Of a DNA stretch of 64,000 nucleotides, positions 1 through 64,000 are shown piece after piece. Source of the stretch: Candidatus Omnitrophota bacterium (GTDB taxonomy: Bacteria > Omnitrophota > Gorgyraeia > Zapsychrales > JANLHA01); assembly GCA_020632555.1 (NCBI GenBank), contig JACKFI010000001.1, forward strand, positions 133,152 through 197,151. The letters run 5' to 3'. The notes beneath the pieces are model-generated. The model made no database searches. It saw only the letters and a list, made by a program, of their open reading frames with translations, and was not told where the DNA came from. The stretch's first letter is position 1. Each line of letters starts with the position of its first letter. Both the position numbers and the translations under genes were made by a program.

Positions 1-302
1 CCAAGAATCCAAAGGTGACAGCCAAAGCACCAAAATTAAGGCCTACGCATTGGGCCGCCAAAATAATTCCAAAAAAGACAATAGAATAATGGACAATCCG
101 CTGAAATGTATACGTGATACCTGCAGAAAGTTTCAGCTTCTTAGCAATTTGCACAGCAATAATGCGCTGCAGAATCATGGAGGTCAACAAAGCCGTAATA
201 AAAATAAAGACGGCGCTACCGATCCCCCCAAAAGTCACCGGCGTTGTCCCAATGTGCACAATGGGCAAATTGATCCATTGAACAACTTGTTCAAATGTCA
301 TT
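1..302 (-). CDS. Mechanosensitive channel, MscS family (N-terminal ~100 aa only; C-terminus runs off the window start)
   Basis: Hand translation of the minus strand from the ATG at 302: MTFEQVVQWINLPIVHIGTTPVTFGGIGSAVFIFITALLTSMILQRIIAVQIAKKLKLSAGITYTFQRIVHYSIVFFGIILAAQCVGLNFGALAVTFGFL. The TM helix plus Gly/Ala-rich 'LAAQCVGLNFGALA' segment is typical of the MscS pore helix. AGGAGA lies 6 nt upstream. The plus-strand ORF 50..364 covering this region is low-complexity and rejected. Confidence 0.5.
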
Positions 303-313
303 TTATCTCCTGG

Positions 314-2290
314 TTACTGTTTCTTAAAAACAACGATGCCCAAAGGCGGCAAGGTCAACGATAAAGAATGATAAAACCCGTGAATCGCAACCGGGTCACT
401 GTCTTTGCCGCCGCAATTGCCCTGCCCGCTGCCCCCGTATTCTTGCGCGTCAGTGTTGAGAATTTCACGCCAATAACCCGATTGGGGCACACCCACCCGA
501 TACGCTAAACGAACCGCTGGCGTAAAATTACAAACAATCAAAATATCCTCGCTGGAATCCTGCGTTTTTCTTAAAAAACTAATAATACTTTGCTGAGCGT
601 CGCTGGCATCCACACAATGAAAACCCGCAGCAGAGAAATCTGTTTGATACAGCGCCGGTTCTCGTTTATACAAAGCATTCAAGTCTTTGACACACCGCTG
701 CAACCCCGAATGCGCCGGATAACTTAACAAATGCCAATCCAAACTCTTTTCATGATTCCATTCGGTCCATTGCCCTATTTCACTGCCCATAAACAATAAT
801 TTCTTGCCCGGATGGGTAAACATATAAGCAAACAATAAACGCAAATTCGCGAACTTCTGCCAAAGATCGCCGGGCATCTTATTGATCAATGACCCTTTGC
901 CGTGAACCACCTCATCATGCGACAAAGACAAAACAAAATTTTCTGTAAAAGCATACAAATAACTAAACGTCAGCTCACCGTGATGATATTTGCGATAAAT
1001 CGGATCTTGCGCAAAATAACTCAAAGTGTCATGCATCCATCCCATATTCCACTTCATCCCAAAACCCAAACCGCCCAAATACAAAGGCCGCGAAACCGAC
1101 GGCCAAGCAGTAGATTCTTCGGCAATCACTTGCGTATCCGGGAAATATTCATACACCGTTTTATTAAGTTGTTTTAAAAAATCAATCGATTCTAAATTTT
1201 CGCGTCCGCCGTATTTATTGGGAATCCATTCTCCGGCTTTACGTGAATAATCCCGATACAGCATGGAAGCGACCGCGTCAACGCGCAAGCCATCCACATG
1301 GTATTTTTCCAGCCAAAAAATAGCGCTGGAAATCAAAAACTCTTTGACCTCCACTCGCCCGCAATTGAAAATATAACTTTTCCAATCTGGATGAAAACCC
1401 TCTCGCTCATCAGCATGCTCATACAACTTGGTGCCGTCGAAATAAACCAACCCATGCTCATCCGACGGAAAATGCGATGGAACCCAATCCAAAATAACGC
1501 CAATATCATTCTGGTGCAGCATATCAATCAAAAACATAAAATCCTGCGGCGTGCCATAACGATTGGTCGGCGCGAAATACCCAATCGACTGATAACCCCA
1601 AGATCCATAAAACGGATGCTCCATCACCGGCAAAAATTCAACATGCGTGAAACCAATCTCTTTGATGTAATCCACCAACTGTTGCGCCAACTCCCGATAG
1701 GTCAAATACCGGTTGTTTTCTTCAATCACCCGACGCCAAGACCCCAAATGAATTTCATAAATTGACATCGGTTTATCCAAAGCGTTATGTTGATAACGCT
1801 TCTTCATCCACTGCTGGTCATTCCACGTATTATCCAAATCCCAAACGATCGATGCTGTCTTGGGAGGATTTTCATTAAAAAATGCGTATGGATCGCGTTT
1901 CTCTACGGAATAATTTTGATTATTCGAAACAATCGAATACTTATAAAGCGCACCCTTACCTATCCCTTCGATAAACCCTTCCCATATCCCTGAAGAATCC
2001 CAGCGGGCAAATAAAGGATGTTGTCCTTTGGTCCAATAATTAAAATCGCCGACAACCGAAACCGACTGAGCATTGGGCGCCCAAACCGCGAAATGCACAC
2101 CGCGTTTTCCATCTTTCTCAATGCAATGAGAACCCAACTTTTCATAAAGCTTTAAGTGATTACCTTCCCGAAATAAATAAATATCATGATCGGTAATAAA
2201 ACTCTGATTTTCTATCGGTACTTGCATAGTCCTTGTATTGACAATTGGCGCTACAACCGTATTCTTTATTTTGCTTTTCCCTGCCATCAT
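314..2290 (-). CDS. glgB: 1,4-alpha-glucan branching enzyme (GH13)
   Basis: 658 aa. N-terminal CBM48-like region, GH13 catalytic core (HVEFLPVMEHPF..., GFHPDW, LRVDAVASMLY). Globally GlgB-like. Confidence 0.9.
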   Translation of the reverse strand: MMAGKSKIKNTVVAPIVNTRTMQVPIENQSFITDHDIYLFREGNHLKLYEKLGSHCIEKDGKRGVHFAVWAPNAQSVSVVGDFNYWTKGQHPLFARWDSSGIWEGFIEGIGKGALYKYSIVSNNQNYSVEKRDPYAFFNENPPKTASIVWDLDNTWNDQQWMKKRYQHNALDKPMSIYEIHLGSWRRVIEENNRYLTYRELAQQLVDYIKEIGFTHVEFLPVMEHPFYGSWGYQSIGYFAPTNRYGTPQDFMFLIDMLHQNDIGVILDWVPSHFPSDEHGLVYFDGTKLYEHADEREGFHPDWKSYIFNCGRVEVKEFLISSAIFWLEKYHVDGLRVDAVASMLYRDYSRKAGEWIPNKYGGRENLESIDFLKQLNKTVYEYFPDTQVIAEESTAWPSVSRPLYLGGLGFGMKWNMGWMHDTLSYFAQDPIYRKYHHGELTFSYLYAFTENFVLSLSHDEVVHGKGSLINKMPGDLWQKFANLRLLFAYMFTHPGKKLLFMGSEIGQWTEWNHEKSLDWHLLSYPAHSGLQRCVKDLNALYKREPALYQTDFSAAGFHCVDASDAQQSIISFLRKTQDSSEDILIVCNFTPAVRLAYRVGVPQSGYWREILNTDAQEYGGSGQGNCGGKDSDPVAIHGFYHSLSLTLPPLGIVVFKKQ

Positions 2291-2297
2291 GGCCCCC

Positions 2298-5200
2298 TTA
2301 CGTGTCAGTGTTATTAATCGCCAAAATATACTTAATGCCTTTGATCGGAATAATCGTTTTGTCCGGCCGATTATTCAATTCATAACCCAGTTCATAAACA
2401 GCTTTATCCAAAAGGAAAATATCCAATAACAAAGCAATTTCGTCACGATCTTGCGGAATAAAACACAACGGCTGCTCAACATCCAAATAGGATTGAATAA
2501 AAAGCTGGCTGGCCCAAAAGTACCACGCGTGCGCCCACGGTTCGAGAAATTTTAAATCATCCTCCGGCAAGGTTGACTTGAGTAAAAGCGAACTCAACGC
2601 GGCATAATGAAACGACCGAATCATTCCGGCAATATCACGAAACGCTGAGCGTTTCAATTTTCGTTCAGAAACCGAACGGCTGGGCTCTCCTTCAAAATCA
2701 ATCACGGTAAAATCTTTACCGGTAAAAAGAACTTGACCCAAATGATAATCCCCATGAATACGAATTTTGGAAGCAGAAAATTTTTTATCTTTGATGCGCA
2801 TAAAACTTTTGAGAATCAATTTCTCACTGTCCATCACATCCAAAGCTTCTTTTCGCAAATGTTGCGGCAAACGGCTCTGCTGCAACTGTAACGTTTGAAA
2901 CACTCGTTTCAATTGCCCTTGCATCGACTGCAAAACAGAACGTTGATACAAAACGGTGGAATCTTCCGGAGCAAAATCAGGATCATCCTCTGAAGAAATC
3001 GCTTGATGCATCTGGCGCGTCCTTTGTCCTAATAGTTGAATCATCTGCGGGAATATCGGATCCAAAGCTTCTTGCAAAATCTTGGCACTTTCGATAGGCT
3101 CCACCTGCAATAAAGAAACAGGAACAACAGGAACCGCTTGATATTTGTCCTTATTCGACAAAATGTTTTCATAAAACCGACCCAACTGATCCATGAAATA
3201 CGCCCACGCATCTCCCTGATTAGGAACAAAATGACTTAAAAGCGCAACGGTCACCGGCTCAGATTTGGTGGACGCATATTGAATCGCGCCGGCGTACGCG
3301 GAAATATTTTTAAATCGCGTTTTTTCCGTTAAAAACTGCGTGATTTCTAAATCCGGGTTGATACCTTCTTTCACCTGCCGAAAGAACTTGAGAAACAACT
3401 CTTGCCCATAAATGATCGAAGAATTGCTTTGCTCGGCTTTCAGAACCTTTGACCCCAAAGGTTCTGGTTGACTCTTCAGCAAAGCCTTCACCGATTTACC
3501 CGGATAAAACAGCAAACGACCTTCCCGGCCGGTTAATCTTTTGCGATTAGCGATGTATTCTAAAAACAAAATTCGCAATGAAGCGCTATAAATTCCGTCG
3601 TAAAGATAGCCTTGTTCATTGTCAGAAACAACCTGCGCGATCAAACATTGCGGTTGTTCACTCACCAATCCTTCCATACGGCTTTTTTCTTCATACGCCA
3701 AAACCAAAGAATACGCTTGAGTCAACCCGTCAAATAGCACAACATTCACAAACACAAAATAAGCTTTTTGATCGGGAATATCGAAGATATCCATAATCTT
3801 GATGGTTCTAATCGAGCTGGCTTTTTGACCAAACCAGCGGCATTTTTTAAAATATTGCGGCAAAACTTGATTCTCAATTTGATCCTTCAACTCTCTTTCA
3901 AAAATCTCGCTCCAGCGATCATTGACATTCAACGTCGGCATTTCTTGTTCCTGATTAACACCGACAGACGATGTTTCTTGTTTCAACAAAAACCAAAAAT
4001 GCGTATACGAACCTAACGTCACCAGATAGGGAGATTGCGTGATCTTGGGAAACTTGTTCTGGCTAAAGATTTCTTCTGGAATATAACCGGCATAGTCGGG
4101 CAGGTTTAATTCCACTGCCTGCGAGAATCGAGACAAATTGATCACGCACAATATGGTTTCTTCTTCATATTTGCGAATAAATACCAAGACTTTTTTATTA
4201 TCTGTATAAAGAAAATCCACGCTCCCGCGGCTAAACGCTTTAAACTTTTTGCGCATATAAATCACACGACGCATCCACCATAACAAGGATGAAAGATTGG
4301 CATCTTGATTCTCGACATTCACACTGCTGTATTGATATTCTGGATCAATCACAACCGGCAAATACAAGCGCTGCGGATTAGCTTGCGAAAAACCGGCGTT
4401 TTTATCCGGGCTCCATTGCATCGGCGTACGAACCCCATTGCGATCCCCTAAATAAAAATTATCGCCCATCCCGATTTCATCGCCGTAATAAATAATGGGT
4501 GTCCCCGGCAAAGAAAACAACAGCACATTCATCAGCTCGACCTTTTTACGATTATTCCCCAAAAGCGGCACCAGCCGACGACGAATCCCCACATTAATCT
4601 TAGCTTTAGAATCCTTGGCAAAAGAGCTGTACATATAATCTCTTTCCTCATCGGTCACCATTTCCAAAGTCAACTCATCATGATTTCGCAAAAAAATCGC
4701 CCACTGGCAGGGTTCCGGAATAGCCGGTGTTTGTTCCAGAATATCTTTAATGGGAAAACTGTCTTCCATCTGCATGGCCATAAACATTCGCGGCATCAAA
4801 GGAAAATGAAACGCCATTTGGCAAGAATCCCCATCCCCAAAATACGCAGCAGCATCTTCCGGCCATTGATTGGCTTCCGCCAAAAGCATTCTGTTTTTAA
4901 ATTTACTGTCCACATACGCCCGCAACTTTTTTAGAAATGCGTACGTTTCGGGAAGATTTTCACAATTTGTTCCCTCGCGCTCATACAAATACGGCACCGC
5001 GTCCAAACGCATACCGTCGACACCCATGCCCAGCCAGAAATCAACCACTTTAAAAAGCTCTTTATGCACTTGCGGATTATCAAAATTCAAATCCGGCTGA
5101 TGCGAATAAAACCGATGCCAATAATACGATTTGGCCAGCGGATCCCACGTCCAATTGGATGTCTCGAAGTCTTTGAAAATAATGCGGGCTTCTTTGTATT

Positions 5201-5621
5201 TCTTGGGATTATCGCTCCAGACGTAATAATCGCGCAACACAGAACCCGGTTTAGCCAAACGCGCTCTCTGAAACCACGCGTGCTGGTCAGAGGTATGATT
5301 GACAACCAACTCCGTTATCACGCGAATCCCATGAGCGTGAGCGGCATTGAGAAATTCTTTAAAATCTTTAATGTTTCCATATTGCGGATGGACATCAAAG
5401 TAATCGGCAATATCATAGCCATCATCCCGCAAAGGTGACGGATAGAACGGCAATACCCAAATCGCGGTAACCCCTAACTTTTGCAAGTGATCCAATTTCT
5501 GTGTCAGTCCGCGAATATCTCCGATGCCGTCGGCATTGCTATCGTAAAAAGACTTGATATGAACCTGGTAAACAACCGCGTCTTTATACCACAAAGCATC
5601 TTCTTTAAGTTTTTTAATCAT
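2298..5621 (-). CDS. treS: Trehalose synthase / maltokinase fusion protein (TreS-Mak/Pep2)
   Basis: 1107 aa. N-terminal half is a GH13 TreS-type amylase (VYQVHIKSFYDSNADGIGD, GMRLDAVPYL, NHDELT). C-terminal half is an aminoglycoside-phosphotransferase-like maltokinase (RIHGDYHLGQVLF, FEGEP). Fusion sits between glgE and glgB. Confidence 0.88.
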   Translation of the reverse strand: MIKKLKEDALWYKDAVVYQVHIKSFYDSNADGIGDIRGLTQKLDHLQKLGVTAIWVLPFYPSPLRDDGYDIADYFDVHPQYGNIKDFKEFLNAAHAHGIRVITELVVNHTSDQHAWFQRARLAKPGSVLRDYYVWSDNPKKYKEARIIFKDFETSNWTWDPLAKSYYWHRFYSHQPDLNFDNPQVHKELFKVVDFWLGMGVDGMRLDAVPYLYEREGTNCENLPETYAFLKKLRAYVDSKFKNRMLLAEANQWPEDAAAYFGDGDSCQMAFHFPLMPRMFMAMQMEDSFPIKDILEQTPAIPEPCQWAIFLRNHDELTLEMVTDEERDYMYSSFAKDSKAKINVGIRRRLVPLLGNNRKKVELMNVLLFSLPGTPIIYYGDEIGMGDNFYLGDRNGVRTPMQWSPDKNAGFSQANPQRLYLPVVIDPEYQYSSVNVENQDANLSSLLWWMRRVIYMRKKFKAFSRGSVDFLYTDNKKVLVFIRKYEEETILCVINLSRFSQAVELNLPDYAGYIPEEIFSQNKFPKITQSPYLVTLGSYTHFWFLLKQETSSVGVNQEQEMPTLNVNDRWSEIFERELKDQIENQVLPQYFKKCRWFGQKASSIRTIKIMDIFDIPDQKAYFVFVNVVLFDGLTQAYSLVLAYEEKSRMEGLVSEQPQCLIAQVVSDNEQGYLYDGIYSASLRILFLEYIANRKRLTGREGRLLFYPGKSVKALLKSQPEPLGSKVLKAEQSNSSIIYGQELFLKFFRQVKEGINPDLEITQFLTEKTRFKNISAYAGAIQYASTKSEPVTVALLSHFVPNQGDAWAYFMDQLGRFYENILSNKDKYQAVPVVPVSLLQVEPIESAKILQEALDPIFPQMIQLLGQRTRQMHQAISSEDDPDFAPEDSTVLYQRSVLQSMQGQLKRVFQTLQLQQSRLPQHLRKEALDVMDSEKLILKSFMRIKDKKFSASKIRIHGDYHLGQVLFTGKDFTVIDFEGEPSRSVSERKLKRSAFRDIAGMIRSFHYAALSSLLLKSTLPEDDLKFLEPWAHAWYFWASQLFIQSYLDVEQPLCFIPQDRDEIALLLDIFLLDKAVYELGYELNNRPDKTIIPIKGIKYILAINNTDT

Positions 5622-5658
5622 ACCGTCCTCTGAATGTTAACCGGAAAGTTTCATCAAA

Positions 5659-7635
5659 CTAAGCTTGTTGAACACTAAAAATATGTGCTGGCATTTTATA
5701 AGGATTTAACTCAACAAAATTCCATTCTCCCTGCCAGCTGTACTCATCACTGGTCAACAAATCCACGACCTTATAAGATTGATCATAGGCAAAACCCCAC
5801 TGCCCTAAAGGCAACTTGACTGTACCAGCCTGCGTATTGGCGCTATCCAAATTGACAATGACCAAAATAATATTTTTCGAATCATCAGTCTTTTTATAAT
5901 ACGCAATCAGATTATCATTATTCACATCGCAAAATTTCACATTCCATGTTGTTTGCAAAGCTGGATTTCGTTTACGAATACGATTGATGCGCGTCATAAT
6001 ATCTTTAAGATTTTGCGGCTCATTCCAATTCCACTGTTTGATTTCATACTTTTCCGAATCAAAATACTCTTCTTTGCCGGCCACCGGAGTATTAACACAA
6101 AGCTCATAAGCCGGTCCATAAAGACCATAATTCGACGATAATGTCGCCGCTAAAATCAATCGGCTGATAAAAGCCGGACGGCCGCCAGTTTGCAAATGAT
6201 ACGGTAAAATATCTGGAGTATTTGGCCAAAAATTCGGCCGAAAATATTCCCGAGATTCCGTTTGCGTCAATTCGGTCATATATTCAATAAGTTCCGCCTT
6301 ACTGACCCGCCAGGTAAAATATGTATAGGATTGATGAAACCCTACTTTTCCTAATTGCTTCATAATATTCGGACGAGTAAAGGCTTCGGCGAGAAAAACA
6401 ACTTCCGGATGGTTCTTATGCGTTTCTCCAATCATCCATTGCCAAAAAGCAAATGGCTTGGTGTGCGGATTATCCACCCGAAAAATCGTAATCCCCTGGT
6501 CAATCCAAAAATCCACAATACTTTTTAACTCTTGCCATAATTCGAATGAATTCGAACAATAAAAATTGACCGGATACACATCTTCATATTTTTTAGGAGG
6601 ATTTTCGGCATATTGAATCGTGCCATCCGGCCTTTGGTAAAACCATTCGGGATGCTCTTTAACATAAGGATGATCCGGCGAACATTGATAAGCAATATCA
6701 ATCGAAACTTCTAAACCCAGCGAATTGGCTTTTTTGATAAAGCGATGAAAATCATCCATCGTTCCCAAACGAGCGTCAATAGCTTTATGGCCGCCCCCCT
6801 GACCTCCAATAGCCCAGGGACTGCCCGGATCATTGGGCCCGCCGACACGCGCATTATTCTTTCCCTTACGATGCGTTGTCCCGATCGGATGAATCGGCGG
6901 CAAATAAATCACATCAAATCCCATGCGCGCGATTTCCGGTAAAATGGCTTCACAATCTTTAAACGTTCCATGTTTCCCATTCTTGCCAAAGGAACGCGGA
7001 AAAAACTCATACCAACTGCTTAATAAAGCTTTGGGACTGTTGACCTGAACTTTTAAAACTTTGTCATAACAGACATATGAGGCCGTATCTGGTGTTGCTT
7101 GAGTTAAACTCAACAGCTGGGCACTCAATAGCAATGTCTGTTTCTGATTGGAATTGGAAGCCTTTTGTATTTCCTCCAGCAAAGATTTAATACGCTCAAC
7201 CTCTTTACCCTTTTCTTGTTCAACAATATGTTTTAAATAATTGATCCCGATCAGGATATCAACCGTGACATCTTGGCCGGCTTCAATCCGCTTTTTAAAA
7301 TCTTTTTGCCAGGTTTCAAAATGATTAACCCAGGCCTCAATGCAATATTCATGATCAGATTGTTCCGTAATCACAAAATCCGCCCGCCAACGATCATTGC
7401 CCAAACTCGTCATGGGCAATTTCTTCCAAGCTTTTTCTCCCAACTTCCTGTATAAAAGCACCGCGTTGACACTGTCATGCCCTTCGGTATAGATATCCGC
7501 CATTACCGCAACCTGCTCCTGCGGCACACGTTTAATAGGAAACACGCCCCCATCAATCTCAGGCGCAAGATGCTCAATAATCACGCGTTGAAAAGTATGT
7601 TTTGCGTTCGCCGTCTTTAACTGTGTCATAAACAC
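5659..7635 (-). CDS. glgE: Alpha-1,4-glucan:maltose-1-phosphate maltosyltransferase
   Basis: 658 aa. GH13_3 features (FRVDNPHTKP, VFLAEAFT) and an N-terminal GlgE-specific domain. Operon context with treS-mak and glgB defines the GlgE alpha-glucan pathway. Confidence 0.88.
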   Translation of the reverse strand: MFMTQLKTANAKHTFQRVIIEHLAPEIDGGVFPIKRVPQEQVAVMADIYTEGHDSVNAVLLYRKLGEKAWKKLPMTSLGNDRWRADFVITEQSDHEYCIEAWVNHFETWQKDFKKRIEAGQDVTVDILIGINYLKHIVEQEKGKEVERIKSLLEEIQKASNSNQKQTLLLSAQLLSLTQATPDTASYVCYDKVLKVQVNSPKALLSSWYEFFPRSFGKNGKHGTFKDCEAILPEIARMGFDVIYLPPIHPIGTTHRKGKNNARVGGPNDPGSPWAIGGQGGGHKAIDARLGTMDDFHRFIKKANSLGLEVSIDIAYQCSPDHPYVKEHPEWFYQRPDGTIQYAENPPKKYEDVYPVNFYCSNSFELWQELKSIVDFWIDQGITIFRVDNPHTKPFAFWQWMIGETHKNHPEVVFLAEAFTRPNIMKQLGKVGFHQSYTYFTWRVSKAELIEYMTELTQTESREYFRPNFWPNTPDILPYHLQTGGRPAFISRLILAATLSSNYGLYGPAYELCVNTPVAGKEEYFDSEKYEIKQWNWNEPQNLKDIMTRINRIRKRNPALQTTWNVKFCDVNNDNLIAYYKKTDDSKNIILVIVNLDSANTQAGTVKLPLGQWGFAYDQSYKVVDLLTSDEYSWQGEWNFVELNPYKMPAHIFSVQQA

Positions 7636-7671
7636 CTACTTTCTCTAAAGTTAAAACATCGGTGCATTATA

Positions 7672-8268
7672 CTATGCTTGAATCCCACGCAGGAAAATTT
7701 CCCACAAAACTTCGGCTTTATTTAATGGAAATACAGTGTAATTCGTCAAAGAGTACAAAATAATACATGTTTGAATCAGTCCAAAAAAAGCCAAACTCGC
7801 GACTTCCAAATCCGTCTCTGGACGCACTTCTTTCTGTTGCCGAGCTTGCTCAAGAATACTTCTGATCTTAAGCTGATAGCGCCGCACAACATCAAGAACT
7901 TTCTTGGTCAATACCTTATCTTTAAAATGAATCGACTCAGAAGTGATCGCAAAAAAAATGCCTTTTTTACGCTCCGAAAGAAATAAATGCGCCTTCATAA
8001 TTTCTTTGAGCTGCTCGATCGGATCAACAGTTGAAGCAATGGATTGGGCCACGCCATCACTTAAAGTTCCTTCAAAATCTTCAATCAAAGCACCTAAAAT
8101 CGCTCGTTTATTATCAAAATGCCGATACAAAGCCGGCTCAGAAATCTTCATTTTTGAAGAGAGATTCTTCATCGTCAAAGCTTTGATGCCTTGATGAATA
8201 ATCAAATCCCGAGCGGTGTCGATGATTTCTCTCTTGCGAATATCTGTGGGTTTTTTTGTCATAGTCAT
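7672..8268 (-). CDS. TetR/AcrR-family transcriptional regulator
   Basis: 198 aa. N-terminal HTH (REIIDTARDLIIHQGIKALTMKNLSSKMKISEPALYRHFDNKRAIL). Lies directly upstream of glgE in the same orientation. Confidence 0.85.
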   Translation of the reverse strand: MTMTKKPTDIRKREIIDTARDLIIHQGIKALTMKNLSSKMKISEPALYRHFDNKRAILGALIEDFEGTLSDGVAQSIASTVDPIEQLKEIMKAHLFLSERKKGIFFAITSESIHFKDKVLTKKVLDVVRRYQLKIRSILEQARQQKEVRPETDLEVASLAFFGLIQTCIILYSLTNYTVFPLNKAEVLWEIFLRGIQA

Positions 8269-8290
8269 GTTAGTTAATGATAACTAACAT
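8267..8290. promoter_or_regulatory. Perfect palindrome ATGTTAGTTA-ATGA-TAACTAACAT overlapping the TetR start codon (candidate TetR auto-operator)
   Basis: Read directly from the sequence: 10-bp arms with a 4-bp spacer. The arms begin 1 nt inside the TetR ATG (complement of 8266-8268). Confidence 0.55.
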
Positions 8291-8343
8291 AATGTAACAG
8301 AGTCTGATTCATCTGTCAACCACAACCTTAAAAAAGTCTTGCT

Positions 8344-9021
8344 TCACAGCACATTTTCTTTGCGACCTTTTAGGAATTTCTGCAAAACATAGACTCCTGC
8401 TAATAGGACAACAGCGACACCCACCTTCCAAATATGCTGCGGATTAGCAATAACGCTAATAAAAGAAGAGCCAAAATACACCAAAGCAAATGAGCCGGGC
8501 ATAATGCCAAAGAATGTGGCTAAAAAATAATCGCGAAACTTAACCTTGGTCAAACCTAAGCCAAGATTTTGAATATCCCAAGGCAAATTAGGAATCAACC
8601 GTATCAACAACACCGTTACAAACCCCCGTTTCTCAATAGCCACATCTATATTGCCCATTTTGCCTTTGAGCAATTTTTCAACCGCGTCCCGAGCCAGATA
8701 GCGCGCAATAAAAAATTCTCCCACCGCTGACAAATTCGCCGCAATCAATAAATACATAAAACCCTGCACGCCCCAAATCACACCAGCAGAAGCTGACAAT
8801 AGTGAAGCAGGAAAAAGAATCAACGGGCGAGCGATATAAAAAATGATATAAATCACCGGCCCCCAAATCCCGAAACCTTGGATGATTTCCCTGAATCTCT
8901 CCGGCGTCATCCCTGAAAAATCAATATGCAAAGCCCGCACCAAAATAAACATAGCCACCAGCAGATTCATCCCAATCAATAATTTCAACCACGGATTTTT
9001 CTTCATCAAGTCATCTCGCAA
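8344..9021 (-). CDS. DedA/TVP38/TMEM64-family membrane protein
   Basis: 225 aa, polytopic. Conserved DedA core (ARPLILFP..., IRLIPNLPWDIQN). Confidence 0.8.
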   Translation of the reverse strand: MRDDLMKKNPWLKLLIGMNLLVAMFILVRALHIDFSGMTPERFREIIQGFGIWGPVIYIIFYIARPLILFPASLLSASAGVIWGVQGFMYLLIAANLSAVGEFFIARYLARDAVEKLLKGKMGNIDVAIEKRGFVTVLLIRLIPNLPWDIQNLGLGLTKVKFRDYFLATFFGIMPGSFALVYFGSSFISVIANPQHIWKVGVAVVLLAGVYVLQKFLKGRKENVL

Positions 9022-9030
9022 TTTCTCTAT

Positions 9031-10452
9031 TTATTTAAGCAAATAGGTTGCAATCTTAATCAAAGGACTTTGAGCGGCCAAATACGTCCCGCTGACCTTT
9101 TTATTAATCTGTGCCAGCGTCGGATAAACATGCATCGCTTTTTCAATTTTGCCAATGTCAACCTTGGCATGGATTGCCGCAACCCATTCATGAATCAATT
9201 CGCCGGCGTGAAGGCCAACAATTTGTGCTCCAATGATTTTCCGTTTGATATCAGTCAACAATTTGATAAATCCCTGCGTTGCCCCCTCAGCCAAAGCGCG
9301 ATCCAAATGAGCAAAGTCATATTTATAAACCTTGTATTGAATTCCCGCCTGCTGGGCCATGGTTTCATTTAAGCCAACACAAGCGACCTCTGGATCAGTA
9401 AACGTACACCACGGCACAGCAGTATAATCGGTTTTCAACAGCGGCCATGGCAATTTGGCATTTAAAGCGGCAATTCTCGCATCATATTCTGCGACATGCG
9501 TGAATAAAAACCCGCCTTTGCAATCTCCACAGGCATAAATATTTTTCGCCGTGGTTTGCAGGTTCCGATTCACTGTGATGCCCTGCGGTGCGTATTGAAC
9601 ACCCGCTTTTTCTAAATCCAATCCCGCAACATTGGGCTGCCGTCCCGTCGCAACCAGTAATCTTTGGGCTAATACCTTTTTCATATTGCCCTGATATTCC
9701 ATCGTGACTTCGATCCCCTCACCTGCTTTGCACACCTTTTGCGCTTTTGCTTGCACAAAGAACTCAATGCCTTCTTTAGCCAATAGCTCATGGACATAAG
9801 ACGAAACATCCGGGTCTTCCTTGGGCAGAATACAATCGGCAAACTCGATGACGGTGACTTTTGATCCCAAGCGCGAAAACGATTGCGCCATTTCCATACC
9901 AATGGGTCCCCCGCCCAAGACAATCAGAGATGCCGGCAACTTATCCAGCAAGAAAATTTCAACATTGGTGATAAAAGGAACATCTTTTAGTCCTTCAATG
10001 GGCAAGATCCGAGCCGATGAGCCCGTGGCTAAAATAATTTTTTTAGCAGTAATCTTTGCTCCGTTGCATTCAAGCGTGCGACTATCTAAAAATCTTGGCG
10101 AACCAAAGCGTGTTTCAATATTGTATTGCTTTTTAAATGCCTCGGGGGAATCATGCTTTTGTATGCCGGCGATAATGCCCTGAATGCGATCCCGGACCTT
10201 GGGAAAATCCACCGGTTCAATAGGAACTTTCGGCAAACCATACTGCTGGACCTGTTTCATCAAGTGATAAACGTTTGCACTTTTAATCAATGATTTCGAC
10301 GGTATACAACCATAATGCAAACAATCGCCGCCCAATTTTTCTTCTTTTTCAATCAACAATGTTTTGGAACCCAGCTGCGCTGACCAAATAGATGACGTTA
10401 ACCCTGCCGCCCCACCGCCGATCACCACCATATCAAAAGAAAAGTCTGCCAT
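9031..10452 (-). CDS. FAD-dependent pyridine nucleotide-disulfide oxidoreductase (dihydrolipoamide dehydrogenase / mercuric reductase-like)
   Basis: 473 aa. FAD-binding GxGxxG (VVIGGGAAG), redox-active CxxxxC (GGDCLHYGCIPSK), NAD-binding GGGPIGMEMAQ, C-terminal dimerisation domain. This gene is commonly paired with DedA. Confidence 0.85.
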   Translation of the reverse strand: MADFSFDMVVIGGGAAGLTSSIWSAQLGSKTLLIEKEEKLGGDCLHYGCIPSKSLIKSANVYHLMKQVQQYGLPKVPIEPVDFPKVRDRIQGIIAGIQKHDSPEAFKKQYNIETRFGSPRFLDSRTLECNGAKITAKKIILATGSSARILPIEGLKDVPFITNVEIFLLDKLPASLIVLGGGPIGMEMAQSFSRLGSKVTVIEFADCILPKEDPDVSSYVHELLAKEGIEFFVQAKAQKVCKAGEGIEVTMEYQGNMKKVLAQRLLVATGRQPNVAGLDLEKAGVQYAPQGITVNRNLQTTAKNIYACGDCKGGFLFTHVAEYDARIAALNAKLPWPLLKTDYTAVPWCTFTDPEVACVGLNETMAQQAGIQYKVYKYDFAHLDRALAEGATQGFIKLLTDIKRKIIGAQIVGLHAGELIHEWVAAIHAKVDIGKIEKAMHVYPTLAQINKKVSGTYLAAQSPLIKIATYLLK

Positions 10453-10462
10453 AAATCTCTCC

Positions 10463-11209
10463 TCAACGAATATTTTTGTAAAATTTTGCTAATCGCTGTG
10501 TGGACACACCTAAAATAAAACCCCAACTGAGTAAAATATTCATTAAGGTTGTTTTAACAATGCCTCGCTTTTCCCAACGCCGCGGCAAAACAGTGGCTGA
10601 TGAATCGAGAACAATGGTTTTACCTAACTGACGCAACTGTCGAGAGAAAAGCACATCTTCAAACAAAGGCACATTATCAAACCCACCGATTTGCTCAAAA
10701 ATATCTCGGCGGACAAAGATGGCTTGATCTCCATAAAAGATCTTAAATAATTCCGCACGCAAATTCCCAGACGATTCTATCCAACGATAAATCCATTTTC
10801 CAGAGTCAATCTTATGGGTAAAGCAACCGCCAACATAATTTAATAAAACTTGTTTAGCGATAATTCTCAATCCCTCCGCAGCGATGACACAGTCGGCATG
10901 TAAAAAAAGCAAAACATCTCCCTTTGCTGCACAAGCTCCCGCGTTCATTTGCACAGCTCTGCCGCGCGGGGATGTGATAACCTTCACTGAATACTGACCA
11001 ACAATATCCCTAGTCCTATCATTGCTATGACCGTCGACAACAATAACCTCAAGATCCGAAGCATAAGGCAGAGCCTTTAATGTTCTTTCAATCGCGGCCT
11101 CTTCGTTATAAACCGGAATAATAATAGAAATCACTGCAAAGTTCCCTGACAACTGGATCCTGTTCCCGCGGTGCAACCAAAACAATGATTGGCGGTCAAC
11201 ACCTGCCAA
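10463..11209 (-). CDS. Family-2 glycosyltransferase-like 'transferase 2, rSAM/selenodomain-associated' (TIGR04283-like)
   Basis: SIIIPVYNEE and D..D motifs. The ORF as drawn overlaps the upstream radical-SAM gene by 79 nt; the true start is more likely GTG at ~11134 or TTG at ~11152. Confidence 0.7.
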   Translation of the reverse strand: MAGVDRQSLFWLHRGNRIQLSGNFAVISIIIPVYNEEAAIERTLKALPYASDLEVIVVDGHSNDRTRDIVGQYSVKVITSPRGRAVQMNAGACAAKGDVLLFLHADCVIAAEGLRIIAKQVLLNYVGGCFTHKIDSGKWIYRWIESSGNLRAELFKIFYGDQAIFVRRDIFEQIGGFDNVPLFEDVLFSRQLRQLGKTIVLDSSATVLPRRWEKRGIVKTTLMNILLSWGFILGVSTQRLAKFYKNIR

Positions 11210-12111
11210 CTCTCCAAATCTTTTTTGGTAACATCAAAAACAGTAAGCTCATGATCCTTGCGCATTCCCATACCCAACATTTGATTAAAATCACAATCAA
11301 ACAGTTTCCCGTCCCAACCAATACTTAAGGTATTGCGACACATCAGTCCGTCTAAAGTGCCGGGATTAAAACTATTAACCAATAATTCACAATAACTTTC
11401 CAACTGATTAAATGTTTTTAAGAATTTGGCATAACGCGTAATGGGCATATTGGTGATGGTGTAAAGTTTATTAAAAACAATCCCGAAATCATCAGAAAGC
11501 CGCTGCTTGTAATCCTGTTGCAATTTCTCTTGTGCCGGTGGCAAATGCGCTCCGACGGGATTATAAACCAAATTCAACACAAGCCCACTATTGCTCTGCC
11601 CATACCCCAAGCGATTCAACTCTTGCAAAGCTTCAATAGATTTACCAAACACTCCCCTGCCTCGCTGTTGATCAACATTGTCTTGGGTATAACACGGCAA
11701 AGACGCAATCACCTCAACCTGATGCTGTGCCAGAAAATCTCCCAAGTCCTGCATGCCTTGTTCAAAGAGAATCGTTAAATTGCAACGGTCAATAATATGT
11801 ATTGCGCGCTGATGGGCTTGGTGCACCAAATAACGAAAGTGAGGATTCATTTCCGGCGCTCCACCCGTCAAATCCAAAGTCTTAGGATGAAATTCATCCA
11901 TTAACCGGACAATAGCCTGTGCTGTTCTCAAATCCATATTTTCTTTGACTTTGCTCGGCCCAGCCTCGACGTGACAATGAGAACAGGTCAAATTGCACAA
12001 CTTGCCTACATTGACTTGCAAAATGTCAATGCCCGTCTTGCGCAAATCATATTGATGTTGTGTTAATTTTTCTTTAAAGGATTTCATGCATACTACCTGA
12101 TTTAATCTCAT
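11131..12111 (-). CDS. arsS: Radical SAM protein, ArsS-like (arsenosugar-biosynthesis rSAM / rSAM-Cys-rich family)
   Basis: 326 aa. CNLTCSHC radical-SAM cluster motif and a C-terminal Cys-rich tail (CFGCTAGTGSSCQG). Co-located with the two companion transferase genes. Confidence 0.75.
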   Translation of the reverse strand: MRLNQVVCMKSFKEKLTQHQYDLRKTGIDILQVNVGKLCNLTCSHCHVEAGPSKVKENMDLRTAQAIVRLMDEFHPKTLDLTGGAPEMNPHFRYLVHQAHQRAIHIIDRCNLTILFEQGMQDLGDFLAQHQVEVIASLPCYTQDNVDQQRGRGVFGKSIEALQELNRLGYGQSNSGLVLNLVYNPVGAHLPPAQEKLQQDYKQRLSDDFGIVFNKLYTITNMPITRYAKFLKTFNQLESYCELLVNSFNPGTLDGLMCRNTLSIGWDGKLFDCDFNQMLGMGMRKDHELTVFDVTKKDLESWQVLTANHCFGCTAGTGSSCQGTLQ

Positions 12112-12685
12112 CTAAATCTTCTAAAACAGACACTGATTGATATTTTAATTTTAATTTTGTAATTATGTGATATGTCTGAGCTAAAACGTCGCTGGTGCTC
12201 CAACTGATATTCACGAACACTTGCGGATGATTCGCCGATAAACCAATCAAATAATAGCCGCCATCTTTAGCCGGCCCGATCACCACATCAATTTCATTAA
12301 GCAAGGCAAAACCTTGTTGAGCTATTGCAGTGGTCAAATGCAAAGTATCGCTGCCATAAGCGGCTACCCTTTTATACCCCTGAGCAAACGCCCAAGCAAA
12401 AGCCGACGTTAAACGCTGCCCCAAATCATCACCCTGCTGCGGAAGATACTCATCCGCACTGGGCAGCCACTGTTGAATTTTGTCATGATCCTCTGGCGGA
12501 TCAAAGAAAACGATCAAGTCTGTCTGCCCACAGGCCCGCAGAATAGAATAATTCTGCCCAGCCAATTGCCGATAAACTCGCGCGGCCGCTTGATCACCCA
12601 ATGTTTTGGCTAAGCGAGTCTTGACGTGTCCGGCCGTCGGATATTTCACAAAAAACAAAATCGCCTGTTGATTACGGCACGTCAT
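12074..12685 (-). CDS. DUF2064 'transferase 1, rSAM/selenodomain-associated' (TIGR04282-like)
   Basis: 203 aa. FVKYPTAGHVKTRLA N-terminus typical of DUF2064 (nucleotide-diphospho-sugar transferase fold). Overlaps arsS by 38 nt (operon). Confidence 0.7.
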   Translation of the reverse strand: MTCRNQQAILFFVKYPTAGHVKTRLAKTLGDQAAARVYRQLAGQNYSILRACGQTDLIVFFDPPEDHDKIQQWLPSADEYLPQQGDDLGQRLTSAFAWAFAQGYKRVAAYGSDTLHLTTAIAQQGFALLNEIDVVIGPAKDGGYYLIGLSANHPQVFVNISWSTSDVLAQTYHIITKLKLKYQSVSVLEDLDEIKSGSMHEIL

Positions 12686-12887
12686 TTAGTCTCCAATTTT
12701 AGGTAACTAAAAAAGCTCCACCGTCGCAGCGCCTCGCCTCAACCCCAGAACCAAAGATAAAATCAAAAAGATTTAACGCAATAATAAGAAATCCAACAAT
12801 TCAAACGGGAGTTTTTTGAACATAATTCACAAGCATTTGAATTTTTTCCAATTTGATTGTTATATTTTCCACACAAGCTCAAACCGC

Positions 12888-13481
12888 CTACGCGACGGGG
12901 ACAGAATTCTTAACACTGGGGCGCTGAGAAATTTTCTGATACCACTCATTGAGTTTGGAATGTTTTTCTGCGCGATACAAATCCGGTAAACGAAATTGCA
13001 AATAACCCAACGCGCACACAACGGCCACTGATCCCAAATGCCAAGATTCAAGATCAGCAAGGTGGCTATCAAAATATTCCAACACCCGGTCAATGGAAAC
13101 AATGTTAAGATCAATAAACTTCGCATTATAATCCTGAGGATGACGCATTTTTTCCATAACGACGCCAACCGTGATATCCATCAAACCGTCAGCTATTGCG
13201 GCCATATTAAGAACCTTCCAACGCTCAATTGAATCTTGCGGAATAAAGCGCGGCGCCGGCGTCAAAGCGTCAAGATACTCACAAATCAATGGATTATCAC
13301 AAAGACTCATGGTTTCATCGATAACCAAAGCAGGAACCTTACCGACAGGATTGGCTTTTAATAAAACCGAAGATTTATTGGCCAAATCTTCCTCGAACAG
13401 CTCTAATTTGATATTTTTTTCTTCAGCAATAATACGGGCCTTGCGAGCATAAGGCGAACGCTGGGTGTAATAAAGTTTCAT
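12888..13481 (-). CDS. Glutathione S-transferase
   Basis: 197 aa. N-terminal thioredoxin-like GST domain (MKLYYTQRSPYARKARI) and C-terminal helical domain. Confidence 0.8.
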   Translation of the reverse strand: MKLYYTQRSPYARKARIIAEEKNIKLELFEEDLANKSSVLLKANPVGKVPALVIDETMSLCDNPLICEYLDALTPAPRFIPQDSIERWKVLNMAAIADGLMDITVGVVMEKMRHPQDYNAKFIDLNIVSIDRVLEYFDSHLADLESWHLGSVAVVCALGYLQFRLPDLYRAEKHSKLNEWYQKISQRPSVKNSVPVA

Positions 13482-13560
13482 GTTGATCTCCTATTAATAA
13501 GTTATCTAAAAGTATAAAAACTTTAACTGGACATTAACAGAAGCGGTCCTTCTCTTCTAT

Positions 13561-14868
13561 TTACTTTTCGTTACGCCACACAGAACGCAAATACGTTACA
13601 ACTTTTCGCTCTTGCCGCATTAAAGAATCAGTCCCATCACCCAAAGACATAATACCCCACCATTCATCGTGGGCCGTATGATCAGGCGTATTCCAAGACT
13701 TTGTTCCCGAATTATGTTCGGCGGGCGAACCATCCATATACCACCGATCTGTCCAATCAAAAACAACACCGCCAATTGAATTCCCAGCATGCCCGTCCAA
13801 CGAATCACGATGCTTCAAAATATCCTGCCAAGCCCCACGAGTATAATGATCCTGCCAATCTTGATCTTCACCTTTGTTTTTATTATAAGCTTGCGTACCA
13901 AACTCTAGAATAAACATTGGCCGATCAAAGATTTTCTTTGTTTCTGCCCATAAATCCCCAAAACCATACTGCCCCCGATAAGAATTATAAGCCACAATAT
14001 CAATCTCCGGCGCCAACTCGCTGTACAATTCCAAAGTCACTTCATTAAAACCAGCATCACCCTCACTGATAGCAACAGGATGATTTGGATCAAGCTCCTT
14101 AACAATTCTCGCCAATTCACCAACCAGCGTCGCATATTCCCGCGGCTTAGTCTTAGCATTGCACCGAGAAAAATCCGCCATATTATTTTCATTGCCCAAT
14201 AACCACATCAAAACATATGGCTCATCTTTATTATCCAAAACCATGGCCCGTACAGATTTCTTAATATTCTCACGATGAATAGGGTTTGCATAATCTGTCC
14301 CGGCATCCCAGCTAGCACCTGAGCCGATGGTCCAAGACCCCAAGAAATTACCCATAATCACCCTAATCCCATAATCCGAATAAAGCTGACGCAACAAGTC
14401 TTTATTAACAGGATGCGCAAATTGCAAAGCAACGCCAGGATTATTCTTATAAATGTCCCCAACAATTTTATTATTCGAAGCCACGTGATAAAGACGAATC
14501 GTATTGACCCCTAAATCTTTCATCAAAGAAAAATCGCCAATCGCCTTTTCATCGACATCCTGAACATTATTGTGATTCTTATCTAGCCAAGATTGATAAG
14601 CAAAATCATTCTGGCCATCATGATCATCATCATAATCCATCCAATTTCGCATCGTCAGCTGCTTAGGGTCTTCCCCAATCTTAACCGGAGTATACGTCAT
14701 ACCTTTGATAAAATACGGCTGGTCATCAACCAATAATTGCCAATTTCCGCTTTTATCTTTAACAACTTTGACAAAACCTTCTGTAGGTTTTATAACATCC
14801 TGACTCGATGCGTAAAAAACCTGAAAAAAAATCATCACCACCACAGACATTAGAATTCGGATCTTCAT
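13561..14868 (-). CDS. Secreted clan GH-A (GH5-like) glycoside hydrolase
   Basis: Signal peptide. TIM-barrel signatures: putative acid/base LLGNENN and putative nucleophile ILEFGTQ. Family assignment is uncertain. Confidence 0.55.
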   Translation of the reverse strand: MKIRILMSVVVMIFFQVFYASSQDVIKPTEGFVKVVKDKSGNWQLLVDDQPYFIKGMTYTPVKIGEDPKQLTMRNWMDYDDDHDGQNDFAYQSWLDKNHNNVQDVDEKAIGDFSLMKDLGVNTIRLYHVASNNKIVGDIYKNNPGVALQFAHPVNKDLLRQLYSDYGIRVIMGNFLGSWTIGSGASWDAGTDYANPIHRENIKKSVRAMVLDNKDEPYVLMWLLGNENNMADFSRCNAKTKPREYATLVGELARIVKELDPNHPVAISEGDAGFNEVTLELYSELAPEIDIVAYNSYRGQYGFGDLWAETKKIFDRPMFILEFGTQAYNKNKGEDQDWQDHYTRGAWQDILKHRDSLDGHAGNSIGGVVFDWTDRWYMDGSPAEHNSGTKSWNTPDHTAHDEWWGIMSLGDGTDSLMRQERKVVTYLRSVWRNEK

Positions 14869-14929
14869 ACTATCTTACCTCCCACAACATCGACGAGAAT
14901 ATTACGGGTTGAAAATGTCTTATAAATTT

Positions 14930-16165
14930 CTAGAACTTAATCCCAACATCCAAGATGACTTTTTGCGTATCTGTCAAAAAATCATCAGCATTATAGTACG
15001 CATACTTGACGGAAGTTGTAACATACTGATTGATCGGCTTTTCCAAAAAGAGACCCCACTCTTGGCCATAATCCATTGGGCCATATTCCGCCGAGAAATA
15101 ATGATACTGTGCATTAACAAGCAACCCGTTGATCATTTTAAGATTTCCTGCCAAATCCTTCACTTTATAATTTAAATCAACATAAATATCTTCCAGCCCC
15201 GCAGCGGGTGTCGTTAAAAATTTATCCGCCCATCCATTAAATTTATGTCCTGTAGCCAAAGGCGTTCTAAACGCAAACTTGCCATGATCACTGCCCAAAA
15301 CTTCATAGCCTACTGTCGTGGTTAAACCTTGCCAAACAATAGCAGGAGCAATGTGAAAATAATTAGCTCCATAATTCGTTGGATTGTCGGCAAAATCCAA
15401 TTGATGCGCATATTCTCCATAATATTTGAATTTGATATCCTCACTTAAGTCAACATCTCCGGCGAGACTTGCGCCAAATGTTTGACTGGAATTCGCAGCT
15501 GAATCACTGCCAAAATCAAAAAGATAACCATAGGTCGTAAGTTTGCCGATTGACAAACTTGTATTTGAAATATTATAGAAATGACTTTTGGAGCCCCAAT
15601 CTCCAACTAAGGATTGTTCACCAAAAATACGATTAACATTATAAATGTAACCATATTTTATTTCGGTAGCGACGATGGACTTATTCGCAATGGTCGCTGC
15701 ATCAAAGACCTGATTATTTTGCCGCCATCCCACCGCGCCAATAAACCGCTGATTATCCACGACAATCACTTGCCGCCCGCCACGAAGAGTTGTATCTGGA
15801 ATCCCGGTATACTGACCATAAGCTTGATTGACCTGTATGTTTTCGGGATCGGCCACAACTGGATAATTTGTCCGTCCGTTGACGGTATCATTATAATTAT
15901 CCTTCCCTAAATAATTGACGGATTCTCCCTCAATCACAGCAGAGACGCCATAAAATTCCCCGGTCTTCAAACCCAAAAGAGTACGCAGTGTTGAAGAATT
16001 GGCTCGTTTGACTATTGCATCTTGGTCAACATACTCATAACGCATTCTCATTTGGGCATAAAACTGGCTCTCTTTAATCGCTTCTTTTACGGTGTCACCG
16101 GCATTAGCTGGGATTGCCATGAACAACACCGCCCCAACAACCAAACCTCGTAATAATAATCTCAT
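14930..16165 (-). CDS. Outer-membrane beta-barrel protein (porin-like)
   Basis: Signal peptide MRLLLRGLVVGAVLFMAIPANA. Alternating amphipathic strands, Tyr/Gly-rich, C-terminal ...GIKF with terminal Phe. Confidence 0.6.
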   Translation of the reverse strand: MRLLLRGLVVGAVLFMAIPANAGDTVKEAIKESQFYAQMRMRYEYVDQDAIVKRANSSTLRTLLGLKTGEFYGVSAVIEGESVNYLGKDNYNDTVNGRTNYPVVADPENIQVNQAYGQYTGIPDTTLRGGRQVIVVDNQRFIGAVGWRQNNQVFDAATIANKSIVATEIKYGYIYNVNRIFGEQSLVGDWGSKSHFYNISNTSLSIGKLTTYGYLFDFGSDSAANSSQTFGASLAGDVDLSEDIKFKYYGEYAHQLDFADNPTNYGANYFHIAPAIVWQGLTTTVGYEVLGSDHGKFAFRTPLATGHKFNGWADKFLTTPAAGLEDIYVDLNYKVKDLAGNLKMINGLLVNAQYHYFSAEYGPMDYGQEWGLFLEKPINQYVTTSVKYAYYNADDFLTDTQKVILDVGIKF

Positions 16166-16224
16166 AAACTCCTCCGTATTATTTCTATTTAAAAATTAAC
16201 TCTGCTCAAAAGTGGGAGCTGTCG

Positions 16225-17034
16225 CTACTTTTGAACGAAATATTTCATTGCTTGCGGCATCAACTCTTTAATATTATTAATGCGGGTTTGGTCTGAAGGA
16301 TGCGAGCTTAAGAATTCTAAGTTGAAATTCCCTTGCTTTAATTTGGCCATTCTTTCCCAAAAGGCAATGGCAGCATGCGGATCATAGCCAGCCATAGACA
16401 TAAAAATCAAACCCAAGTGGTCGGCTTCGCTCTCTTGCAGACGGCTATAAGGCAATTGCACTCCATATTGGGCACCCACATTAAAAGTGGTCATCCAAAG
16501 TTTTTTTGTCTCTTCTGGTTTGTCTTTCAAGGCGATAGACAGAGCTTGACCACCCAAACTCGAAAGCACTCCCTGACTCATCCGCTCATTTCCATGCTGA
16601 GCAATTGCGTGCGCAATCTCATGAGAGAGAACAACGGCTAATCCCTTGTCATCCTCAGCGACGGGTAAAATACCGGTATAAACAACAACCTTGCCTCCCG
16701 GCATACACCAGGCATTGATCTCTTGGCTCTCCACCACATTAAATTCCCACTGATAATTTTTCAACCGATCTGACATATTATTTTCAGCCATGTATTTCTC
16801 AACAGCCGTTTGGATCTGTCGTCCAACAGTCTTAACAGATTGAACTTTAGCTGCATCCTTACTGATTGTATTCGATTTAAGAAAATCGCCATATTGTTGA
16901 AAACTTATGGAAAGCATAACGTCCGCCGGAACAATATCAAGCTGTCTTCGTCCAGTCAACGGCACCGTCGCACAAGAGGAACACGCAACACACAAGATGA
17001 ATAAAACAATAATAAATCTAAATTCATTTTTCAT
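16225..17034 (-). CDS. M48-family zinc metalloprotease lipoprotein
   Basis: Lipoprotein signal (…LCVACSSC) and HExxH motif (SHEIAHAIAQH). Confidence 0.8.
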   Translation of the reverse strand: MKNEFRFIIVLFILCVACSSCATVPLTGRRQLDIVPADVMLSISFQQYGDFLKSNTISKDAAKVQSVKTVGRQIQTAVEKYMAENNMSDRLKNYQWEFNVVESQEINAWCMPGGKVVVYTGILPVAEDDKGLAVVLSHEIAHAIAQHGNERMSQGVLSSLGGQALSIALKDKPEETKKLWMTTFNVGAQYGVQLPYSRLQESEADHLGLIFMSMAGYDPHAAIAFWERMAKLKQGNFNLEFLSSHPSDQTRINNIKELMPQAMKYFVQK

Positions 17035-17061
17035 ATAATCCTGACTGTTTTGAATTTTTTA

Positions 17062-17616
17062 TTAAACGGTTTCATCTTCCACCGAGGCCTCGATATCAAT
17101 CACCTCATCAGATCGATCATAATTTGGCGGCACTCTTTCTTGTAATTTTGCCGACATCTTTACCCCATAAAGACGCATGCCATAAGTAAATACTACGCCA
17201 ACACATAGCAAGAATGCTGATCCTATTTGCCCCTTAAGCAACAGCCCAATCATAGCTATGGGCGCAACCAAATGAAACATAAACATAAAAAATATCGCAA
17301 TCCATCCTAAATAATAGAATATTGTCAGAAATGAATACATAAAAACTGATGCCCCGACGATATAAGACAATATAAACGACAATCCCGCCAAACGTCCCCG
17401 CAGATTTTCAAACAAAGATAATGGCAAAATGATCAACAAAAACGCGACAATCGACGCACCCGCCAATACTGAGATAACCGGATAAAGAAATTCCGAAACT
17501 TTGAGAATTCCGAAAATCAAAATAAACGGAATCAGGAGAAACCCCAAAAACAATAAGAAACCCAAAACCCTCAAACCAAAACCTTGGGCATTATTCATTA
17601 TATTTATTCTAATCAT
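17062..17616 (-). CDS. Hypothetical integral membrane protein (4-5 TM)
   Basis: 184 aa, highly hydrophobic, no recognisable motif. Confidence 0.4.
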   Translation of the reverse strand: MIRINIMNNAQGFGLRVLGFLLFLGFLLIPFILIFGILKVSEFLYPVISVLAGASIVAFLLIILPLSLFENLRGRLAGLSFILSYIVGASVFMYSFLTIFYYLGWIAIFFMFMFHLVAPIAMIGLLLKGQIGSAFLLCVGVVFTYGMRLYGVKMSAKLQERVPPNYDRSDEVIDIEASVEDETV

Positions 17617-17860
17617 GAAACTTCCTTAAGTTAATTCTTAAACAGGCTGGAACACTATCGAATAATTTTAAACGGCATAATCTTTCTTTTACAATATCAA
17701 AAATCTTAACCTGGTCTTCTTAATTAATTTTGGAAACCCTTATGATATTTTTAATGGTCTCTAATTTTCCCTTACGAAAATACACACATCCTGAGGACAC
17801 TTCCGCCGCAACTTACGCAATATAAGAGGCCAATAAAAAACGGTTCAAGTTATGGCTGAT

Positions 17861-18415
17861 CTAGAACTTGCGGCTATCATAGGCCCAATGCAACAATGCC
17901 TGACGCTGTTTACGACGACATGCTAAATCTCGAGGTTTACAATTTCTCTTTATTTGGGTGACATGGCGTTGCATAGCCCGCCAACGCTTGATCTGACGAA
18001 CATCCTCATCTGGTATGCGCCGGCCCATATAATAGCGACAATACCACTGAAACCAACCTCTGGGATCAGCTGGATGAATCCACCCTTTCATGCGCCAGGT
18101 ATGTAACGATTGACTAGCCTTTACCCCAAAAAAATTCGACTTTGAATCGTGACGCAAAGGACATAATTTCGCCTTCTTAAACCAAGTCGATGGAAACTCC
18201 TTGACACAATCGGTCATATACTTTCCACCAAAAACACCCAAAGATAACATCTGTTGTGGACTCAATTCAGGTTTGAATGCTTGATCAAAGTTCTTTCCCA
18301 TCGGTTGGACGAGTTGATAGTGGTAATTCTTTTGCATATGATCGTTTACAATAACAATCCTATGTCTCATCGCTAATCCATTGACTGACGACAAACACAT
18401 ACCAAAGATTGGCAC
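17861..18415 (-). CDS. Hypothetical Trp/Arg-rich protein (start uncertain)
   Basis: ORF overlaps the upstream NUDIX gene by 55 nt. Internal Met codons at ~18337 and ~18301 are alternative starts. The conserved-looking GWFQWYCRYYMGRR segment was not recognised. Confidence 0.35.
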   Translation of the reverse strand: MPIFGMCLSSVNGLAMRHRIVIVNDHMQKNYHYQLVQPMGKNFDQAFKPELSPQQMLSLGVFGGKYMTDCVKEFPSTWFKKAKLCPLRHDSKSNFFGVKASQSLHTWRMKGWIHPADPRGWFQWYCRYYMGRRIPDEDVRQIKRWRAMQRHVTQIKRNCKPRDLACRRKQRQALLHWAYDSRKF

Positions 18416-18923
18416 TAATCACCACTGCTTGCTTTATGGAGTTTAATAAAAATTGTTTTATTTCATTGACCGGGATAATAATCACTTCGATATCTTCCAA
18501 TGCCCCCAAATGCTGTTTTGGATTTTGATTCACCTGAGCATTTTCATCAATATAAACAAACACAACCCGTCCAGAATCATTGATGATTCCTGCTTGTGAT
18601 TTGATTAAAGGCCCCTTGTGTTTTATAAATCCAGTATATCCCGTTTCTTCCTTAAGTTCTTTGATAATTTGGGAATCGGAATGATTGTCTATTCCGGCCG
18701 GAAATCCGAGAATATAACCATTTATCGCAGGTCGGAATTGTTTAATCAATACAAATCTCCGAGATGGAATTAATTTTGCAATTATGACCACGCTAGAAGT
18801 ATTATTTTTACGAGCAACACTTTCCCAGCGTACTAAATCACCGTTTTTATTTTCATAAACGGTCTCTTTCAGCGATAACCAGCGGCCAGAATACAAATTA
18901 TTCTCAGTTATTCTTCTCATCAT
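18360..18923 (-). CDS. NUDIX hydrolase (ADP-ribose pyrophosphatase-like)
   Basis: Nudix box GFPAGIDNHSDSQIIKELKEETGY (G-x5-E-x7-REuxEExGu-like). Confidence 0.75.
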   Translation of the reverse strand: MMRRITENNLYSGRWLSLKETVYENKNGDLVRWESVARKNNTSSVVIIAKLIPSRRFVLIKQFRPAINGYILGFPAGIDNHSDSQIIKELKEETGYTGFIKHKGPLIKSQAGIINDSGRVVFVYIDENAQVNQNPKQHLGALEDIEVIIIPVNEIKQFLLNSIKQAVVISANLWYVFVVSQWISDET

Positions 18924-19470
18924 TAACCAGTTCCCCAGATTGTTTTTGCCAGAGTTGAGGAACTTTACGTACTTTGCTCATATCATAACCCTGGTCTTTT
19001 AACATACTGATCAGACGCTGATAATCAGCCTCAGGAATTTCGGGAGTGCGCGCCATGATCCAAAAATAATCACGTTTATTGCGGCCAATAATGGTTTGAC
19101 TATAATCCGCGTTTAAATAGGTAATCAGATACTCCGCTTTAAAAGGCCAAATAAACTGCATCGCCCAGGTTGAGTTGTTGACCTTATCGACAACAAAACC
19201 ACGCGGATTGTATCGTTTAGCCGGTCCATCAAAACCGCCTTGATTAAAAGTAAAAATCGTGTCAATCGAACCATCGTCCAGCAGCCGGTATTCTTCAATG
19301 CCGTTATAAGCTTTGGTTTCTATAAAGGTGGGAATCGCCGCCAAAACATACCAAGGCCCCATAAATCTTTTCAAATCAACTTTCTCGGCAGTCTTCAACC
19401 GAGGCAGCGAACTGGCACAGCCGGTCACAAAAAAGGTGCACATTAAAATCAATATCGCTTGTATTCTCAT
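18904..19470 (-). CDS. blc: Bacterial lipocalin (Blc-like outer-membrane lipoprotein)
   Basis: Lipobox (FFVTGCAS). Lipocalin SCR1 motif FMGPWYVLA. Confidence 0.8.
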   Translation of the reverse strand: MRIQAILILMCTFFVTGCASSLPRLKTAEKVDLKRFMGPWYVLAAIPTFIETKAYNGIEEYRLLDDGSIDTIFTFNQGGFDGPAKRYNPRGFVVDKVNNSTWAMQFIWPFKAEYLITYLNADYSQTIIGRNKRDYFWIMARTPEIPEADYQRLISMLKDQGYDMSKVRKVPQLWQKQSGELVNDEKNN

Positions 19471-19525
19471 ATTTCTCCTTTTGGTTTTAAAATCATTCTT
19501 AATTTATTGATCGTTCTCTTTATCA

Positions 19526-20311
19526 TCATCGCCGCTTTGGCAAGGGGATAAAGAAACTTGTTGTCCGCATATATTCTTTAAAGGCCTCTCCTTTATTCTT
19601 CAAAGCTCGTGTTTCCATCAGCGGGATTCCTGTCACTTTCATTAAAAGAAAGAGCATCAATGCTGGTGCGATGAAACCCCACCATCCCTGAGGACTGCCT
19701 AAAGCGAAGATAAAATAGGCCACCCACATCAGCCATTCAAAAAAGAAATTAGGATGTCGTGAATAATTCCATAATCCTTGCTGACAAATCTTGCCTTTGT
19801 TGTTTGAATCCGCTTTAAATTTTCTTAATTGTTCATCCGCTACCGATTCGCCGATCAGACCAATCAACCATATCACCACCGCGATAAGTTCAATCACCTT
19901 AATGGTTGGATCAGTATTGAGAAACGCAATAAAAAACGGGACGGACAGCACAACATTAAAAATTGGCTGCAGTTGGAAGATCACAAAAAAATTCCGCCCA
20001 GCTTGGCGCCCCCAATCTTCTCTAAATTGAGCGTAACGACTGTCCTCGCGTCCATCATGAATGATTCGCCGCAGCAAATGCGAGGACAAACGCAAGGTCC
20101 AAATGAAAATAGGCAGCAAAATCAACCACTTCCTTAATAGAAACCCATCTAAGTTGATCGCATACCAACCAACTAAAACAGACATGCCAATACTCCAACC
20201 CACATCAGCTGTTGACGCATCTTTGGTGCGCATTTGTATGCCCCACAACACCGTCTGCATCAAGACAAGCATCAGGTACCCTTTAAAAATGATGTCAAAG
20301 TTTTCGCTCAT
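19526..20311 (-). CDS. DUF1295 / steroid 5-alpha-reductase-like membrane protein
   Basis: Polytopic. C-terminal NYSRHPNFFFEWLMW motif typical of DUF1295 / ICMT-like proteins. Confidence 0.7.
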   Translation of the reverse strand: MSENFDIIFKGYLMLVLMQTVLWGIQMRTKDASTADVGWSIGMSVLVGWYAINLDGFLLRKWLILLPIFIWTLRLSSHLLRRIIHDGREDSRYAQFREDWGRQAGRNFFVIFQLQPIFNVVLSVPFFIAFLNTDPTIKVIELIAVVIWLIGLIGESVADEQLRKFKADSNNKGKICQQGLWNYSRHPNFFFEWLMWVAYFIFALGSPQGWWGFIAPALMLFLLMKVTGIPLMETRALKNKGEAFKEYMRTTSFFIPLPKRR

Positions 20312-20754
20312 TGTGGTTTATGATGGTTCGCCATTTTGTTTTTAACAAAACGCACCATCCCTCCTAAAATTGGTATACCTTCGTAGACAAACTCACCCAG
20401 ATCAAAATAATCCCGGTGATAAATAGCTTTGCCTTCTTTTCCTCCGAATTTAATAACCGATACGCCATCAACGATAACCGGTTGACCTTTATTAAAGTTT
20501 TTGGCTATCAATGTCATCTTCCAGACCAAACTGCAACTGTTGCCATCTCTGATCTGATCAGGAATATCCCAATGGATTGATTGAACATTGTTATACATGT
20601 TCCGATAATAATCCTTCATTTGCTGGCGATTGTTGACGGCGACTAAAGGATCAAGAAATTTGATATTCTCGTCGTAAAATTGATCAACCAGATGCATGGT
20701 ATCCTTGTTGAGTGCTTCAAAAAATTCTTTGGGTGTTAAGATTTCAGCAGCCAT
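20308..20754 (-). CDS. NTF2/SnoaL-like fold protein (ketosteroid-isomerase-like)
   Basis: 148 aa. Pattern FYDENIKFLDPLVAV... Confidence 0.6.
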   Translation of the reverse strand: MAAEILTPKEFFEALNKDTMHLVDQFYDENIKFLDPLVAVNNRQQMKDYYRNMYNNVQSIHWDIPDQIRDGNSCSLVWKMTLIAKNFNKGQPVIVDGVSVIKFGGKEGKAIYHRDYFDLGEFVYEGIPILGGMVRFVKNKMANHHKPQ

Positions 20755-20777
20755 AGATAACTCTCCTTATCAGCTGA

Positions 20778-21773
20778 TTAAATAAGATTGTTGACCTTTA
20801 GTAAACCACACAACTGTTTTAATGTAAATCGCTTATTAACTGCCAAATACGTCTGCTGTTTATTCGCTTTGTAATGATCTTTATGCTGACCAATGGTCTG
20901 ATAATTGTAAAATAAACTTGTCCGATAAATCAGTTGAAATATCTTTTCTGCGAATTGTGAATATGGGAATGATTGATTGTTCCTTTGATATAAGGGCGCC
21001 AATCCTAATGATATCTGTTCGAATCCTTCTTGTTTAAATTGAAACAAAGCATTGAGTATTAAAAAATCCTGGGATCCTAAAGGCGCTTTATCAGATACCC
21101 GAAGATGTTGAAGGGTGTAACTTAACACCTGACCTGTGTTCATTTTAGAAAAAATTGGATCAAAAGTGCAAAATCCAATGATATCTTTGTTTTTGACCAT
21201 ATAGAAATATCTAACCCCTGGCTCTTTGGTCCCATTAAAGGGCCGAGCCATAAACCGCAATTCTTTAGAACCCGGTTTTACTTTGAGCCATTGATCATTG
21301 ATGTCCCAGACTTTTTGAGCGTCAGCGTTATACTCAAAAACAAAATACTTTTGATTATTCAATTTTGAAAGATAACTCTTTAAACATTTTCTTTTTTTCC
21401 AAGACACCTCAAAATCTTGAGTATTGATCACATGCTCAACACCAAACCCATTGATTGTATAATTTAAACATTTTAATACTGTTGCATAGTCATAAGAAAT
21501 CTGACAATAAACAGCATTTTTGTGCTTTTGCTCAAACAAAACGGTTGCTTTTAACATTTCACTTTTGGGTGTTATCGGATCAGAAAGCACAAAATCAACA
21601 CCCCAAACAGATGTATAAGGAATAAAGCCTTGAAACGACGGATGACGAAATTCTCGAATGTCTTTCTGAAGAGCTGAATAAGACATGCTATTGGTACCGT
21701 ATTTCAAGATATTTTCAATCTTTATATGATTGTCAAAATTTACCAATGATTTATTTAAGGTTTGTCCGCTCAT
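20778..21773 (-). CDS. DUF2156-like protein (phosphatidylglycerol lysyltransferase C-terminal-domain family)
   Basis: 331 aa. Resembles the MprF C-terminal (acyltransferase-fold) domain (…FEQISLGLAPL…). No TM flippase domain. Confidence 0.5.
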   Translation of the reverse strand: MSGQTLNKSLVNFDNHIKIENILKYGTNSMSYSALQKDIREFRHPSFQGFIPYTSVWGVDFVLSDPITPKSEMLKATVLFEQKHKNAVYCQISYDYATVLKCLNYTINGFGVEHVINTQDFEVSWKKRKCLKSYLSKLNNQKYFVFEYNADAQKVWDINDQWLKVKPGSKELRFMARPFNGTKEPGVRYFYMVKNKDIIGFCTFDPIFSKMNTGQVLSYTLQHLRVSDKAPLGSQDFLILNALFQFKQEGFEQISLGLAPLYQRNNQSFPYSQFAEKIFQLIYRTSLFYNYQTIGQHKDHYKANKQQTYLAVNKRFTLKQLCGLLKVNNLI

Positions 21774-21945
21774 GATAAATTCCTCTCTGGTCTAGGCATA
21801 ATTGGGCCAAGGTCCCCCTACCAAAAAATAATTGGGTCCCATCTTTTCCTTATTGATTGTTCTCTTTGAAGGCTCTTGCTCAACAAAACAATCTTTGCAA
21901 TTTATACCGTGCAACTTTGCATAAATTGTTTGCGCTAATCTTTTT

Positions 21946-23214
21946 TTATCCAATAGTGTTTGTGCACACATGATTCATCTCCCTTTTTAGTTTATGTGTT
22001 CTTCCGTATTTCTTATGGGCTTGAGTAAAGTGTCCGGCCGCAATGGCAGCCGCAATTGAGATTTCTCCTGCCAGAACAGTGGCGGCACAAATTTCAGCAA
22101 ACTTTTTTGATTTATCTTTTCCATAACAATCCATCAGTTCTAAACATTCTTTCTGAGTGGGAAGATGCGTTCCTCCACCCACAGTGCCCACAATCAAATT
22201 GGGCAATGAAATGGAGATATAAAGATCCCCTTGTTTGGTTAACTCCGCCCTGGAGGTCCCTGTTGAGGACTCAGCAACACAAGCAGCATCTTGACCACAA
22301 GCAATAAAAAGAGCTGTCAAAGCATTGGAGAAATGCGCATTGACCCCAATAGAACCACTGTGAATGCCGCCGACCATAGCCATATTGCTATACTCAACAA
22401 ATTCTTCAGGCGTTGTATGCAAAAACTTTTTGACTAGCAATTTATTGATAGTAACTTCGGCCAACATATTTTTTCCTCTACCTGCATATTGAGATAGCCT
22501 AGTGGCCTTTTTATCTCCAGAAAGATTGGCATCGATATACCATTTATTGGGTTTAATGGGACTGAACTTTTCAATATAGTGACAAATCGCGTCGGTGGCG
22601 ATAGTCACCATATTCTGCCCAGCCGCATCCCCGCTAACAAACTTAAAGTTAATCCAAACATATTTACCGTCTATCTTAGAATCAAAATCTTCAAGGTGAC
22701 CATAACGGGTTGTTGTTGTAACGATATCTCTTAAAATAGTAAAATGCTCTGATACCCAAGCCACAAATTGCGCGGACTCAAAAATACTATTAAAAATAAA
22801 TCCAGGCGAGCGCGTTATCGTTTCGGAAATACACAAAACATTCGCTCCACCACTGAGTGTTATAATCTTTGCTCCTCTGTTATAGGAGGCCACCAAAGCC
22901 CCTTCAGTGGTCGCTAATGGGACGTGCCATGAGCCACCCGCATAAGCCCCATTGACTCTCAAGGGACCAATCAATCCAATTGGAATCTGAGCCATACCAT
23001 AAAAGTTCTCTATATTCCCATCAAAAATACTGGGATCTTGAATCTTCTTGATTCCAGCCAAATAAGGCCCAGCTGGCGGTTGCTGATTTTTCATAGGTTT
23101 TACCCCAATCCCGTGATTCTTAATGTTATTTTTTATTTGACCTAAAACTTCCGAATCAATGATTGTATTTAACCTCGTTTTCATTTGACTTTTTGATATA
23201 TACATTTCGCTCAC
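21946..23214 (-). CDS. hmgR: Hydroxymethylglutaryl-CoA reductase, class I
   Basis: 422 aa. ENFYGMAQIPIGLIGPL (ENxxGxxxxPxG), DAAGQNM (DAMGxN), GTVGGGT. Soluble catalytic domain only. Confidence 0.88.
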   Translation of the reverse strand: MSEMYISKSQMKTRLNTIIDSEVLGQIKNNIKNHGIGVKPMKNQQPPAGPYLAGIKKIQDPSIFDGNIENFYGMAQIPIGLIGPLRVNGAYAGGSWHVPLATTEGALVASYNRGAKIITLSGGANVLCISETITRSPGFIFNSIFESAQFVAWVSEHFTILRDIVTTTTRYGHLEDFDSKIDGKYVWINFKFVSGDAAGQNMVTIATDAICHYIEKFSPIKPNKWYIDANLSGDKKATRLSQYAGRGKNMLAEVTINKLLVKKFLHTTPEEFVEYSNMAMVGGIHSGSIGVNAHFSNALTALFIACGQDAACVAESSTGTSRAELTKQGDLYISISLPNLIVGTVGGGTHLPTQKECLELMDCYGKDKSKKFAEICAATVLAGEISIAAAIAAGHFTQAHKKYGRTHKLKREMNHVCTNTIG

Positions 23215-23847
23215 CTACCTTTCCACTCGCATGGCGAGTTGCTCTTGACGAAAGTTCTGGTCATTTTTTAACCCTAGGATTTGATTTTTTAAATTCTGAT
23301 CAAATGGTTTTTCCCCAATCCATACCGAAAATAAAGCCTTGGCAAAATCATTGCCTTGAATAACTCCGGTGAGTTGATCATTATGAGCAAACTTTGTACC
23401 AACTCCGGGAATATACGTTAATGAAAATCTATCGCCGGGTTTTAAATCAACAAAATATTGGCCCATTAAATCAACTTCTGCGGCAATGCTGTTGAATTGC
23501 TCATTGGTTATATTTTCTTTCATCGTATCAATTGTAAAATTGTTGAGTTTTTTGCCAGGGATTTTAACGAAATACTCAACTTCAATTCTTTTTGCTGTCT
23601 GGCCGAGAACAATTTCTTGATCAATCGCATCTGTATAAAAACCAGCAACAAAGGCCTTAAAAAAGACCACGGTCTTTAAACCTGTTCCTTGAAGAGTCAT
23701 GCTAATGCCTTCGTCTTGATAAGTCTCTTCAAAATTAACGCCAACAATCTGTGCCGCATTGGCATTGAATGAAATAAAAATGCTGCACAAAAAAGTTGTG
23801 ACAAAAATATTAATTTTCTTCATTTGACCTCCCCTGACTATTGGCAC
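23215..23847 (-). CDS. Chalcone-isomerase-like (fatty-acid-binding-type) secreted protein
   Basis: Signal peptide, then GVNFEE...LQGTGLKTVVFFKAFVAGFYTD, matching the bacterial CHI-like family. Confidence 0.6.
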   Translation of the reverse strand: MPIVRGGQMKKINIFVTTFLCSIFISFNANAAQIVGVNFEETYQDEGISMTLQGTGLKTVVFFKAFVAGFYTDAIDQEIVLGQTAKRIEVEYFVKIPGKKLNNFTIDTMKENITNEQFNSIAAEVDLMGQYFVDLKPGDRFSLTYIPGVGTKFAHNDQLTGVIQGNDFAKALFSVWIGEKPFDQNLKNQILGLKNDQNFRQEQLAMRVER

Positions 23848-24361
23848 TGTTTAAGATGGATGAAGTCGTATAATTAAAAGCAACTCCTAAATAACCCATG
23901 CTCTTGGACTGCATAGAACCTTTGAAATAATTTTGGCTTTGTTGATACTCTAGCTGGTCGGGGAAAAACATAGCCGCGATATATTGACAGCTTATGGTAA
24001 ATTTTCTTTTTGGAGAGACCAGAACACTAAAATATCTATCCGTCAAATCCGGCACTATCCGACTTTCCTCAATATCCCAAAAAAGGAAATTATTAACCAT
24101 CACGGGAAAGTCATTGGGATTAAATATCGTTATTAATATGTCGTGGCGTGTTCTCAGTTCACCATGCTGATCTGTAGTTCCACAAATAAAATCAGCCCGA
24201 TTCTCATACTCAATAGGATCTTGAATATATGCTTGGACGCTGACAACAGTGCTGGCCGCAATGATTGCAGCAAAAAGTAGAATTTTGATAAGTTGATTGA
24301 TTTTGACTGTCATTGCTCTGCTCTCCTTTATGTTGCTAGAATAGCAGGCTCCAAAAAACAA
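23810..24361 (-). CDS. Hypothetical secreted protein
   Basis: 183 aa. N-terminal signal/TM, no recognised domain. Confidence 0.35.
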   Translation of the reverse strand: MFFGACYSSNIKESRAMTVKINQLIKILLFAAIIAASTVVSVQAYIQDPIEYENRADFICGTTDQHGELRTRHDILITIFNPNDFPVMVNNFLFWDIEESRIVPDLTDRYFSVLVSPKRKFTISCQYIAAMFFPDQLEYQQSQNYFKGSMQSKSMGYLGVAFNYTTSSILNSANSQGRSNEEN

Positions 24362-24431
24362 TCAACGCCGCATGATACACTACATAACATGTATATAAAA
24401 GTAAGTGTTTAGTATATTTCTTGAAATCTTC

Positions 24432-25325
24432 TTAAAGCGTTTGAAGATAAGTGGTTAGGTTAACATCCTTGTTTGTTATACCTAATTTATTGCGGATTCT
24501 GTTCCGATGAGTCTCTACAGTCTTGGAAGAAATGTTTAACATTTCTACAATTTCTTTGCTGCTAACTCCGTTTTTAATGAGATTGGCGATCTCGACTTCA
24601 CGTGGGGATAATTTCAACTGCTGCTCAGAAACCTTAATGCCAAAAGTTGAAGTTAAGTCTTTCAAGTTCTTCTCTAAAATGTCAATATACTTTTTGTCTA
24701 AGCGGGTTCCTTTTCGCTTGATTTTCTTTAAAGCGGGAATCAAAACTTCCTCGACATTCATCACAACCCCTTCTTTGATTCTTTTTTTCTCTAATTCTAT
24801 TTGCTCCAAAATCTCCTTCAATGCCCCATTTTTTTGCTCGATAGCTTGCTCTGATTTCTTGCGATCGGTTATGTCATGCTGAATAGCGATATAATGAGTC
24901 AAATTCCCCGATTCATCCTTGATGGGCTCAATATGCCACTCATTCCAAAACTCGGAACCATCTTTGCGATAGTTAATGGCTTGCCCATAAAACACTTCTC
25001 CGGCTTCTAATGCTGCTCTAAGCCTGCGGGTAACAGATTGATCTGTCTTTGGCCCTTGTAGGATGCGAGGCGTCTTTCCCAGCACGTCCTCGGGCAAATA
25101 GCCGGTCATCCTTGTAAAACCCGGATTCACATAAAGAATTTTAGGGCCGGGCGGATCCAAATCTTTTGTTGTGACAATAATCGAATCTTGAGTAAAGTGA
25201 ACCACAGAGGCCAGAAGCTTTTCATCTGCTTGATATTTTGAATTGTATTGACTCATGCTTGTGAAATTTCCTAAAGTTTTAATCACTTTTCCCCTAATTC
25301 TACGTTGACTTGTGCAACATGACAA
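24432..25325 (-). CDS. PAS-domain / LuxR-type HTH transcriptional regulator
   Basis: N-terminal PAS (…YVNPGFTRMTGYLPEDVLG…). C-terminal LuxR/FixJ HTH (LSPREVEIANLIKNGVSSKEIVEMLNISSKTVETHRNRIRNKLG). Confidence 0.8.
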   Translation of the reverse strand: MSCCTSQRRIRGKVIKTLGNFTSMSQYNSKYQADEKLLASVVHFTQDSIIVTTKDLDPPGPKILYVNPGFTRMTGYLPEDVLGKTPRILQGPKTDQSVTRRLRAALEAGEVFYGQAINYRKDGSEFWNEWHIEPIKDESGNLTHYIAIQHDITDRKKSEQAIEQKNGALKEILEQIELEKKRIKEGVVMNVEEVLIPALKKIKRKGTRLDKKYIDILEKNLKDLTSTFGIKVSEQQLKLSPREVEIANLIKNGVSSKEIVEMLNISSKTVETHRNRIRNKLGITNKDVNLTTYLQTL

Positions 25326-25497
25326 GTGAATTTACGAGCCTGAAAACATCCCTTGATCATTCTTTTCTCATGACTATTAATAGTGGTTTTATTGTCAAAA
25401 GGCGGGATAGAACTATCTTCGATAGGTTCAGGTTATGAAAGGTCTAGCCTGATTCCCAACCTGTTTAATAACAATATGTTGCGTGATGGTCAAAAAA

Positions 25498-25515
25498 ATG
25501 TGCCAGATTTGTGCC
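25498..25515 (-). promoter_or_regulatory. Repeated 18-bp motif copy 1 (minus strand reads GGCACAAATCTGGCACAT; sigma54-like -24/-12 spacing), ~173 bp upstream of the PAS-LuxR gene
   Basis: Identical core at 29995-30012 and 35935-35952. The motif extends to ~37 bp of similarity with copy 2. The GG and GC dinucleotides are 12 nt apart as in TGGCAC-N5-TTGC. Confidence 0.4.
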
Positions 25516-25556
25516 TATCCTAAAGAGCTACTTTTTTTGATGATAAGCCGACCTGA

Positions 25557-26690
25557 TTAAGTGTCCTTCAATGCGTAACTTGTGCTGCGCCCACCCGCGG
25601 TTTCTTTTACTAAAATACCCTTTTCAACAAGATCGAGAATATCGCGCAACGCCGTGTCCTGTGAACACTGGGTGATCTTCGCCCATTTAGAAGAAGTGAG
25701 CTTGCCTTCAAAACCATCAAACAACTTATTGATGATCATCTTCTGCCTCTCGTTAAGGGATTGGGCAGGATGAGATTCCCAAAAACGCGCTTTCTTAAAT
25801 ACACCCGACAAAGTATTTTCAGTTGCATCCAACGCCCGACCCAAACAGCTCAGGAACCACACAAGCCATGGCGTAATATCAATGCCGTCTTTTGTGGCAC
25901 GGTTACTTTTCTGTGTTTTTTCAAGAATATCATAATAGGCATTCCGTTCCTGCCGGATCTGATTCGACATGCTGTAAAAACGCTCCCGGCTGCCGTCGGC
26001 ACGTGCCAGTTGCATATCGGCAATAGCCCGGGCAATTCTTCCGTTACCATCATCAAAAGGATGAAGTGTCACAAACCACAAATGCCCAATACCAGCTTTG
26101 AGCACAGGATCTAAATCCTTTGTGAGCGAAATCGAAGTGTTAAACCATTTCAGAAATTCCTTCATTTCACTTTTAAGACGGTTGGCCTGCGGTGCTTTAT
26201 AATGAACCTTCTCCCGGCCGATAGGACCAGACACAACTCTCATGGGACCATGCTTATCGTCGCGCCAATCAGCCACTGTAATTTTATGCATTCCGCTTCT
26301 ACCGGTTGGGAATAAACTGGCATGCCAGCCAAACATTCGATCCTGCGTAAGGGGCTTGTCAAATTTCTGTGTGGCATCGAGCATCATTTCCACCACTCCA
26401 TCCACATGACGATCAGAAGGCACAAGTCCACCGATGTCCATGCCCAGCCTGCGTGCAATGGATGACCGCACTTTGGCAGGGTCAAGAATCTCACCTTCAA
26501 TTTCACTACTTTTTAAAACATCAAGGGTGAGAGTCTGCAGGATTGCCTCGGAACGCAAAGAAAAACCCAATGCTTCCATTCTTCCAATCAGTCGCCCTTG
26601 GCGATTGCGGACAGTCCCCAAGATAGACGCGACCTTTTCGTGATCCCATGTCAATTTAGGCCAAATGGTTAATTCATGAATGTATTTCAT
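25557..26690 (-). CDS. fic: Fic-family protein (AMPylase/phosphocholine-transferase-type, Fic/DOC)
   Basis: Canonical Fic motif HPFDDGNGRIARA. C-terminal winged-helix-like segment. Confidence 0.88.
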   Translation of the reverse strand: MKYIHELTIWPKLTWDHEKVASILGTVRNRQGRLIGRMEALGFSLRSEAILQTLTLDVLKSSEIEGEILDPAKVRSSIARRLGMDIGGLVPSDRHVDGVVEMMLDATQKFDKPLTQDRMFGWHASLFPTGRSGMHKITVADWRDDKHGPMRVVSGPIGREKVHYKAPQANRLKSEMKEFLKWFNTSISLTKDLDPVLKAGIGHLWFVTLHPFDDGNGRIARAIADMQLARADGSRERFYSMSNQIRQERNAYYDILEKTQKSNRATKDGIDITPWLVWFLSCLGRALDATENTLSGVFKKARFWESHPAQSLNERQKMIINKLFDGFEGKLTSSKWAKITQCSQDTALRDILDLVEKGILVKETAGGRSTSYALKDT

Positions 26691-26720
26691 GGCAAATTCC
26701 TGCGGTGAATAGTCTCATTA

Positions 26721-26765
26721 TTCTACGCATACTATGCGGAGAATATACCATGTTTTCTCCGCATA
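26721..26765. promoter_or_regulatory. Three-half-site operator-like element upstream of fic: TTCTACGCATA-c-TATGCGGAGAA-(11 nt)-TTCTCCGCATA
   Basis: 26733-26743 and 26755-26765 are a perfect 11-bp inverted repeat. 26721-26731 is a 10/11 direct copy of the right arm. Located 31-75 bp upstream of the fic ATG. Confidence 0.5.
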
Positions 26766-26877
26766 CACAAGAGAGATTTAAATCTATATTGCTCCCTACT
26801 AAAAGAAAGCGTCATTGGATATAACGGCTATGTCCAATCATATCCAATTATTGAATCTTTCCATGAGATTTGAAACG

Positions 26878-26895
26878 ATGTGCCGGATTCCTGCC
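26878..26895 (-). promoter_or_regulatory. Degenerate 4th copy of the repeated 18-bp motif (ATGTGCCGGATTCCTGCC, 15/18), ~190 bp upstream of fic, fused to hairpin CCTGCC-TACC-GGCAGG
   Basis: Read directly from the sequence. Same orientation as the other copies. The hairpin core CCTGCCTACCGGCAGGCA recurs at 38564-38581. Confidence 0.3.
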
Positions 26896-26918
26896 TACCG
26901 GCAGGCAGGTGTGCCAAG

Positions 26919-27866
26919 TTATAATCGATCTGAATATTGTGAGATTGTACTTAAAATTTCATCAAACGATATTTGCCCCTGATAATACAATGTTGCAGTT
27001 TTTAGGCACTCCTTCTTAAATTGATCTCTTATCTTCGTATCTTTCAGCAAAAAAGCCTCCTGCTTTGCAATAGGAAACTTTTGATCTGCGACGGGAAATC
27101 TCTTCTTCTTATGCTCGTTGTATTCTGAAGTCCCGATAAACTTCTGAACCGTATCGTTTTGCAAAAGGCAAGCAACATCGTAATAATGCCGGATAAAATT
27201 AGCAGGCATCTTTCCGGACTCTTGCAGTTTCCGAAACTTTGTTGCGATTGTTTGCAATTTCTCAACAAACGTATAACCCAGATGATAGCACAAAACACCA
27301 CCAGCTCTATTATCCTTAACCTTGAGTCCATTCTGCAATGCAAAATCAAGCGCCCAAGAGCTAATATCCATCGGGCTGTTGGGCGTCACCTCATCAAACC
27401 CAACTTCGAGCAATACACCCTCTTTTATGCCGCCGGCAACAGAGAAAGCACTTTTGTAAAAAAGCCGTATTCCACCGCTAAAGAATTTTTCATTATCAAA
27501 TTCCGTGTCACGAATAATTCTTTGTATCCCATCAATATTAATTTTCTTCGCCAACCAGTCATAGTATTTCTTACGGCTTGCACAATGATCTGGTTTTATA
27601 TGGTTTGGACCTGTCTTGACTTCCATGCCGGCAGGCGGTTCGATACGAATATCAATGTCCTCAGAAAATCGATGAATAATGCCATACCCTTTTGAGAGCG
27701 ACGTACCTCCTTTGAGCTCGAAGGTAAATCCCCCTTGTTGCAAACCATATAAAACATGCATGATCCAATAATCTTTTTCAACCAGACTACGCTCTATCTT
27801 TTTTTCATGCTCTACAGCTCGCAAGAGTTCTTTAAATTCAGCGTGGTTATGTAAATAATCAGACAT
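26919..27866 (-). CDS. AbiEii/AbiGii-family nucleotidyltransferase toxin (type IV TA / abortive infection)
   Basis: 315 aa, DUF1814-type nucleotidyltransferase (…GGTSLSKGYGIIHRFSEDIDI…). Overlaps the upstream partner by 8 nt. Confidence 0.8.
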   Translation of the reverse strand: MSDYLHNHAEFKELLRAVEHEKKIERSLVEKDYWIMHVLYGLQQGGFTFELKGGTSLSKGYGIIHRFSEDIDIRIEPPAGMEVKTGPNHIKPDHCASRKKYYDWLAKKINIDGIQRIIRDTEFDNEKFFSGGIRLFYKSAFSVAGGIKEGVLLEVGFDEVTPNSPMDISSWALDFALQNGLKVKDNRAGGVLCYHLGYTFVEKLQTIATKFRKLQESGKMPANFIRHYYDVACLLQNDTVQKFIGTSEYNEHKKKRFPVADQKFPIAKQEAFLLKDTKIRDQFKKECLKTATLYYQGQISFDEILSTISQYSDRL

Positions 27867-28452
27867 GTGCTAAGTTTCCCTCTAACATCCATTGATTAAA
27901 TAAAGTTTTTGTTCTTTCTCCTGCATAAACATTGACCGCGCGCTTCATCTGAGATTCTGGTTCTTTCAGCACTTTTTCCTTAACACTTCGCAAAACACTT
28001 TCCCGATCTTCCGCTAACTCATTTAAATTGTTCAGTAAATCAACCAGTAGAAATTCTTCGGACAATTCTCTGGGGAATTTATGCTTTAATCGAAAATCAA
28101 ACTCCTTTCCACCAAGAACGAATTGACCATGCCGTTTATGATTATAAACAAAGCGCGTATTGTACAACTGCGTAGTTCCCACTCCTAAAGAATTGTAAAG
28201 GTTAGGCGAGGTTAAAAGAAAATCATCGCTTTTTAAGAAGGCCCGTACCAATTTTTCGTCTTCCGGTGGCACAGAGCCAAACGAGGCTTTTGCAGGATAA
28301 TAGTACAATCCCTGTGACATTTTTTGCAAGGTCCCCTCATCAACCAGTTGCTTTAAATGCCGATCAACCGCGGTTGACCATTGCTCCAGATCAACCCTGC
28401 GATAAACCTGTCCCGGTTTTAAATGCCTTTTAAGTTCGCTAAGCGCGTCCAC
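27859..28452 (-). CDS. AbiEi-family antitoxin / transcriptional regulator
   Basis: 197 aa. N-terminal wHTH-like region. Position and size are typical of AbiEi partners of AbiEii. Confidence 0.65.
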   Translation of the reverse strand: MDALSELKRHLKPGQVYRRVDLEQWSTAVDRHLKQLVDEGTLQKMSQGLYYYPAKASFGSVPPEDEKLVRAFLKSDDFLLTSPNLYNSLGVGTTQLYNTRFVYNHKRHGQFVLGGKEFDFRLKHKFPRELSEEFLLVDLLNNLNELAEDRESVLRSVKEKVLKEPESQMKRAVNVYAGERTKTLFNQWMLEGNLAHV

Positions 28453-28568
28453 GTCTTCTGCCTCCTACTTACCTCAAGTATAAAGAGTTTTCTCTAAGAA
28501 TGCAACAATATTAATTTAAAATTCATGCAAATAAAGTGGAAGGACGCACCCAAGATGCTGATATAAAT

Positions 28569-29918
28569 CTAATTGTGATGATTAGCCATCATCCAATCAA
28601 GCACCCCTTTAACACGACGCCAGACAGTAGCCATCTCATGGGCATAATACCGAGCCTCATCCTCTCCGCCCATAGATAAATAATCAGGAATCGCCTTCAA
28701 ACGGAAACCTTTGACAAGATAATTAGGAATAAATTTATTTGTTTTAAAAGCGCGCGCCATCATTTCCCTTGATTGCAACGAATCACCTTCTTTAATAAAC
28801 CACACCAACGCCCTCGTGTAGCACCATGGCGCGGAGCAATCATTCGCATACGGCCCATCCTCCATGAATTGTTCAAGTTCCGCAAATTTCGATCTCTTTG
28901 CCAGATAGCCTGCAAGAACATAGCGCATTCCCTGATTGTCATTCTCATTCAAACACAGCATATCGCGACACACCTCAATCGCTTCGGCATGCTTACCAAG
29001 CTCCCATAAAATTTCCTGAAGTCCAGCCAAAGCGCGCATATACGGCCTTGATTCCAGCAAAGCCCAAAATTGTCCGGCATTCTCTATAAAAAATTTTTGC
29101 CCTAATGCTTCTTTGCCAACCCTAACCCCTTGTAAAAAGTAGGTTGCGGCTTCGTCAAGATACTCTGCTGAATCACCTAAAACAACGTAGGCATCCGTGC
29201 AATTCGGATCAAGATTTAAAGCTTTTTGAGCCAAACCAACACGCTCATCAGAATCAGCCCGCTCCCATGCTTCATAAATCAACTCTTGAGCGATACGTGC
29301 AGGCGACGCATCTGCGAGCTCAGAGGCGGCTTCACCCAATTCTCTTCTTAAGTAAGTCTTCAAATCTTCCTCTTTTGGAATACCCCAAAGAATATTTCTA
29401 AGATCTGGTGGGACCTTGTAACCGTAAAGTGCCGAAAACGTCTCGATCGGAAACCCGTATTTCAGCGCTCCCATGGGCATGCCATTCAATTGAGCGGCTA
29501 CGACGGCCGCAGGATCCTCGTCCTTCTTAGCTTTACTCAGCCACCAGCGGGAATTTAAGACCATCTGGTTCATGGAGGCAAGCACACTGCGATCATTGGC
29601 TTTATCGACGACAATCTCGTCACAGCCTTGCAAAACTTTCTGCATCATTTCACTTGGACAATGCGTATGAAACATAGCACGCGAAAGCCCTTTGTAAAAA
29701 AGTTCACGAAGGTTTTTGAGATCCTTTTTCTTCACTCCCGCGACAAGGAAAGAAAACAGCGTCGATCGATGAGTAAAAAGCAGCTGCTTCTTGTGCTCAT
29801 GATAAAATAAATTCACGAACCATTCTGAAACAGATGGACTATCAGTGTTCAAAGATAAAGACTGAGGCTTGATACCGCTAAACAATAAAAACTTTTGTGT
29901 CCCACGTAAAAGAATCAT
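28569..29918 (-). CDS. Hypothetical protein with C-terminal TPR-like helical repeats
   Basis: 449 aa. No catalytic motif recognised. Preceded at -77 by motif copy 2. Confidence 0.4.
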   Translation of the reverse strand: MILLRGTQKFLLFSGIKPQSLSLNTDSPSVSEWFVNLFYHEHKKQLLFTHRSTLFSFLVAGVKKKDLKNLRELFYKGLSRAMFHTHCPSEMMQKVLQGCDEIVVDKANDRSVLASMNQMVLNSRWWLSKAKKDEDPAAVVAAQLNGMPMGALKYGFPIETFSALYGYKVPPDLRNILWGIPKEEDLKTYLRRELGEAASELADASPARIAQELIYEAWERADSDERVGLAQKALNLDPNCTDAYVVLGDSAEYLDEAATYFLQGVRVGKEALGQKFFIENAGQFWALLESRPYMRALAGLQEILWELGKHAEAIEVCRDMLCLNENDNQGMRYVLAGYLAKRSKFAELEQFMEDGPYANDCSAPWCYTRALVWFIKEGDSLQSREMMARAFKTNKFIPNYLVKGFRLKAIPDYLSMGGEDEARYYAHEMATVWRRVKGVLDWMMANHHN

Positions 29919-29994
29919 TTTTTAATAACCTAACGTTGTTAAATCACCTACAAGCGCCCTCGTTTTGTCATACACTGCGTAATGGTCAATAAAA

Positions 29995-30012
29995 ATGTGC
30001 CAGATTTGTGCC
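29995..30012 (-). promoter_or_regulatory. Repeated 18-bp motif copy 2 (GGCACAAATCTGGCACAT on the minus strand), 77 bp upstream of the 449-aa TPR protein gene
   Basis: 37-bp stretch 29975-30012 matches 25479-25515 with 2 mismatches. Confidence 0.4.
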
Positions 30013-30017
30013 ACATG

Positions 30018-30443
30018 CTATATGAGTTTTTCCATTTTTTCTATAGCAGCATAGTAAATACTCAAAAACTTATCTTTTATTGTAAAAAGCTCGTCCATCA
30101 TTTTTTCAGAATGGGACTTATTCTCATATTCAAAAGGATAAAACCGAATACCCTTTTTATAAAATCCGCCTTCATAATTAATTTGAAAAAAATAATCTCG
30201 GTCAACAAGAGATCGATGCTTACTCAAGTTACAAAAACTCCTCACGTAGCCAAACTCATCTGAGTCAATCCATTCTCCTATAGCATTCTCTAAATCCGGA
30301 GCGATACCTTTCAATTGTTTACTCACTTTATAAATTGTAACTTTGCTTCGGGGCAGCGTAGAAGATAGGATTACCATATTGATTACCTGTGCGCAAATAT
30401 CAGGAGCCAAAGAGAATATTTCCAAACGTGCCATATTCAGCAC
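30018..30443 (-). CDS. Hypothetical protein
   Basis: 141 aa, no recognisable domain. Alternative Met start 3 codons in (MARLEIF). Confidence 0.35.
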   Translation of the reverse strand: MLNMARLEIFSLAPDICAQVINMVILSSTLPRSKVTIYKVSKQLKGIAPDLENAIGEWIDSDEFGYVRSFCNLSKHRSLVDRDYFFQINYEGGFYKKGIRFYPFEYENKSHSEKMMDELFTIKDKFLSIYYAAIEKMEKLI

Positions 30444-30546
30444 AAACCTGCCGAAGGACGAGCAAGTCCGCCAGAAGCAAATGAACCCGACACTCCTGGA
30501 AATGTTCTCTTTTACTCTCTTTTGAGTTTCTTTAGAATTTTATTTT

Positions 30547-31560
30547 TCATATTGAAACGTGGCATTGCCCATTGCCAAGATCAACAAAATTAATTTTAAC
30601 ATCCATGAACTTCTCAATAATCTCGGCATTGGTAAGGCTGTGCAGCGTCAGGGCCGTAGTTTTAAATTCTCCACCTTTGGCCAAAGCAAACGGGATCAAA
30701 AGCTGATCAGCCAAATACGTCCCCACCGGAGCATCGATTTGTAAATATTTCTTTACTTGTTCAATGGCTTCATGCGCTACTGCTTCCGCGCTTTTACGCA
30801 ATTCTCCGAAACCCACAAACATTTCCCTGATATTTTCACTATCAACCTCAACCGTAAAAATATTTCCCGGACCTTGAGAATCCATGGCTTGAAAAATCTC
30901 ACTTTGATCATCTTCCAGAGAAAAATGTTTTTTAGCGACCGCGATTTCTCTGACAGCAACATTGCCAGGGATTTGGGCAAAGAGTGATCTTGCCTTTATG
31001 CCTTTAAGTTTGCCGCGCTCTAACAAAAATATGGGTTTTAATTTCTTTATAGGCACAATTTTAGCTTCGATCTTTCCGCCGCCGGCCGGGTAAAAACCGT
31101 GGCGATGCAAAGTCACTTCTAAATCCACACCCATTTGTTTGAGAATCGGCGCAAAAACTATTTTTAAAAAATCCACCGGGGGTGCGAAAGGATTATGCGT
31201 TCCTCCTTCGATCACAATTATGGATGGTGAGTCCGCGATCATCAAAGCCGGTAAAATGGTTTGCAAAACAAGAGTCGCGCTACCCGCCGTCCCAACTGAA
31301 AAATGGTATTCCCCTGCGGTGACTTCTCCCGGATAGAAAGTCAGCTTTTGCGAGCCGATAACATTCCCATCGACCTTTGCATCTCCAATCTTCGTAGCTG
31401 CTTCGACAGCCGTTAAATGCTGGCGTAAAAGCCCCGGCTTACTACGCTTAGCGCGGATATTCTCAATCGTAAACGGCTCGCCCGTTACTAAGGACAACCC
31501 GAGAGCTGTCCTTAGTATTTGGCCCCCGCCTTCACCGATTGAACCGTCGATTTTAATCAT
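30547..31560 (-). CDS. rtcA: RNA 3'-terminal phosphate cyclase
   Basis: 337 aa. N-terminus IDGSIGEGGGQILRTALGLSLVTGEPFTIENIRAKRSKPGL is diagnostic of RtcA. Confidence 0.88.
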   Translation of the reverse strand: MIKIDGSIGEGGGQILRTALGLSLVTGEPFTIENIRAKRSKPGLLRQHLTAVEAATKIGDAKVDGNVIGSQKLTFYPGEVTAGEYHFSVGTAGSATLVLQTILPALMIADSPSIIVIEGGTHNPFAPPVDFLKIVFAPILKQMGVDLEVTLHRHGFYPAGGGKIEAKIVPIKKLKPIFLLERGKLKGIKARSLFAQIPGNVAVREIAVAKKHFSLEDDQSEIFQAMDSQGPGNIFTVEVDSENIREMFVGFGELRKSAEAVAHEAIEQVKKYLQIDAPVGTYLADQLLIPFALAKGGEFKTTALTLHSLTNAEIIEKFMDVKINFVDLGNGQCHVSI

Positions 31561-32306
31561 TTGACCTCTTTGGTTCTCACCGGAACGACTTGACCCGATA
31601 CTCCTAAGACAATCGTACTTCCCGGTGATTGTAAAGCTCGCAATTGCAATAACGCAGGATTGTCTTCCAACACTTTAGAAACATTGGCCAAATTGCGCAA
31701 AGACGCGGTTTCTCCGCGGGCACGTTCCAATGCCGCCAACCCTTCTTTTTGCGCCTCAACAACCTTAGCAAAGATTTTCTTTAATTCACCCGGAAACATA
31801 ACGTCCTTAACGCCGATGAGCGTAATTTTTAAACCGATTTCCTTCGCTTTGGCAACCGTCGCTTCCATCAACTTTTGATTAATCGTTGCTCGCTGTGCCA
31901 AAACCTCATCGATCGCTAAAGAGCCAATGATGTCACGAACTGCCAATTGTACCACCGCGTATAAAGCCTCGGTGTAACTAGCGATCTTATTAACGGCGAT
32001 GTTGGCATCTTCGATCTCATATTGCGCCGTAATGCTGACCTTTAAGGACACATTGTCCGAACTTAAGACTTCCTGCCCCGGGATCGTGATGACTCGAGGA
32101 CGAACATCGATCTTAACGATGATCGTATTCTGAGAAAACTTAAAATAACGACCCGGTTCCAAAATTCCGACAAATTTTCCCTTGCGATATTTTAAACCCT
32201 TCTCATATTCAAGAATAGTGACAAAATATTTTGCACTAAAAACCGCAATGACGACCCAACCGATAAAGCCGAGCACCGCCATGCTTACTAATGTTGATAA
32301 TGTCAT
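31557..32306 (-). CDS. SPFH/band-7 (stomatin/slipin-like) membrane protein inserted between rtcB and rtcA
   Basis: N-terminal TM followed by an SPFH domain and a coiled-coil-like tail (…QKEGLAALERARGETAS…). Overlaps rtcA by 4 nt. Confidence 0.8.
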   Translation of the reverse strand: MTLSTLVSMAVLGFIGWVVIAVFSAKYFVTILEYEKGLKYRKGKFVGILEPGRYFKFSQNTIIVKIDVRPRVITIPGQEVLSSDNVSLKVSITAQYEIEDANIAVNKIASYTEALYAVVQLAVRDIIGSLAIDEVLAQRATINQKLMEATVAKAKEIGLKITLIGVKDVMFPGELKKIFAKVVEAQKEGLAALERARGETASLRNLANVSKVLEDNPALLQLRALQSPGSTIVLGVSGQVVPVRTKEVK

Positions 32307-32602
32307 TTCTTTCTCCTTTTGTTTTTAAAAGTTCTGTCTTAAAAAAATTGTAGAATCGCAGTGGAGGTTGTTGACCTGCAAGACGGCTTTTCTACGAGCA
32401 ACTTTCTTAAGACAGAACGTGGGGATTTGAACCCCTCGGATTACTCCTTGACCAGGGCGAGCGTTTATCTGCAAAATGATATGGCCGATGCCATGTCATC
32501 GCACTGGATTCGCTCGCATATTTTTTTATCCCAATTTTTGCTAAAGGATTTTGCTTTTGGTAAATTGGGATTACGCAAATTTTTTCTATCGAAAATCTGC
32601 CT

Positions 32603-34120
32603 TTAAGCTGCTCCTTTTAAACTTTTATCTTCATCTTTAATAACAAACCGCGCTTTTAACTTTGCCACAGGACTCGCCAGCCCGGCGCTCTCGATTGATC
32701 TCAAAACTTCTTTGAAATCTTTATAAGCCGCAGGGGCTTCATCCAAAGGATATTGCCGGCAATTAGACAGAATGTCATTGTCTTTGAAACTCTGGTCGAC
32801 TTCCTGTTGGACCAAAGTTCTCATCGCCGCCTTCCGTCCCAACGCACGACCAGCGCCGTGATTAACGCTGTAACAACTTTTTTCTGCGCCCGGATCAGCA
32901 ACCATAACAACCGAGCCATCTTTAGGATTACCCGGAAGCAAAATCGGATGTCCGGTATCAGCAAACAAAGTGTCCTTTAATGCAAAGTGTCCCGCCGGGA
33001 AAGCCCGCGTCGCCCCTTTGCGGTGGACCCAGACTTTTTGATTGTCCACCACTTCCTGCCGGGCAATGTTATGGCTGATAAAATAAACCAACTGCCCTTT
33101 TGTTCCAGGAACCACCTCTTGAAACGCTTCTAAAACCAAAGCATTGATTAACAGATGATTGATCGTCGCAAAATTAGCGCCCAAGGCCATGTCATTCAAG
33201 TAGGCATCTGCTTCGGGCGTTCCCAAGGGCGCATACACCAACTCCTTATCCTCGCCCGGCAATGGAATATCCCAAACCGAGAATTTATTTTGCAAGGTCT
33301 TGAATTGATGCTGCGCTAAATGATAACCAAAACCGCGCGAACCGCAATGCGAGAGAAAGGCTACCTTGTTATCTTGAAGCCCAAAGACTTCGGCCACCTT
33401 CTTGGCGCGCTCATCATTCTCGATTTCAACAACTTCGCATTCTCCAAAGTGATTTCCACCACCATAAGAACCCAATTGCGAAATCTTTTTCTCAAAATTA
33501 TCGAACAATCCCGTATCGATCAAAAATTGCAATCTTTGACCTAAGGCATCGGCTGTTCCATCATGCCCGACGTGAAAAGCATCTTCGCAACGCAAAGCCC
33601 AATCCACAGGAATGCCTAATTGCTCGCAGACCGAAGCCGAAGCACCCTGGATAGCGACTTGTTTACCCAGGATTTCATTGACCCGTCTCGCCTTCTTAAC
33701 TGAACGCTGCCCCTGCCCCGCACCCGTCGGGGTTCTTTCAAGGATCGCGTTAATTAAAGCCCGACGGGTGCTTTGATCAATGACGGCATTTGCCGGCAAA
33801 TCCATTTGCAATAAACTCATCGAACACTTAATGTCCACACCAACCGGACCAGGATATATATGAGTAGGTGACACCAGAACACAACCAACCGGTGCGCCGT
33901 ACCCGCAGTGAGCATCTGGGTTCAATACTAAATCGGTAACCCCGGGAGCGCCGCGAGAATTTAAAGCTTGTTGAATACAAAGGTCATCAAAAGTTTTTCT
34001 GATCGCCTCGGTTCCAATCACCGTGATTGGTTTTCCTTCACTATTATGCATAGGAAGAAAACCCGTTGCTTCCCCGGTGGCATGAATTCTTGAAGTTGAT
34101 TCGTTCGTTTGTTCTGACAT
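32603..34120 (-). CDS. rtcB: RNA-splicing ligase RtcB (3'-phosphate/5'-OH RNA ligase)
   Basis: 505 aa. Conserved RtcB metal-binding/GTP motifs (…YGGGNHFGECEV…, …HGAGR…). Confidence 0.88.
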   Translation of the reverse strand: MSEQTNESTSRIHATGEATGFLPMHNSEGKPITVIGTEAIRKTFDDLCIQQALNSRGAPGVTDLVLNPDAHCGYGAPVGCVLVSPTHIYPGPVGVDIKCSMSLLQMDLPANAVIDQSTRRALINAILERTPTGAGQGQRSVKKARRVNEILGKQVAIQGASASVCEQLGIPVDWALRCEDAFHVGHDGTADALGQRLQFLIDTGLFDNFEKKISQLGSYGGGNHFGECEVVEIENDERAKKVAEVFGLQDNKVAFLSHCGSRGFGYHLAQHQFKTLQNKFSVWDIPLPGEDKELVYAPLGTPEADAYLNDMALGANFATINHLLINALVLEAFQEVVPGTKGQLVYFISHNIARQEVVDNQKVWVHRKGATRAFPAGHFALKDTLFADTGHPILLPGNPKDGSVVMVADPGAEKSCYSVNHGAGRALGRKAAMRTLVQQEVDQSFKDNDILSNCRQYPLDEAPAAYKDFKEVLRSIESAGLASPVAKLKARFVIKDEDKSLKGAA

Positions 34121-34243
34121 TTGTTTTTCCCTTATATTGCCCCTTTCCTTTATCGTTGCTTAAAGCATACCCTATCCAAAGCCAAATGTCAAATTTATTT
34201 TTATTTTCTTGTATAAATGTTTATCCTGTGATATATTTATACC

Positions 34244-35842
34244 ATGAATACAAAAATTGCTATTGGGCTACTTGGGACAACCCTCGATCAAGGGAAAGAT
34301 GAAAATCGCTGGAACAAGTGGCGTCCGACCATCTCCCTTTTTCAGCACGAAGACCTCTTGATCCATCGTTTTGACTTGCTATACGAAAAAAAATTTCAAG
34401 ATCTTGCCGAGCAAGTTATTTCTGACATCAAATCCATCTCCCCTGAAACCAGAGTTGTGCCCCACATTATTGAAGTGAAAGACGCGTGGGATTTTGAGAA
34501 TATGTACAGCGTCCTTTTTGACTTTGCCCGCAATTATCCTTTTAATATAGAGAAAGAAGAATATCTCATCCACATCACCACCGGATCGCACGTAGCGCAA
34601 ATTTGTGAATTTCTTTTAACTGAAAGCCGATACTTCCCAGCTAAACTCATCCAGACCTCCCCTTCCAAAACCGAAGGCTTTAAAGGCGAATACCGCATCA
34701 TTGATCTTGACCTTTCTAAGTACGACAACATCGTCAAGCGATTCCGTAAAGAACAAAGAGAAAATTTATCATTTCTTAAATCCGGGATAGCGACTCGCAA
34801 TAGTAAATATAATCGGCTCATTGAACAAATCGAACGCGCGACGATCAACTCTAATGCCCCGCTTCTTCTCACCGGCCCGACCGGTGCCGGAAAATCACAT
34901 CTTGCCCGACAAATTTTTGAACTCAAAAAGATTCACAACCAAATCAAAGGCCAATTTATCGAAGTCAACTGCGCGACTCTGCGCGGAGAAATGTCGGCCT
35001 CCACCCTTTTTGGGCATGTCAAAGGAGCATTTAACTGCGCCATCAAAGACCGAATGGGATTATTACGCGAAGCCAATGAAGGGGTTTTATTTCTCGACGA
35101 GATTGGAGAATTAGGGATCGATGAGCAAGCCATGCTTCTTAAAGCATTGGAAGAACAAAAATTCTTGCCCATCGGCAGCGACGAGGAAGTTGAAAGTAAA
35201 TTTCAGTTAATTGCCGGGACGAATTTAGACCTTGGCATTGAAGTTGATAAAGGCAATTTTCGCACCGACCTCTACTCCCGAATCAATCTTTGGACATTCT
35301 CATTGCCTTCTCTTAAGGACCGTCCTGAAGATATCGATGCCAACATTGAATTTGAATTAGAAAAGTTTTCACAAACACACAATATCAACGCCACCATCAA
35401 TAAAGAAGCCAAAGATGCCTATTTGAAATTTGCGACATCAGAGAAAGCATTATGGAAAGCGAACTTCCGTGACTTGAATGCCTCCATCATTCGCATGACC
35501 ACATTAGCCGACGGCGGGAGAATCAATATTGAACTTGTGCAGGAAGAAATTGACCGGTTAAATAAACTTTGGAAGAGAAGCGAAGATACTCAAGAAGCGG
35601 AGATACTCGAACGTTTACTAACTCAAGAACAACTGCAAAAGCTAGACCGGATTGAAAAAATCCAATTGATTGAAGTTATAAAGATTTGCCGCGAATCACG
35701 CAACCTGTCTGAAGCCGGCCGCATTTTATACAATGCTTCCCGCACACTCAAATCAAGCACCAATGACGCCGATCGACTTAAAAAACTTCTCGCCCGCCAC
35801 GATCTATCCTGGGACCAAATTAAAAACGCTTCCGTACTATGA
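34244..35842 (+). CDS. rtcR: RtcR: CARF-domain sigma54-type enhancer-binding transcriptional regulator
   Basis: 532 aa. N-terminal CARF-like domain (~180 aa), AAA+ sigma54-interaction domain (Walker A GPTGAGKS, Walker B VLFLDEIGEL), C-terminal Fis-type HTH. The GAFTGA loop reads GAFNCA. Confidence 0.85.
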   Translation: MNTKIAIGLLGTTLDQGKDENRWNKWRPTISLFQHEDLLIHRFDLLYEKKFQDLAEQVISDIKSISPETRVVPHIIEVKDAWDFENMYSVLFDFARNYPFNIEKEEYLIHITTGSHVAQICEFLLTESRYFPAKLIQTSPSKTEGFKGEYRIIDLDLSKYDNIVKRFRKEQRENLSFLKSGIATRNSKYNRLIEQIERATINSNAPLLLTGPTGAGKSHLARQIFELKKIHNQIKGQFIEVNCATLRGEMSASTLFGHVKGAFNCAIKDRMGLLREANEGVLFLDEIGELGIDEQAMLLKALEEQKFLPIGSDEEVESKFQLIAGTNLDLGIEVDKGNFRTDLYSRINLWTFSLPSLKDRPEDIDANIEFELEKFSQTHNINATINKEAKDAYLKFATSEKALWKANFRDLNASIIRMTTLADGGRINIELVQEEIDRLNKLWKRSEDTQEAEILERLLTQEQLQKLDRIEKIQLIEVIKICRESRNLSEAGRILYNASRTLKSSTNDADRLKKLLARHDLSWDQIKNASVL

Positions 35843-35934
35843 TCAATCCCTAATTTAATCATCCGTGATAGTTTATTTGAGAATTTATTGTAACCCCAAG
35901 AAGTGGCGTCAGGGGGGATTTTTGGTGCCAAAAC

Positions 35935-35952
35935 ATGTGCCAGATTTGTGCC
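35935..35952 (-). promoter_or_regulatory. Repeated 18-bp motif copy 3 (GGCACAAATCTGGCACAT on the minus strand), between rtcR 3' end and the HEPN gene
   Basis: Core identical to copies 1 and 2. The flank also carries a TGGTGCC variant. No obvious downstream minus-strand gene (would be antisense to rtcR). Confidence 0.3.
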
Positions 35953-35976
35953 ATAGCAAAATGCCATCTTTTTGTA

Positions 35977-36384
35977 TCACTTTCCCATCATCTCTCTGAC
36001 CCATTGATAAACCCGGGTAGTCACCTTGACCATTTCATCAGCATCGGCTCGATTAACACTACGGCATTCATACTGGATCACATTCTTTCGGGCAATGATT
36101 TTGCGTAATTGCTTGGCTTTTTCAGCAGCGCCATCAATCGGCAATTTTGAAACCAGCTCACAGACATCCAAGTGATCTTGGGAAATTGACCGAACACCTT
36201 TTTCATTCACACAAATCGCATCCGCCGAAGAAATCGCACATTGCAATGCCAACGTTGCCGCGGCGTTCCAATTCTCAGCATGAAAAGCAATGAGCATTTG
36301 ATCGTAATTGTCCGATGCCTTTTTCAGATATTCACTAGCGGCAGATTTGCTCTCTTCTCTCACCTTCATTTCACGCGCTGTCAC
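35977..36384 (-). CDS. HEPN-domain protein (toxin of a HEPN/MNT pair)
   Basis: 135 aa, all-helical. R-x5-H-like motif (VRSISQDH). Directly downstream (1-nt gap) of the MNT gene. Confidence 0.6.
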   Translation of the reverse strand: MTAREMKVREESKSAASEYLKKASDNYDQMLIAFHAENWNAAATLALQCAISSADAICVNEKGVRSISQDHLDVCELVSKLPIDGAAEKAKQLRKIIARKNVIQYECRSVNRADADEMVKVTTRVYQWVREMMGK

Positions 36385-36385
36385 A

Positions 36386-37015
36386 TCACACCTCCAAAGG
36401 TTCTTTTCCGTATAAAACTGAATAGGATTTCATTAATGTTGATATCGGCGGAAGATTCTTTTTAAGACGTTCACGAAATTCAGCCGCTGACTTTACATAA
36501 AAATCCAAATGAATACCAAAATATGACTTAAACCGATCCGCAATGCTTGAATTAAAAACCTCCGCAACCTGCTTCGTATGGCTTGCCTTATCGACAACAA
36601 CGGCCACATCAACATCGCTTTTTTTATTTGCTGTACCTTGCTGAACACTTCCATAAAGGATCAAAGAAACAATATCCGTCTTGATCCCGCCTTTCTTTAT
36701 CTCCTCCAAGAGCAGATCGCGGATCTCTCCCTTATAATTACTCTCCGCCTCGAACATCGGGCGAATAATTTTTTGAACGATGCGGTCCTCTTCATTCAAA
36801 GAATAGATATGCTGTTTTCCGATGACTTCGACATTAAGAATATTGTGTGCCTGAAGATTCTTTAATGATTCGTGGGTAGCAGGCACAGAAAAACCAGACA
36901 ATTTAGCAATCTCGCGGCCCGTGGCTCTTAATCCTTTACGGATAGTCAGAACACGCAGGATGGCCACCGCTGACTGCGTCCCAACAATTTCACTGATTTG
37001 GAAAGGAGAATCCAT
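36386..37015 (-). CDS. Nucleotidyltransferase (MNT-type antitoxin) with N-terminal winged-helix DNA-binding domain
   Basis: N-terminal wHTH (…GREIAKLSGFSVPATHESLKNLQAHNIL…). C-terminal Pol-beta NTase motif (LYGSVQQGTANKKSDVDVAVVVD). Confidence 0.7.
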   Translation of the reverse strand: MDSPFQISEIVGTQSAVAILRVLTIRKGLRATGREIAKLSGFSVPATHESLKNLQAHNILNVEVIGKQHIYSLNEEDRIVQKIIRPMFEAESNYKGEIRDLLLEEIKKGGIKTDIVSLILYGSVQQGTANKKSDVDVAVVVDKASHTKQVAEVFNSSIADRFKSYFGIHLDFYVKSAAEFRERLKKNLPPISTLMKSYSVLYGKEPLEV

Positions 37016-37022
37016 AAACTTT

Positions 37023-37057
37023 ACCTAACATATGTAAGGTTAACCTAACACGTAAAG
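37023..37057. promoter_or_regulatory. Near-palindrome ACCTAACATATGTAAGGT plus direct repeat TAACCTAACACGTAAAG just upstream of the MNT/HEPN operon
   Basis: 16/18 palindrome centred on CATATG, 8 nt from the MNT start codon. Plausibly the auto-operator of the wHTH-MNT protein. Confidence 0.3.
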
Positions 37058-37149
37058 TATAACATTGTTTCCAGAACTGTCAAATTTATACTGCTCCACG
37101 GTGATATACCGTATTGTGTGTAAATTAACTGTCATCCCCGAAATTTTTT

Positions 37150-38545
37150 ATCGGGGAACCATTTAAAAGTAGTAAAAAAAGGCGTATCTTTCTGTTTGGA
37201 AATGTTTAACCGGGTTGACCCATGTCAGCCCAGAACAGAAAGGATACGCCCATGTACCAAACATTTGATACTTTAAAACATCGCGGAGCCGGGTCAAGGA
37301 TTTCATTAATTATACCCAACCGAAAGATTTTTGGATCGATATTAATATGCATCTTAGAAAACTAACCAAAAGTTTTATTGAAGAAACTCTCGACGAAGAA
37401 ATGACCCAATATCAACAACGAGAAAAACATCAGCGGTTAAAGAAAATGATCGATTACCGAAACGGACATTATCAACGCAACCTCGATACGACCATCGGCC
37501 CTCTTGATAATATTGCCGTTCCGCGTTCACGAAGCGGACTATTTAAACCTACGGTTTTTAAGCGTTACCAAAGACGCCAAGAAGCTGTTAACACCGTCAT
37601 CTGCAATGCCTTCCTGCGCGGCATATCCACCCGTGAAGTCGCTGGCGCTTTAAAACCAATCCTTGACACCAACATCTCCGCTTCCGCCGTCTCACGAATA
37701 ACAAAATCTTTAAATGCCCAAGTTAAAGCATTCCATCAACGTCAACTGCTCGACGAATATCAGTTTTTATTCCTAGACGGTATTGCTATCTCAGTCAAAG
37801 GAGCGCTTAAAGCCAAGAAAATTCTTGTCCTAACTGCTTATGGCATTACGATCTTCGGTAAAAAAGAGCTCATCGCCTTTAGAATCTCTAACAGCGAGTC
37901 AAATCAAGCCTGCGAAGGATTTTTAAATGATCTATTTAAACGCGGCCTGCAAGGCAAAAACCTTAAATTGATTATCACCGACGGGTCCAAAGGCTTTATT
38001 AACGCCGTCGACCTCGTTTACCCTCACGTCAAACATCAGCGCTGCTGGGTTCATAAACTTCGTAATTGCACTAAACATCTTAAGAAATGCGATATTGATG
38101 CATTTAAAAATGATGCCCGCAAGATTTACAATGCCTCGACTCATCGAGATGCTGTCGCGGCTTTTAAGAGTTTACGCCAACATTGGGTCAAAGATTATCC
38201 GCAAGTTGTCAAACTCATCGAACAGGATTTAGATAGTCTTTTGGCTTTTTTAGAAATTCCAATCAAGGAACAATACCGCGAATTTATCCGTCGTCGAATT
38301 CGTACAACCAACATCATCGAGCGTTCATTCCGGGAAATCAGACGCCGCACCAGACCCATGGGATGTTTTGCAAATATTGATAGCGTCAGCAGGATTATTT
38401 ATGCGATATTTAATCGCTTAAACACCAAATGGCAGGAGAAACCTTTAACCCAATTTACACAATTTATTTGACATTACCGCAAATTGAAAGGTGCGGTTAA
38501 AACAAGAAAACCCCGTCTCTCCTCGACGGAAAACAGGGTTTTATA
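37150..38545 (+). mobile_element. IS256-family insertion sequence (boundaries approximate; terminal inverted repeats not resolved)
   Basis: The transposase CDS has ~190 bp of upstream and ~70 bp of downstream non-coding flank. A 16-bp-stem long hairpin (GGCGTATCTTTCTGTT…AACAGAAAGGATACGCC) lies at 37196-37257. Confidence 0.4.
37347..38471 (+). CDS. tnp: IS256-family (Mutator-type) transposase
   Basis: 374 aa. Typical IS256 transposase N-terminus (…IEETLDEEMTQYQQREKHQRLKKMIDYRNGHYQRNLDT…) and DDE core. Confidence 0.85.
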   Translation: MHLRKLTKSFIEETLDEEMTQYQQREKHQRLKKMIDYRNGHYQRNLDTTIGPLDNIAVPRSRSGLFKPTVFKRYQRRQEAVNTVICNAFLRGISTREVAGALKPILDTNISASAVSRITKSLNAQVKAFHQRQLLDEYQFLFLDGIAISVKGALKAKKILVLTAYGITIFGKKELIAFRISNSESNQACEGFLNDLFKRGLQGKNLKLIITDGSKGFINAVDLVYPHVKHQRCWVHKLRNCTKHLKKCDIDAFKNDARKIYNASTHRDAVAAFKSLRQHWVKDYPQVVKLIEQDLDSLLAFLEIPIKEQYREFIRRRIRTTNIIERSFREIRRRTRPMGCFANIDSVSRIIYAIFNRLNTKWQEKPLTQFTQFI

Positions 38546-38548
38546 TTG

Positions 38549-38562
38549 GTTGCGGGGACAGG
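38549..38562 (-). repeat. 14-nt direct copy (TTGCGGGGACAGGA) of the tRNA-Met 3' end, att-like
   Basis: Exact match to 38731-38744 (tRNA acceptor/T-stem 3' strand), ~170 bp downstream of the tRNA 3' end. Confidence 0.45.
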
Positions 38563-38695
38563 ACCTGCCTACCGGCAGGCAAGTTTGAATGGTTTCGCGG
38601 CTTCGCTTACGCTCAACCATTTCCTCGCCTAACGGCTCGGTCACCTGCGCTCGCTTTCGCTCGCTGCACGTCCATTCACCCATCCCACTAATAAA

Positions 38696-38725
38696 TTAAG
38701 AAGGCCCCAATTGGGGCCTTCTTAA
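38696..38725. terminator. Perfect 13-bp-arm palindromic hairpin TTAAGAAGGCCCC-AATT-GGGGCCTTCTTAA immediately 3' of tRNA-Met
   Basis: Read directly from the sequence. GC-rich stem flanked by A/T runs on both sides (bidirectional terminator-like). Confidence 0.55.
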
Positions 38726-38730
38726 TTTAA

Positions 38731-38804
<74 letters not shown>

Positions 38805-38834
38805 GCTATTCTTAGTAATAATATCTTGAGGTAG

Positions 38835-39050
38835 CCGCGGCACTTCCTCGGGTATTAAGCGTCTGTCGGCCTCGCCACGGTGGGCTCGGCACTCCTTCGC
38901 ACTTTACGTGCTCAGTCGCCCGCTTTGGTACTAAATACATCTTAATATAACGGCGGCACTTCCTCGGGCATTAAGCGTCTGTCGGCCTCGCCACGGTGGG
39001 CTCGGCACTCCTTCGCACTTTACGTGCTCAGTCGCCCGCTTTGGTACTAA
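38835..39050. repeat. 2 x 100-bp near-identical GC-rich tandem repeat (16-bp spacer) between tRNA-Met and the ftsB-eno operon
   Basis: 38835-38934 and 38951-39050 differ at 2 positions. Unit: CGGCACTTCCTCGGG(T/C)ATTAAGCGTCTGTCGGCCTCGCCACGGTGGGCTCGGCACTCCTTCGCACTTTACGTGCTCAGTCGCCCGCTTTGGTACTAA. Confidence 0.6.
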
Positions 39051-39230
39051 TGCTATCTTTTGATACTATAAATATCTTTAAATCTTTATGCAGATCCCCA
39101 ATAAAATCCTTCGGGGATGACAACTAATTAGGATTGCCGCGCCCCTTCGGGGCCCGCAATGACAAATCTTTTCGATTTGGTTCTCGTCGAAAAGGGACTC
39201 ACTGCGTTCGCAATGACAACACTTCTAATT

Positions 39231-39512
39231 CTATCTTTTCTCGCTATTAGCGGGTTGGTTGATTCGATAAACCACTTCACCATTGCGAATCAGGCCCATC
39301 TTTTCGCGGCCTACTTTTTCTAAATAAATCGGGTCTTCTTCCAAGCGCCGCTTTTCTTCTAACATCTTAATTTTACGCAACTTAAGCGCCTCAATCTTGT
39401 CGCTATACTCCACATTCTTCTGTCGCAAATCTTGAAGTTTTGTATAAGACGGCAAAAAAATATAAAGAGCGAGAATCGCAAAACCAAAAAGCCAAAGGGC
39501 GTTTTTTATCAT
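39231..39512 (-). CDS. ftsB: Septum-formation initiator FtsB/DivIC-like
   Basis: 93 aa. N-terminal TM plus coiled coil. Lies downstream of eno, a common arrangement. Confidence 0.7.
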   Translation of the reverse strand: MIKNALWLFGFAILALYIFLPSYTKLQDLRQKNVEYSDKIEALKLRKIKMLEEKRRLEEDPIYLEKVGREKMGLIRNGEVVYRINQPANSEKR

Positions 39513-39579
39513 CGTAATCAGAAGTTAGAATTTAGTGGAAAATATTTTTTCCCAACTAGCCGCTAACCACCCGTTGCTA

Positions 39580-40854
39580 TTAATATATCTTGCCCCACAA
39601 AGCGCCGGCATAAACTGCTTTTTTGCCAAGCTGTTCTTCAATACGCAAAAGTTCATTATACTTGCAAAGCCGATCGGTGCGCGATAAAGATCCGGTCTTA
39701 ATCTGCCCAACGCCGGTGGCAACAGCCAAATGCGCAATGGTGGTGTCTTCTGTCTCGCCTGAGCGATGAGAAATAATCGATGTATATTTGTTCTTTTTAG
39801 CCAAATTCACGGTATCCAATGTTTCGGACAAACTGCCGATCTGATTGACTTTAACCAAAATCGAATTGGCAACGCCCCTATTAATACCGTCTTTTAAACG
39901 TTTGACATTGGTCACAAACAAATCATCTCCAACCAGCTGAACTTTCGCAGCTAATTTATCAGTCATAACCTTCCAACCGTCCCAATCATTTTCATCCAAA
40001 CCATCTTCGATAGAAACAATCGGATAATTCTTGAGCATGCTGGCATATACCGCGATCATTTCGTCAGCGGTATTAATTTTGCCATTGTAATTGTAACCAC
40101 CTTTTTTATCAAAAAAGGAAGCCGCCGCGCAATCTAACGCGATAGAAATATCTTTGCCTGGTTTATAACCGGCTTTGCTGATCGCGTCGATAATCAAAGA
40201 CAAGGCTTCTTCATTCTTGCCCAAGTTCGGCGCGAAACCACCTTCGTCACCGACGGAGGTAGAAAGTTTTTTGTCATGCAAAATTTTCTTTAAGTTATGA
40301 AAAACTTCGGTCGCCATGCGAATCGCTTCGCTAAACGTTGGTGCGCCGATGGGAGCGATCATAAATTCTTGAATGTCCAGATTATTGTCCGCGTGCAAAC
40401 CGCCGTTTAAAATATTCATCAAAGGCACCGGCAAGATGCTGGCCCGATTGCCACCCAAATAACGATACAGCGGTTCTTCCTTATCTTCTGCGGTCGCCTT
40501 GGCAACAGCCATCGAAACGCCCAAAATCGCATTGGCGCCCAATTTGGATTTGTTTTCAGTGCCGTCTAAATCTAATAAAATTTGATCGATATCTTGGAAG
40601 TCAGCCTTTTGGCCTTTGATTTTTTTAGCAATCAAGGTGTTCACATTGTCAACAGCTTTGGTAACGCCTTTGCCCATCCAACGGCTTTTGTCCCCGTCGC
40701 GCAATTCGATAGCTTCGTATTCTCCCGTCGATGCGCCTGATGGAACCGCTGCGCGTCCGAAAGCGCCGCTGCCCAAAAGAACGTCAACCTCAACGGTTGG
40801 ATTACCACGAGAATCAATGATCTGTCTTGCTTTCACTGCTTTAATTTTTGCCAT
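39580..40854 (-). CDS. eno: Enolase (phosphopyruvate hydratase)
   Basis: 424 aa. N-terminus [25 protein letters not shown] and full enolase signature. Confidence 0.95.
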
Positions 40855-41031
40855 GTCGCTATCCTTTTGAAAAATAATTTATAATGAACTCTAAAAGTGG
40901 AGAAAACTGCGATTTACCTGCTTTAAGAATATGGACAAGTTATCATAGTTCCTTTTTAAAGTCAAGGTTTGTGAACTTTATGCTATACTTTAACCTGCAA
41001 TCTTAAGAGAACTTTTACCCAAGGACACGCT

Positions 41032-42720
41032 ATGAAGCGCCTCGTTATCTATCTTAAACTTTATTGGTTAAGAATCATTTTTGCCACAATCATCCTCATT
41101 GGAATATATTTCACAATACAATTTTTAATTTATTGCGTTCACAACTTTAATATGCTGGAAGATTTCAGTAAACGGCAGATTTCTGGTCAAATGGCGCTGC
41201 TTTTGCCGATGTTTGTTCTGGTCAACCTGATCGCACTACCTATTATGCTCGGGATGCAATATTATTTTATGCAAGGCGGATTGGCTGGCTCAATGGGCCG
41301 GGAAAAATTAGATCGCGAAAAAGTCAATGTTCATTGGTCAGAAGTTATTGGCATGGAAAGTGCCAAACGCGAGGCCTGGGAATTGGTCAAACTTCTCAAA
41401 GACCGTCATCTAGTCAAAGTCATTGGCGGAAAAATCATCAAAGGAACCATGATGATCGGCCCGCCGGGCTGCGGAAAAACTTATCTGGCCAAAGCCATTG
41501 CCACCGAATGCGGTTTCCCTTTTTTATCTGCCGTCGGTAGTGAATTCGTCGGAATTTTTATCGGCGTTGGTGCCGCACGCATGAAATCAATGTTTAAGCA
41601 AGCTCGCGCCTTGGCGAAGATGGAAGGCGGATGTCTCATTTTTATCGATGAAATTGATTCTTTTGCTCGACCACGCCAAGCTGAACGCGGATTCGGCGGA
41701 GCAACAGATCACAATGCCACCATCAATCAGTTTTTAACTGAACTCGATGGTTTACGAAAAACAGAAAACAATGTCGTTGTCATCGCGGCAACCAATGTGC
41801 CTGAAAATGAATTAGACCCAGCTATTATGCGGTCTGGACGCTTTGACCGCAAAATCCATATCACGCTCCCAAATCTCGAAGAACGCGTCGAGCTTTTTAA
41901 ATTTTATTTAAACCGTATCAAATGCGATGCCTCCGTCGATGCCCAACTCTTGGCAAGAAAAGCTTTATGGTTTACTCCATCGGATATTGATTCCATGGTG
42001 CGTGAAGCCGTTTTAATCGCCTTGCGAGATATCCGTGATGTTATTTCAACAAAAGACATTTCCGAAGCTTATGATCGAGTCACCTTTGGATTGAAAGCCA
42101 ATATCACTTTATCTGAAAAAGAAAAAATCTGGACCGCCTATCACGAAGCTGGTCACGCTGTCATTTCTTATCTGACGCATCCTTCTAACGACGTTATTAA
42201 AGCTTCTATAATTCCTCACAAAGGAAACCTAGGTTTTGTTTTTCAACGCCCAACGGAAGAACTGCATTCTTCTAACCGCGAACACTTACTAGCAAATATT
42301 AAAGTCAGCGTTGCCAGTTTTGTCGCCGAACAAATGAAATTCAACTCCACCTCCAGTGGTGTCGGCGGCGGCCGCGGCAGTGACTTTGATACGGCCATGC
42401 GCATTGCCCACGCGATGGTTTGGCAATACGGCATGGGCAAATCTGGCTTGCTGGGCGATTTTCATGCCATCAGCACTCAGCAAGAACTTCCCTTGGTATC
42501 CGAAAAAACAAAAGAAATTCTCGACCACGACGTACAAGACATTTTACAATCCTGCATCAAAGAGGTTCGCGAAATCCTGACAGCCAAAAATGAAATTCTT
42601 GAACACTTTGCCCAAGAACTTTTACGCAAAGGCGAATTAGAATACGATGAGATTGAAGCTATTTTCAATAAGTTCGGCGCCCGAGCGGCATCACGACCAA
42701 TACAAAGCAATGAAATATAA
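41032..42720 (+). CDS. FtsH-like AAA+ ATP-dependent zinc metalloprotease (short paralog)
   Basis: 2 N-terminal TMs, AAA+ Walker A GPPGCGKT / Walker B IFIDEID, M41 zinc motif HEAGHAV. At 562 aa it is shorter than canonical FtsH. Confidence 0.8.
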   Translation: MKRLVIYLKLYWLRIIFATIILIGIYFTIQFLIYCVHNFNMLEDFSKRQISGQMALLLPMFVLVNLIALPIMLGMQYYFMQGGLAGSMGREKLDREKVNVHWSEVIGMESAKREAWELVKLLKDRHLVKVIGGKIIKGTMMIGPPGCGKTYLAKAIATECGFPFLSAVGSEFVGIFIGVGAARMKSMFKQARALAKMEGGCLIFIDEIDSFARPRQAERGFGGATDHNATINQFLTELDGLRKTENNVVVIAATNVPENELDPAIMRSGRFDRKIHITLPNLEERVELFKFYLNRIKCDASVDAQLLARKALWFTPSDIDSMVREAVLIALRDIRDVISTKDISEAYDRVTFGLKANITLSEKEKIWTAYHEAGHAVISYLTHPSNDVIKASIIPHKGNLGFVFQRPTEELHSSNREHLLANIKVSVASFVAEQMKFNSTSSGVGGGRGSDFDTAMRIAHAMVWQYGMGKSGLLGDFHAISTQQELPLVSEKTKEILDHDVQDILQSCIKEVREILTAKNEILEHFAQELLRKGELEYDEIEAIFNKFGARAASRPIQSNEI

Positions 42721-43693
42721 CTTTCTTTTTCTTTGTTTGCTCAGCGGACTCATTTGCACGCCTTTGGCTTGTGCACCCCAAAACGTACCCCAAAAAGTTT
42801 CACTGACCTCTGCGCAGGAAAAATTTCTTAAACTCTGCCATGAAGAGCTCAAGTACGAGGTCTCCGTGTTTCCCAAGGGCAAAACGCTGTGGGTTTATGT
42901 TCCGCTGTCTGATAATATCAGCATTCTCAAAGCGGCACCCAAAAACCAAACACCGCCGGCGGATACCATAGAAAGCTGGTCCATCAATTTTCTAAAAAGC
43001 ACGTTTGAAAACAAAACATTTGTGATCAGCTATGACATTACGCCGACTAAGAAATATGATCAACCCCTAACATATAAAAATAGCTATTCCGATGAATATT
43101 CGAAGAAACAAAGAGAAGTCTTAACCGCTTTGACGCGCGCGTATTTTGATGTCGGGCAAAAGAACATCGACAGTTCTTTGACCGTTGGCAATCAAGCCGA
43201 TACGACCAGCGATAAACCCCTAGTCAAAAACATTGCCGAGGGCATTTTGCCGCCAGAGAAAGAAGCCGCGCCTCCCGAATTCTTTGTCACAATCTTTGCC
43301 GACATCAAAAACGGGGTCGCGGTAAAAACCACCAACTATTTTGAAGATATGCGCATGGCTCTCTCAAACCCGCCGGCTATTTCTAACGACGAATATGCCA
43401 AACGTTTTGTTTATGAAATATTGGGAGATGAGAAGATGATTGGCAATACAACCGGTACCAATCTAGAAATGAATGAAATCATTTTGAGCGATTTTTTGGC
43501 CAAACAAATCGAAACCCGCATCAAATACCAGTTCACGCAAAGTAATTTTCCTCCCACGGGACAAGTGCTAGATGAGATTTGGACTATCGTCGGAGAAACC
43601 TGCCGTTTGTATCAATTCAAGGATTTCGAGAAAATCAAACTCATTGACCTGCAGACTCAAAAAGAATCAACTTTCGATAAAAGCCAACTTTAG
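42710..43693 (+). CDS. Hypothetical secreted protein / lipoprotein
   Basis: Signal peptide MKYNFLFLCLLSGLICTPLACAPQ. The start was moved to the internal Met at 42710 to avoid a 74-nt overlap with the FtsH-like gene. Confidence 0.45.
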   Translation: MKYNFLFLCLLSGLICTPLACAPQNVPQKVSLTSAQEKFLKLCHEELKYEVSVFPKGKTLWVYVPLSDNISILKAAPKNQTPPADTIESWSINFLKSTFENKTFVISYDITPTKKYDQPLTYKNSYSDEYSKKQREVLTALTRAYFDVGQKNIDSSLTVGNQADTTSDKPLVKNIAEGILPPEKEAAPPEFFVTIFADIKNGVAVKTTNYFEDMRMALSNPPAISNDEYAKRFVYEILGDEKMIGNTTGTNLEMNEIILSDFLAKQIETRIKYQFTQSNFPPTGQVLDEIWTIVGETCRLYQFKDFEKIKLIDLQTQKESTFDKSQL

Positions 43694-44535
43694 AACTCCA
43701 CGCCCACTTTCATGCCGACGATAATTGAAGTATTCTCGAATTCTTGCTGTGATTTAGCCGCTTGCACGCCGGTGTGGAAAACGGGCTTCACCTCCGAGCT
43801 GTCGATGCTCCAATAATCCACGTAAGGCTCAAAAATATAATTTTTGTCACTCATTTCTTTACGAATTTGGATAGAAATTTTAAAACCATACCCGGAATCT
43901 TGGTCATTATCAACATCACCAAATAAAGGGTCCAAATCACTCAAATAGGTCGTTTGTTTGCCAGACCAAAAGAAATCATATTCTGCCTTGACTCCAGCCG
44001 ACCAACCTTTGGCTAATGGGGTATTGGTTTCAAAACCCAACGGCGTGTACAAATATTCAGAAACTCGTCGATATCCCGCATTAACTTTTTGCAATTGATC
44101 TTTCAAATAACGATAACCAATCCCGGCAAATGGCGTGATCGTCGTGTCTGAAAATATCGAAAAATCATAGCCAGCCAAACCGCGAAATTCACTGATAAAG
44201 TTTTTAACATCCTGAATCTCATAATAACGATCATCATAAAGATAACCGTTAAAATCAACTCTGCCGAAGATAATGCGGCCATCAACTTTGAGCATAACCT
44301 TGGAAAATTGTTCCACCCACGATTCTCCCCGATACGTGTACGAACCCGACAAACCATACAAAAATCCATTTTCTTCCATAGCTGTTTCTTTAAAATCGTA
44401 ATAGCCCGCCTCGGGACTTAAAGTGATGGTATGTGTTTTAGGTTCCAAAGCGTCGACCGCACCAGGAGCCAAAGCACAAACTAAAAATAATACAACAATC
44501 AATATCGCAAACCTTGGCATAATCAACCTCCTCAA
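43690..44535 (-). CDS. Outer-membrane beta-barrel protein (MipA/OmpV-like)
   Basis: Signal peptide (MPRFAILIVVLFLVCALAPGAVDA), Tyr/Gly-rich strands, C-terminal ...VGVEF. Confidence 0.55.
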   Translation of the reverse strand: MRRLIMPRFAILIVVLFLVCALAPGAVDALEPKTHTITLSPEAGYYDFKETAMEENGFLYGLSGSYTYRGESWVEQFSKVMLKVDGRIIFGRVDFNGYLYDDRYYEIQDVKNFISEFRGLAGYDFSIFSDTTITPFAGIGYRYLKDQLQKVNAGYRRVSEYLYTPLGFETNTPLAKGWSAGVKAEYDFFWSGKQTTYLSDLDPLFGDVDNDQDSGYGFKISIQIRKEMSDKNYIFEPYVDYWSIDSSEVKPVFHTGVQAAKSQQEFENTSIIVGMKVGVEF

Positions 44536-44568
44536 AAATTAAAATAAAACATACGTTGCCGTCCCATT

Positions 44569-44982
44569 TTATTGCCTGGGCAGAACAAAAAGCGGTAAAG
44601 ACGCACAATTGATTCCGTCAACGGCCAAATCAATAGAATACTCGCCGATCCTTTCAACTTTTAATCCATGAATATTAAGAATCAAATTGGCTGAACCTGT
44701 CCGTTGTTGATCAGGAAAATTCACATGAATCACTCCTGTTGTAGACGGAATAATGTGCTTGCCGTCGATATCCACAAAATTGACCGTAATGCGATGCTCT
44801 CCGCGCTCCTGATTATTAAATCGAATGCGCAAAACAACCGCGCATTGAGGATGAACTCCAGGAACTTGCTTAATCCACAACGTGTCAAACGCGCCTAAAA
44901 TATTTAATTTGCCGGTATCATTGGTCGCGGCATCACAAAGAGAAAACACTTCAATATTCATAAGCCCAAACCCTTTCTTCAA
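44569..44982 (-). CDS. Hypothetical protein
   Basis: 137 aa, no recognised motif. Confidence 0.35.
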   Translation of the reverse strand: MKKGFGLMNIEVFSLCDAATNDTGKLNILGAFDTLWIKQVPGVHPQCAVVLRIRFNNQERGEHRITVNFVDIDGKHIIPSTTGVIHVNFPDQQRTGSANLILNIHGLKVERIGEYSIDLAVDGINCASLPLFVLPRQ

Positions 44983-45234
44983 AAGTCACGGCTTGGATTA
45001 TAGCATTGAAACGAATATGAGAAAATTATTTGATCCCAAATTTTGCATTACAACACAGTGCGCGACGATACGTTGCGCACAAAAAAGTGAAATGCAAAAT
45101 TTGCCTTCGGTTCTGGTTTTTCTCGAGACATGCGGCCCTTTGGGCGAAGTTTGCTTGGCCTCGCAGAGGCGAGGCTAATGCAAAATTCGGGTTAATTACG
45201 ACAAGCATCAGGAAGAATCAACGTGCATGAGAAT

Positions 45235-45870
45235 TTATTGCGAGTTTTCTGCTTTAACTTCGGGCTTTTCTAAAATTGTGACGCGTCGGCCTTTGACTTT
45301 CAACCGCTGATCAGCCATCAAAACCACAGCTTGTGGATAAATTCGATGCTCGACACGATGGATTTTGGCTTCCAAAGTTTCTAAGGTGTCCTCTTCATTG
45401 ATCTTAACAGTATCCTGTAAAATAATCGGGCCATTGTCCATTTTTTCATTGACAAAATGCACAGTCACGCCGGTCTGCTTGACACCGTAAGTAAACGCGT
45501 CTTTAATGCCGTGAGCGCCTTTAAATGATGGCAGCAATGACGGGTGGACGTTAATAATTTTATTGGGGTACTCTTTGATAAAATACGGGGTCAATAAGCG
45601 CATATAACCGGCTAAAACAAGAAAATCAATTTTATGCTCTTTGAGCGCGATCACAATATCACGGTCAACACTTTGTCGATTGGTGTAATTGTCAGGAGAG
45701 AAGACCAGAGTTTTGATGCCAGCTTTTTCAGCACGCTTGAGACCAAAGGCTTTATCAGTGCTGGAAATGACCAAAGACAATTCAGCTTTGATCTCACCGT
45801 TTGCGACGCTATCAATAATCGCTTGCAAATTGCTGCCATTGCCTGAAATAAAAACCGCAAACTTTTGCAT
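45235..45870 (-). CDS. purN: Phosphoribosylglycinamide formyltransferase
   Basis: 211 aa. Motifs FISGNGSNLQAI and HPSLLP. Confidence 0.88.
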   Translation of the reverse strand: MQKFAVFISGNGSNLQAIIDSVANGEIKAELSLVISSTDKAFGLKRAEKAGIKTLVFSPDNYTNRQSVDRDIVIALKEHKIDFLVLAGYMRLLTPYFIKEYPNKIINVHPSLLPSFKGAHGIKDAFTYGVKQTGVTVHFVNEKMDNGPIILQDTVKINEEDTLETLEAKIHRVEHRIYPQAVVLMADQRLKVKGRRVTILEKPEVKAENSQ

Positions 45871-45974
45871 ATCAATCTCTTGTCCTTTTTGCTGACTTAC
45901 TTAAAGTACGTCAATTATGCCCTGTTTTGGTCGAAAAATCAAGGTAAGCGGATAAAAGAACTTAAAAAGAACAA

Positions 45975-47996
45975 TTAAGGACGATGTTGAAGTTTTTTCT
46001 CGAGGGTTTGCAATTGCAGTTCAATTTTTTCAAAGGTCTGATCTTGTAAGCGCATTTGATTGTTCTGCTCTTTGAGCGCGCCGGTTAGAACCGCGGTAAT
46101 GCCCATCGGATCAACACTTCTGCGACCTTCTTCAGCGACGAACTCCGGAACATCTTCGGCAATAAACCCGACGTGATGTTCCTCATGATTGACTTTATAA
46201 TTATAAGTCACAGGCTGCAATTCTTTGACCACTTCTAAAGCTTGGCGGGTATCTAATGGATAGATATGCTCTTTATACTCGCGGCTGGATAAAGTCATCC
46301 ACGTTCCAACATCGTCCAAATGCGCATTATTACCAAAATGCAAAGGGTAGGCCGGATCAGGTCGTCCAACACCAATTCGACCATTATTTTTAACCATAAA
46401 AATATCTCCAGCGGTTGCGGAGTTCTGTGAAGTCACAGCAAAAAAATCGTCCCCATTATTAATTTTTATATCTAAAATCGCACTGGGCGCAGTGTTACGA
46501 ATACCGAATTTGGGATTATTGGTACTGGGCGCAATAATAAACGCATCCGAGGCTGAAATCGAAACAGCTGATATGGAATACCCCCACACAAAAGATCGAT
46601 TTGCGCTATTAATCAAATTCATATAACGTCCTCCTGCCCATGAATAATCGCCCAAAACCGTATTATTTCGACCATTGCTAATGACTGAATAATTTCCTGA
46701 AACATCATTATTCACACCACCAACAACTATTGAAGAACGTCCAGCCCTATTATTAGCCCCTCCCCAAATAACCGCATAATCCCCAGATGTCACATTTCCT
46801 GTTCCACCCATAATCGCCGACCAAGAGCCATTAACTGTATTGCTCCTGCCTCCATCAATCACTGAATACAAACCATTCGCGGTATTGGTCAATCCTCCCG
46901 CAATAAATGAATAACTCGCCAACGCATTATTTGATTGCCCCCCGCCGACCACAGCATAAGGACCAGCTGAATTTTGACAACCGCCACTGACCACAGAATA
47001 AATACCGGGATCGTGATGCAATGTGCCGCCGGAAATAGTAAAATAATCGGCCGCAACAGTTTTGGTCGGATCCGTTAAACAATTTGGAAAAACCCATTGC
47101 GCATTATTACTACTGCCGCCGGTGATCGTCGCACCGACTCCTGCCGCAACATTACAAGAACCACTAAAAACAACATTATAATCATTTCGTGTTTGGCTTG
47201 ATTCTCCACCGACAACAGAAGCTCTCCCCTGCACATCACTTCGCTCACCCCAATTGACAGCATACTGACTGAAAACATCTGTTTTTAAACCGCCCAAATT
47301 AGCTGAATAATCTCCGGAAGCTTTTGAATACCGTCCAAATGCAACTGCAGCTAACCCACTGGCCTTAATATTGTCTTTACCTAAAGCAATTGAATAATCG
47401 CCAATATTGCCATCATTCCAAGCATCGGAAAAATCTTCTTCCCCCCAAAAATGCGTTAAATGTCCAACACGAAAAGCCGCTTTACGAGGATACCAAATCA
47501 TTTGCACCGCCCCTTCAAAACTAGACTCAGCAATAGCAGGCAAGTCAGGCAAAAGTTGGCCACTGCCCAATTGCCCCATCGCTAAAATACCGCCATCATT
47601 TTCTAAAGTCAGCTTGAATTCCGGAACAGTCGTGCCAATACCCACAAAAATATTGGGATTGGTGACTATCGCAGTTGGAAAAACATCATTGCCCGACTGG
47701 GTCCAAGAGCTTTCCAACAATGTCCATTGTCCATTTCCACTGCCATCATCAAAACAATAATGCAATTGATCTGTCCCCTGCTTAACAGACAATGTCCCAA
47801 GCGCACAAGGGGTGGATAATACTTGCGGCAATAAAGTCACTCGATCATAAGCGCCTTGCGGTGCCGGATAATATGTCGTTAATGTAAGACTCTCAGCCAA
47901 CGCAGACAAAGAACTCAATACAATCAAAGCGACGCTGATCGCCCCAATTTGAATTGAGCGTAAAAAACCATCGTCTCTGTGCTGAGCCTTTTGCAT
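45975..47996 (-). CDS. Secreted phage-tail-fibre-like protein, paralog 1 (N-terminal YYPAP module, ASGxYS/GG beta-repeats, C-terminal S74-type intramolecular chaperone domain)
   Basis: Signal peptide. N-terminal TYYPAPQGAYDRVTLLPQ…YC…VGIGT…KLTL…WYPRKAAFR. Over 15 tandem (A)SGxYSxxxGGxxN repeats. C-terminal SSREYKEHIYPLD…VTYNYK…HVGFIAEDVPEFV…MGITAVL plus a coiled-coil tail. Confidence 0.7.
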   Translation of the reverse strand: MQKAQHRDDGFLRSIQIGAISVALIVLSSLSALAESLTLTTYYPAPQGAYDRVTLLPQVLSTPCALGTLSVKQGTDQLHYCFDDGSGNGQWTLLESSWTQSGNDVFPTAIVTNPNIFVGIGTTVPEFKLTLENDGGILAMGQLGSGQLLPDLPAIAESSFEGAVQMIWYPRKAAFRVGHLTHFWGEEDFSDAWNDGNIGDYSIALGKDNIKASGLAAVAFGRYSKASGDYSANLGGLKTDVFSQYAVNWGERSDVQGRASVVGGESSQTRNDYNVVFSGSCNVAAGVGATITGGSSNNAQWVFPNCLTDPTKTVAADYFTISGGTLHHDPGIYSVVSGGCQNSAGPYAVVGGGQSNNALASYSFIAGGLTNTANGLYSVIDGGRSNTVNGSWSAIMGGTGNVTSGDYAVIWGGANNRAGRSSIVVGGVNNDVSGNYSVISNGRNNTVLGDYSWAGGRYMNLINSANRSFVWGYSISAVSISASDAFIIAPSTNNPKFGIRNTAPSAILDIKINNGDDFFAVTSQNSATAGDIFMVKNNGRIGVGRPDPAYPLHFGNNAHLDDVGTWMTLSSREYKEHIYPLDTRQALEVVKELQPVTYNYKVNHEEHHVGFIAEDVPEFVAEEGRRSVDPMGITAVLTGALKEQNNQMRLQDQTFEKIELQLQTLEKKLQHRP

Positions 47997-48011
47997 ATTT
48001 TTATCCCTGTC

Positions 48012-50006
48012 TTATTTCTCTAACCTTGTCCGCAATACTTTAATTCTTTCTTCAATCAGCTGAATCTTGTGTTCCCGTTGTTCAATTTCAGATTGTTGAT
48101 TTTGAACAACCTTGGTTAAAACGGCAACAATATCCATTGTGCTCAAAGTTTTGCGGTCTTTAACCGCAACTAAACTCGGAACATCTTCGGCAATAAATCC
48201 AATATTCGTATGATCAGGATCATTTTTATATTCAAATGTAACCGGATTTAATTGCTCAAAAGCTTGCTGGGCATCTGCTCCTGTCAGCGGAATAATATTT
48301 TCTTTAAGCTTGCGGCTAGATCCATTTTCCCAGGATCCTCCAGAACTCACATAAGCCCCATTGCCAAACTCCATTGCATAAGTAGGATTTGTTGGCATTA
48401 TTTTTTGGCTGCCAATATAACCATTTCTTTTCACAATAAAAACATCCCCAGAAGTTATTTTTCCCAAAGCCAAGAAATTATCAGCAGTTCCGTTGGCATT
48501 AACTTCTAAAACACCAACCGGATTAGTATCCCTGATCCCAACTCTGGGATTCCAAACAACTCCGCCAATCGTTCCCGGCGCAATAATAAATGCATCCGGC
48601 ACAACAATAGAAACCGCTGTATCAGAATATCCCCACGCAAAAGTTCGCTGCGCGGTACTTGTCAAATTCATAAAACGTCCCCCAGCCCAAGAATAATCGC
48701 CATCTACTATATTGTCCGTCCCACCCATGATCGTAGAATACCCGCCGTAAGCTCTGTTTCGCTCACCCCCCGCGATCACAGAATAATTATAGCTAGCATC
48801 ATTTTGCCACCCACCACCTATAATCTGGCCGAAACCTCCGCGAATCACATTCGTGCGTCCACTAGAAATAAACGAATACCTATTACCAGTTAAAATGGAA
48901 TTGCTGTCCCCACCGGAAATTCGCACATATTCACCAGCTGGACTAAACACAGAAACGTATTCACCGGTTTTATTCGCCAAGCCACCGCCAATGCTTGAAT
49001 AAGGTCCCTCAACAATATTGCCCTCACCCCCCAAAACAATAGAATAATCAGATCTGACTTTATTGTCCTTACCCCCACCAATCAGCGAATACCCCGTCGG
49101 AACACCAAAATCAGTAAAATCAATTAAATTATTAAAACCACCATTGATGTTTGAATATGGAATTGTGACACGATTTTGTGCCCCGCCGGCAACAACACTA
49201 TAAATCGCAGTGGCCTGATTATCTAAACCCCCAAGAATCGCAGAAAAATCTCCGGAAACCACATTGTTTTCTCCACCCCAAAGTGCCGCATATCGACCAC
49301 TGGCCATATTGTCCTTGCCACCGCCAACCGCTGAAAAATCCGCACTGGCCGTGTTCCTAAATCCACTGCCAACCACAGAATATAATGCACTGGCAATATT
49401 TCCATCGCCGCCGCCGATAGCTGAATAATGTCCACTGGCCCTTGTATTCTTTCCAAAAGCCGTGGAATAATTGCCGATATTCCCATTGTCCCATTGAGCC
49501 CCATCAACATAACCGGCGCGAATCGCGGCTTTACGCGGATACCAAATAAACCGGCTGCCCGCTCCTAAATTCGGCAAGGTCGCGCCACTGCCAAATGTCC
49601 CCTTAGCCATAATCCCGCCATCTTTTATTAAAGTCAGTTTTGAATCCGGCGTGTTGGTCCCAATCCCAACACGCAATAAAGGATTGCTCAAAGTATCTTT
49701 CAAATAAATATCATCATTCGTTTGCATCCAAACATCACTAAGCGCTTCCCACGCACCATTACCGCTGCCATCATTGTGACAATACTGAAGACTCCCCAAA
49801 GAATTCACATACAAAGATCCAATCGGACAAGCCGCAGTCAAGTCTGCGCGTGGCAGTAAACGAAAAGTGTCATATTCCCCTACCAATGAAGGATAATAAA
49901 TATCCATTTTCATTTCTGGGCTCGCCTGCGCAACGGGGACAAACACAAATCCCGTACAAATGAGGAGAAGAATTAGGAAAAGTTTTTTTGAATTATTTAT
50001 CATCAT
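48012..50006 (-). CDS. Secreted phage-tail-fibre-like protein, paralog 2
   Basis: Same architecture: DIYYPSLVGEYDTFRLLPR N-terminal module, beta-repeats, C-terminal SSRKLKENIIPL…NIGFIAEDVPSLV…MDIVAVL. 15-bp gap to paralog 1. Confidence 0.7.
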   Translation of the reverse strand: MMINNSKKLFLILLLICTGFVFVPVAQASPEMKMDIYYPSLVGEYDTFRLLPRADLTAACPIGSLYVNSLGSLQYCHNDGSGNGAWEALSDVWMQTNDDIYLKDTLSNPLLRVGIGTNTPDSKLTLIKDGGIMAKGTFGSGATLPNLGAGSRFIWYPRKAAIRAGYVDGAQWDNGNIGNYSTAFGKNTRASGHYSAIGGGDGNIASALYSVVGSGFRNTASADFSAVGGGKDNMASGRYAALWGGENNVVSGDFSAILGGLDNQATAIYSVVAGGAQNRVTIPYSNINGGFNNLIDFTDFGVPTGYSLIGGGKDNKVRSDYSIVLGGEGNIVEGPYSSIGGGLANKTGEYVSVFSPAGEYVRISGGDSNSILTGNRYSFISSGRTNVIRGGFGQIIGGGWQNDASYNYSVIAGGERNRAYGGYSTIMGGTDNIVDGDYSWAGGRFMNLTSTAQRTFAWGYSDTAVSIVVPDAFIIAPGTIGGVVWNPRVGIRDTNPVGVLEVNANGTADNFLALGKITSGDVFIVKRNGYIGSQKIMPTNPTYAMEFGNGAYVSSGGSWENGSSRKLKENIIPLTGADAQQAFEQLNPVTFEYKNDPDHTNIGFIAEDVPSLVAVKDRKTLSTMDIVAVLTKVVQNQQSEIEQREHKIQLIEERIKVLRTRLEK

Positions 50007-50008
50007 AT

Positions 50009-51943
50009 TTACTCAAAGTGCCTGTTTAATTGCTCTAGCTCATTTAATAAATCTTCACTTTTTTGCTTCTGTTGCTCAATTTTCTCTTGTTGATAAGCAA
50101 CAACCTTGGTTAAAACCGCAGCAATATCCATTGGGGCTAATCCTTGGCGTTGTTTTTGAACAACCAAAGCAGGAACATCTTCGGCAATAAAACCAACATA
50201 TTCTTCATCTTTTTGTAATTTATAATTAAACCGTACCGGATTTAAACCACGCAATGTTTCTAAAGCTTGATCCAGGTCCAAAGCCGTAATATTTTCTTTA
50301 TATTCACGACTTGATGAAGGCATGAATTTACCACTGGCATCAACATAGGCACCGTTACCAAAATCCATAATGTATTGCGGATTACTCTTATTAACCCCAA
50401 TGCAACCATTGCAACTGCCGCCTTTCTTGATGGTAAAAATATCACCCACAACAGAACTAGAGTTGCTGGTAAAGTTTAAATAATCATCCGCAGAATTATT
50501 GCCATTAATTTCCAACCCAGCGGCAGGAGTTATATCGCGAATACCCATTCTGCCAGAATAAATGATAAAAGCATTGGCTGTCGAAATATCTGCAGGCGCT
50601 GCAGAATATCCCCACAAAAAAGTATTATTAGCCCCAGTGGTCAATCTCATATTTCGACCAGCAACAAATGAATATGGGCCAACAATAGAATTATCAGCCC
50701 CACCGGCAATCATCGAACAATCAGAAGCCGCCTCAACCCTATTGAGCTTACCCCCCATAACCGTTGCATAAGGACTCAAAACGCCATTGTCTTCTCCTGC
50801 GCCAATCACAGAATAATCCTGACTCACAGTATTTCTATGCCCACCACCGACGACCGAATAAAGACCCTGAACAAGATTATCACTGCCGCCGGCAATAACC
50901 GAATACTGTCCAGAAATAACATTTGACTTCCCACCGGAATTAACAGAATATGAAGCGCTGGACGAATTTAAATGCCCCCCCGCAATAACAGTCCGATCCG
51001 TTACATTGACAAAGGTGTTGGCCCGACCGCCGCTAATGACCCCATAACTGCTAACCTGACTTGGCGAAAAAGAATTATCCCCACCACCTGAAATTATTTG
51101 ATAATCATAATAAGTCTTATTATTGTTCCCACCCGCAATAATTCTAAAACGAGAATAATTATCCGACCCGCGCGGGTGAGAATTATCTCTCCCTCCGCCG
51201 ATATCAGACCACACGTCCCCCGCACTATTATTAAAACCGGCTAGTCCTCCCTCCCAACAATCATCACGGCAAACATTGTTTTCTCCACCAAGAATAATTC
51301 CGCCCTTAGCTGCATTCGATTTACCTCCTAAAATCATTCCCCATCTGGCATCGTTATTCTCGCCACCTAAAACAAACATCCCTCTGCTGCCATATCCCAT
51401 AACTACACTGCCTGGATCAATATTCCCAACATCCCATTCATTCCCGGCAGCATACCCGGAACGAAAAGCTTTTTTCGATGGAATCCACATCAAGCGCGTA
51501 CCGGCTCCCGCAGTAACTAAGGCTGTCCCACTGGCCCAACTGGGCGTAAACCATCGCGATAAAATTCCACCATCACCGGCGAGCGTTAACTTAAACTGCG
51601 GCATCATTGTTCCAATCCCAACTTTTTTAGCTGCTGGATTCGTCGTATCGGCAAGATGGAGATTGTCTCCTGTCAATACCCACGTACCAGAGACAAGCAC
51701 GTATTTAGAAAACGGAGTGTCCTTAACACAATAATAAAGTCTGCCTAGGTCTGTCGCATTGGCATACAATGTACCAACAGGACAATTTGTATTTGGAGTA
51801 ATAGCTGGCTGAGGATTTAATCTGAGTTTGCTGTAATTTCCCGTTGGAGCAGGATAGTAGGACGTCATTTCCAAACCGCTGCAAGCTGCACAGGCGATAA
51901 ACGCGAACGAAAAAAACAAATATGCTGAAAATATTCTTCGCAT
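50009..51943 (-). CDS. Secreted phage-tail-fibre-like protein, paralog 3
   Basis: Same architecture: TSYYPAPTGNYSKLRLNPQ module, repeats, C-terminal SSREYKENITALD…YVGFIAEDVPALV…MDIAAVL. 2-bp gap to paralog 2 (operon). Confidence 0.7.
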   Translation of the reverse strand: MRRIFSAYLFFSFAFIACAACSGLEMTSYYPAPTGNYSKLRLNPQPAITPNTNCPVGTLYANATDLGRLYYCVKDTPFSKYVLVSGTWVLTGDNLHLADTTNPAAKKVGIGTMMPQFKLTLAGDGGILSRWFTPSWASGTALVTAGAGTRLMWIPSKKAFRSGYAAGNEWDVGNIDPGSVVMGYGSRGMFVLGGENNDARWGMILGGKSNAAKGGIILGGENNVCRDDCWEGGLAGFNNSAGDVWSDIGGGRDNSHPRGSDNYSRFRIIAGGNNNKTYYDYQIISGGGDNSFSPSQVSSYGVISGGRANTFVNVTDRTVIAGGHLNSSSASYSVNSGGKSNVISGQYSVIAGGSDNLVQGLYSVVGGGHRNTVSQDYSVIGAGEDNGVLSPYATVMGGKLNRVEAASDCSMIAGGADNSIVGPYSFVAGRNMRLTTGANNTFLWGYSAAPADISTANAFIIYSGRMGIRDITPAAGLEINGNNSADDYLNFTSNSSSVVGDIFTIKKGGSCNGCIGVNKSNPQYIMDFGNGAYVDASGKFMPSSSREYKENITALDLDQALETLRGLNPVRFNYKLQKDEEYVGFIAEDVPALVVQKQRQGLAPMDIAAVLTKVVAYQQEKIEQQKQKSEDLLNELEQLNRHFE

Positions 51944-52033
51944 AAGCGGTTTTGAAAAAGACCAACTGATATAAAAAAAACACTTTTTTATACTATAGGA
52001 GAAGTATACCTGAAAAAATGACTAGTCACAATG

Positions 52034-53317
52034 TCAAGAATGCATCTTTTCAGTCAAAAAGGCAAGATCGCCGCCGTGGCGATAACGAATCATACCGGCA
52101 ATGCCTACAATGGTAAAAATCGCGCCCACCGAAACCAAAATCCAAAACGCGTCAATACGTTCAGCTAGCCATGAACTGATCAACATGGAGGTCAAAAACG
52201 CAAAATGAATAACGATTTCCAACGCGCTAAAAACTTTTCCTCGCATCGCCTCATCACTGGCCACATGAACAATCGTATTAGACGCGATAAAAATCGGACC
52301 AATCACAATACCCAATAAAAACGCCAGAATCCCAGCCAAAAAAACACTTGGGTATTGCTGGACGGTCGTCGCGAAAACAATAACCATCGCTCCGCCAGCC
52401 ATCAAGCTCAAAAAAATCGTACGCGACCACAAAACTTTTTTGCCCCAACGCCCATAAAGCAAAGCGCCAATAAAGAGCCCCACACCTAAGCAAACAGCCA
52501 AAACACCCAAGTCCCGCGTGACCGTGTTAAAAGCTTTTTGAATAAAAACGATAATGACTACATAAATAGCACCAGCTGCGGACAAAAGAATAAAAAACAT
52601 ATTCATCACGAAACGAATCTGACGCTGGCTAAACAAATACTGCAAGCCTTCTTTGATTTCTGAAAAAAAAGATTTCTCAATCGCAAGAAATTCCTTGCCC
52701 TTATCAATGATTTGTTTTTTACTCAATTCGACATGAAACTTAGCACCCATTGATCCAATTAATAACGCTGAAAAAAAGTATGTTGCTCCATCACCAAAAA
52801 AACCTGCTTTCACGCCAACTTTATCAACCAAAAAACCACCTAATGCACAACCCAAGACAAAAGCCAACATACCTGTGGTCGTCAAAAGCGAATTGGCCAT
52901 CAAAATATTTTCGGCGGGAACAAGTTCAGGAACAATAGACATTTTAGCGGGCACATAAAAACGGCTAAAACAAAAAATCAGAAAAACAATAATATAAATT
53001 TCGATCATGGATTGTTTATACAAAAAGAAAAAAGGAATGATCAAAACCAGAAGTCCACGAACCAAATCACATACAAATAATGTCTTGCGTTTGTCCCAAC
53101 GATCCACATAAACGCCGGCAATAGGCCCGACGATAAAAACGGGAATAATCGTAAACGACAACAGTTTGGCCAAGCTGTAAGCTGAACCAGGTTCACGCTG
53201 GGCAATCAAACCAATCAAGGCCATTTGATTTAAGCGATCTCCAAACTGCGAAATCAGCTGTGCCCACCACAGACGCATAAACTGCTTATTTTTTTTATCA
53301 AAAATAAAACGCAACAT
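52034..53317 (-). CDS. MFS-family transporter
   Basis: 427 aa, ~12 TM, MFS motif-A-like GVYVDRWDKRKT. Confidence 0.75.
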   Translation of the reverse strand: MLRFIFDKKNKQFMRLWWAQLISQFGDRLNQMALIGLIAQREPGSAYSLAKLLSFTIIPVFIVGPIAGVYVDRWDKRKTLFVCDLVRGLLVLIIPFFFLYKQSMIEIYIIVFLIFCFSRFYVPAKMSIVPELVPAENILMANSLLTTTGMLAFVLGCALGGFLVDKVGVKAGFFGDGATYFFSALLIGSMGAKFHVELSKKQIIDKGKEFLAIEKSFFSEIKEGLQYLFSQRQIRFVMNMFFILLSAAGAIYVVIIVFIQKAFNTVTRDLGVLAVCLGVGLFIGALLYGRWGKKVLWSRTIFLSLMAGGAMVIVFATTVQQYPSVFLAGILAFLLGIVIGPIFIASNTIVHVASDEAMRGKVFSALEIVIHFAFLTSMLISSWLAERIDAFWILVSVGAIFTIVGIAGMIRYRHGGDLAFLTEKMHS

Positions 53318-53320
53318 AAT

Positions 53321-55126
53321 TTAAAGCTTCTCAATACGCCGGGCCATATCGGCCAAATGCATAGTCGCCAGACGATCCAATTCATCAGGACCGGACTTGA
53401 GCAACAAAACACGCTCATAAAACGCGATCGCTTTTTCCCGTTGCCCCAGCATTTGATACGTTGAAGCGAGGTTAAATAAAGCTTCTTTCAAATTTCCATC
53501 TAATGAAATTGCTTTTTCGTAATACTCAATGGCCCGCCGGGGATCAGATAATTTCGAATACAAAATCCCCAAACTATGGTAACCGCGCGCATTATCGGGT
53601 TTTTCTCTCATCAAACGTTCATAATGTGAAACCAAAAACAATTCCGTAGACTTGATATTATCGTCAAGCAAGTTCTTCAAATCGCCCGGATCGGTAATCT
53701 TATCATATTCGCGCAAACCTTCCCAAAACTTACCTTGATCACATAAGGATTTACCCAAACCAATGCGCGCCCGGATATTAAAAGGTTCAACATCCAAAAC
53801 TTTTCGAAAATTATGTTCAGCCAGATCAAACCGATTGCGCTTAGCATAAGATAAAGCCAAAGAATTGCGAATACGCGTATTGGTCGGATTAATGGACAAA
53901 GTGCGCTCGAACATTGCGATTTCATTGCTGGAATAAATGTTGTATTGAATCGTTAAAAGAATCAAAAATAAAGAAAACCCTATCACACCAGAGCGAATCA
54001 TGAAAGGAGAAATCAATTTACGGCGCGCACAGGCTTTTTTGTAATGCTCAAAGAGCACCATGGCTAAAACAAAAATACCAATGCTGGGCACATATAAAAA
54101 ATGCTCCGCTGTTGAAATATAGCCCGGCTGGACTCCCACTGTTGTAATAATCTGAGAAACAGGTAAAAGTTCAATAAAAAACCAGCTCACACAAAAAGCT
54201 TGCAACCCTGTGATTTTCTCGCGCTTAATCCAAGCCATCGCCATTAAGGCCAAGAAAAATAGCACAGTCAGAATCACCTGAGTGTCCATGAAACTAATAA
54301 AAATCGGCTGAGAACGATCAAAATAAAGATCAACCGGAAAAATGAAAAGGCGCAAATCGATGATCACACTTTTTAAAAATGTCAAAAAACCCAAAACCAT
54401 TTCACTCGCCGATCGCCACGGAAAAGTTCTCGTAATGCCTAAAATATGGCGTATCCCCAAATAAACTCCGGCGACAGCAGCGTAAGGAACAAGGCCAACG
54501 AAAAGTTTTTTAAAATGAAAGCTTTGTTTTTCCTTAATAAAATAAGAATAACTTAAAAACACCAATGGAAGAATACCCGCGGATTCTTTGCACAGCAGCG
54601 CCAAAGCAAACGCGATCAGTGAAAAATACGAATAATATTTCCGGCGGTCGGAATAAATAAAAAAATAAAATGACGCCAGCCCATAAAAAGCGCACAAAAG
54701 AATAGAACGCCCGGGAATATTAGACACCGCCTCCCATTGAATCGGATGCAAAGCAAACAAAAATGCCGCTCCCAAGGCCATGGCTCGTCGATCTGTCAAA
54801 GCAAAAACAATCGCAAAAACCCAGAAAGCGTTGAGAATATGAATAAGAATATTGTCTACATAATACGGAACGGGATCGAGTTTAAAAAAATGGTATTCCT
54901 TCATAAAACTCAGCGTAACCAATGGCCGATAATAAGCCTCCCCACTAAAAAAAGCGCTGGTCATCACTTTGGGAATATTACGAAAACTGCGAACATCTTC
55001 ATTGCGGACAATTGAATAATCATCATCCAGCGTCTTAAAAGCGCCATTAATGCTAAACGAATAGACAAAACATGTCATAAACGCCAACAAAATCAACCCA
55101 ACAAGTGTTTTACGTTTTTCAATCAT
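53321..55126 (-). CDS. TMTC-like membrane glycosyltransferase (GT-C/PMT_2-like polytopic N-domain + C-terminal TPR repeats), paralog A
   Basis: 601 aa. ~10 N-terminal TMs with a DUF1736-like region. C-terminal 5-6 TPR units (…ALSYAKRNRFDLAEHNFRKVLDVEP…). Confidence 0.65.
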   Translation of the reverse strand: MIEKRKTLVGLILLAFMTCFVYSFSINGAFKTLDDDYSIVRNEDVRSFRNIPKVMTSAFFSGEAYYRPLVTLSFMKEYHFFKLDPVPYYVDNILIHILNAFWVFAIVFALTDRRAMALGAAFLFALHPIQWEAVSNIPGRSILLCAFYGLASFYFFIYSDRRKYYSYFSLIAFALALLCKESAGILPLVFLSYSYFIKEKQSFHFKKLFVGLVPYAAVAGVYLGIRHILGITRTFPWRSASEMVLGFLTFLKSVIIDLRLFIFPVDLYFDRSQPIFISFMDTQVILTVLFFLALMAMAWIKREKITGLQAFCVSWFFIELLPVSQIITTVGVQPGYISTAEHFLYVPSIGIFVLAMVLFEHYKKACARRKLISPFMIRSGVIGFSLFLILLTIQYNIYSSNEIAMFERTLSINPTNTRIRNSLALSYAKRNRFDLAEHNFRKVLDVEPFNIRARIGLGKSLCDQGKFWEGLREYDKITDPGDLKNLLDDNIKSTELFLVSHYERLMREKPDNARGYHSLGILYSKLSDPRRAIEYYEKAISLDGNLKEALFNLASTYQMLGQREKAIAFYERVLLLKSGPDELDRLATMHLADMARRIEKL

Positions 55127-56927
55127 TTTTTTTCTCTGCCTGGTTAAGGTAATTTTCTACCGCTTTTAAATTCATATCCCCATCAAACTTTTCTTGAGCT
55201 TTTGCCAATACCGTCCGCGCTTGCGGCAAATCACCGGCCTCAATGTTAATATGTATCACAAAAACATAAGCCAGTACCGATTGAGAATCAACTGCCATGG
55301 CCTGCAAAGCACAATCTTTTGCCGACACATAATCTTTTTTAATCAAATAATTCCTCGAAAGCTCCAAATACAATCCCGAAAAACCGGGAGCCAACTCAAT
55401 GGCTTTCTTCAAATAACCAATCGCGGCGTCGGGAGTAGCAGCCGCTTTACTTAGAAGATGATAAGTCATAAATTTTTCTTTGTCACTGGAAATAAACGGA
55501 TTATTCATCGCGACTTTAAGATGTTGTGTAAGATATTTAACCGCCTGCGGCGAATGACCTGCCAAATAACTATCCAAGCCTAAAATCCAATACGGGCGAG
55601 AACTATCCGGATACCGGCGAATCATTTCGCGGCAAGCCACAAAATTATTTCTAAAGAAATCATTATTGGCAATGGTTAAAATAATCAAAAACCCTGTCCA
55701 AACTCCTGGCAATATCAATCTCATGTTCAACGTAATATGTCGTCGAGTAAACCACTGCGCAAGATGGTCTATACCAATCGCAAATAACAAAAAAAATCCA
55801 ATCGACGGCAAATACAAGAAACGAAATGCTAAAGGATTAAGCAAAGGAAAGATCCCAGAAGCCGGGAAATAATTGACAAAAAACCACACAAACCCAAAAG
55901 TAATAATTTTATCGCGTCGAAAAAAATTAACGGCTAAAATTATGGACAATAAGCTAACAACCAACGGCACCATCAATTCCCAAATCGGCATTGGAAAAAT
56001 TGGCGGGGCATACAAGGGAGGAAGAACAGAAACTTTAAACGGCAAAACCAGCGCCACGCAGTACTGTAAGAAAAGTTTAAGCATCAAGACAATTTGCGCT
56101 AAACCTTTTAAAGCATAAGGCGAAGGCTGTAAATAAAATACATTAGGAATTAAAATGAAGTACACACATAAATAAAAGATCGTGATTCCAGCCAAAACCG
56201 CGTAAAGCCCCTTCTTTTGACCAAGAATCTGTCGACCCTTTTGCGCTGAAAGAAAGAACCAGTCGACAATAAAAATAATAAATGGAAAAGTTACTGCTGT
56301 TTCTTTTGAAAACAAAGCCAAAAAATATGACACTCCGACAAGACCAAACCAGAGGCCTTTTCTTTTAGCCTCACTAAAGCGCGCATAAGCTAAAACCGCG
56401 CACAAATAAAACATCGTCATCAAAATATCCGAACGATACCCGCTGGCATTGACAACTTCCGACTGAATTGGATGGACTGCGAAAAAACTTGCCGCCCAAA
56501 AAGCTATTTTTTTATTGCCGGAAATCCGCAGGATAAAATAAAAAACCAAAATGCAGGTCAAAAAATGAAGAAATATATTACTAAAATGATGCCCCGTCGG
56601 ATTGTTCTTCCATAAAGCGTAATCTATAAAAAAGGTCGCAGCGCTAACCGGACGATAAGAAACGCACCCGGAAAAAGATTGAGTCTTTTGTGAAGCATCA
56701 TAAGTCGACGGATTCATGACCAAATCTTGTGAGAAAATCTTTGGGAAATTGGTCAGACTTTTATAAAATTCATTGCCGCTAAAAAGAGCCTTGTCGTCGC
56801 CAACAAAGTCATTTTGCAAACAATTGTGAAAAGCGGCTGCAACAAAAAGCGCTAAAAGAAAAATAATTAATCGATTGGTGAAGGGAATTTTTGTGAAGGA
56901 AAAATTTTTCAAGGCACGAAGAATCAA
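55119..56927 (-). CDS. TMTC-like membrane glycosyltransferase (GT-C + TPR), paralog B
   Basis: 602 aa. Same architecture as paralog A. Overlaps it by 8 nt (operon). Confidence 0.65.
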   Translation of the reverse strand: MILRALKNFSFTKIPFTNRLIIFLLALFVAAAFHNCLQNDFVGDDKALFSGNEFYKSLTNFPKIFSQDLVMNPSTYDASQKTQSFSGCVSYRPVSAATFFIDYALWKNNPTGHHFSNIFLHFLTCILVFYFILRISGNKKIAFWAASFFAVHPIQSEVVNASGYRSDILMTMFYLCAVLAYARFSEAKRKGLWFGLVGVSYFLALFSKETAVTFPFIIFIVDWFFLSAQKGRQILGQKKGLYAVLAGITIFYLCVYFILIPNVFYLQPSPYALKGLAQIVLMLKLFLQYCVALVLPFKVSVLPPLYAPPIFPMPIWELMVPLVVSLLSIILAVNFFRRDKIITFGFVWFFVNYFPASGIFPLLNPLAFRFLYLPSIGFFLLFAIGIDHLAQWFTRRHITLNMRLILPGVWTGFLIILTIANNDFFRNNFVACREMIRRYPDSSRPYWILGLDSYLAGHSPQAVKYLTQHLKVAMNNPFISSDKEKFMTYHLLSKAAATPDAAIGYLKKAIELAPGFSGLYLELSRNYLIKKDYVSAKDCALQAMAVDSQSVLAYVFVIHINIEAGDLPQARTVLAKAQEKFDGDMNLKAVENYLNQAEKKND

Positions 56928-56951
56928 ATTTTAATGAAACATCAAAAAACA

Positions 56952-57024
56952 AGCTGGCGGTCAGGGTTGAACTGACGGCCTGCGCATTACGAATGCGCTG
57001 CTCTACCGACTGAGCTACGCCAGC
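56952..57024 (-). tRNA. tRNA-Thr (anticodon CGU)
   Basis: Minus strand reads GCTGGCGTAGCTCAGTCGGTAGAGCAGCGCATTCGTAATGCGCAGGCCGTCAGTTCAACCCTGACCGCCAGCT. Anticodon loop TTCGTAA. No encoded CCA. Confidence 0.85.
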
Positions 57025-57490
57025 GAATTACCTTAAAATAATCAAAACAAACCTTAAGAAAAATTCGCCAGTACTGTTTTCCTTATATCTTTTTACAGAA
57101 AAAACAGTGCGCCAGCAAACTTCCACTAAACTTACAAAATTTACCCTTAGAACAGTTTGCCAGTACTGCCTTCTACTTTTACTATCTTGAGAAGGCATGT
57201 ACGCCAGCGAATTACCTTAAAATCATCAAAACAACCTTAAGAAAAATTTGCCAGTACTGTTTTCCTTATATCTTTTTACAGAAAAAACAGTGCGCCAGCA
57301 AACTTCCACTAAACTTACAAAATTTACCCTTAGAACAGTTTGCCAGTACTGCCTTCTACTTTTACTATCTTGAGAAGGCATGTACGCCAGCGAATTACCT
57401 TAAAATCATCAAAACAAACCTTAAGAAAAATTTACCAGTACTGTTTTCCTTATATCTTTTTACAGAAAAAACAGTGCGCCAGCATTTACA
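57017..57490. repeat. ~183-bp tandem repeat x 2.6; each unit begins with the first 8-10 nt of tRNA-Thr (ACGCCAGCG)
   Basis: Unit starts at 57017, 57201 and 57384, >95% identical. Each unit contains the internal inverted repeat ACTGTTTT…AAAACAGT and two GCCAGTACTG boxes. Confidence 0.7.
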
Positions 57491-57503
57491 TCAAATTTTT
57501 CGC

Positions 57504-57650
57504 GGGAAACCGGGACATCACCCACCGAACAACATTGCACCAAACTAAAAAAAAAGAATGGTGCCGAGACTAAGGGATTGTTGTGGGAAACCGGGATTTC
57601 ACCCACCGAACAACAAAGCACCAAACTAAAAAAAAGAATGGTGCCGAGAC
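57504..57650. repeat. ~81-bp tandem duplication; each copy ends with the last 12 nt of tRNA-Phe (TGGTGCCGAGAC, i.e. ...GTCTCGGCACCA)
   Basis: 57504-57570 vs 57585-57650. The second copy's end is the genuine tRNA 3' end. Confidence 0.65.
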
Positions 57651-57714
57651 CCGGAATTGAACCGGGGACGCACGGCTTTTCAGGCCGTCGCTCTACCGAC
57701 TGAGCTATCTCGGC
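57639..57714 (-). tRNA. tRNA-Phe (anticodon GAA), CCA encoded
   Basis: Minus strand reads GCCGAGATAGCTCAGTCGGTAGAGCGACGGCCTGAAAAGCCGTGCGTCCCCGGTTCAATTCCGGGTCTCGGCACCA. Close to E. coli tRNA-Phe. Confidence 0.88.
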
Positions 57715-57973
57715 ACAACTGCTGCTACAAATAAAAGGTTGCTACCTTAGAAGTTTTGCTTTGAATAGCTTTTGTCCCGCTTGCGGGACTGAGCTACTCA
57801 AGCGTTTGCATCTAAATCTTTTCTGAGAAAACGCCAGTGCCGCACAATTAGCGGCGCTCGGCACAACTATCTTTTAAGATATTAAATCCAAATCAAAGAC
57901 CAGTGATTCTATCCAACCTCATCCCAAATGTCAACCGCGAAAGCCCACAACGACCACCGCGACACAATCACAA

Positions 57974-58375
57974 CTACGGATGCGACCGTTGAACAATCTT
58001 GGTATAAATATCCTGAGCTAATTTAATTCTTGGCATCATGCCCCGACGAGCTTTGACTCGTAGTTTTACAGTATCTGCGACCGGTTCAGCCACTGTCACC
58101 GTAATATGAGCCCCAGAAACCTTAGCAACAACCACTCCGGCAATTTCATTCTTCTCTTCAATCAGCCCCATAATGGATACTGTATCAACCGCGGCCTGCC
58201 AAATATCCTGCATGGTATATCCACTGACCATGCCCTCAACCGTGTCTGGACTAATCGCATAACCGCCCAAAGCCCCGACGCCGCCAATTACCAAATAAAA
58301 ACAGCCACTGCCGGTCAATAAAAATAAAACCAACGCTATCGAAAAAAAACTTTTCTTAACAGAAAACCTTTCCAC
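57974..58375 (-). CDS. Small lipoprotein (DUF3568-like)
   Basis: Lipobox LLTGSGC. 133 aa. Confidence 0.45.
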   Translation of the reverse strand: MERFSVKKSFFSIALVLFLLTGSGCFYLVIGGVGALGGYAISPDTVEGMVSGYTMQDIWQAAVDTVSIMGLIEEKNEIAGVVVAKVSGAHITVTVAEPVADTVKLRVKARRGMMPRIKLAQDIYTKIVQRSHP

Positions 58376-58562
58376 CCTTTATCTCCCAACCAAATGAGCA
58401 ATCCATTACAGCGTCAAGATTTTTGCTTATCCCTTGCAAGGCTTACGGCCATGATTGGCTTTTTTTGATCGCCAATTCAATTTGCCAACTTTACTTTTAC
58501 GTCCCATTCTGATCCCCTCCTTAATAATTTAAGGTACCATCGTACTACGCGACACGAAAAAA

Positions 58563-59216
58563 TCAAAGCAAAAATTTTCTCACCTGATAAACATTCTCAA
58601 CTACGGCCAAAGGCTTTAAAGCTGTTAATTCTGCAATTGTACTGGAACCTGTTGCTACCGCTACGGTTTTAACTCTCGCCCGCCGGCCGGTCAAAACATC
58701 AATCCCCATATCTCCCACATAGAGAGCTTGAGACGGCTTGAGCTTAAACTTCTTTAAAATCGCCTTAAGAATATCCGCCGCCGGCTTAGGACGCGCCACC
58801 TTATCCCCACATAAAACATAATCGAAGAAAATATTGATTTTTAAATACCTTATCGCAATCAGCGAAAACTTAGTCGGGCGATTGCTGGCCACTGCGATTC
58901 TTAATCCTTGCGCCTGCAAATATTGTAGAATTTTCAACGCGCCCGGCAATAGCTTGGTATCTTTGCGCAAAGCTAAAGCATGATGCTGTCGATAAACACT
59001 CAGCGCTCGGTCAATATCTTTGTCTCCGATTTTGTCCCCCAGAAAAGACTGCAACAAATGCCGGTCACCCCAACCCACTGTGCGTTTAATCGTCGAGTGC
59101 GCAATTGGGGCAAAACCAAATTTATCGACGGTATAATTGACACTGCGATAAACCGCCGGATAAGCGTTCATCAAAGTCCCATCAAGATCAAAAACAACAA
59201 GTTTGATTTTTTTCAT
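58563..59216 (-). CDS. HAD-superfamily hydrolase (subfamily IA, phosphoglycolate-phosphatase-like)
   Basis: Motif I VVFDLDGTL, motif III/IV …VGDMGIDV…. Confidence 0.8.
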   Translation of the reverse strand: MKKIKLVVFDLDGTLMNAYPAVYRSVNYTVDKFGFAPIAHSTIKRTVGWGDRHLLQSFLGDKIGDKDIDRALSVYRQHHALALRKDTKLLPGALKILQYLQAQGLRIAVASNRPTKFSLIAIRYLKINIFFDYVLCGDKVARPKPAADILKAILKKFKLKPSQALYVGDMGIDVLTGRRARVKTVAVATGSSTIAELTALKPLAVVENVYQVRKFLL

Positions 59217-59376
59217 AGTCGAATATTATAATTTAGAAATATTTTAGAAACTCATCTTATCATCGATTAACTAAATTGCTTGCCTTAGTGCTACAATTTT
59301 ATTTCGATGCTAAGACAAAAAAATCCCGCATGCCGATTTTCCAACATGCGGGATTGTGACGCAATGACTAATGAAC

Positions 59377-62300
59377 TTACAACTTGGGCGAAAGAACAAT
59401 AACGCCAGATTTTACAGTACTGGTATCCTGATCTTGCGGATAAGCCGCAACAACCGTATCTCCACTTAAAGCAATACTCTGCCCAAAATTGAGAATACCG
59501 GCTCCTGCTAAATTATACGCCCAGGCAAAAGAATTATTGGCCTGACGTTTAAAAACAATCACTGAATCCGTTGTATGTATCGAACCTAACGAGAAGGTTT
59601 TAGGATGCATCGCAACGGCGACAGTATTGTCTTTGGCCGTAAGGCTGATAATCGCACTGCTCGAATGCCACGGCAAGCTTAAGCGAGAATACGATGTATT
59701 CCACGTGCTAACCGGCGCTCCATACGGAGCATTGCGCATTTCATTAAAAATAAAAACATTACTCAAAAGAGTAATATCAGGAACAGCACTCAACGCAACA
59801 ATAAGCTGATGACCAACAACCTTGGTTGCCGTCAAAACAGCCTCAGCATTCTGCGGCGTTAATAACCCTATCTCTTGACCAAAATTAGCTATATCGTTTT
59901 CATACGTTTTTTCTAATGTCCAGAGACCTTGTCCTTTGTAACGATAGATAAAGATTTTACTCTTTTCGGTTTCCGAAGCTTTGGGCGCGCCAACTGCAAT
60001 AATCCCATCACCGACAGCTACCGATTGAGCAAATTGAACTTTACCAGCTTCCACTCCAGACAACTTCAATGTGGCCGCATAAGCCCATGCACCATTGTTA
60101 CGACTGATCACATACACAACTTTAGCCGACGGTAAAGAAACCGCCAAGCTGTCTGACGAAAGAGCCAGTTTCATATTACTAACTAAAGCTGGATCTAAAT
60201 TATCAATTTTACTAAGATCCAATTTATTGCCAGCTTGAACCCAAGCATTATTAACTTTGGAGAAAAAATAAAGACTGCTCTGCGCTTGCACAACCAACGC
60301 ATCTTTATTAGCCGCCAAAGTCTTGCCAAACTGATCACCATCTGCCAAACCTACAGGCGCGATAATCGCGGGCACAGGCACAGACTGTGTTGCATCAACA
60401 GGCATGCTCTTATATTGATAAACAACACCTTTGCCATTAACACTAGGGGCTCCGACGAATAATTCATTGCTCTCTTGCAAAACAGCAACGCTTTGCGCAA
60501 AACCAATGTTAAACTGCGGCGTTGCCAAACGGCCTGCTGACAGATTATCCAAATTGCTATAATACTCACCAACCGTGATTTTATCAGCTGGCTTTTTTAT
60601 AGCAGCAATAAATGAATCCATCACAAATTTTGCTTTCGCAGGATCTTTTAATGCCCAAATATTTTGAAAATACTTATTCATTGCATACTTTGTGTTCCAA
60701 AGCATTTTACTATCATAATAGTTACCAACGTTTGTTTTATCTGCCGGATTAAGAACTACGGCTATAATGGATTCCATCACAAACTTCTCTTTGGCAGGAT
60801 CCTTCGCCTGCGCCAAAATCGAAACATAACTATTGATTGCCGCTTGAGCTTTAAGCACAGCCGTTTGATCATAATACTGCCCAATTGTGGTTTTATCCGC
60901 AGGATTTAAAACTGTGGCCAACAATGATGTCATCACAAACTTCGCCTTAGCTGGATCTTCGTTCCCAGCCGATAAAACTGTGAAATAATTGTCAATCGCG
61001 ACTTTCGCTTTTGTCACCGCCACTTGATCCAAATACTGACCAATTGCGGTTTTGTCGGCAGGATTTAAAACTGTGGCCAACAATGATGTCATCACAAACT
61101 TCGCCTTAGCTGGATCTTCGTTCCCAGCCGATAAAACTGTGAAATAATTGTCAATCGCGGCTTTCGCTTTTGTCACCGCCACTTGATCCAAATACTGACC
61201 AATTGCGGTTTTGTCGGCAGGATTTAAAACTGTGGCCAACAATGATGTCATCACAAACTTCGCCTTAGCTGGATCTTCGTTCCCAGCCGATAAAACTGTG
61301 AAATAATTGTCAATCGCGGCTTTCGCTTTTGTCACCGCCACTTGATCCAAATACTGACCAATTGCGGTTTTGTCGGCAGGATTTAAAACTGTGGCCAACA
61401 ATGATGTCATCACAAACTTCGCCTTAGCTGGATCTTCGTTCCCAGCCGATAAAACTGTGAAATAATTGTCAATCGCGGCTTTCGCCTTTGTCACCGCCAC
61501 TTGATCCAAATACTGACCAATCGCGGTTTTGTCGGCGGGATTTAAAACCGTCGCAATCACTCTATCCATAACCAATTTTGCATTAACTGGATTTTGTACC
61601 GCAGCCAATAAAACCTGAAAATAATTATCAATTGTAATTTTAGAATTTGTTACCGCAGATTGATTGTAATAATCTCCAACAATCGCTTTTTCTGCAGGAT
61701 TCAAAACTGCAGCAATAGCCGAATCCATCGCCAGTTTTGCTTGCGCTGGATTTTTGGTAACAATCAACAATGTCGCAAAATAATCATCAATCGCAGCTTT
61801 AGCTTTATTAACAGCCATCTGAGACATTCCAATGCTGTAATAATTTGCAACAATGGTTTTGTCAGCAGCATTAAGAACCGTCGCCATTACAGCCTCCATA
61901 ACAGCTTTTGCCGTTGCTGGATTTTGCCCAGCGGCCAAAGCAGAAAAATAATTATCAATCGCAACTTTGGCCTTCACAATAGCTGTTTGGCCGTAATAAT
62001 TATTAACAATAAGTCTATCCGATGGATTAAGAACCGCCGCCATAGCGGCTTCCATGACAGTTTTCGCTATTGCTGGATTTTGCGCAGCCATCAAAGCAGA
62101 AAAATAATTATCAACCGCAGCTTTGGCCTTCACAATAGCCGTTTGGCCGTAATAATTATTAACAATAAGTTTATCTGATGGATTAAGAACCGCCGCCATA
62201 GCGGCTTCCATGACAGTTTTCGCTATTGCTGGATTTTGCGCAGCCATTAAAGCAGCAAAATACTTATCAATCGCCGCTTTGGCCTTCACAATAGCCGTTT

Positions 62301-63051
62301 GGCCGTAATAATTATTAACAATAAGTCTATCTGATGGATTAAGAACCGCCGCCATAGCGGCTTCCATGACAGTTTTCGCTATTGCTGGATTTTGCGCAGC
62401 CATCAAAGCAGCAAAATAATTATCAACCGCCGCTTTGGCCTTCACAATAGCTGTTTGGCCGTAATAATTACTAACAATAAGTTTATCTGATGAATTAAGA
62501 ACCGCCGCTATAGCGGCTTCCATGACAGTTTTCGCTATTGCTGGATTTTGCGCAGCCATCAAAGCAGCAAAATACTTATCAATCGCAGCTTTGGCCTTCA
62601 CAATAGCTGTTTGGCCGTAATAATTACTAACAATAAGTTTATCTGATGGATTAAGAACCGCCGCCATAGCGGCTTCCATGACAGTTTTCGCTATTGCTGG
62701 ATTTTGCGCAGCCATCAAAGCAGCAAAATAATTATCAACCGCCGCTTTGGCCTGAATAATAGCTGTTTGACCATAATAATTATTCACGATAGATCTATCT
62801 GCCGTGTTAACTACGGCAGCCATGGCCTGATCCATTGCAACCTTAGCTGCTGATGGATTCTGTCCACTCAACAAGACGCTAAAGTAATTGTCAATAGCCA
62901 CTTTAGCAGCTTCGACAGAAGTCAACTGCACTGCTGTCCCCACACTTGAACTTTGAGCATACACCATACTGGGCAATGCCAGCATGCCAAAACCAGCGCA
63001 CGCTCCCAACAATACAACAACAACCTTCTTAACCAAACTCTTTCGATTCAT
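59377..63051 (-). CDS. Large secreted repeat protein: ~20 tandem 48-aa alpha-helical repeats + C-terminal FG-GAP (integrin-alpha-like beta-propeller) repeats
   Basis: Signal peptide. Repeat unit NYYGQTAIVKAKAAVDNYFAALMAAQNPAIAKTVMEAAMAAVLNPSDKLIV. C-terminal QFGKTLAA, FAQSVAVGDG, FGQEIGL, FGQSIALSGD (FG-GAP-like). Confidence 0.7.
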   Translation of the reverse strand: MNRKSLVKKVVVVLLGACAGFGMLALPSMVYAQSSSVGTAVQLTSVEAAKVAIDNYFSVLLSGQNPSAAKVAMDQAMAAVVNTADRSIVNNYYGQTAIIQAKAAVDNYFAALMAAQNPAIAKTVMEAAMAAVLNPSDKLIVSNYYGQTAIVKAKAAIDKYFAALMAAQNPAIAKTVMEAAIAAVLNSSDKLIVSNYYGQTAIVKAKAAVDNYFAALMAAQNPAIAKTVMEAAMAAVLNPSDRLIVNNYYGQTAIVKAKAAIDKYFAALMAAQNPAIAKTVMEAAMAAVLNPSDKLIVNNYYGQTAIVKAKAAVDNYFSALMAAQNPAIAKTVMEAAMAAVLNPSDRLIVNNYYGQTAIVKAKVAIDNYFSALAAGQNPATAKAVMEAVMATVLNAADKTIVANYYSIGMSQMAVNKAKAAIDDYFATLLIVTKNPAQAKLAMDSAIAAVLNPAEKAIVGDYYNQSAVTNSKITIDNYFQVLLAAVQNPVNAKLVMDRVIATVLNPADKTAIGQYLDQVAVTKAKAAIDNYFTVLSAGNEDPAKAKFVMTSLLATVLNPADKTAIGQYLDQVAVTKAKAAIDNYFTVLSAGNEDPAKAKFVMTSLLATVLNPADKTAIGQYLDQVAVTKAKAAIDNYFTVLSAGNEDPAKAKFVMTSLLATVLNPADKTAIGQYLDQVAVTKAKVAIDNYFTVLSAGNEDPAKAKFVMTSLLATVLNPADKTTIGQYYDQTAVLKAQAAINSYVSILAQAKDPAKEKFVMESIIAVVLNPADKTNVGNYYDSKMLWNTKYAMNKYFQNIWALKDPAKAKFVMDSFIAAIKKPADKITVGEYYSNLDNLSAGRLATPQFNIGFAQSVAVLQESNELFVGAPSVNGKGVVYQYKSMPVDATQSVPVPAIIAPVGLADGDQFGKTLAANKDALVVQAQSSLYFFSKVNNAWVQAGNKLDLSKIDNLDPALVSNMKLALSSDSLAVSLPSAKVVYVISRNNGAWAYAATLKLSGVEAGKVQFAQSVAVGDGIIAVGAPKASETEKSKIFIYRYKGQGLWTLEKTYENDIANFGQEIGLLTPQNAEAVLTATKVVGHQLIVALSAVPDITLLSNVFIFNEMRNAPYGAPVSTWNTSYSRLSLPWHSSSAIISLTAKDNTVAVAMHPKTFSLGSIHTTDSVIVFKRQANNSFAWAYNLAGAGILNFGQSIALSGDTVVAAYPQDQDTSTVKSGVIVLSPKL
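60600..62940. repeat. Intragenic 144-bp tandem DNA repeats (two subfamilies; several copies 100% identical)
   Basis: e.g. identical 144-bp units through 60990-61500 and a second subfamily through ~61930-62760. Confidence 0.7.
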
Positions 63052-63402
63052 ATAAACTCTCCTGTAAAATTAGTTTTCATTGAATATTTAAAAAAACTTA
63101 AGCATCAAAGGTTAATGCTTGGTCGCCAAACCACGCCAGATCCATCGATTGTTATATAGGGAAGGGTGCAACAGGTGATTTAGCTTGAAGGCTCCATTTA
63201 AGGAAGCTTGAATCTTAACCAATGATCCTAAAGTCTTACTAGAAGCACAGGACTCTGAAAAAGAGCATTGAAATCATTACGTCAAATGTAACATGCCAAT
63301 TGAAAATTGGCAAATTAATTTGACTAACCCAAAAATCTGATATTAAGTGATTAATTAACACAAAAAACAACCCTAGAAAAGGGCTGAGAAATGGGTGCTT
63401 TG

Positions 63403-63588
63403 CTACTTTTGCAGCAAATACAAAATCAACAAACCGCCCAGAGCCAACAAAACGCCAATAAATCCGCGAAAAACGACCATTACATCATTCCACCACAACA
63501 AAACCAAGGTTATACCCGCAATCATCACTGATAACCCAAGAATAAAACGCAGAATCTTGCCAAATGTGGATGATGACTTAGGCTGCAT
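63403..63588 (-). CDS. Small membrane protein (2 TM), start placed at internal Met
   Basis: MQPKSSSTFGKILRFILGLSVMIAGITLVLLWWNDVMVVFRGFIGVLLALGGLLILYLLQK. The longer ORF would overlap the acyltransferase gene. Confidence 0.35.
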   Translation of the reverse strand: MQPKSSSTFGKILRFILGLSVMIAGITLVLLWWNDVMVVFRGFIGVLLALGGLLILYLLQK

Positions 63589-64000
63589 AATCAGACTCCT
63601 TATCCGTCTGTCGATTTTCAGGCACCTGCGTCTTCCACCGCCTGTGCATCCAGCCCCATTCATGCGGATATTTGCGAATATATCCTTCAATGATTTTTGT
63701 AATCTTGGCGACATTGGCAACAATCATCTCTTGGCTATCTTCACGCTGTTCCAATTGCATTTCCGGTTCAATGGCAATTTTATTAACATCATCTTCTTGA
63801 CGGCGAATAAAAATCGGCACAATCGGAGCCCCGGCTCTTTGCGCTAAAACAATCGGACCCGGCGCGGTTGCCGCTTTTTGTCCAAAAAAATCAACAAAAA
63901 CTCCGCCGCTGCTGCCAAAATTTTGATCCATTAAAATAAACACAATCTCATTATTACGCAAAGCTTTGAGCGTATCCATCACGGCTTTTTTGCGCGGCAA
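63578..64000 (-). CDS. Lysophospholipid/lipid-A-type acyltransferase (LPLAT family), C-terminal part; N-terminus beyond window
   Basis: Partial CDS running off the window end. C-terminal …IRKYPHEWGWMHRRWKT… resembles LpxL/HtrB-type acyltransferases. Confidence 0.5.
   Translation of the reverse strand: MPRKKAVMDTLKALRNNEIVFILMDQNFGSSGGVFVDFFGQKAATAPGPIVLAQRAGAPIVPIFIRRQEDDVNKIAIEPEMQLEQREDSQEMIVANVAKITKIIEGYIRKYPHEWGWMHRRWKTQVPENRQTDKESDYAA

Follow-up and report, generated by a model that had tools for sequence, protein, structure and literature searches.

What fills the space between the tRNA-Phe and tRNA-Thr genes of this uncultured member of the Omnitrophota, and how did the ends of both tRNAs come to be copied within it? 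In the window, by which we mean the whole stretch of 64,000 nucleotides that was analysed, a tRNA-Phe(GAA) gene (57639..57714; 73.1 bits, CCA encoded) is followed on the minus strand by a tRNA-Thr(CGT) gene (56952..57024; CCA not encoded), both found by ARAGORN and Rfam. The initial annotation had described the DNA between them as built from tandem repeats carrying tRNA ends, and such a spacer is confirmed.

The operon promoter, TTGACA-17 nt-TAGAAT (57906..57934, minus strand; 11 of 12 matches in a sigma-70-like scan), lies upstream of tRNA-Phe, and a matching promoter also precedes tRNA-Phe in the related loci L005, L006, L007 and L009. The other minus-strand sigma-70-like site is weak (9/12, 58099-58070) and lies inside the upstream 133-aa gene, outside the units. 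On the tRNA strand, the scan of the repeat units found no sigma-70-like promoter and no intrinsic terminator, nor are there -35/-10 elements preceding each unit within the array; taken with the one strong promoter, this points to a single shared transcription unit. The 3' end of tRNA-Thr is followed by TTGTTTTTT and then, about 40 nt on, by the gene for a 602-aa membrane/TPR protein with no significant Pfam family of its own, whose 601-aa tandem paralogue has a weak PMT_2 match. Pfam matches on the flanking ORFs comprise MFS, TPR, HAD, an unknown lipoprotein and a repeat protein, with no recombinase gene within about 5 kb of the locus. The tRNA transcript probably runs on into the downstream glycosyltransferase-like genes.

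After tRNA-Phe come two trailer units of about 80 nt and then five cassettes of about 92 nt in the order A-B-A-B-A. TRF reports a 183-bp unit in 2.6 copies (57016-57484, 98% matches, score 910), a number that is the count as assembled in the window, since short-read contigs of the same population break at both array edges. The annotated unit of 183 bp starting with tRNA-Thr nt 1-9 is therefore present, but the real period is about 92 nt, with A and B types alternating (TRF also detects a half-period of 92 bp within the array, at 67% matches). Every cassette opens with GCTGGCG(T/C)A, equal to tRNA-Thr nt 1-9, and these pseudo-starts lie on the minus strand at 57483, 57391, 57299, 57208 and 57116, ahead of the real tRNA-Thr gene at 57024. 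Cassette A0 (57392..57483, minus strand) consists of GCTGGCGCA, a hairpin H (ACTGTTTT/AAAACAGT), TACTGGTAAA and a hairpin T. Cassette B1 (57300..57391, minus strand) starts with GCTGGCGTA and scores 111.7 bits with the covariance model; its hairpin H spans 57384-57347 (TAC.TGCCTTCT/AGAAGGCA.GTA), CTGGC follows at 57346-57342, and its hairpin T (57346-57295) is closed by GCAAACU/AGUUUGC together with CUGG/CUGG wobble pairs. Cassettes A1 (57209..57299), B2 (57117..57208) and A2 (57025..57116) follow on the same strand, and in A2 nt 1-5 of the real tRNA-Thr lie within hairpin T (GCGAAUU/AAUUCGC plus CUGG/CUGG). The initial annotation gave one hairpin per 183-bp unit; there are four. The motif GCCAGTACTG occurs inside the array four times exactly and once with one mismatch, and across the window there are 11 matches at no more than one mismatch, against 1.5 expected.

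Two units of about 81 bp with the tRNA-Phe 3' end had also been noted, and TRF recovers them (81-bp unit, 2.0 copies, 57504-57668, 83% matches). The 12-nt GTCTCGGCACCA, which is the last 12 nt of tRNA-Phe (57650-57639), recurs at 57570-57559, within 23 nt that are identical between 57548-57570 and 57628-57650 and comprise the tRNA-Phe 3' end and the T-rich trailer. Trailer unit 1 (57559..57638, minus strand) contains this trailer, a UGGUGC that can pair with the GCACCA at the tRNA 3' end, a hairpin, a degenerate T-arm that is all it keeps of a tRNA-like body, and the pseudo-3' end GTCTCGGCACCA. Trailer unit 2 (57484..57558, minus strand; 88% identical to unit 1 over 58 nt) has the same trailer and hairpin and no pseudo-3' end, so that only one of the two carries the copied end; it terminates in GATGTAAAT, the native leader end of tRNA-Thr (compare gttgtaaac, which precedes tRNA-Thr in the 17-nt spacer of L009). 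Homologues of the Phe unit are found in L013 and in L006, the latter with a 21-nt copy of the tRNA 3' end. Since both tRNA-Phe 3'-end copies of the window are followed by the same trailer (TTCTTTTTTTTAGTTTGGTGC...), they argue for tandem duplication and disfavour integration, in which case element DNA would follow one copy and native DNA the other.

Upstream of tRNA-Phe there are copies of tRNA ends as well. A tRNA-Phe pseudo-start, AGTTGTGCCGAG (57857..57868, minus strand), reproduces exactly 12 nt, namely a 5-nt leader and tRNA-Phe nt 1-7; its GTGCCG pairs with CGGCAC as the 5' arm of a hairpin, and the pseudo-start is found again in the independent contig L001. A longer Phe pseudo-start of 22 nt stands ahead of tRNA-Phe in L009, where a C-type cassette with a Phe pseudo-start occurs. 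In the window, an S-type tRNA-Thr leader tail, CTGGCG-TTTTCTCAGAAAAGATTTAGATGCAAAC, is displaced upstream of tRNA-Phe (57804..57837, minus strand) and shares 89% identity with the S tail found immediately before tRNA-Thr in L006 and L007. It adjoins a C-type cassette (57715..57803, minus strand) made of a degenerate tRNA-Thr pseudo-start, GCTtGaGTAGCTCAGT (57803-57788), a hairpin, CCCGCAAGCGGG (57787-57776), and an A-rich tail running into tRNA-Phe. C cassettes with an intact 16-nt Thr pseudo-start are present in L013, at least three in tandem before tRNA-Thr and one before tRNA-Phe. The distance from the promoter to the first pseudo-start in L011, L016 and the window equals the distance from the promoter to the tRNA in the empty loci L008 and L005. 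The similarity of the cassettes to tRNA stops at nt 9, or at nt 16 in C cassettes. Degenerate whole tRNA copies were also sought, and the Rfam tRNA model (E up to 1) and ARAGORN find only the real genes.

According to RNAalifold, each cassette folds into the two hairpins H and T. In the closing helix of T, CUGGC pairs with nt 1-5 of the next start or pseudo-start, so that the captured tRNA 5' end is itself one strand of this helix. Among 10 distinct, related sequences from 4 genomes, 92.8% of the cells in H and T are paired, against 34-58% when the partners are slid, and compensatory changes affect 6 pairs (17 cells), a value reached by none of 500 shuffles; 5 of the 9 pairs of the T closing helix never vary. 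The closing stems stay complementary despite the differences between types, being GCAAAC/GUUUGC in B, GCGAAUU/AAUUCGC in A, GCGUUU/AAACGC in S and GCAAGU/ACUUGC in L011 and L016, and the hairpin loop motifs are invariant among cassettes. G-U pairs make up about 23% of the paired cells; read from the opposite strand they would become A-C, which assigns the structure to the tRNA-sense RNA. For each of the occupied loci, minimum-energy folding is predicted to hold the true 5' end in the T hairpin and to pair the tRNA 3' strand with an upstream pseudo-start, with a calculated gain of 1.3-5.2 kcal/mol over the cloverleaf, and the empty locus is predicted to fold directly into the cloverleaf. A derivation of H and T from one 45-nt unit by divergence was not significant (z = 1.4, 2.2 and -0.6), the sole higher score being that of the L006 H against the S tail (z = 3.9).

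Between the window and L013 the B cassette is 92-93% identical (T part 98%), while fourfold sites give 63% and a non-coding control 78%; between the window and L006 it is 74-75% identical (T part 85%), compared with 39% and 67%. The S cassette of L013 is 93-95% identical to those of L006 and L007, the comparison values being 40% and 62%. The most conserved part of a cassette lies directly upstream of the start or pseudo-start. The A and B types are older than the split of the window and L006 lineages.

An nhmmer profile (216 kb) and the covariance model R1 (206 kb), run on sequence of which 64 kb belong to this genome, detected no cassettes away from the Phe/Thr arrays; within what was searched the cassette occurs only there and does not behave as a generic dispersed repeat, the finding that would have spoken against the first reading. 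Two cassette patterns scanned against viral contigs gave 0 matches. Rfam searches at E up to 1 (RtT included) over 55000-60000 returned nothing but tRNAs, and at gathering score the whole window holds no known RNA family besides tRNAs, the tRNA-Met region included; there was no Rfam match to a T-box or other known tRNA-sensing leader. The initial annotation had offered slipped duplication of promoter/terminator modules as one origin; duplication stands, but with neither promoter nor terminator on their tRNA strand the units are structured, conserved leader and trailer RNA cassettes. Three other candidate functions were set aside: the small ORFs in the repeats (51 and 56 aa, tRNA strand), whose frame is interrupted in the L013 cassettes; a CsrA-type GGA sponge, GGA being replaced by GGU in A-type cassettes; and two weak antisense promoters (TTGCCA-17-TACTAT) in B cassettes, which are at chance level (5 found against 2.0 +/- 1.2 expected).

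The flanking genes are identical across related Omnitrophota MAGs whatever the length of the Phe-Thr spacer, which is 17 nt in L009, 22 in L005, 174 in L007, 403 in L006, 614 in the window and about 1003 in L013 (which has a scaffold gap and a start that may be chimeric; the first 300 nt of L013 could be a repeat-induced mis-join). The suggested comparison of this spacer in relatives therefore brings out length variation but no occupied island, the loci of relatives having the same flanks as the window and neither integrase nor island. Presence and absence separate cleanly between L008, which is empty, and L011 and L016, which are occupied, and a metagenome scan with a neighbour-protein profile retrieved one locus only (L011). 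Because several relatives (L005, L008, L009, L017) are without cassettes, these are dispensable for making tRNA-Thr.

The explanation that we favour, and as a whole regard with moderate confidence as the probable one, is that an operon of two tRNA genes (promoter, tRNA-Phe, spacer, tRNA-Thr(CGU)) has here its leader and transcribed spacer, composed of duplicated structured RNA cassettes under selection, that the array was made by local duplication and not by a virus or an island, and that it gains and loses units when the repeated tRNA ends recombine. Small RNA hairpin cassettes would have been multiplied by local tandem duplication. As the closing helix of T would consist of CUGGC and 4-5 covarying nt paired with the last leader nucleotides and tRNA-Thr nt 1-5, and so include nt 1-5 of the next start, copying a cassette would always copy a tRNA 5' end; the Phe trailer unit would be its mirror image, UGGUGC pairing with GCACCA at the 3' terminus of tRNA-Phe. 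Homology for unequal recombination or replication slippage could then come from the repeated ends (6-22 nt); arrays would in this way grow, shrink or be deleted precisely, and this would account for spacers that range in relatives from 17 nt to about 1 kb. Selection for the tRNA would act only on the copy joined to the whole tRNA body, and the outermost pseudo-ends would decay, as in tandem duplication with random loss. Duplication by itself does not account for the first cassette, since the empty loci offer no hairpin sequence that could have been duplicated; one has to suppose either an insertion at the outset or a cassette that was present ancestrally and then lost repeatedly.

We infer that the cassettes function as cis-acting or released RNA. 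In cis, they may act on the precursor RNA by holding tRNA termini in alternative helices and offering decoy acceptor strands, and might in this way set the folding, processing and yield of tRNA-Thr(CGU) relative to tRNA-Phe, perhaps also affecting the downstream mRNA; alternatively or in addition, they could be released as small stable RNAs, like rtT from the E. coli tyrT transcript. A more specific proposal is put forward tentatively and is, in our judgement, possible rather than probable: that A, B, S and C cassettes form an undescribed, clade-specific family of Omnitrophota, either structured cis-acting elements or excised sRNAs, built on decoy tRNA-Thr 5' acceptor strands and terminus-sequestering helices, with a role in controlling the output of the rare-codon tRNA-Thr(CGU), its folding and its processing by RNase P, and possibly also the co-transcribed glycosyltransferase-like genes, their copy number being tunable by decoy recombination.

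Alternatively, the array could be a neutral by-product, a non-functional spacer arising from slippage or unequal crossing-over in which hairpins and tRNA ends are accidents of the duplication end-points. The near-identity of the 183-nt copies, indicating recent amplification, the great variation of copy number among relatives, some of which have no array, and the lack of a match to known RNA families would all suit such a spacer; we nevertheless consider it unlikely, as the similarity between species within a cassette type far exceeds that of fourfold sites or of the adjacent non-coding trailer, stem pairing is kept by compensatory changes with invariant loop motifs, and A and B cassettes already existed when the window and L006 lineages separated.

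It is improbable that the cassettes are MITE-like or hairpin miniature non-autonomous elements that home in on the ends of tRNA genes and generate target-site duplications. H and T are indeed hairpins bounded by CTGGC direct repeats, presence and absence are clean in close relatives (L008 against L011 and L016, and L007 against L006 for the Phe unit), and the window has a Thr-type tail ahead of tRNA-Phe; yet the direct repeats have no fixed length (6, 9, 16 or 21-22 nt), the would-be terminal inverted repeats covary between cassette types, which indicates selection for pairing and not a transposase site, and there are no other copies in 216 kb. The displaced copies all lie within about 1 kb in the same operon, and are for this reason explained by local recombination, for example through the stretch of 18 nt common to tRNA-Phe and tRNA-Thr.

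The initial annotation had also seen in the duplicated ends the footprint of integrase-mediated insertion and excision. The copies would then be att-site duplications from islands or phages of which almost nothing is left, and this we find very unlikely at the Phe-Thr locus. In its favour are the tRNA-Phe 3'-end copy including CCA 80 nt downstream, the 21-nt copy that flanks an 81-nt insert in L006, with a native trailer like that of L007 after the distal copy, and an integration-type footprint at the tRNA-Met of the same genome, where relatives have integrases. However, the captured ends are mostly tRNA 5' ends, the common trailer of the two 3'-end copies marks duplication and not an element/host junction, recombinases are absent within about 5 kb and from the locus of every relative, the flanks are syntenic, the inserts are homologous and conserved between species, and the module patterns are absent from viral contigs. 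It is equally unlikely that the units are small genes in their own right or tandem promoter modules, with an AT-rich tail that fires at the start or pseudo-start: strongest conservation directly upstream of these starts and a resemblance of CTGGCA, on inspection, to a -35 or sigma-54 -24 element would be in keeping with it, but the array has no sigma-70-like match on the tRNA strand, the canonical upstream promoter is kept in all occupied loci, and stem covariation with G-U pairs points to a transcribed RNA. The sigma-54 resemblance was rejected by inspection only, CTGGCA lying 33-44 nt from the start with no GC -12 element. Finally, a repeat-induced expansion or mis-join in the MAG is hardly credible in spite of the contig ends at both array edges and of the gap and start of L013, as A/B/S/C arrays were assembled independently in L006, L007, L011, L013 and L016, L001, an independent short-read contig, shows no difference from the window over the part that runs from ahead of the promoter into tRNA-Phe, and breaks at the edges are the expected product of a real repeat.

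Arrays that capture tRNA 3' ends have been known since the E. coli tyrT locus, and the older literature already described a processed small RNA from its repeat region. The E. coli tyrT/rttR 178-bp array is the closest known case: in tyrT-tyrV the distal repeats also form a tandem array directly after the tRNA in the same transcription unit, each unit with about 20 nt of tRNA 3' end including CCA and then the same trailer (in MG1655, TRF gives 178 bp x 3.1 at 95%, with aatccttcccccaccaccatcactttcaaaag repeated). This rttR/rtT region yields a processed small RNA (bioRxiv 10.1101/2024.07.17.603846). The array of the window differs in having no sequence or structure homology to it (no Rfam RtT match), only 2.0 Phe trailer units of which one has a pseudo-end, a larger part that captures the tRNA 5' end, and, unlike E. 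coli tpr, small ORFs that are not conserved in L013. We know of no precedent for a repeat array capturing a tRNA 5' end, and a literature search for such repeats found nothing relevant; what is new here is this 5'-end version. Functional transcribed spacers of bacterial tRNA operons, such as the leuZ 3'ETS, an sRNA sponge, are conserved non-tRNA parts of a polycistronic precursor that act as RNAs during or after processing, and according to the review that treats them no stable 5' ETS or ITS had been reported (PMC8166272). Those of the leuZ type are single short segments lacking tRNA-end copies, unlike the present tandem array with its inferred function.

In organelle genomes, tandem duplication and random loss of tRNA genes leaves pseudo-tRNA remnants beside tandem repeats. 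There, as here, end-points lie inside tRNA genes, one intact copy is kept and partial copies decay; but organelle remnants are neutral and quickly lost, whereas the material between the Omnitrophota copies is structured and conserved well above the neutral level, across species with saturated synonymous sites, while being variable in number and dispensable. If the cassettes act on precursor folding, they would represent a rare bacterial case of cis-regulation of tRNA maturation by decoy acceptor strands and give a concrete handle on the RNA biology of uncultured Omnitrophota.

Arrays like that of the Phe-Thr spacer interrupt short-read assemblies precisely where tRNA genes lie, and they can be taken wrongly for the scars of island integration. 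With tyrosine-integrase att duplications the locus shares a direct repeat of a tRNA 3' segment, although here such a repeat bounds inserted DNA at the single Phe unit only, the Thr cassettes copying the 5' end, and integrase and foreign flanking DNA are missing. The nearby tRNA-Met of the window is another matter, and there the integrase reading is supported: its native 3' end and terminator are displaced by 167 nt, and different DNA follows the two copies.

ARAGORN and Rfam place both tRNA genes on the minus strand, tRNA-Thr(CGT) at 56952-57024 and tRNA-Phe(GAA) at 57639-57714, so that the order of transcription is tRNA-Phe, spacer, tRNA-Thr. TRF confirmed the repeats described in the initial annotation, a 183-bp unit (2.6 copies, 57016-57484, 98% matches, half-period 92 bp) and an 81-bp unit (2.0 copies, 57504-57668). 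On the minus strand, the spacer consists of two Phe trailer units (about 80 nt each) and five cassettes, leader units that open with a copy of the tRNA-Thr 5' end (a pseudo-start). The cassettes start at 57483, 57391, 57299, 57208 and 57116, and the real tRNA-Thr gene at 57024; all five begin with nt 1-9 of tRNA-Thr, GCTGGCG(T/C)A, as had been claimed for the 183-bp units, and types A and B alternate ahead of the real gene. The copy of the tRNA-Phe 3' end that had been ascribed to both 81-bp units closes the first one, which terminates in GTCTCGGCACCA, identical to the final 12 nt of tRNA-Phe. The GCCAGTACTG boxes are enriched (11 matches window-wide at up to one mismatch, 1.5 expected) and prove to be the antisense of CAG-TA-CTGGC, where a hairpin meets the CTGGC motif. 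Captured ends also occur upstream of tRNA-Phe, beyond the region initially annotated: a Phe pseudo-start (direct repeat, 57868-57857), a tRNA-Thr-type leader tail (57837-57804) and a 16-nt Thr pseudo-start, degenerate and accompanied by a GC hairpin (57803-57776), all on the minus strand and found in exactly the same sequence in an independent short-read contig, L001.

The relatives, collected via the 602-aa protein encoded next to tRNA-Thr, are Omnitrophota MAGs, some of which carry the label 'uncultured Planctomycetales'; an enolase recorded under 'Candidatus Omnitrophica bacterium' matches that of the window at 100% identity. The gene order lipoprotein, promoter, tRNA-Phe, spacer, tRNA-Thr, 602-aa gene is conserved, and comparison of the spacer, an initially proposed check, gave syntenic flanks and widely differing lengths: 17 nt in L009, 22 nt in L005, 174 nt in L007, 403 nt in L006, 614 nt in the window and about 1003 nt in L013 (84% amino acid identity, scaffold gap). 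In a deeper branch tRNA-Thr is under its own promoter, followed in L008 by a 14-nt leader and tRNA-Thr; L011 and L016 keep this promoter and leader, now abutting a decayed pseudo-start (GCTGGCC or GCTGGTC), then a hairpin, a tail homologous to the S-type tail and the real tRNA-Thr. The more distant L017 has no cassettes. In their place, between tRNA-Phe and tRNA-Thr, it carries a 157-aa membrane-protein ORF (852-1418). With L008 and L017 lacking cassettes and L011 and L016 occupied, occupancy is patchy across the tree (neighbouring protein identity 55-91%). A and B cassettes are about 92 nt long, S cassettes 57 nt (GCTGGCGT-CCCGAAAACGGG-ACTGGCG-TTTTTTCTnAGAAAAGATTTAGATGTAAAC) and C cassettes 79-89 nt (a 16-nt Thr or 22-nt Phe pseudo-start, then CCCGCAAGCGGG).

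Homologous arrays were independently assembled in five other MAGs, which argues against an assembly artefact, and the contig breaks inside tRNAs, where the short-read contigs L004, L012, L014 and L018 start and L001 stops, are the expected effect of a real repeat on assembly; an artefact may still bear on the copy number in the window and on the first 300 nt of L013, both uncertain. L013 opens within an array of A-type Thr cassettes upstream of tRNA-Phe (1-309) and has a 100-N scaffold gap within a C-cassette array (1168-1267); a mis-join via a 36-nt sequence common to two C cassettes may have produced its first 300 nt. The integrase insertion or excision initially proposed for the Phe-Thr locus is not supported here, as the identical T-rich trailer follows both copies of the tRNA-Phe 3' end (direct repeats in the window), tRNA 5' ends are captured as well, and there is no recombinase gene among the flanking genes.

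RNAalifold predicted two hairpins, H and T, from 10 distinct A/B cassettes of four genomes, T being the one next to the following (pseudo)start. On an unfitted MAFFT alignment of A/B cassettes, 92.8% of the cells were paired, against 34-58% with the partners slid, and compensatory changes were counted at six pairs (17 cells), a value reached by none of 500 shuffles. In the predicted closing stem of T, CUGGC and the next 4-5 nt pair with the last leader nucleotides and (pseudo)start nt 1-5; the 4-5 nt beyond CUGGC are type-specific yet complementary throughout (GCAAAC/GUUUGC in B, GCGAAUU/AAUUCGC in A, GCGUUU/AAACGC in S, GCAAGU/ACUUGC in L011 and L016). Hairpin H is predicted to be closed by pseudo-start U8-A9-C10. 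G-U pairs make up about a quarter of the paired cells; as the opposite strand would have A-C at these places, the fold is a property of the tRNA-sense transcript. A conserved UGGUGC in the Phe trailer units of the window, L013 and L006 is able to pair with the GCACCA 3' end, where no covariation is possible because the tRNA end is fixed. In these models the captured tRNA ends are structural strands of the cassette helices, which accounts for the tRNA end that accompanies each cassette copy. The loop motifs UUCU, GGU, UUUG and GG are invariant or almost so. UUCU is invariant in the T-hairpin loops (57025-57483), which also hold an SD-like AGG and, 6-9 nt later, an equally invariant UUUG, with UAA often directly after UUG; A cassettes read AUG-AUU-UUA-AGG-UAA. 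These motifs are candidates for start-stop mini-ORFs or for a site of protein binding.

The only tRNA-strand sigma-70-like site upstream of the array and outside coding regions is TTGACA-17-TAGAAT (57934-57906). This promoter is still kept and a scan of the tRNA strand found no promoter-like or terminator-like sites within the units, both of which speak against tandem promoters. Promoter-like antisense sites, TTGCCA-17-TACTAT (9/12 matches), occur in both B cassettes (57157-57185 and 57340-57368, plus strand) and in the B1 cassette of L013, in a number at chance level for the region. Upstream of the tRNAs lie a lipoprotein-like ORF of 133 aa and a gene for a HAD hydrolase; downstream are genes for two membrane/TPR proteins of ~600 aa, tandem paralogues of each other, and for an MFS transporter. 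TPR repeats are clear in the 601-aa paralogue, whose match to PMT_2 is weak, and no Pfam family of its own reaches significance in the 602-aa protein. The 602-aa gene begins about 25-40 nt past tRNA-Thr (56912-56952) and is probably co-transcribed with the tRNAs, since no promoter-like site lies between and the adjacency is kept in all relatives, including those without tRNA-Phe.

Same-type cassettes group across genomes, not within genomes. B cassettes of the window and L013 are 92-93% identical (T part 98%), against 63% at fourfold sites of the neighbouring gene and 78% in the tRNA-Thr trailer, a non-coding control; the corresponding values are 74-75% (T part 85%), 39% and 67% between the window and L006 and, for S cassettes of L013 and L006/L007, 93-95%, 40% and 62%. 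Identity above that of fourfold sites and trailer, together with the near-invariant loops, argues for purifying selection on cassette sequence and structure, and the 98%-identical 183-nt copies reflect recent amplification. The proposed search for other copies, by nhmmer profile and covariance model (216 and 206 kb, window and relatives), gave matches in these arrays only; two cassette patterns had no match in viral contigs, and no Rfam family besides tRNA was matched. A MITE-like element fits poorly with this absence of dispersed copies, with a repeat length that is not constant and with 'inverted repeats' that covary. A neutral junk array is contradicted by cassettes that are conserved and covarying.

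The best-supported reading is thus a transcribed spacer/leader built from RNA hairpin cassettes that were duplicated and are under selection. The homology needed for unequal recombination or slippage would come from the repeated tRNA ends; the array could thereby grow, shrink or be deleted precisely, the sole intact copy being the one joined to the tRNA body. In ViennaRNA folds of all occupied loci, the true 5' end is held in the T hairpin and an upstream pseudo-start pairs with the tRNA 3' acceptor strand, a terminus-sequestering fold better than the cloverleaf by 1.3-5.2 kcal/mol; the empty L009 precursor folds directly into the cloverleaf. Because the tRNA-Thr termini are predicted to be sequestered in occupied loci and not in L009, the models suggest that the cassettes are decoy or anti-acceptor elements tuning how tRNA-Thr(CGU) folds and is processed by RNase P relative to tRNA-Phe, and they may act on the downstream genes too. 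An alternative, by analogy with E. coli rtT, is that the cassettes are released as small RNAs. With the same tools, E. coli tyrT-tyrV gave 178 bp in 3.1 copies, annotated rttR/tpr, each unit with about 20 nt of the tRNA-Tyr 3' end, and the Phe trailer units resemble these repeats in working, without homology. For leader cassettes capturing a tRNA 5' end, a literature search found no precedent; functional tRNA spacers, including 3'ETS-leuZ, are on record (PMC8166272), but these are single segments and the present cassettes are tandem.

Elsewhere in the window, an initiator-type tRNA-Met (C1:A72, without CCA) lies at 38731-38804 on the minus strand, and its final 14 nt, TCCTGTCCCCGCAA, recur at 38563-38550 on the same strand (locus 38547-38804). 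The distal copy is followed by CCA and the native terminator, as after tRNA-Met in L021, and the proximal end by about 167 nt of other DNA, comprising a GC-rich segment and a hairpin that is strong. The locus is an integration-type footprint, and integrase genes lie downstream of the same tRNA-Met in the relatives L021 and L022. An IS256-family transposase gene (37347-38471, plus strand; Transposase_mut, E = 1e-89) sits just past the displaced tRNA-Met 3' end. Directly upstream of tRNA-Met (38837-39050) is a GC-rich tandem repeat (116 bp, 1.8 copies, 98%), each unit of which contains GTGCCGAG, the 8-mer of the tRNA-Phe start; at this site L022 has one shorter hairpin version, GCGGGCGACCGAGGACTTAATGTCCGAGGAAGTACCGCCG, and L021 none. 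tRNA-Met (…TCAAGATAAAC) and tRNA-Thr (…TTAGATGTAAAC) have similar leader tails. Between the 116-bp repeats and a DivIC-like gene (about 39090-39225, minus strand), three short related elements that begin with (T)TGTCAT(TGCG/CCCC), each with a small hairpin behind it, resemble a family of short palindromic repeats. A 1224-aa secreted-looking protein of about 52-aa repeats, with C-terminal FG-GAP-like repeats, is encoded at 59377-63051 (minus strand), and its gene contains 156- and 159-bp tandem repeats at the DNA level, with identities of up to 98% (60865-62801). Plus-strand GC skew is negative across the whole window, and the genes examined lie on the minus strand, all of them in 52-63 kb and most of them in 36.5-41 kb, which suggests that the window lies inside one replichore with genes co-directional with replication.

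Follow-up and report, generated by a model that had tools for sequence, protein, structure and literature searches.

Ebh (EbhA) of Staphylococcus aureus is a FIVAR-GA protein in which a long helix joins adjacent helical bundles into a rod. Ebh and the DUF1542 proteins FmtB/Mrp and SasC are giant secreted proteins made up of tandem helical bundles with near-identical repeats. A 1224-aa protein of Omnitrophota, here termed the stalk protein, likewise appears to be secreted and composed of tandem helical bundles, and its repeats are also near-identical. The Ebh unit is 126 aa, whereas that of the stalk protein is 52-53 aa. The Ebh host is Gram-positive and the Omnitrophota host is diderm; the stalk protein also has a C-terminal head and lacks a membrane or cell-wall anchor. 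The Pfam families FIVAR, GA, and DUF1542 have no match in the stalk protein at E <= 1, and comparison of its array with the solved Ebh repeats gave no structural match.

Spectrin-type repeats are serial three-helix bundles in which the last helix of each repeat passes without a break into its successor, generating an elongated spacer. The same arrangement is predicted here. A spectrin repeat has ~106 aa and three long helices, while the Omnitrophota unit is half that size and has one short middle helix. Spectrin repeats are also eukaryotic and cytoskeletal, whereas the stalk protein is bacterial and has no match to Pfam Spectrin.

The staphylococcal domains Sbi-IV, Efb-C, and Ehp and the protein A/GA-type modules are single three-helix bundles that share only 7-10% identity with the unit. 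All of these are separate ligand-binding domains on linkers, whereas the Omnitrophota units would be fused through continuous helices.

Integrin alpha propellers are made up of seven FG-GAP blades, as is the predicted head of the stalk protein, at 13-15% identity. The integrin propeller joins thigh/calf domains, whereas the Omnitrophota propeller joins a helical rod and lacks the Dx[DN]xDG Ca2+ loops. Located in blades 4-7, these loops mark the classical FG-GAP (integrin) propellers and not those of PF14312. No D.[DN].[DN]G or D.D.D motif is present in aa 834-1224. Hundreds of bacterial FG-GAP_2 (PF14312) proteins match the propeller at E 1e-16 to 1e-6.

Streptococcal Alp/Rib, staphylococcal SasG/Aap, and the M-like proteins are encoded by in-frame, near-identical DNA repeats that are homogenized by recombination. 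Repeat number differs between close strains, which alters the length of the stalk. The stalk gene shares the in-frame, near-identical, recombination-homogenized repeats, and a difference in repeat number is seen in a family member. The Alp/Rib, SasG/Aap, and M-like proteins have repeats that are either rich in beta structure (Rib, G5-E) or form dimeric coiled coils, and they are LPXTG-anchored in Gram-positives, whereas the stalk protein is a predicted helical-bundle rod from another phylum with no anchor found.

The stalk gene, its predicted export signal, and the probable C-terminal head

The window is the whole 64,000-nucleotide stretch of Candidatus Omnitrophota DNA that was analyzed. The stalk gene is a single complete open reading frame within it, with the following features.

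63285..63313, minus strand: candidate sigma-70-like promoter, TTGCCA-17-TACATT with an upstream TG (consensus matches only)
8 nt before the ATG, minus strand: candidate Shine-Dalgarno sequence AGGAG (consensus match only)
59377..63051, minus strand: coding sequence, 1224 aa plus stop, identical to NCBI MCB9756969.1 (hypothetical protein, Candidatus Omnitrophota MAG)
62956..63051, minus strand: signal peptide, aa 1-32 (MNRKSLVKK-VVVVLLGACAGFGMLALPSMVYA, cut before QSS), read from the sequence
59380..60552, minus strand: linker and predicted seven-bladed FG-GAP_2/integrin-alpha-like beta-propeller, aa 834-1224 (Pfam, alignment, AF2, Foldseek)
59322..59355, minus strand: predicted intrinsic terminator, 15-bp stem with 7 GC pairs and a T-run

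With its own promoter-like site, putative ribosome-binding site, and terminator, the gene is judged to be real. The terminator starts 22 nt past the stop codon, so the gene is taken to be monocistronic. An LpxL-like gene adjoins it; no secretion-system or partner gene was found among the neighbors. The host is diderm, as judged by its LpxL and Lnt genes.

The N-terminus is of the Sec type, and residues 6-30 are the sole hydrophobic stretch of the protein. Signal peptidase I is predicted to cut after VYA, and the A-x-A context followed by Q is kept in five family members. The motif LLGAC could be read as a lipobox with its Cys at C18. This reading was rejected since the orthologue has LLGAY, with no Cys, and the hydrophobic residues run on to the conserved A-x-A/Q site. 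A search of the protein for an anchor found no conserved lipobox, no transmembrane segment after the signal peptide, no C-terminal sorting signal, no beta-barrel, and no Cys in the C-terminal domain.

The C-terminal domain of ~390 aa scores 27.9 bits against Pfam FG-GAP_2 (PF14312; gathering cutoff 23), and aa 1188-1210 pass alone. In an alignment with single-domain FG-GAP_2 proteins, seven blades fall into register, though several have degenerate motifs, e.g., FAQ for FG, and blades 3, 5, and 6 are irregular. The AF2 model of this region (pLDDT 82, pTM 0.76) is all-beta from model residue ~113. The best Foldseek matches in the PDB are the propellers of integrins alphaV, alpha5, alphaL, and alphaX (4mmx_A, 8vs6_A, 4um9_A, 9b9k_A, 7nxd_A, and 5e6s) with E 7e-10 to 1e-7 and probability 1.00. 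A sequence search with the domain gave 636 library matches at E <= 1e-3, mostly FG-GAP_2 proteins. A short flexible linker would be followed by a propeller that is most likely the ligand-binding head, its fold being predicted and its function inferred.

These results agree with the initial annotation, which had placed a 1224-aa reading frame at 59377-63051 and described a secreted protein with a helical stalk followed by an FG-GAP beta-propeller. The frame is one minus-strand ORF, the Sec-type N-terminus and the conserved V-Y-A/Q cleavage context support secretion, and AF2 and Foldseek support the architecture. Structure prediction of the C-terminal ~400 aa, which had been proposed as a check, returned the propeller.

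The locus is best read, with fair confidence, as a monocistronic Omnitrophota gene encoding a secreted modular stalk-and-head protein, likely an adhesin or spacer. A surface role of this kind, suggested in the initial annotation, is plausible, although a search for an anchor found none. The Sec signal peptide would export the protein, and the rod may keep the binding head a defined but evolvable distance away from the cell or a partner. Omnitrophota are abundant, uncultured, and ultra-small (~0.2-um cells), and are predicted to have a host-dependent or predatory lifestyle, a prediction that rests largely on pili and on giant, poorly annotated proteins (PMC10066038). An adhesin or spacer would fit such a phylum.

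A rather unlikely alternative is that the protein is not a cell-attached adhesin and is freely secreted or periplasmic. It could serve in the envelope as a spacer or ruler, be a bridging or matrix protein, or act as a soluble binder resembling a lectin, with the rod used for oligomerization or for spacing within the envelope. In a diderm cell, a Sec signal alone reaches only the periplasm, and the lack of both an identifiable anchor or sorting signal and of dedicated secretion genes nearby agrees with this; however, the rod, at an estimated 35-45 nm, would exceed a typical periplasm. FG-GAP_2 propellers are found in many otherwise uncharacterized secreted proteins, which also suits an unattached protein, but the repeat unit itself sits in obviously extracellular giants. 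It is inserted between FN3/CARDB domains in one protein (P0025) and is present in a giant protein with subtilisin, LamG, and Big_3_5 domains (P0030), and thus behaves as an extracellular spacer module. Polymorphism in unit number and an identity block centered on the gene, both described below, would likewise be usual for exposed proteins.

The repeat array and its unit count

The N-terminal two thirds of the stalk protein are a tandem array with the following parts.

60553..62925, minus strand: array of 15 tandem units, aa 43-833 (unit comparison, 15 unit-HMM matches, AF2 on units 7-10)
61990..62769, minus strand: subfamily A, units 2-6, 156 bp each, 94-97% mutual nucleotide identity
60868..61503, minus strand: subfamily B, units 10-13, 159 bp each
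61002..61485, minus strand: perfectly periodic stretch, 484 bp or 3.04 identical units (325-bp exact repeat, offset 159 bp)
60553..60711, minus strand: unit 15, a divergent junction unit, 45% identical to its best sibling and 57% to the last unit of the L003 orthologue

In order, the units are 52, 52, 52, 52, 52, 52, 56, 53, 53, 53, 53, 53, 53, 52, and 53 aa long. The DNA periods are 156, 159, or 168 bp (52, 53, or 56 aa), and the TRF scores of 1298 and 1549 are far above chance. The array is Ala-rich (21% Ala) and predicted to be helical. Within subfamily B, units 11 and 12 have the same sequence; there is a difference of 1 nt in unit 10 and of 7-8 nt in unit 13.

The initial annotation had proposed ~20 tandem repeats of 48 aa (144 bp). 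The tandem array stands, as does its Ala-rich helical character, but the count is 15 and the period is longer. Its figure of at least four consecutive identical units was too high, whereas the second near-identical subfamily, placed at ~61930-62760, corresponds to units 2-6. It had also warned of an assembly-collapse hazard and of a higher true count. The hazard is borne out by the 325-bp exact repeat; the higher count is not, as the JGI assemblies also have 15 units.

Short reads could settle the number of units everywhere except in the stretch 61002..61485. In a related MAG (GCA_964474085.1), the orthologue has a 100-N gap inside its array, making the array a documented assembly breakpoint.

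It is improbable that the array is partly an artefact, with the subfamily B count collapsed or otherwise different and the 1224-aa length not real. The window sequence is from a MAG, and 484 bp of perfect periodicity with a 325-bp exact repeat is beyond typical short-read counting. In the JGI allele, by contrast, SNPs tell apart units 10, 11, 12, and 13, and the longest exact repeat is 166 bp. Exactly 15 units are encoded by three JGI contigs, the longest of 1.136 Mb, that derive from other samples and independent assemblies, so that the gene has 15 units and 1224 aa in all four available contigs (two alleles). The orthologue's assembly did break within its array, but the stalk gene contains no Ns and no frame disruption, and the 90%-identity cluster holds only 1224-aa members.

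Predicted fold of the repeat unit

AF2 was run on units 7-10 with an alignment of sister units and relatives, giving pLDDT 92.5 and pTM 0.82. In the model, helices of 32-34 residues that span the unit borders alternate with helices of 12 residues. The prediction for every unit is a bundle of three helices, the third of which runs on as helix 1 of the unit that follows. Helix 3 being unbroken, the bundles would be staggered along one axis, and a stiff rod is predicted with high confidence.

The stalk would comprise residues 43-833, with an aromatic core in each unit contributed by Y-F in helix 1 and Y-Y in helix 3. Y14, F15, Y50, and Y51 are nearly invariant among 34 diverse units. At ~3 nm per unit, the rod may be roughly 35-45 nm long, an estimate based on helix lengths and not on coordinates.

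The repeat unit has no Pfam, NCBIfam, or PDB match at accepted cutoffs. A Foldseek search of the PDB with the four-unit model gave no significant match, and a profile of the 34 units found nothing better than E 0.4 among all PDB sequences. The sole sequence-family match is NCBIfam NF047526 (LIC_10421 family), at 40.9 bits against a curated cutoff of 90, with four stretches summed over profile positions 20-65 of 111. Members of this family are small, uncharacterized Leptospira proteins, and the match is a lead for the repeat and not a relationship. Pfam HCBP_related, THP2, RNaseH_C, DUF6841, DPC2, and others were rejected as weak scores summed over 15 repeats, in which at best a poor stretch passes alone.

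A curved alpha-solenoid scaffold for protein-protein interaction (TPR/HEAT-like), in place of an extended rod, is very improbable. Pfam TPR_14 does match at 24.4 bits, but weakly and summed over the repeats, and no single stretch passes individually. The boundary-crossing helices of 32-34 residues run in one direction and are joined by a single short antiparallel helix; the topology therefore propagates along the helix axis without hairpin stacking. Single units superpose on three-helix bundles at 2.5-3 Å, and Foldseek gives no solenoid at E <= 1e-3.

Evolution and distribution of the array

In the repeat region, 11 of the 13 differences between the window and the JGI allele are the base of a sister unit at the same offset, in short tracts. 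These allelic differences are conversion tracts. Internal units are 92-100% identical to their siblings and 54-62% identical to the orthologue's units, whereas the last unit is nearer to the orthologue's last unit than to its siblings. Unit 15 is the positional orthologue of the unit that closes the array in the L003 orthologue. The comparison shows, at the level of sequence, concerted evolution of the array, in which internal units are homogenized within the species and the last unit stays orthologous; recent expansion or ongoing concerted evolution had been suggested at the outset, and both are supported. Unequal homologous recombination and gene conversion between units drive the process, homogenizing internal units within a lineage, leaving edge units orthologous, and allowing unit number to change in frame.

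Searches of genome contigs and metagenome contigs with the C-terminal domain found no more alleles of the stalk gene, and a 38-nt probe matched exactly to a junction added none. In a different genome, a family member (P0176/P0027/P0178) has 5, 6, or 9 units with 0 mismatches in the 8-kb flanks. The longest exact repeats of these alleles are 41-83 bp, below the assembler k of 141, and all three are intact ORFs. Their units have 202 synonymous and 98 non-synonymous differences (crude dN/dS ~0.14), which points to strong purifying selection on the unit protein sequence.

Repeat-number variation, anticipated in the initial annotation, is seen in this family member and not in the stalk gene (four contigs, two alleles). 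The proposed phase variation is not upheld: near-identical tandem DNA repeats are recombination-prone and unit number does vary in the family member, but an ON/OFF contingency gene switched by repeat gain or loss is extremely unlikely given that every unit length (156, 159, and 168 bp) is divisible by 3, so that length changes while frame and expression do not, that the 5-, 6-, and 9-unit alleles are intact, and that TRF finds no short-period tract in 58000-64000 (promoter and 5' end included).

The stalk gene lies within a longer region of identity.

59206..63900, no strand: ~4.7-kb block, 99.45% identical to the JGI genome (26 mismatches), found by sequence comparison

Beyond the block, divergence from the JGI genome is ~16% in the flank on the HAD side and ~9% in that on the LpxL side. 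The block is either a recombination tract centered on the stalk gene or a strain-chimeric assembly.

Among 1.84 billion representatives, the repeat unit occurs in some eight protein clusters, and all of those with an organism label are Omnitrophota. The repeat has not been described before and is unrecognized by the protein-family and structure resources searched. The combination of signal peptide, repeats, and propeller is also observed in P0002/L003, P0026, P0027, and P0157, with at least 9 units in the first and 5, 6, and 1 in the others, respectively. The orthologue was recovered with the C-terminal domain as query; with the full-length query, the repeats crowded the candidate list and the 99%-identical JGI copy alone was returned. 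P0032 and P0035, listed as relatives by HMMER, are false positives caused by low complexity, having 0 and 2 unit matches, the latter negligible, and two ~975-aa ORFs downstream of the L003 orthologue are unrelated to the stalk protein.

A broader and tentative proposal is that this Omnitrophota-confined repeat forms a staggered three-helix-bundle rod that acts as a tunable ruler. Units of ~3 nm would be gained or lost by unequal recombination in otherwise clonal populations, setting the reach of the integrin-like head, or of the enzymatic and binding domains of giant proteins, to host or prey. Successful alleles may also be exchanged between species-level lineages, as suggested by the 4.7-kb near-identical block centered on the stalk gene.

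A repetitive stalk, size polymorphism, and concerted evolution are already known in other bacteria; the stalk protein adds another example, with a new fold variant, to biology of a familiar kind. The new helical module recurs in the giant proteins of Omnitrophota, and its annotation would explain stretches of them. The natural 5-, 6-, and 9-unit alleles in identical genomic backgrounds are a ready-made test of the importance of stalk length. Small, cleanly modular, and confidently modeled, the stalk protein is a tractable candidate for the attachment machinery of Omnitrophota.

Architecture of the stalk-protein gene

The stalk-protein gene encodes a tandem repeat array followed by an FG-GAP_2 propeller. 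The gene and its flanking signals in the window are as follows:

59377..63051, minus strand, stalk-protein gene, a single ORF of 1224 codons
63386-63368, terminator-like hairpin of the upstream gene, before the stalk-protein gene
63313-63285, sigma-70-like site, candidate promoter of the stalk-protein gene
8 nt ahead of the stalk-protein ATG, AGGAG
59355-59322, strong terminator with a 15-bp stem and T-run, 22 nt past the stalk-protein stop

By its sequence, the gene appears to be a self-contained transcription unit. At 42.3%, its G+C content matches the window value of 42.0%. An identical protein is deposited at NCBI as MCB9756969.1 ('MAG: hypothetical protein H6753_00935 [Candidatus Omnitrophica bacterium]'). 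In a scan of species-representative genomes, the SecA of the window organism had its closest matches at 87-88% identity and the remainder, from Omnitrophota MAGs, at 56-68%, which points to Candidatus Omnitrophota as its phylum.

The tandem array is real and well past chance (TRF scores 1298 and 1549). The FG-GAP C-terminus also stands, as the last 391 residues match Pfam FG-GAP_2 at 27.9 bits against a gathering score of 23. The initial annotation described ~20 units of 48 aa (144 bp); the array is instead composed of 15 units (aa 43-833) of 52, 53, or 56 aa (156, 159, or 168 bp). Two independent routes, the conserved A-I-D-N-Y-F motif as an anchor and a unit HMM, give exactly 15, with lengths in order of 52, 52, 52, 52, 52, 52, 56, 53, 53, 53, 53, 53, 53, 52, and 53 aa. 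Ala makes up 21% of the repeat region. A second near-identical subfamily, also claimed earlier, is present as subfamily A (units 2-6, 61990-62769, 94-97% DNA identity). Subfamily B (60868-61503) spans units 10-13; two of these, 11 and 12, match at every nucleotide, with 1 nt separating unit 10 from them and 7-8 nt separating unit 13. The longest stretch repeated exactly is 325 bp, with an offset of 159 bp, and thus 484 bp (61002-61485) are perfectly periodic. This corresponds to 3.04 units, fewer than the four or more identical consecutive units first reported. All units are in frame, so "phase variation" is the wrong term for this array.

The genes around the stalk-protein gene are housekeeping. 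On the upstream side is an LpxL-like acyltransferase; on the downstream side are genes for a HAD hydrolase, TPR/PMT-like proteins, and an MFS transporter, together with two tRNAs. Functions encoded elsewhere in the window include alpha-glucan metabolism, enolase, FtsH, and RtcBA/RtcR. The RNA-repair cassette (30547-35842) is complete and contains RtcA (30547-31560), RtcB (32603-34120), and the divergently transcribed sigma-54 activator RtcR (34244-35842). An IS256-family (Transposase_mut) transposase gene (37347-38471, plus strand) lies in an otherwise housekeeping region and adjoins a tRNA (38731-38804). Four long plus-strand ORFs, 61660-62178, 60664-60909, 58980-59231, and 63395-63847, run antisense to real genes, two of them within the repeat array. 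Gene callers could mistake these shadow ORFs for genes.

Predicted structure of the stalk and head

Units 7-10 (aa 355-569) were modeled with AlphaFold2 from an alignment of 19 other four-unit windows taken from the protein's own units and its relatives (pLDDT 92.5, pTM 0.82). In the model, helices of 32-34 residues cross every unit boundary unbroken and alternate with 12-residue helices, so that each sequence unit supplies three elements: helix 1 (~18 aa, with a Y-F motif), a short antiparallel helix 2, and helix 3 (~14 aa, with a Y-Y motif). Helix 3 of one unit runs on into helix 1 of the following unit. The long helices necessarily all point in the same direction, and the topology therefore propagates along the helix axis. 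Across 34 diverse units, Y14, F15, Y50, and Y51 are nearly invariant, as expected of the bundle core. From the helix lengths, the rod would measure ~3 nm per unit and roughly 35-45 nm over 15 units.

A second AlphaFold2 model covers aa 729-1224 (alignment of 23 relatives; pLDDT 82, pTM 0.76). In it, two helical units are followed by a linker of low confidence and an all-beta propeller, to which the alignment assigns seven blades. Its best structural matches are the integrin alphaV, alpha5, alphaL, and alphaX propellers (E 7e-10 to 1e-7). A sequence check found no integrin-type Ca2+ loops in the propeller, and no cysteines or recognizable C-terminal anchor in the mature protein. The sole hydrophobic segment is the signal peptide. 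None of the neighboring genes checked encodes a secretion or anchoring partner adjoining the stalk-protein gene; across the protein sequence and the adjoining genes, neither an anchor nor an outer-membrane export route was found.

Distribution of the helical unit

When 1.84 billion cluster representatives were searched exhaustively with HMMER, 636 proteins were returned at E <= 1e-3, nearly all of which match the propeller only. The helical unit is found in about eight clusters.

Protein clusters related to the stalk protein that carry the helical unit
P0002; orthologue in the MAG L003 (63-66% identity), length incomplete; signal peptide, at least 9 units, propeller
P0026; 769 aa; signal peptide, 5 units, propeller
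P0027; 848 aa; signal peptide, 6 units, propeller, Cys-rich tail
P0157; 713 aa; 1 unit, propeller
P0024; 834 aa; signal peptide, 13 units, C-terminus of another kind
P0025; 1984 aa; 5 units between FN3 domains, six CARDB domains
P0030; 2578 aa; subtilisin S8, LamG, and Big_3_5 domains, 5 units of ~60 aa
P0029; 142 aa; fragment

The presence of the unit in such varied secreted architectures suggests that it behaves as a portable extracellular spacer module. The unit has no sequence match in Pfam, NCBIfam, or PDB, and the only hint is a sub-threshold match to the uncharacterized Leptospira LIC_10421 family (40.9 bits versus a cutoff of 90). The carriers with an organism label are all Omnitrophota: the window MAG, the L003 MAG, P0026, and P0030, the last assigned through a neighboring cytochrome b. 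Two further candidates, P0032 and P0035, were rejected as low-complexity false positives.

Contig L089 of an Omnitrophota MAG (NCBI GCA_021731625.1) carries two adjoining giant genes (8001-23505) for proteins of 2578 and 2501 aa, both with subtilisin S8, LamG, and Big_3_5 domains; five variants of the unit, each of ~60 aa, occur in the first. On L003, a prepilin peptidase (Peptidase_A24) gene (7284-8102) lies upstream of the orthologue. Directly downstream (11380-17363) are two paralogous secreted proteins of ~975 aa, which are 50% identical across the N-terminal 400 aa, have no Pfam domains, and are not related to the stalk protein.

Array remodeling and the likely role of the protein

Arrays of this kind are prone to misassembly, as the initial annotation had warned. 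In the L003 orthologue (NCBI GCA_964474085.1, contig CAYYRJ010000028.1), a scaffold gap of 100 Ns interrupts the array (~9290-9390). Because of this gap, gene calling split the gene and yielded a truncated 625-aa protein whose start falls within a repeat. A 190-aa opposite-strand ORF called over the N-terminal repeats (8631-9203) is likely a shadow ORF. The true gene encodes a signal peptide and at least 9 units. Short-read ambiguity in the window is limited to the 484-bp periodic stretch. The 99%-identical JGI allele, carried by genome L002, has SNPs marking units 10-13, a longest exact repeat of 166 bp, and an unchanged unit count. The count of 15 is thus probably correct, and any other number is improbable.

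Three contigs from JGI, the largest of 1.136 Mb, carry a 1224-aa allele; they come from two or more samples. In the two read as DNA, the stalk gene is identical and differs from the window by 20 nt with no indel. At 11 of the 13 differing array sites, the base matches that of a sister unit at the corresponding offset, and these changes form short tracts. Unit 5 takes the unit 6 state at five sites (offsets 26-53), units 10 and 11 the unit 13 state at offsets 128 and 131, and unit 12 the unit 13 state at offset 25. Such tracts are a signature of gene conversion. Internal units are 92-100% identical to a sibling, but against the units of the L003 orthologue their identity drops to 54-62%. The last unit is 57% identical to its L003 counterpart and 45% to its best sibling. 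This pattern is expected if unequal exchange homogenizes the interior and spares the edges.

Length polymorphism is observed in a family member represented by P0176, P0027, and P0178 (796, 848, and 1004 aa), which share the locus GroEL, IMPDH, GuaA, gene, DnaE, HU, HisS. The gene starts at 4001 on L084 (ENA ERZ27248668, 6 units), L085 (JGI 3300031524, 9 units), and L086 (ENA ERZ27249030, 5 units). Among the three assemblies, there are zero mismatches in the 4 kb upstream and the 4 kb downstream. The arrays are A-J-D-E-F in P0176, A-B-C-D-E-F in P0027, and A-B-G-H-I-C-D-E-F in P0178, and three recombinant units, G-H-I, seem to have been inserted in the 9-unit allele. Repeat collapse cannot explain these differences because the longest exact internal repeats (41-83 bp) are below the assembler k-mer of 141. 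Sister units with identical peptides have at least 9 synonymous-site differences. Sister units of this gene show 202 synonymous versus 98 non-synonymous differences (crude dN/dS ~0.14), an excess that indicates strong purifying selection on the unit protein sequence. In the window gene, units differ at few sites and the corresponding value is close to neutral (about 0.7), which fits very recent duplication or conversion.

The window from ~59,206 to ~63,900 is 99.45% identical to L002 (26 mismatches in 4.7 kb), a block that is centered on the stalk-protein gene and reaches across its promoter region into the 3' end of the LpxL-like gene. The flanks are 9-16% divergent and the edges are sharp, with 13-22 mismatches per 100 bp directly downstream (HAD gene) and 9 per 100 bp from 63,900 on. 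The block could be a recent homologous-recombination tract, in which the allele moved between lineages about 10-15% apart, or it could reflect a strain-chimeric metagenome assembly.

Two other regions differ from L002. The tRNA surroundings at 57400-58000 and 56800-57100 (tRNAs 57642-57714 and 56952-57024) have 41-66% column identity with many gaps, between sequences of 82-93% identity, and appear to be a local indel or rearrangement hotspot. A ~6-kb segment (45975-51943) between a PurN-like gene and the MFS transporter is missing from the otherwise syntenic L002. In this segment, three minus-strand ORFs (45975-47996, 48012-50006, and 50009-51943) encode tandem paralogues of 644-673 aa that are 34-37% identical and have signal-peptide-like N-termini. 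Each has a C-terminal Peptidase_S74 domain ("intramolecular chaperone of endosialidase / tail-fibre"), and a weak beta-roll match was recorded for one of them. In this cellular genome, the segment appears to form an island of tail-fibre-like proteins that varies between strains.

The best-supported reading of the window gene is a secreted stalk-and-head protein. The protein would be exported by Sec, its 15 fused three-helix bundles are predicted to form a stiff rod, and the predicted integrin-like propeller may serve as a binding head. Sequence comparison indicates that recombination remodels the length and sequence of the array. The principle of a repetitive stalk with concerted evolution and size polymorphism is familiar from Gram-positive surface proteins. 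New here are an undescribed, rare repeat family, so far restricted to Omnitrophota where the organism is labeled; a predicted fused-bundle rod topology without a solved counterpart; and the combination of this rod with an FG-GAP_2 head. Neither the repeat nor FG-GAP propellers are mentioned in PMC10066038 or in the giant-gene preprint (10.1101/2023.11.21.568195). Omnitrophota are ~0.2-um cells with host-dependent traits, and their large secreted proteins have been proposed as adhesins (PMC10066038). An adhesin or spacer role for the stalk protein fits this phylum.
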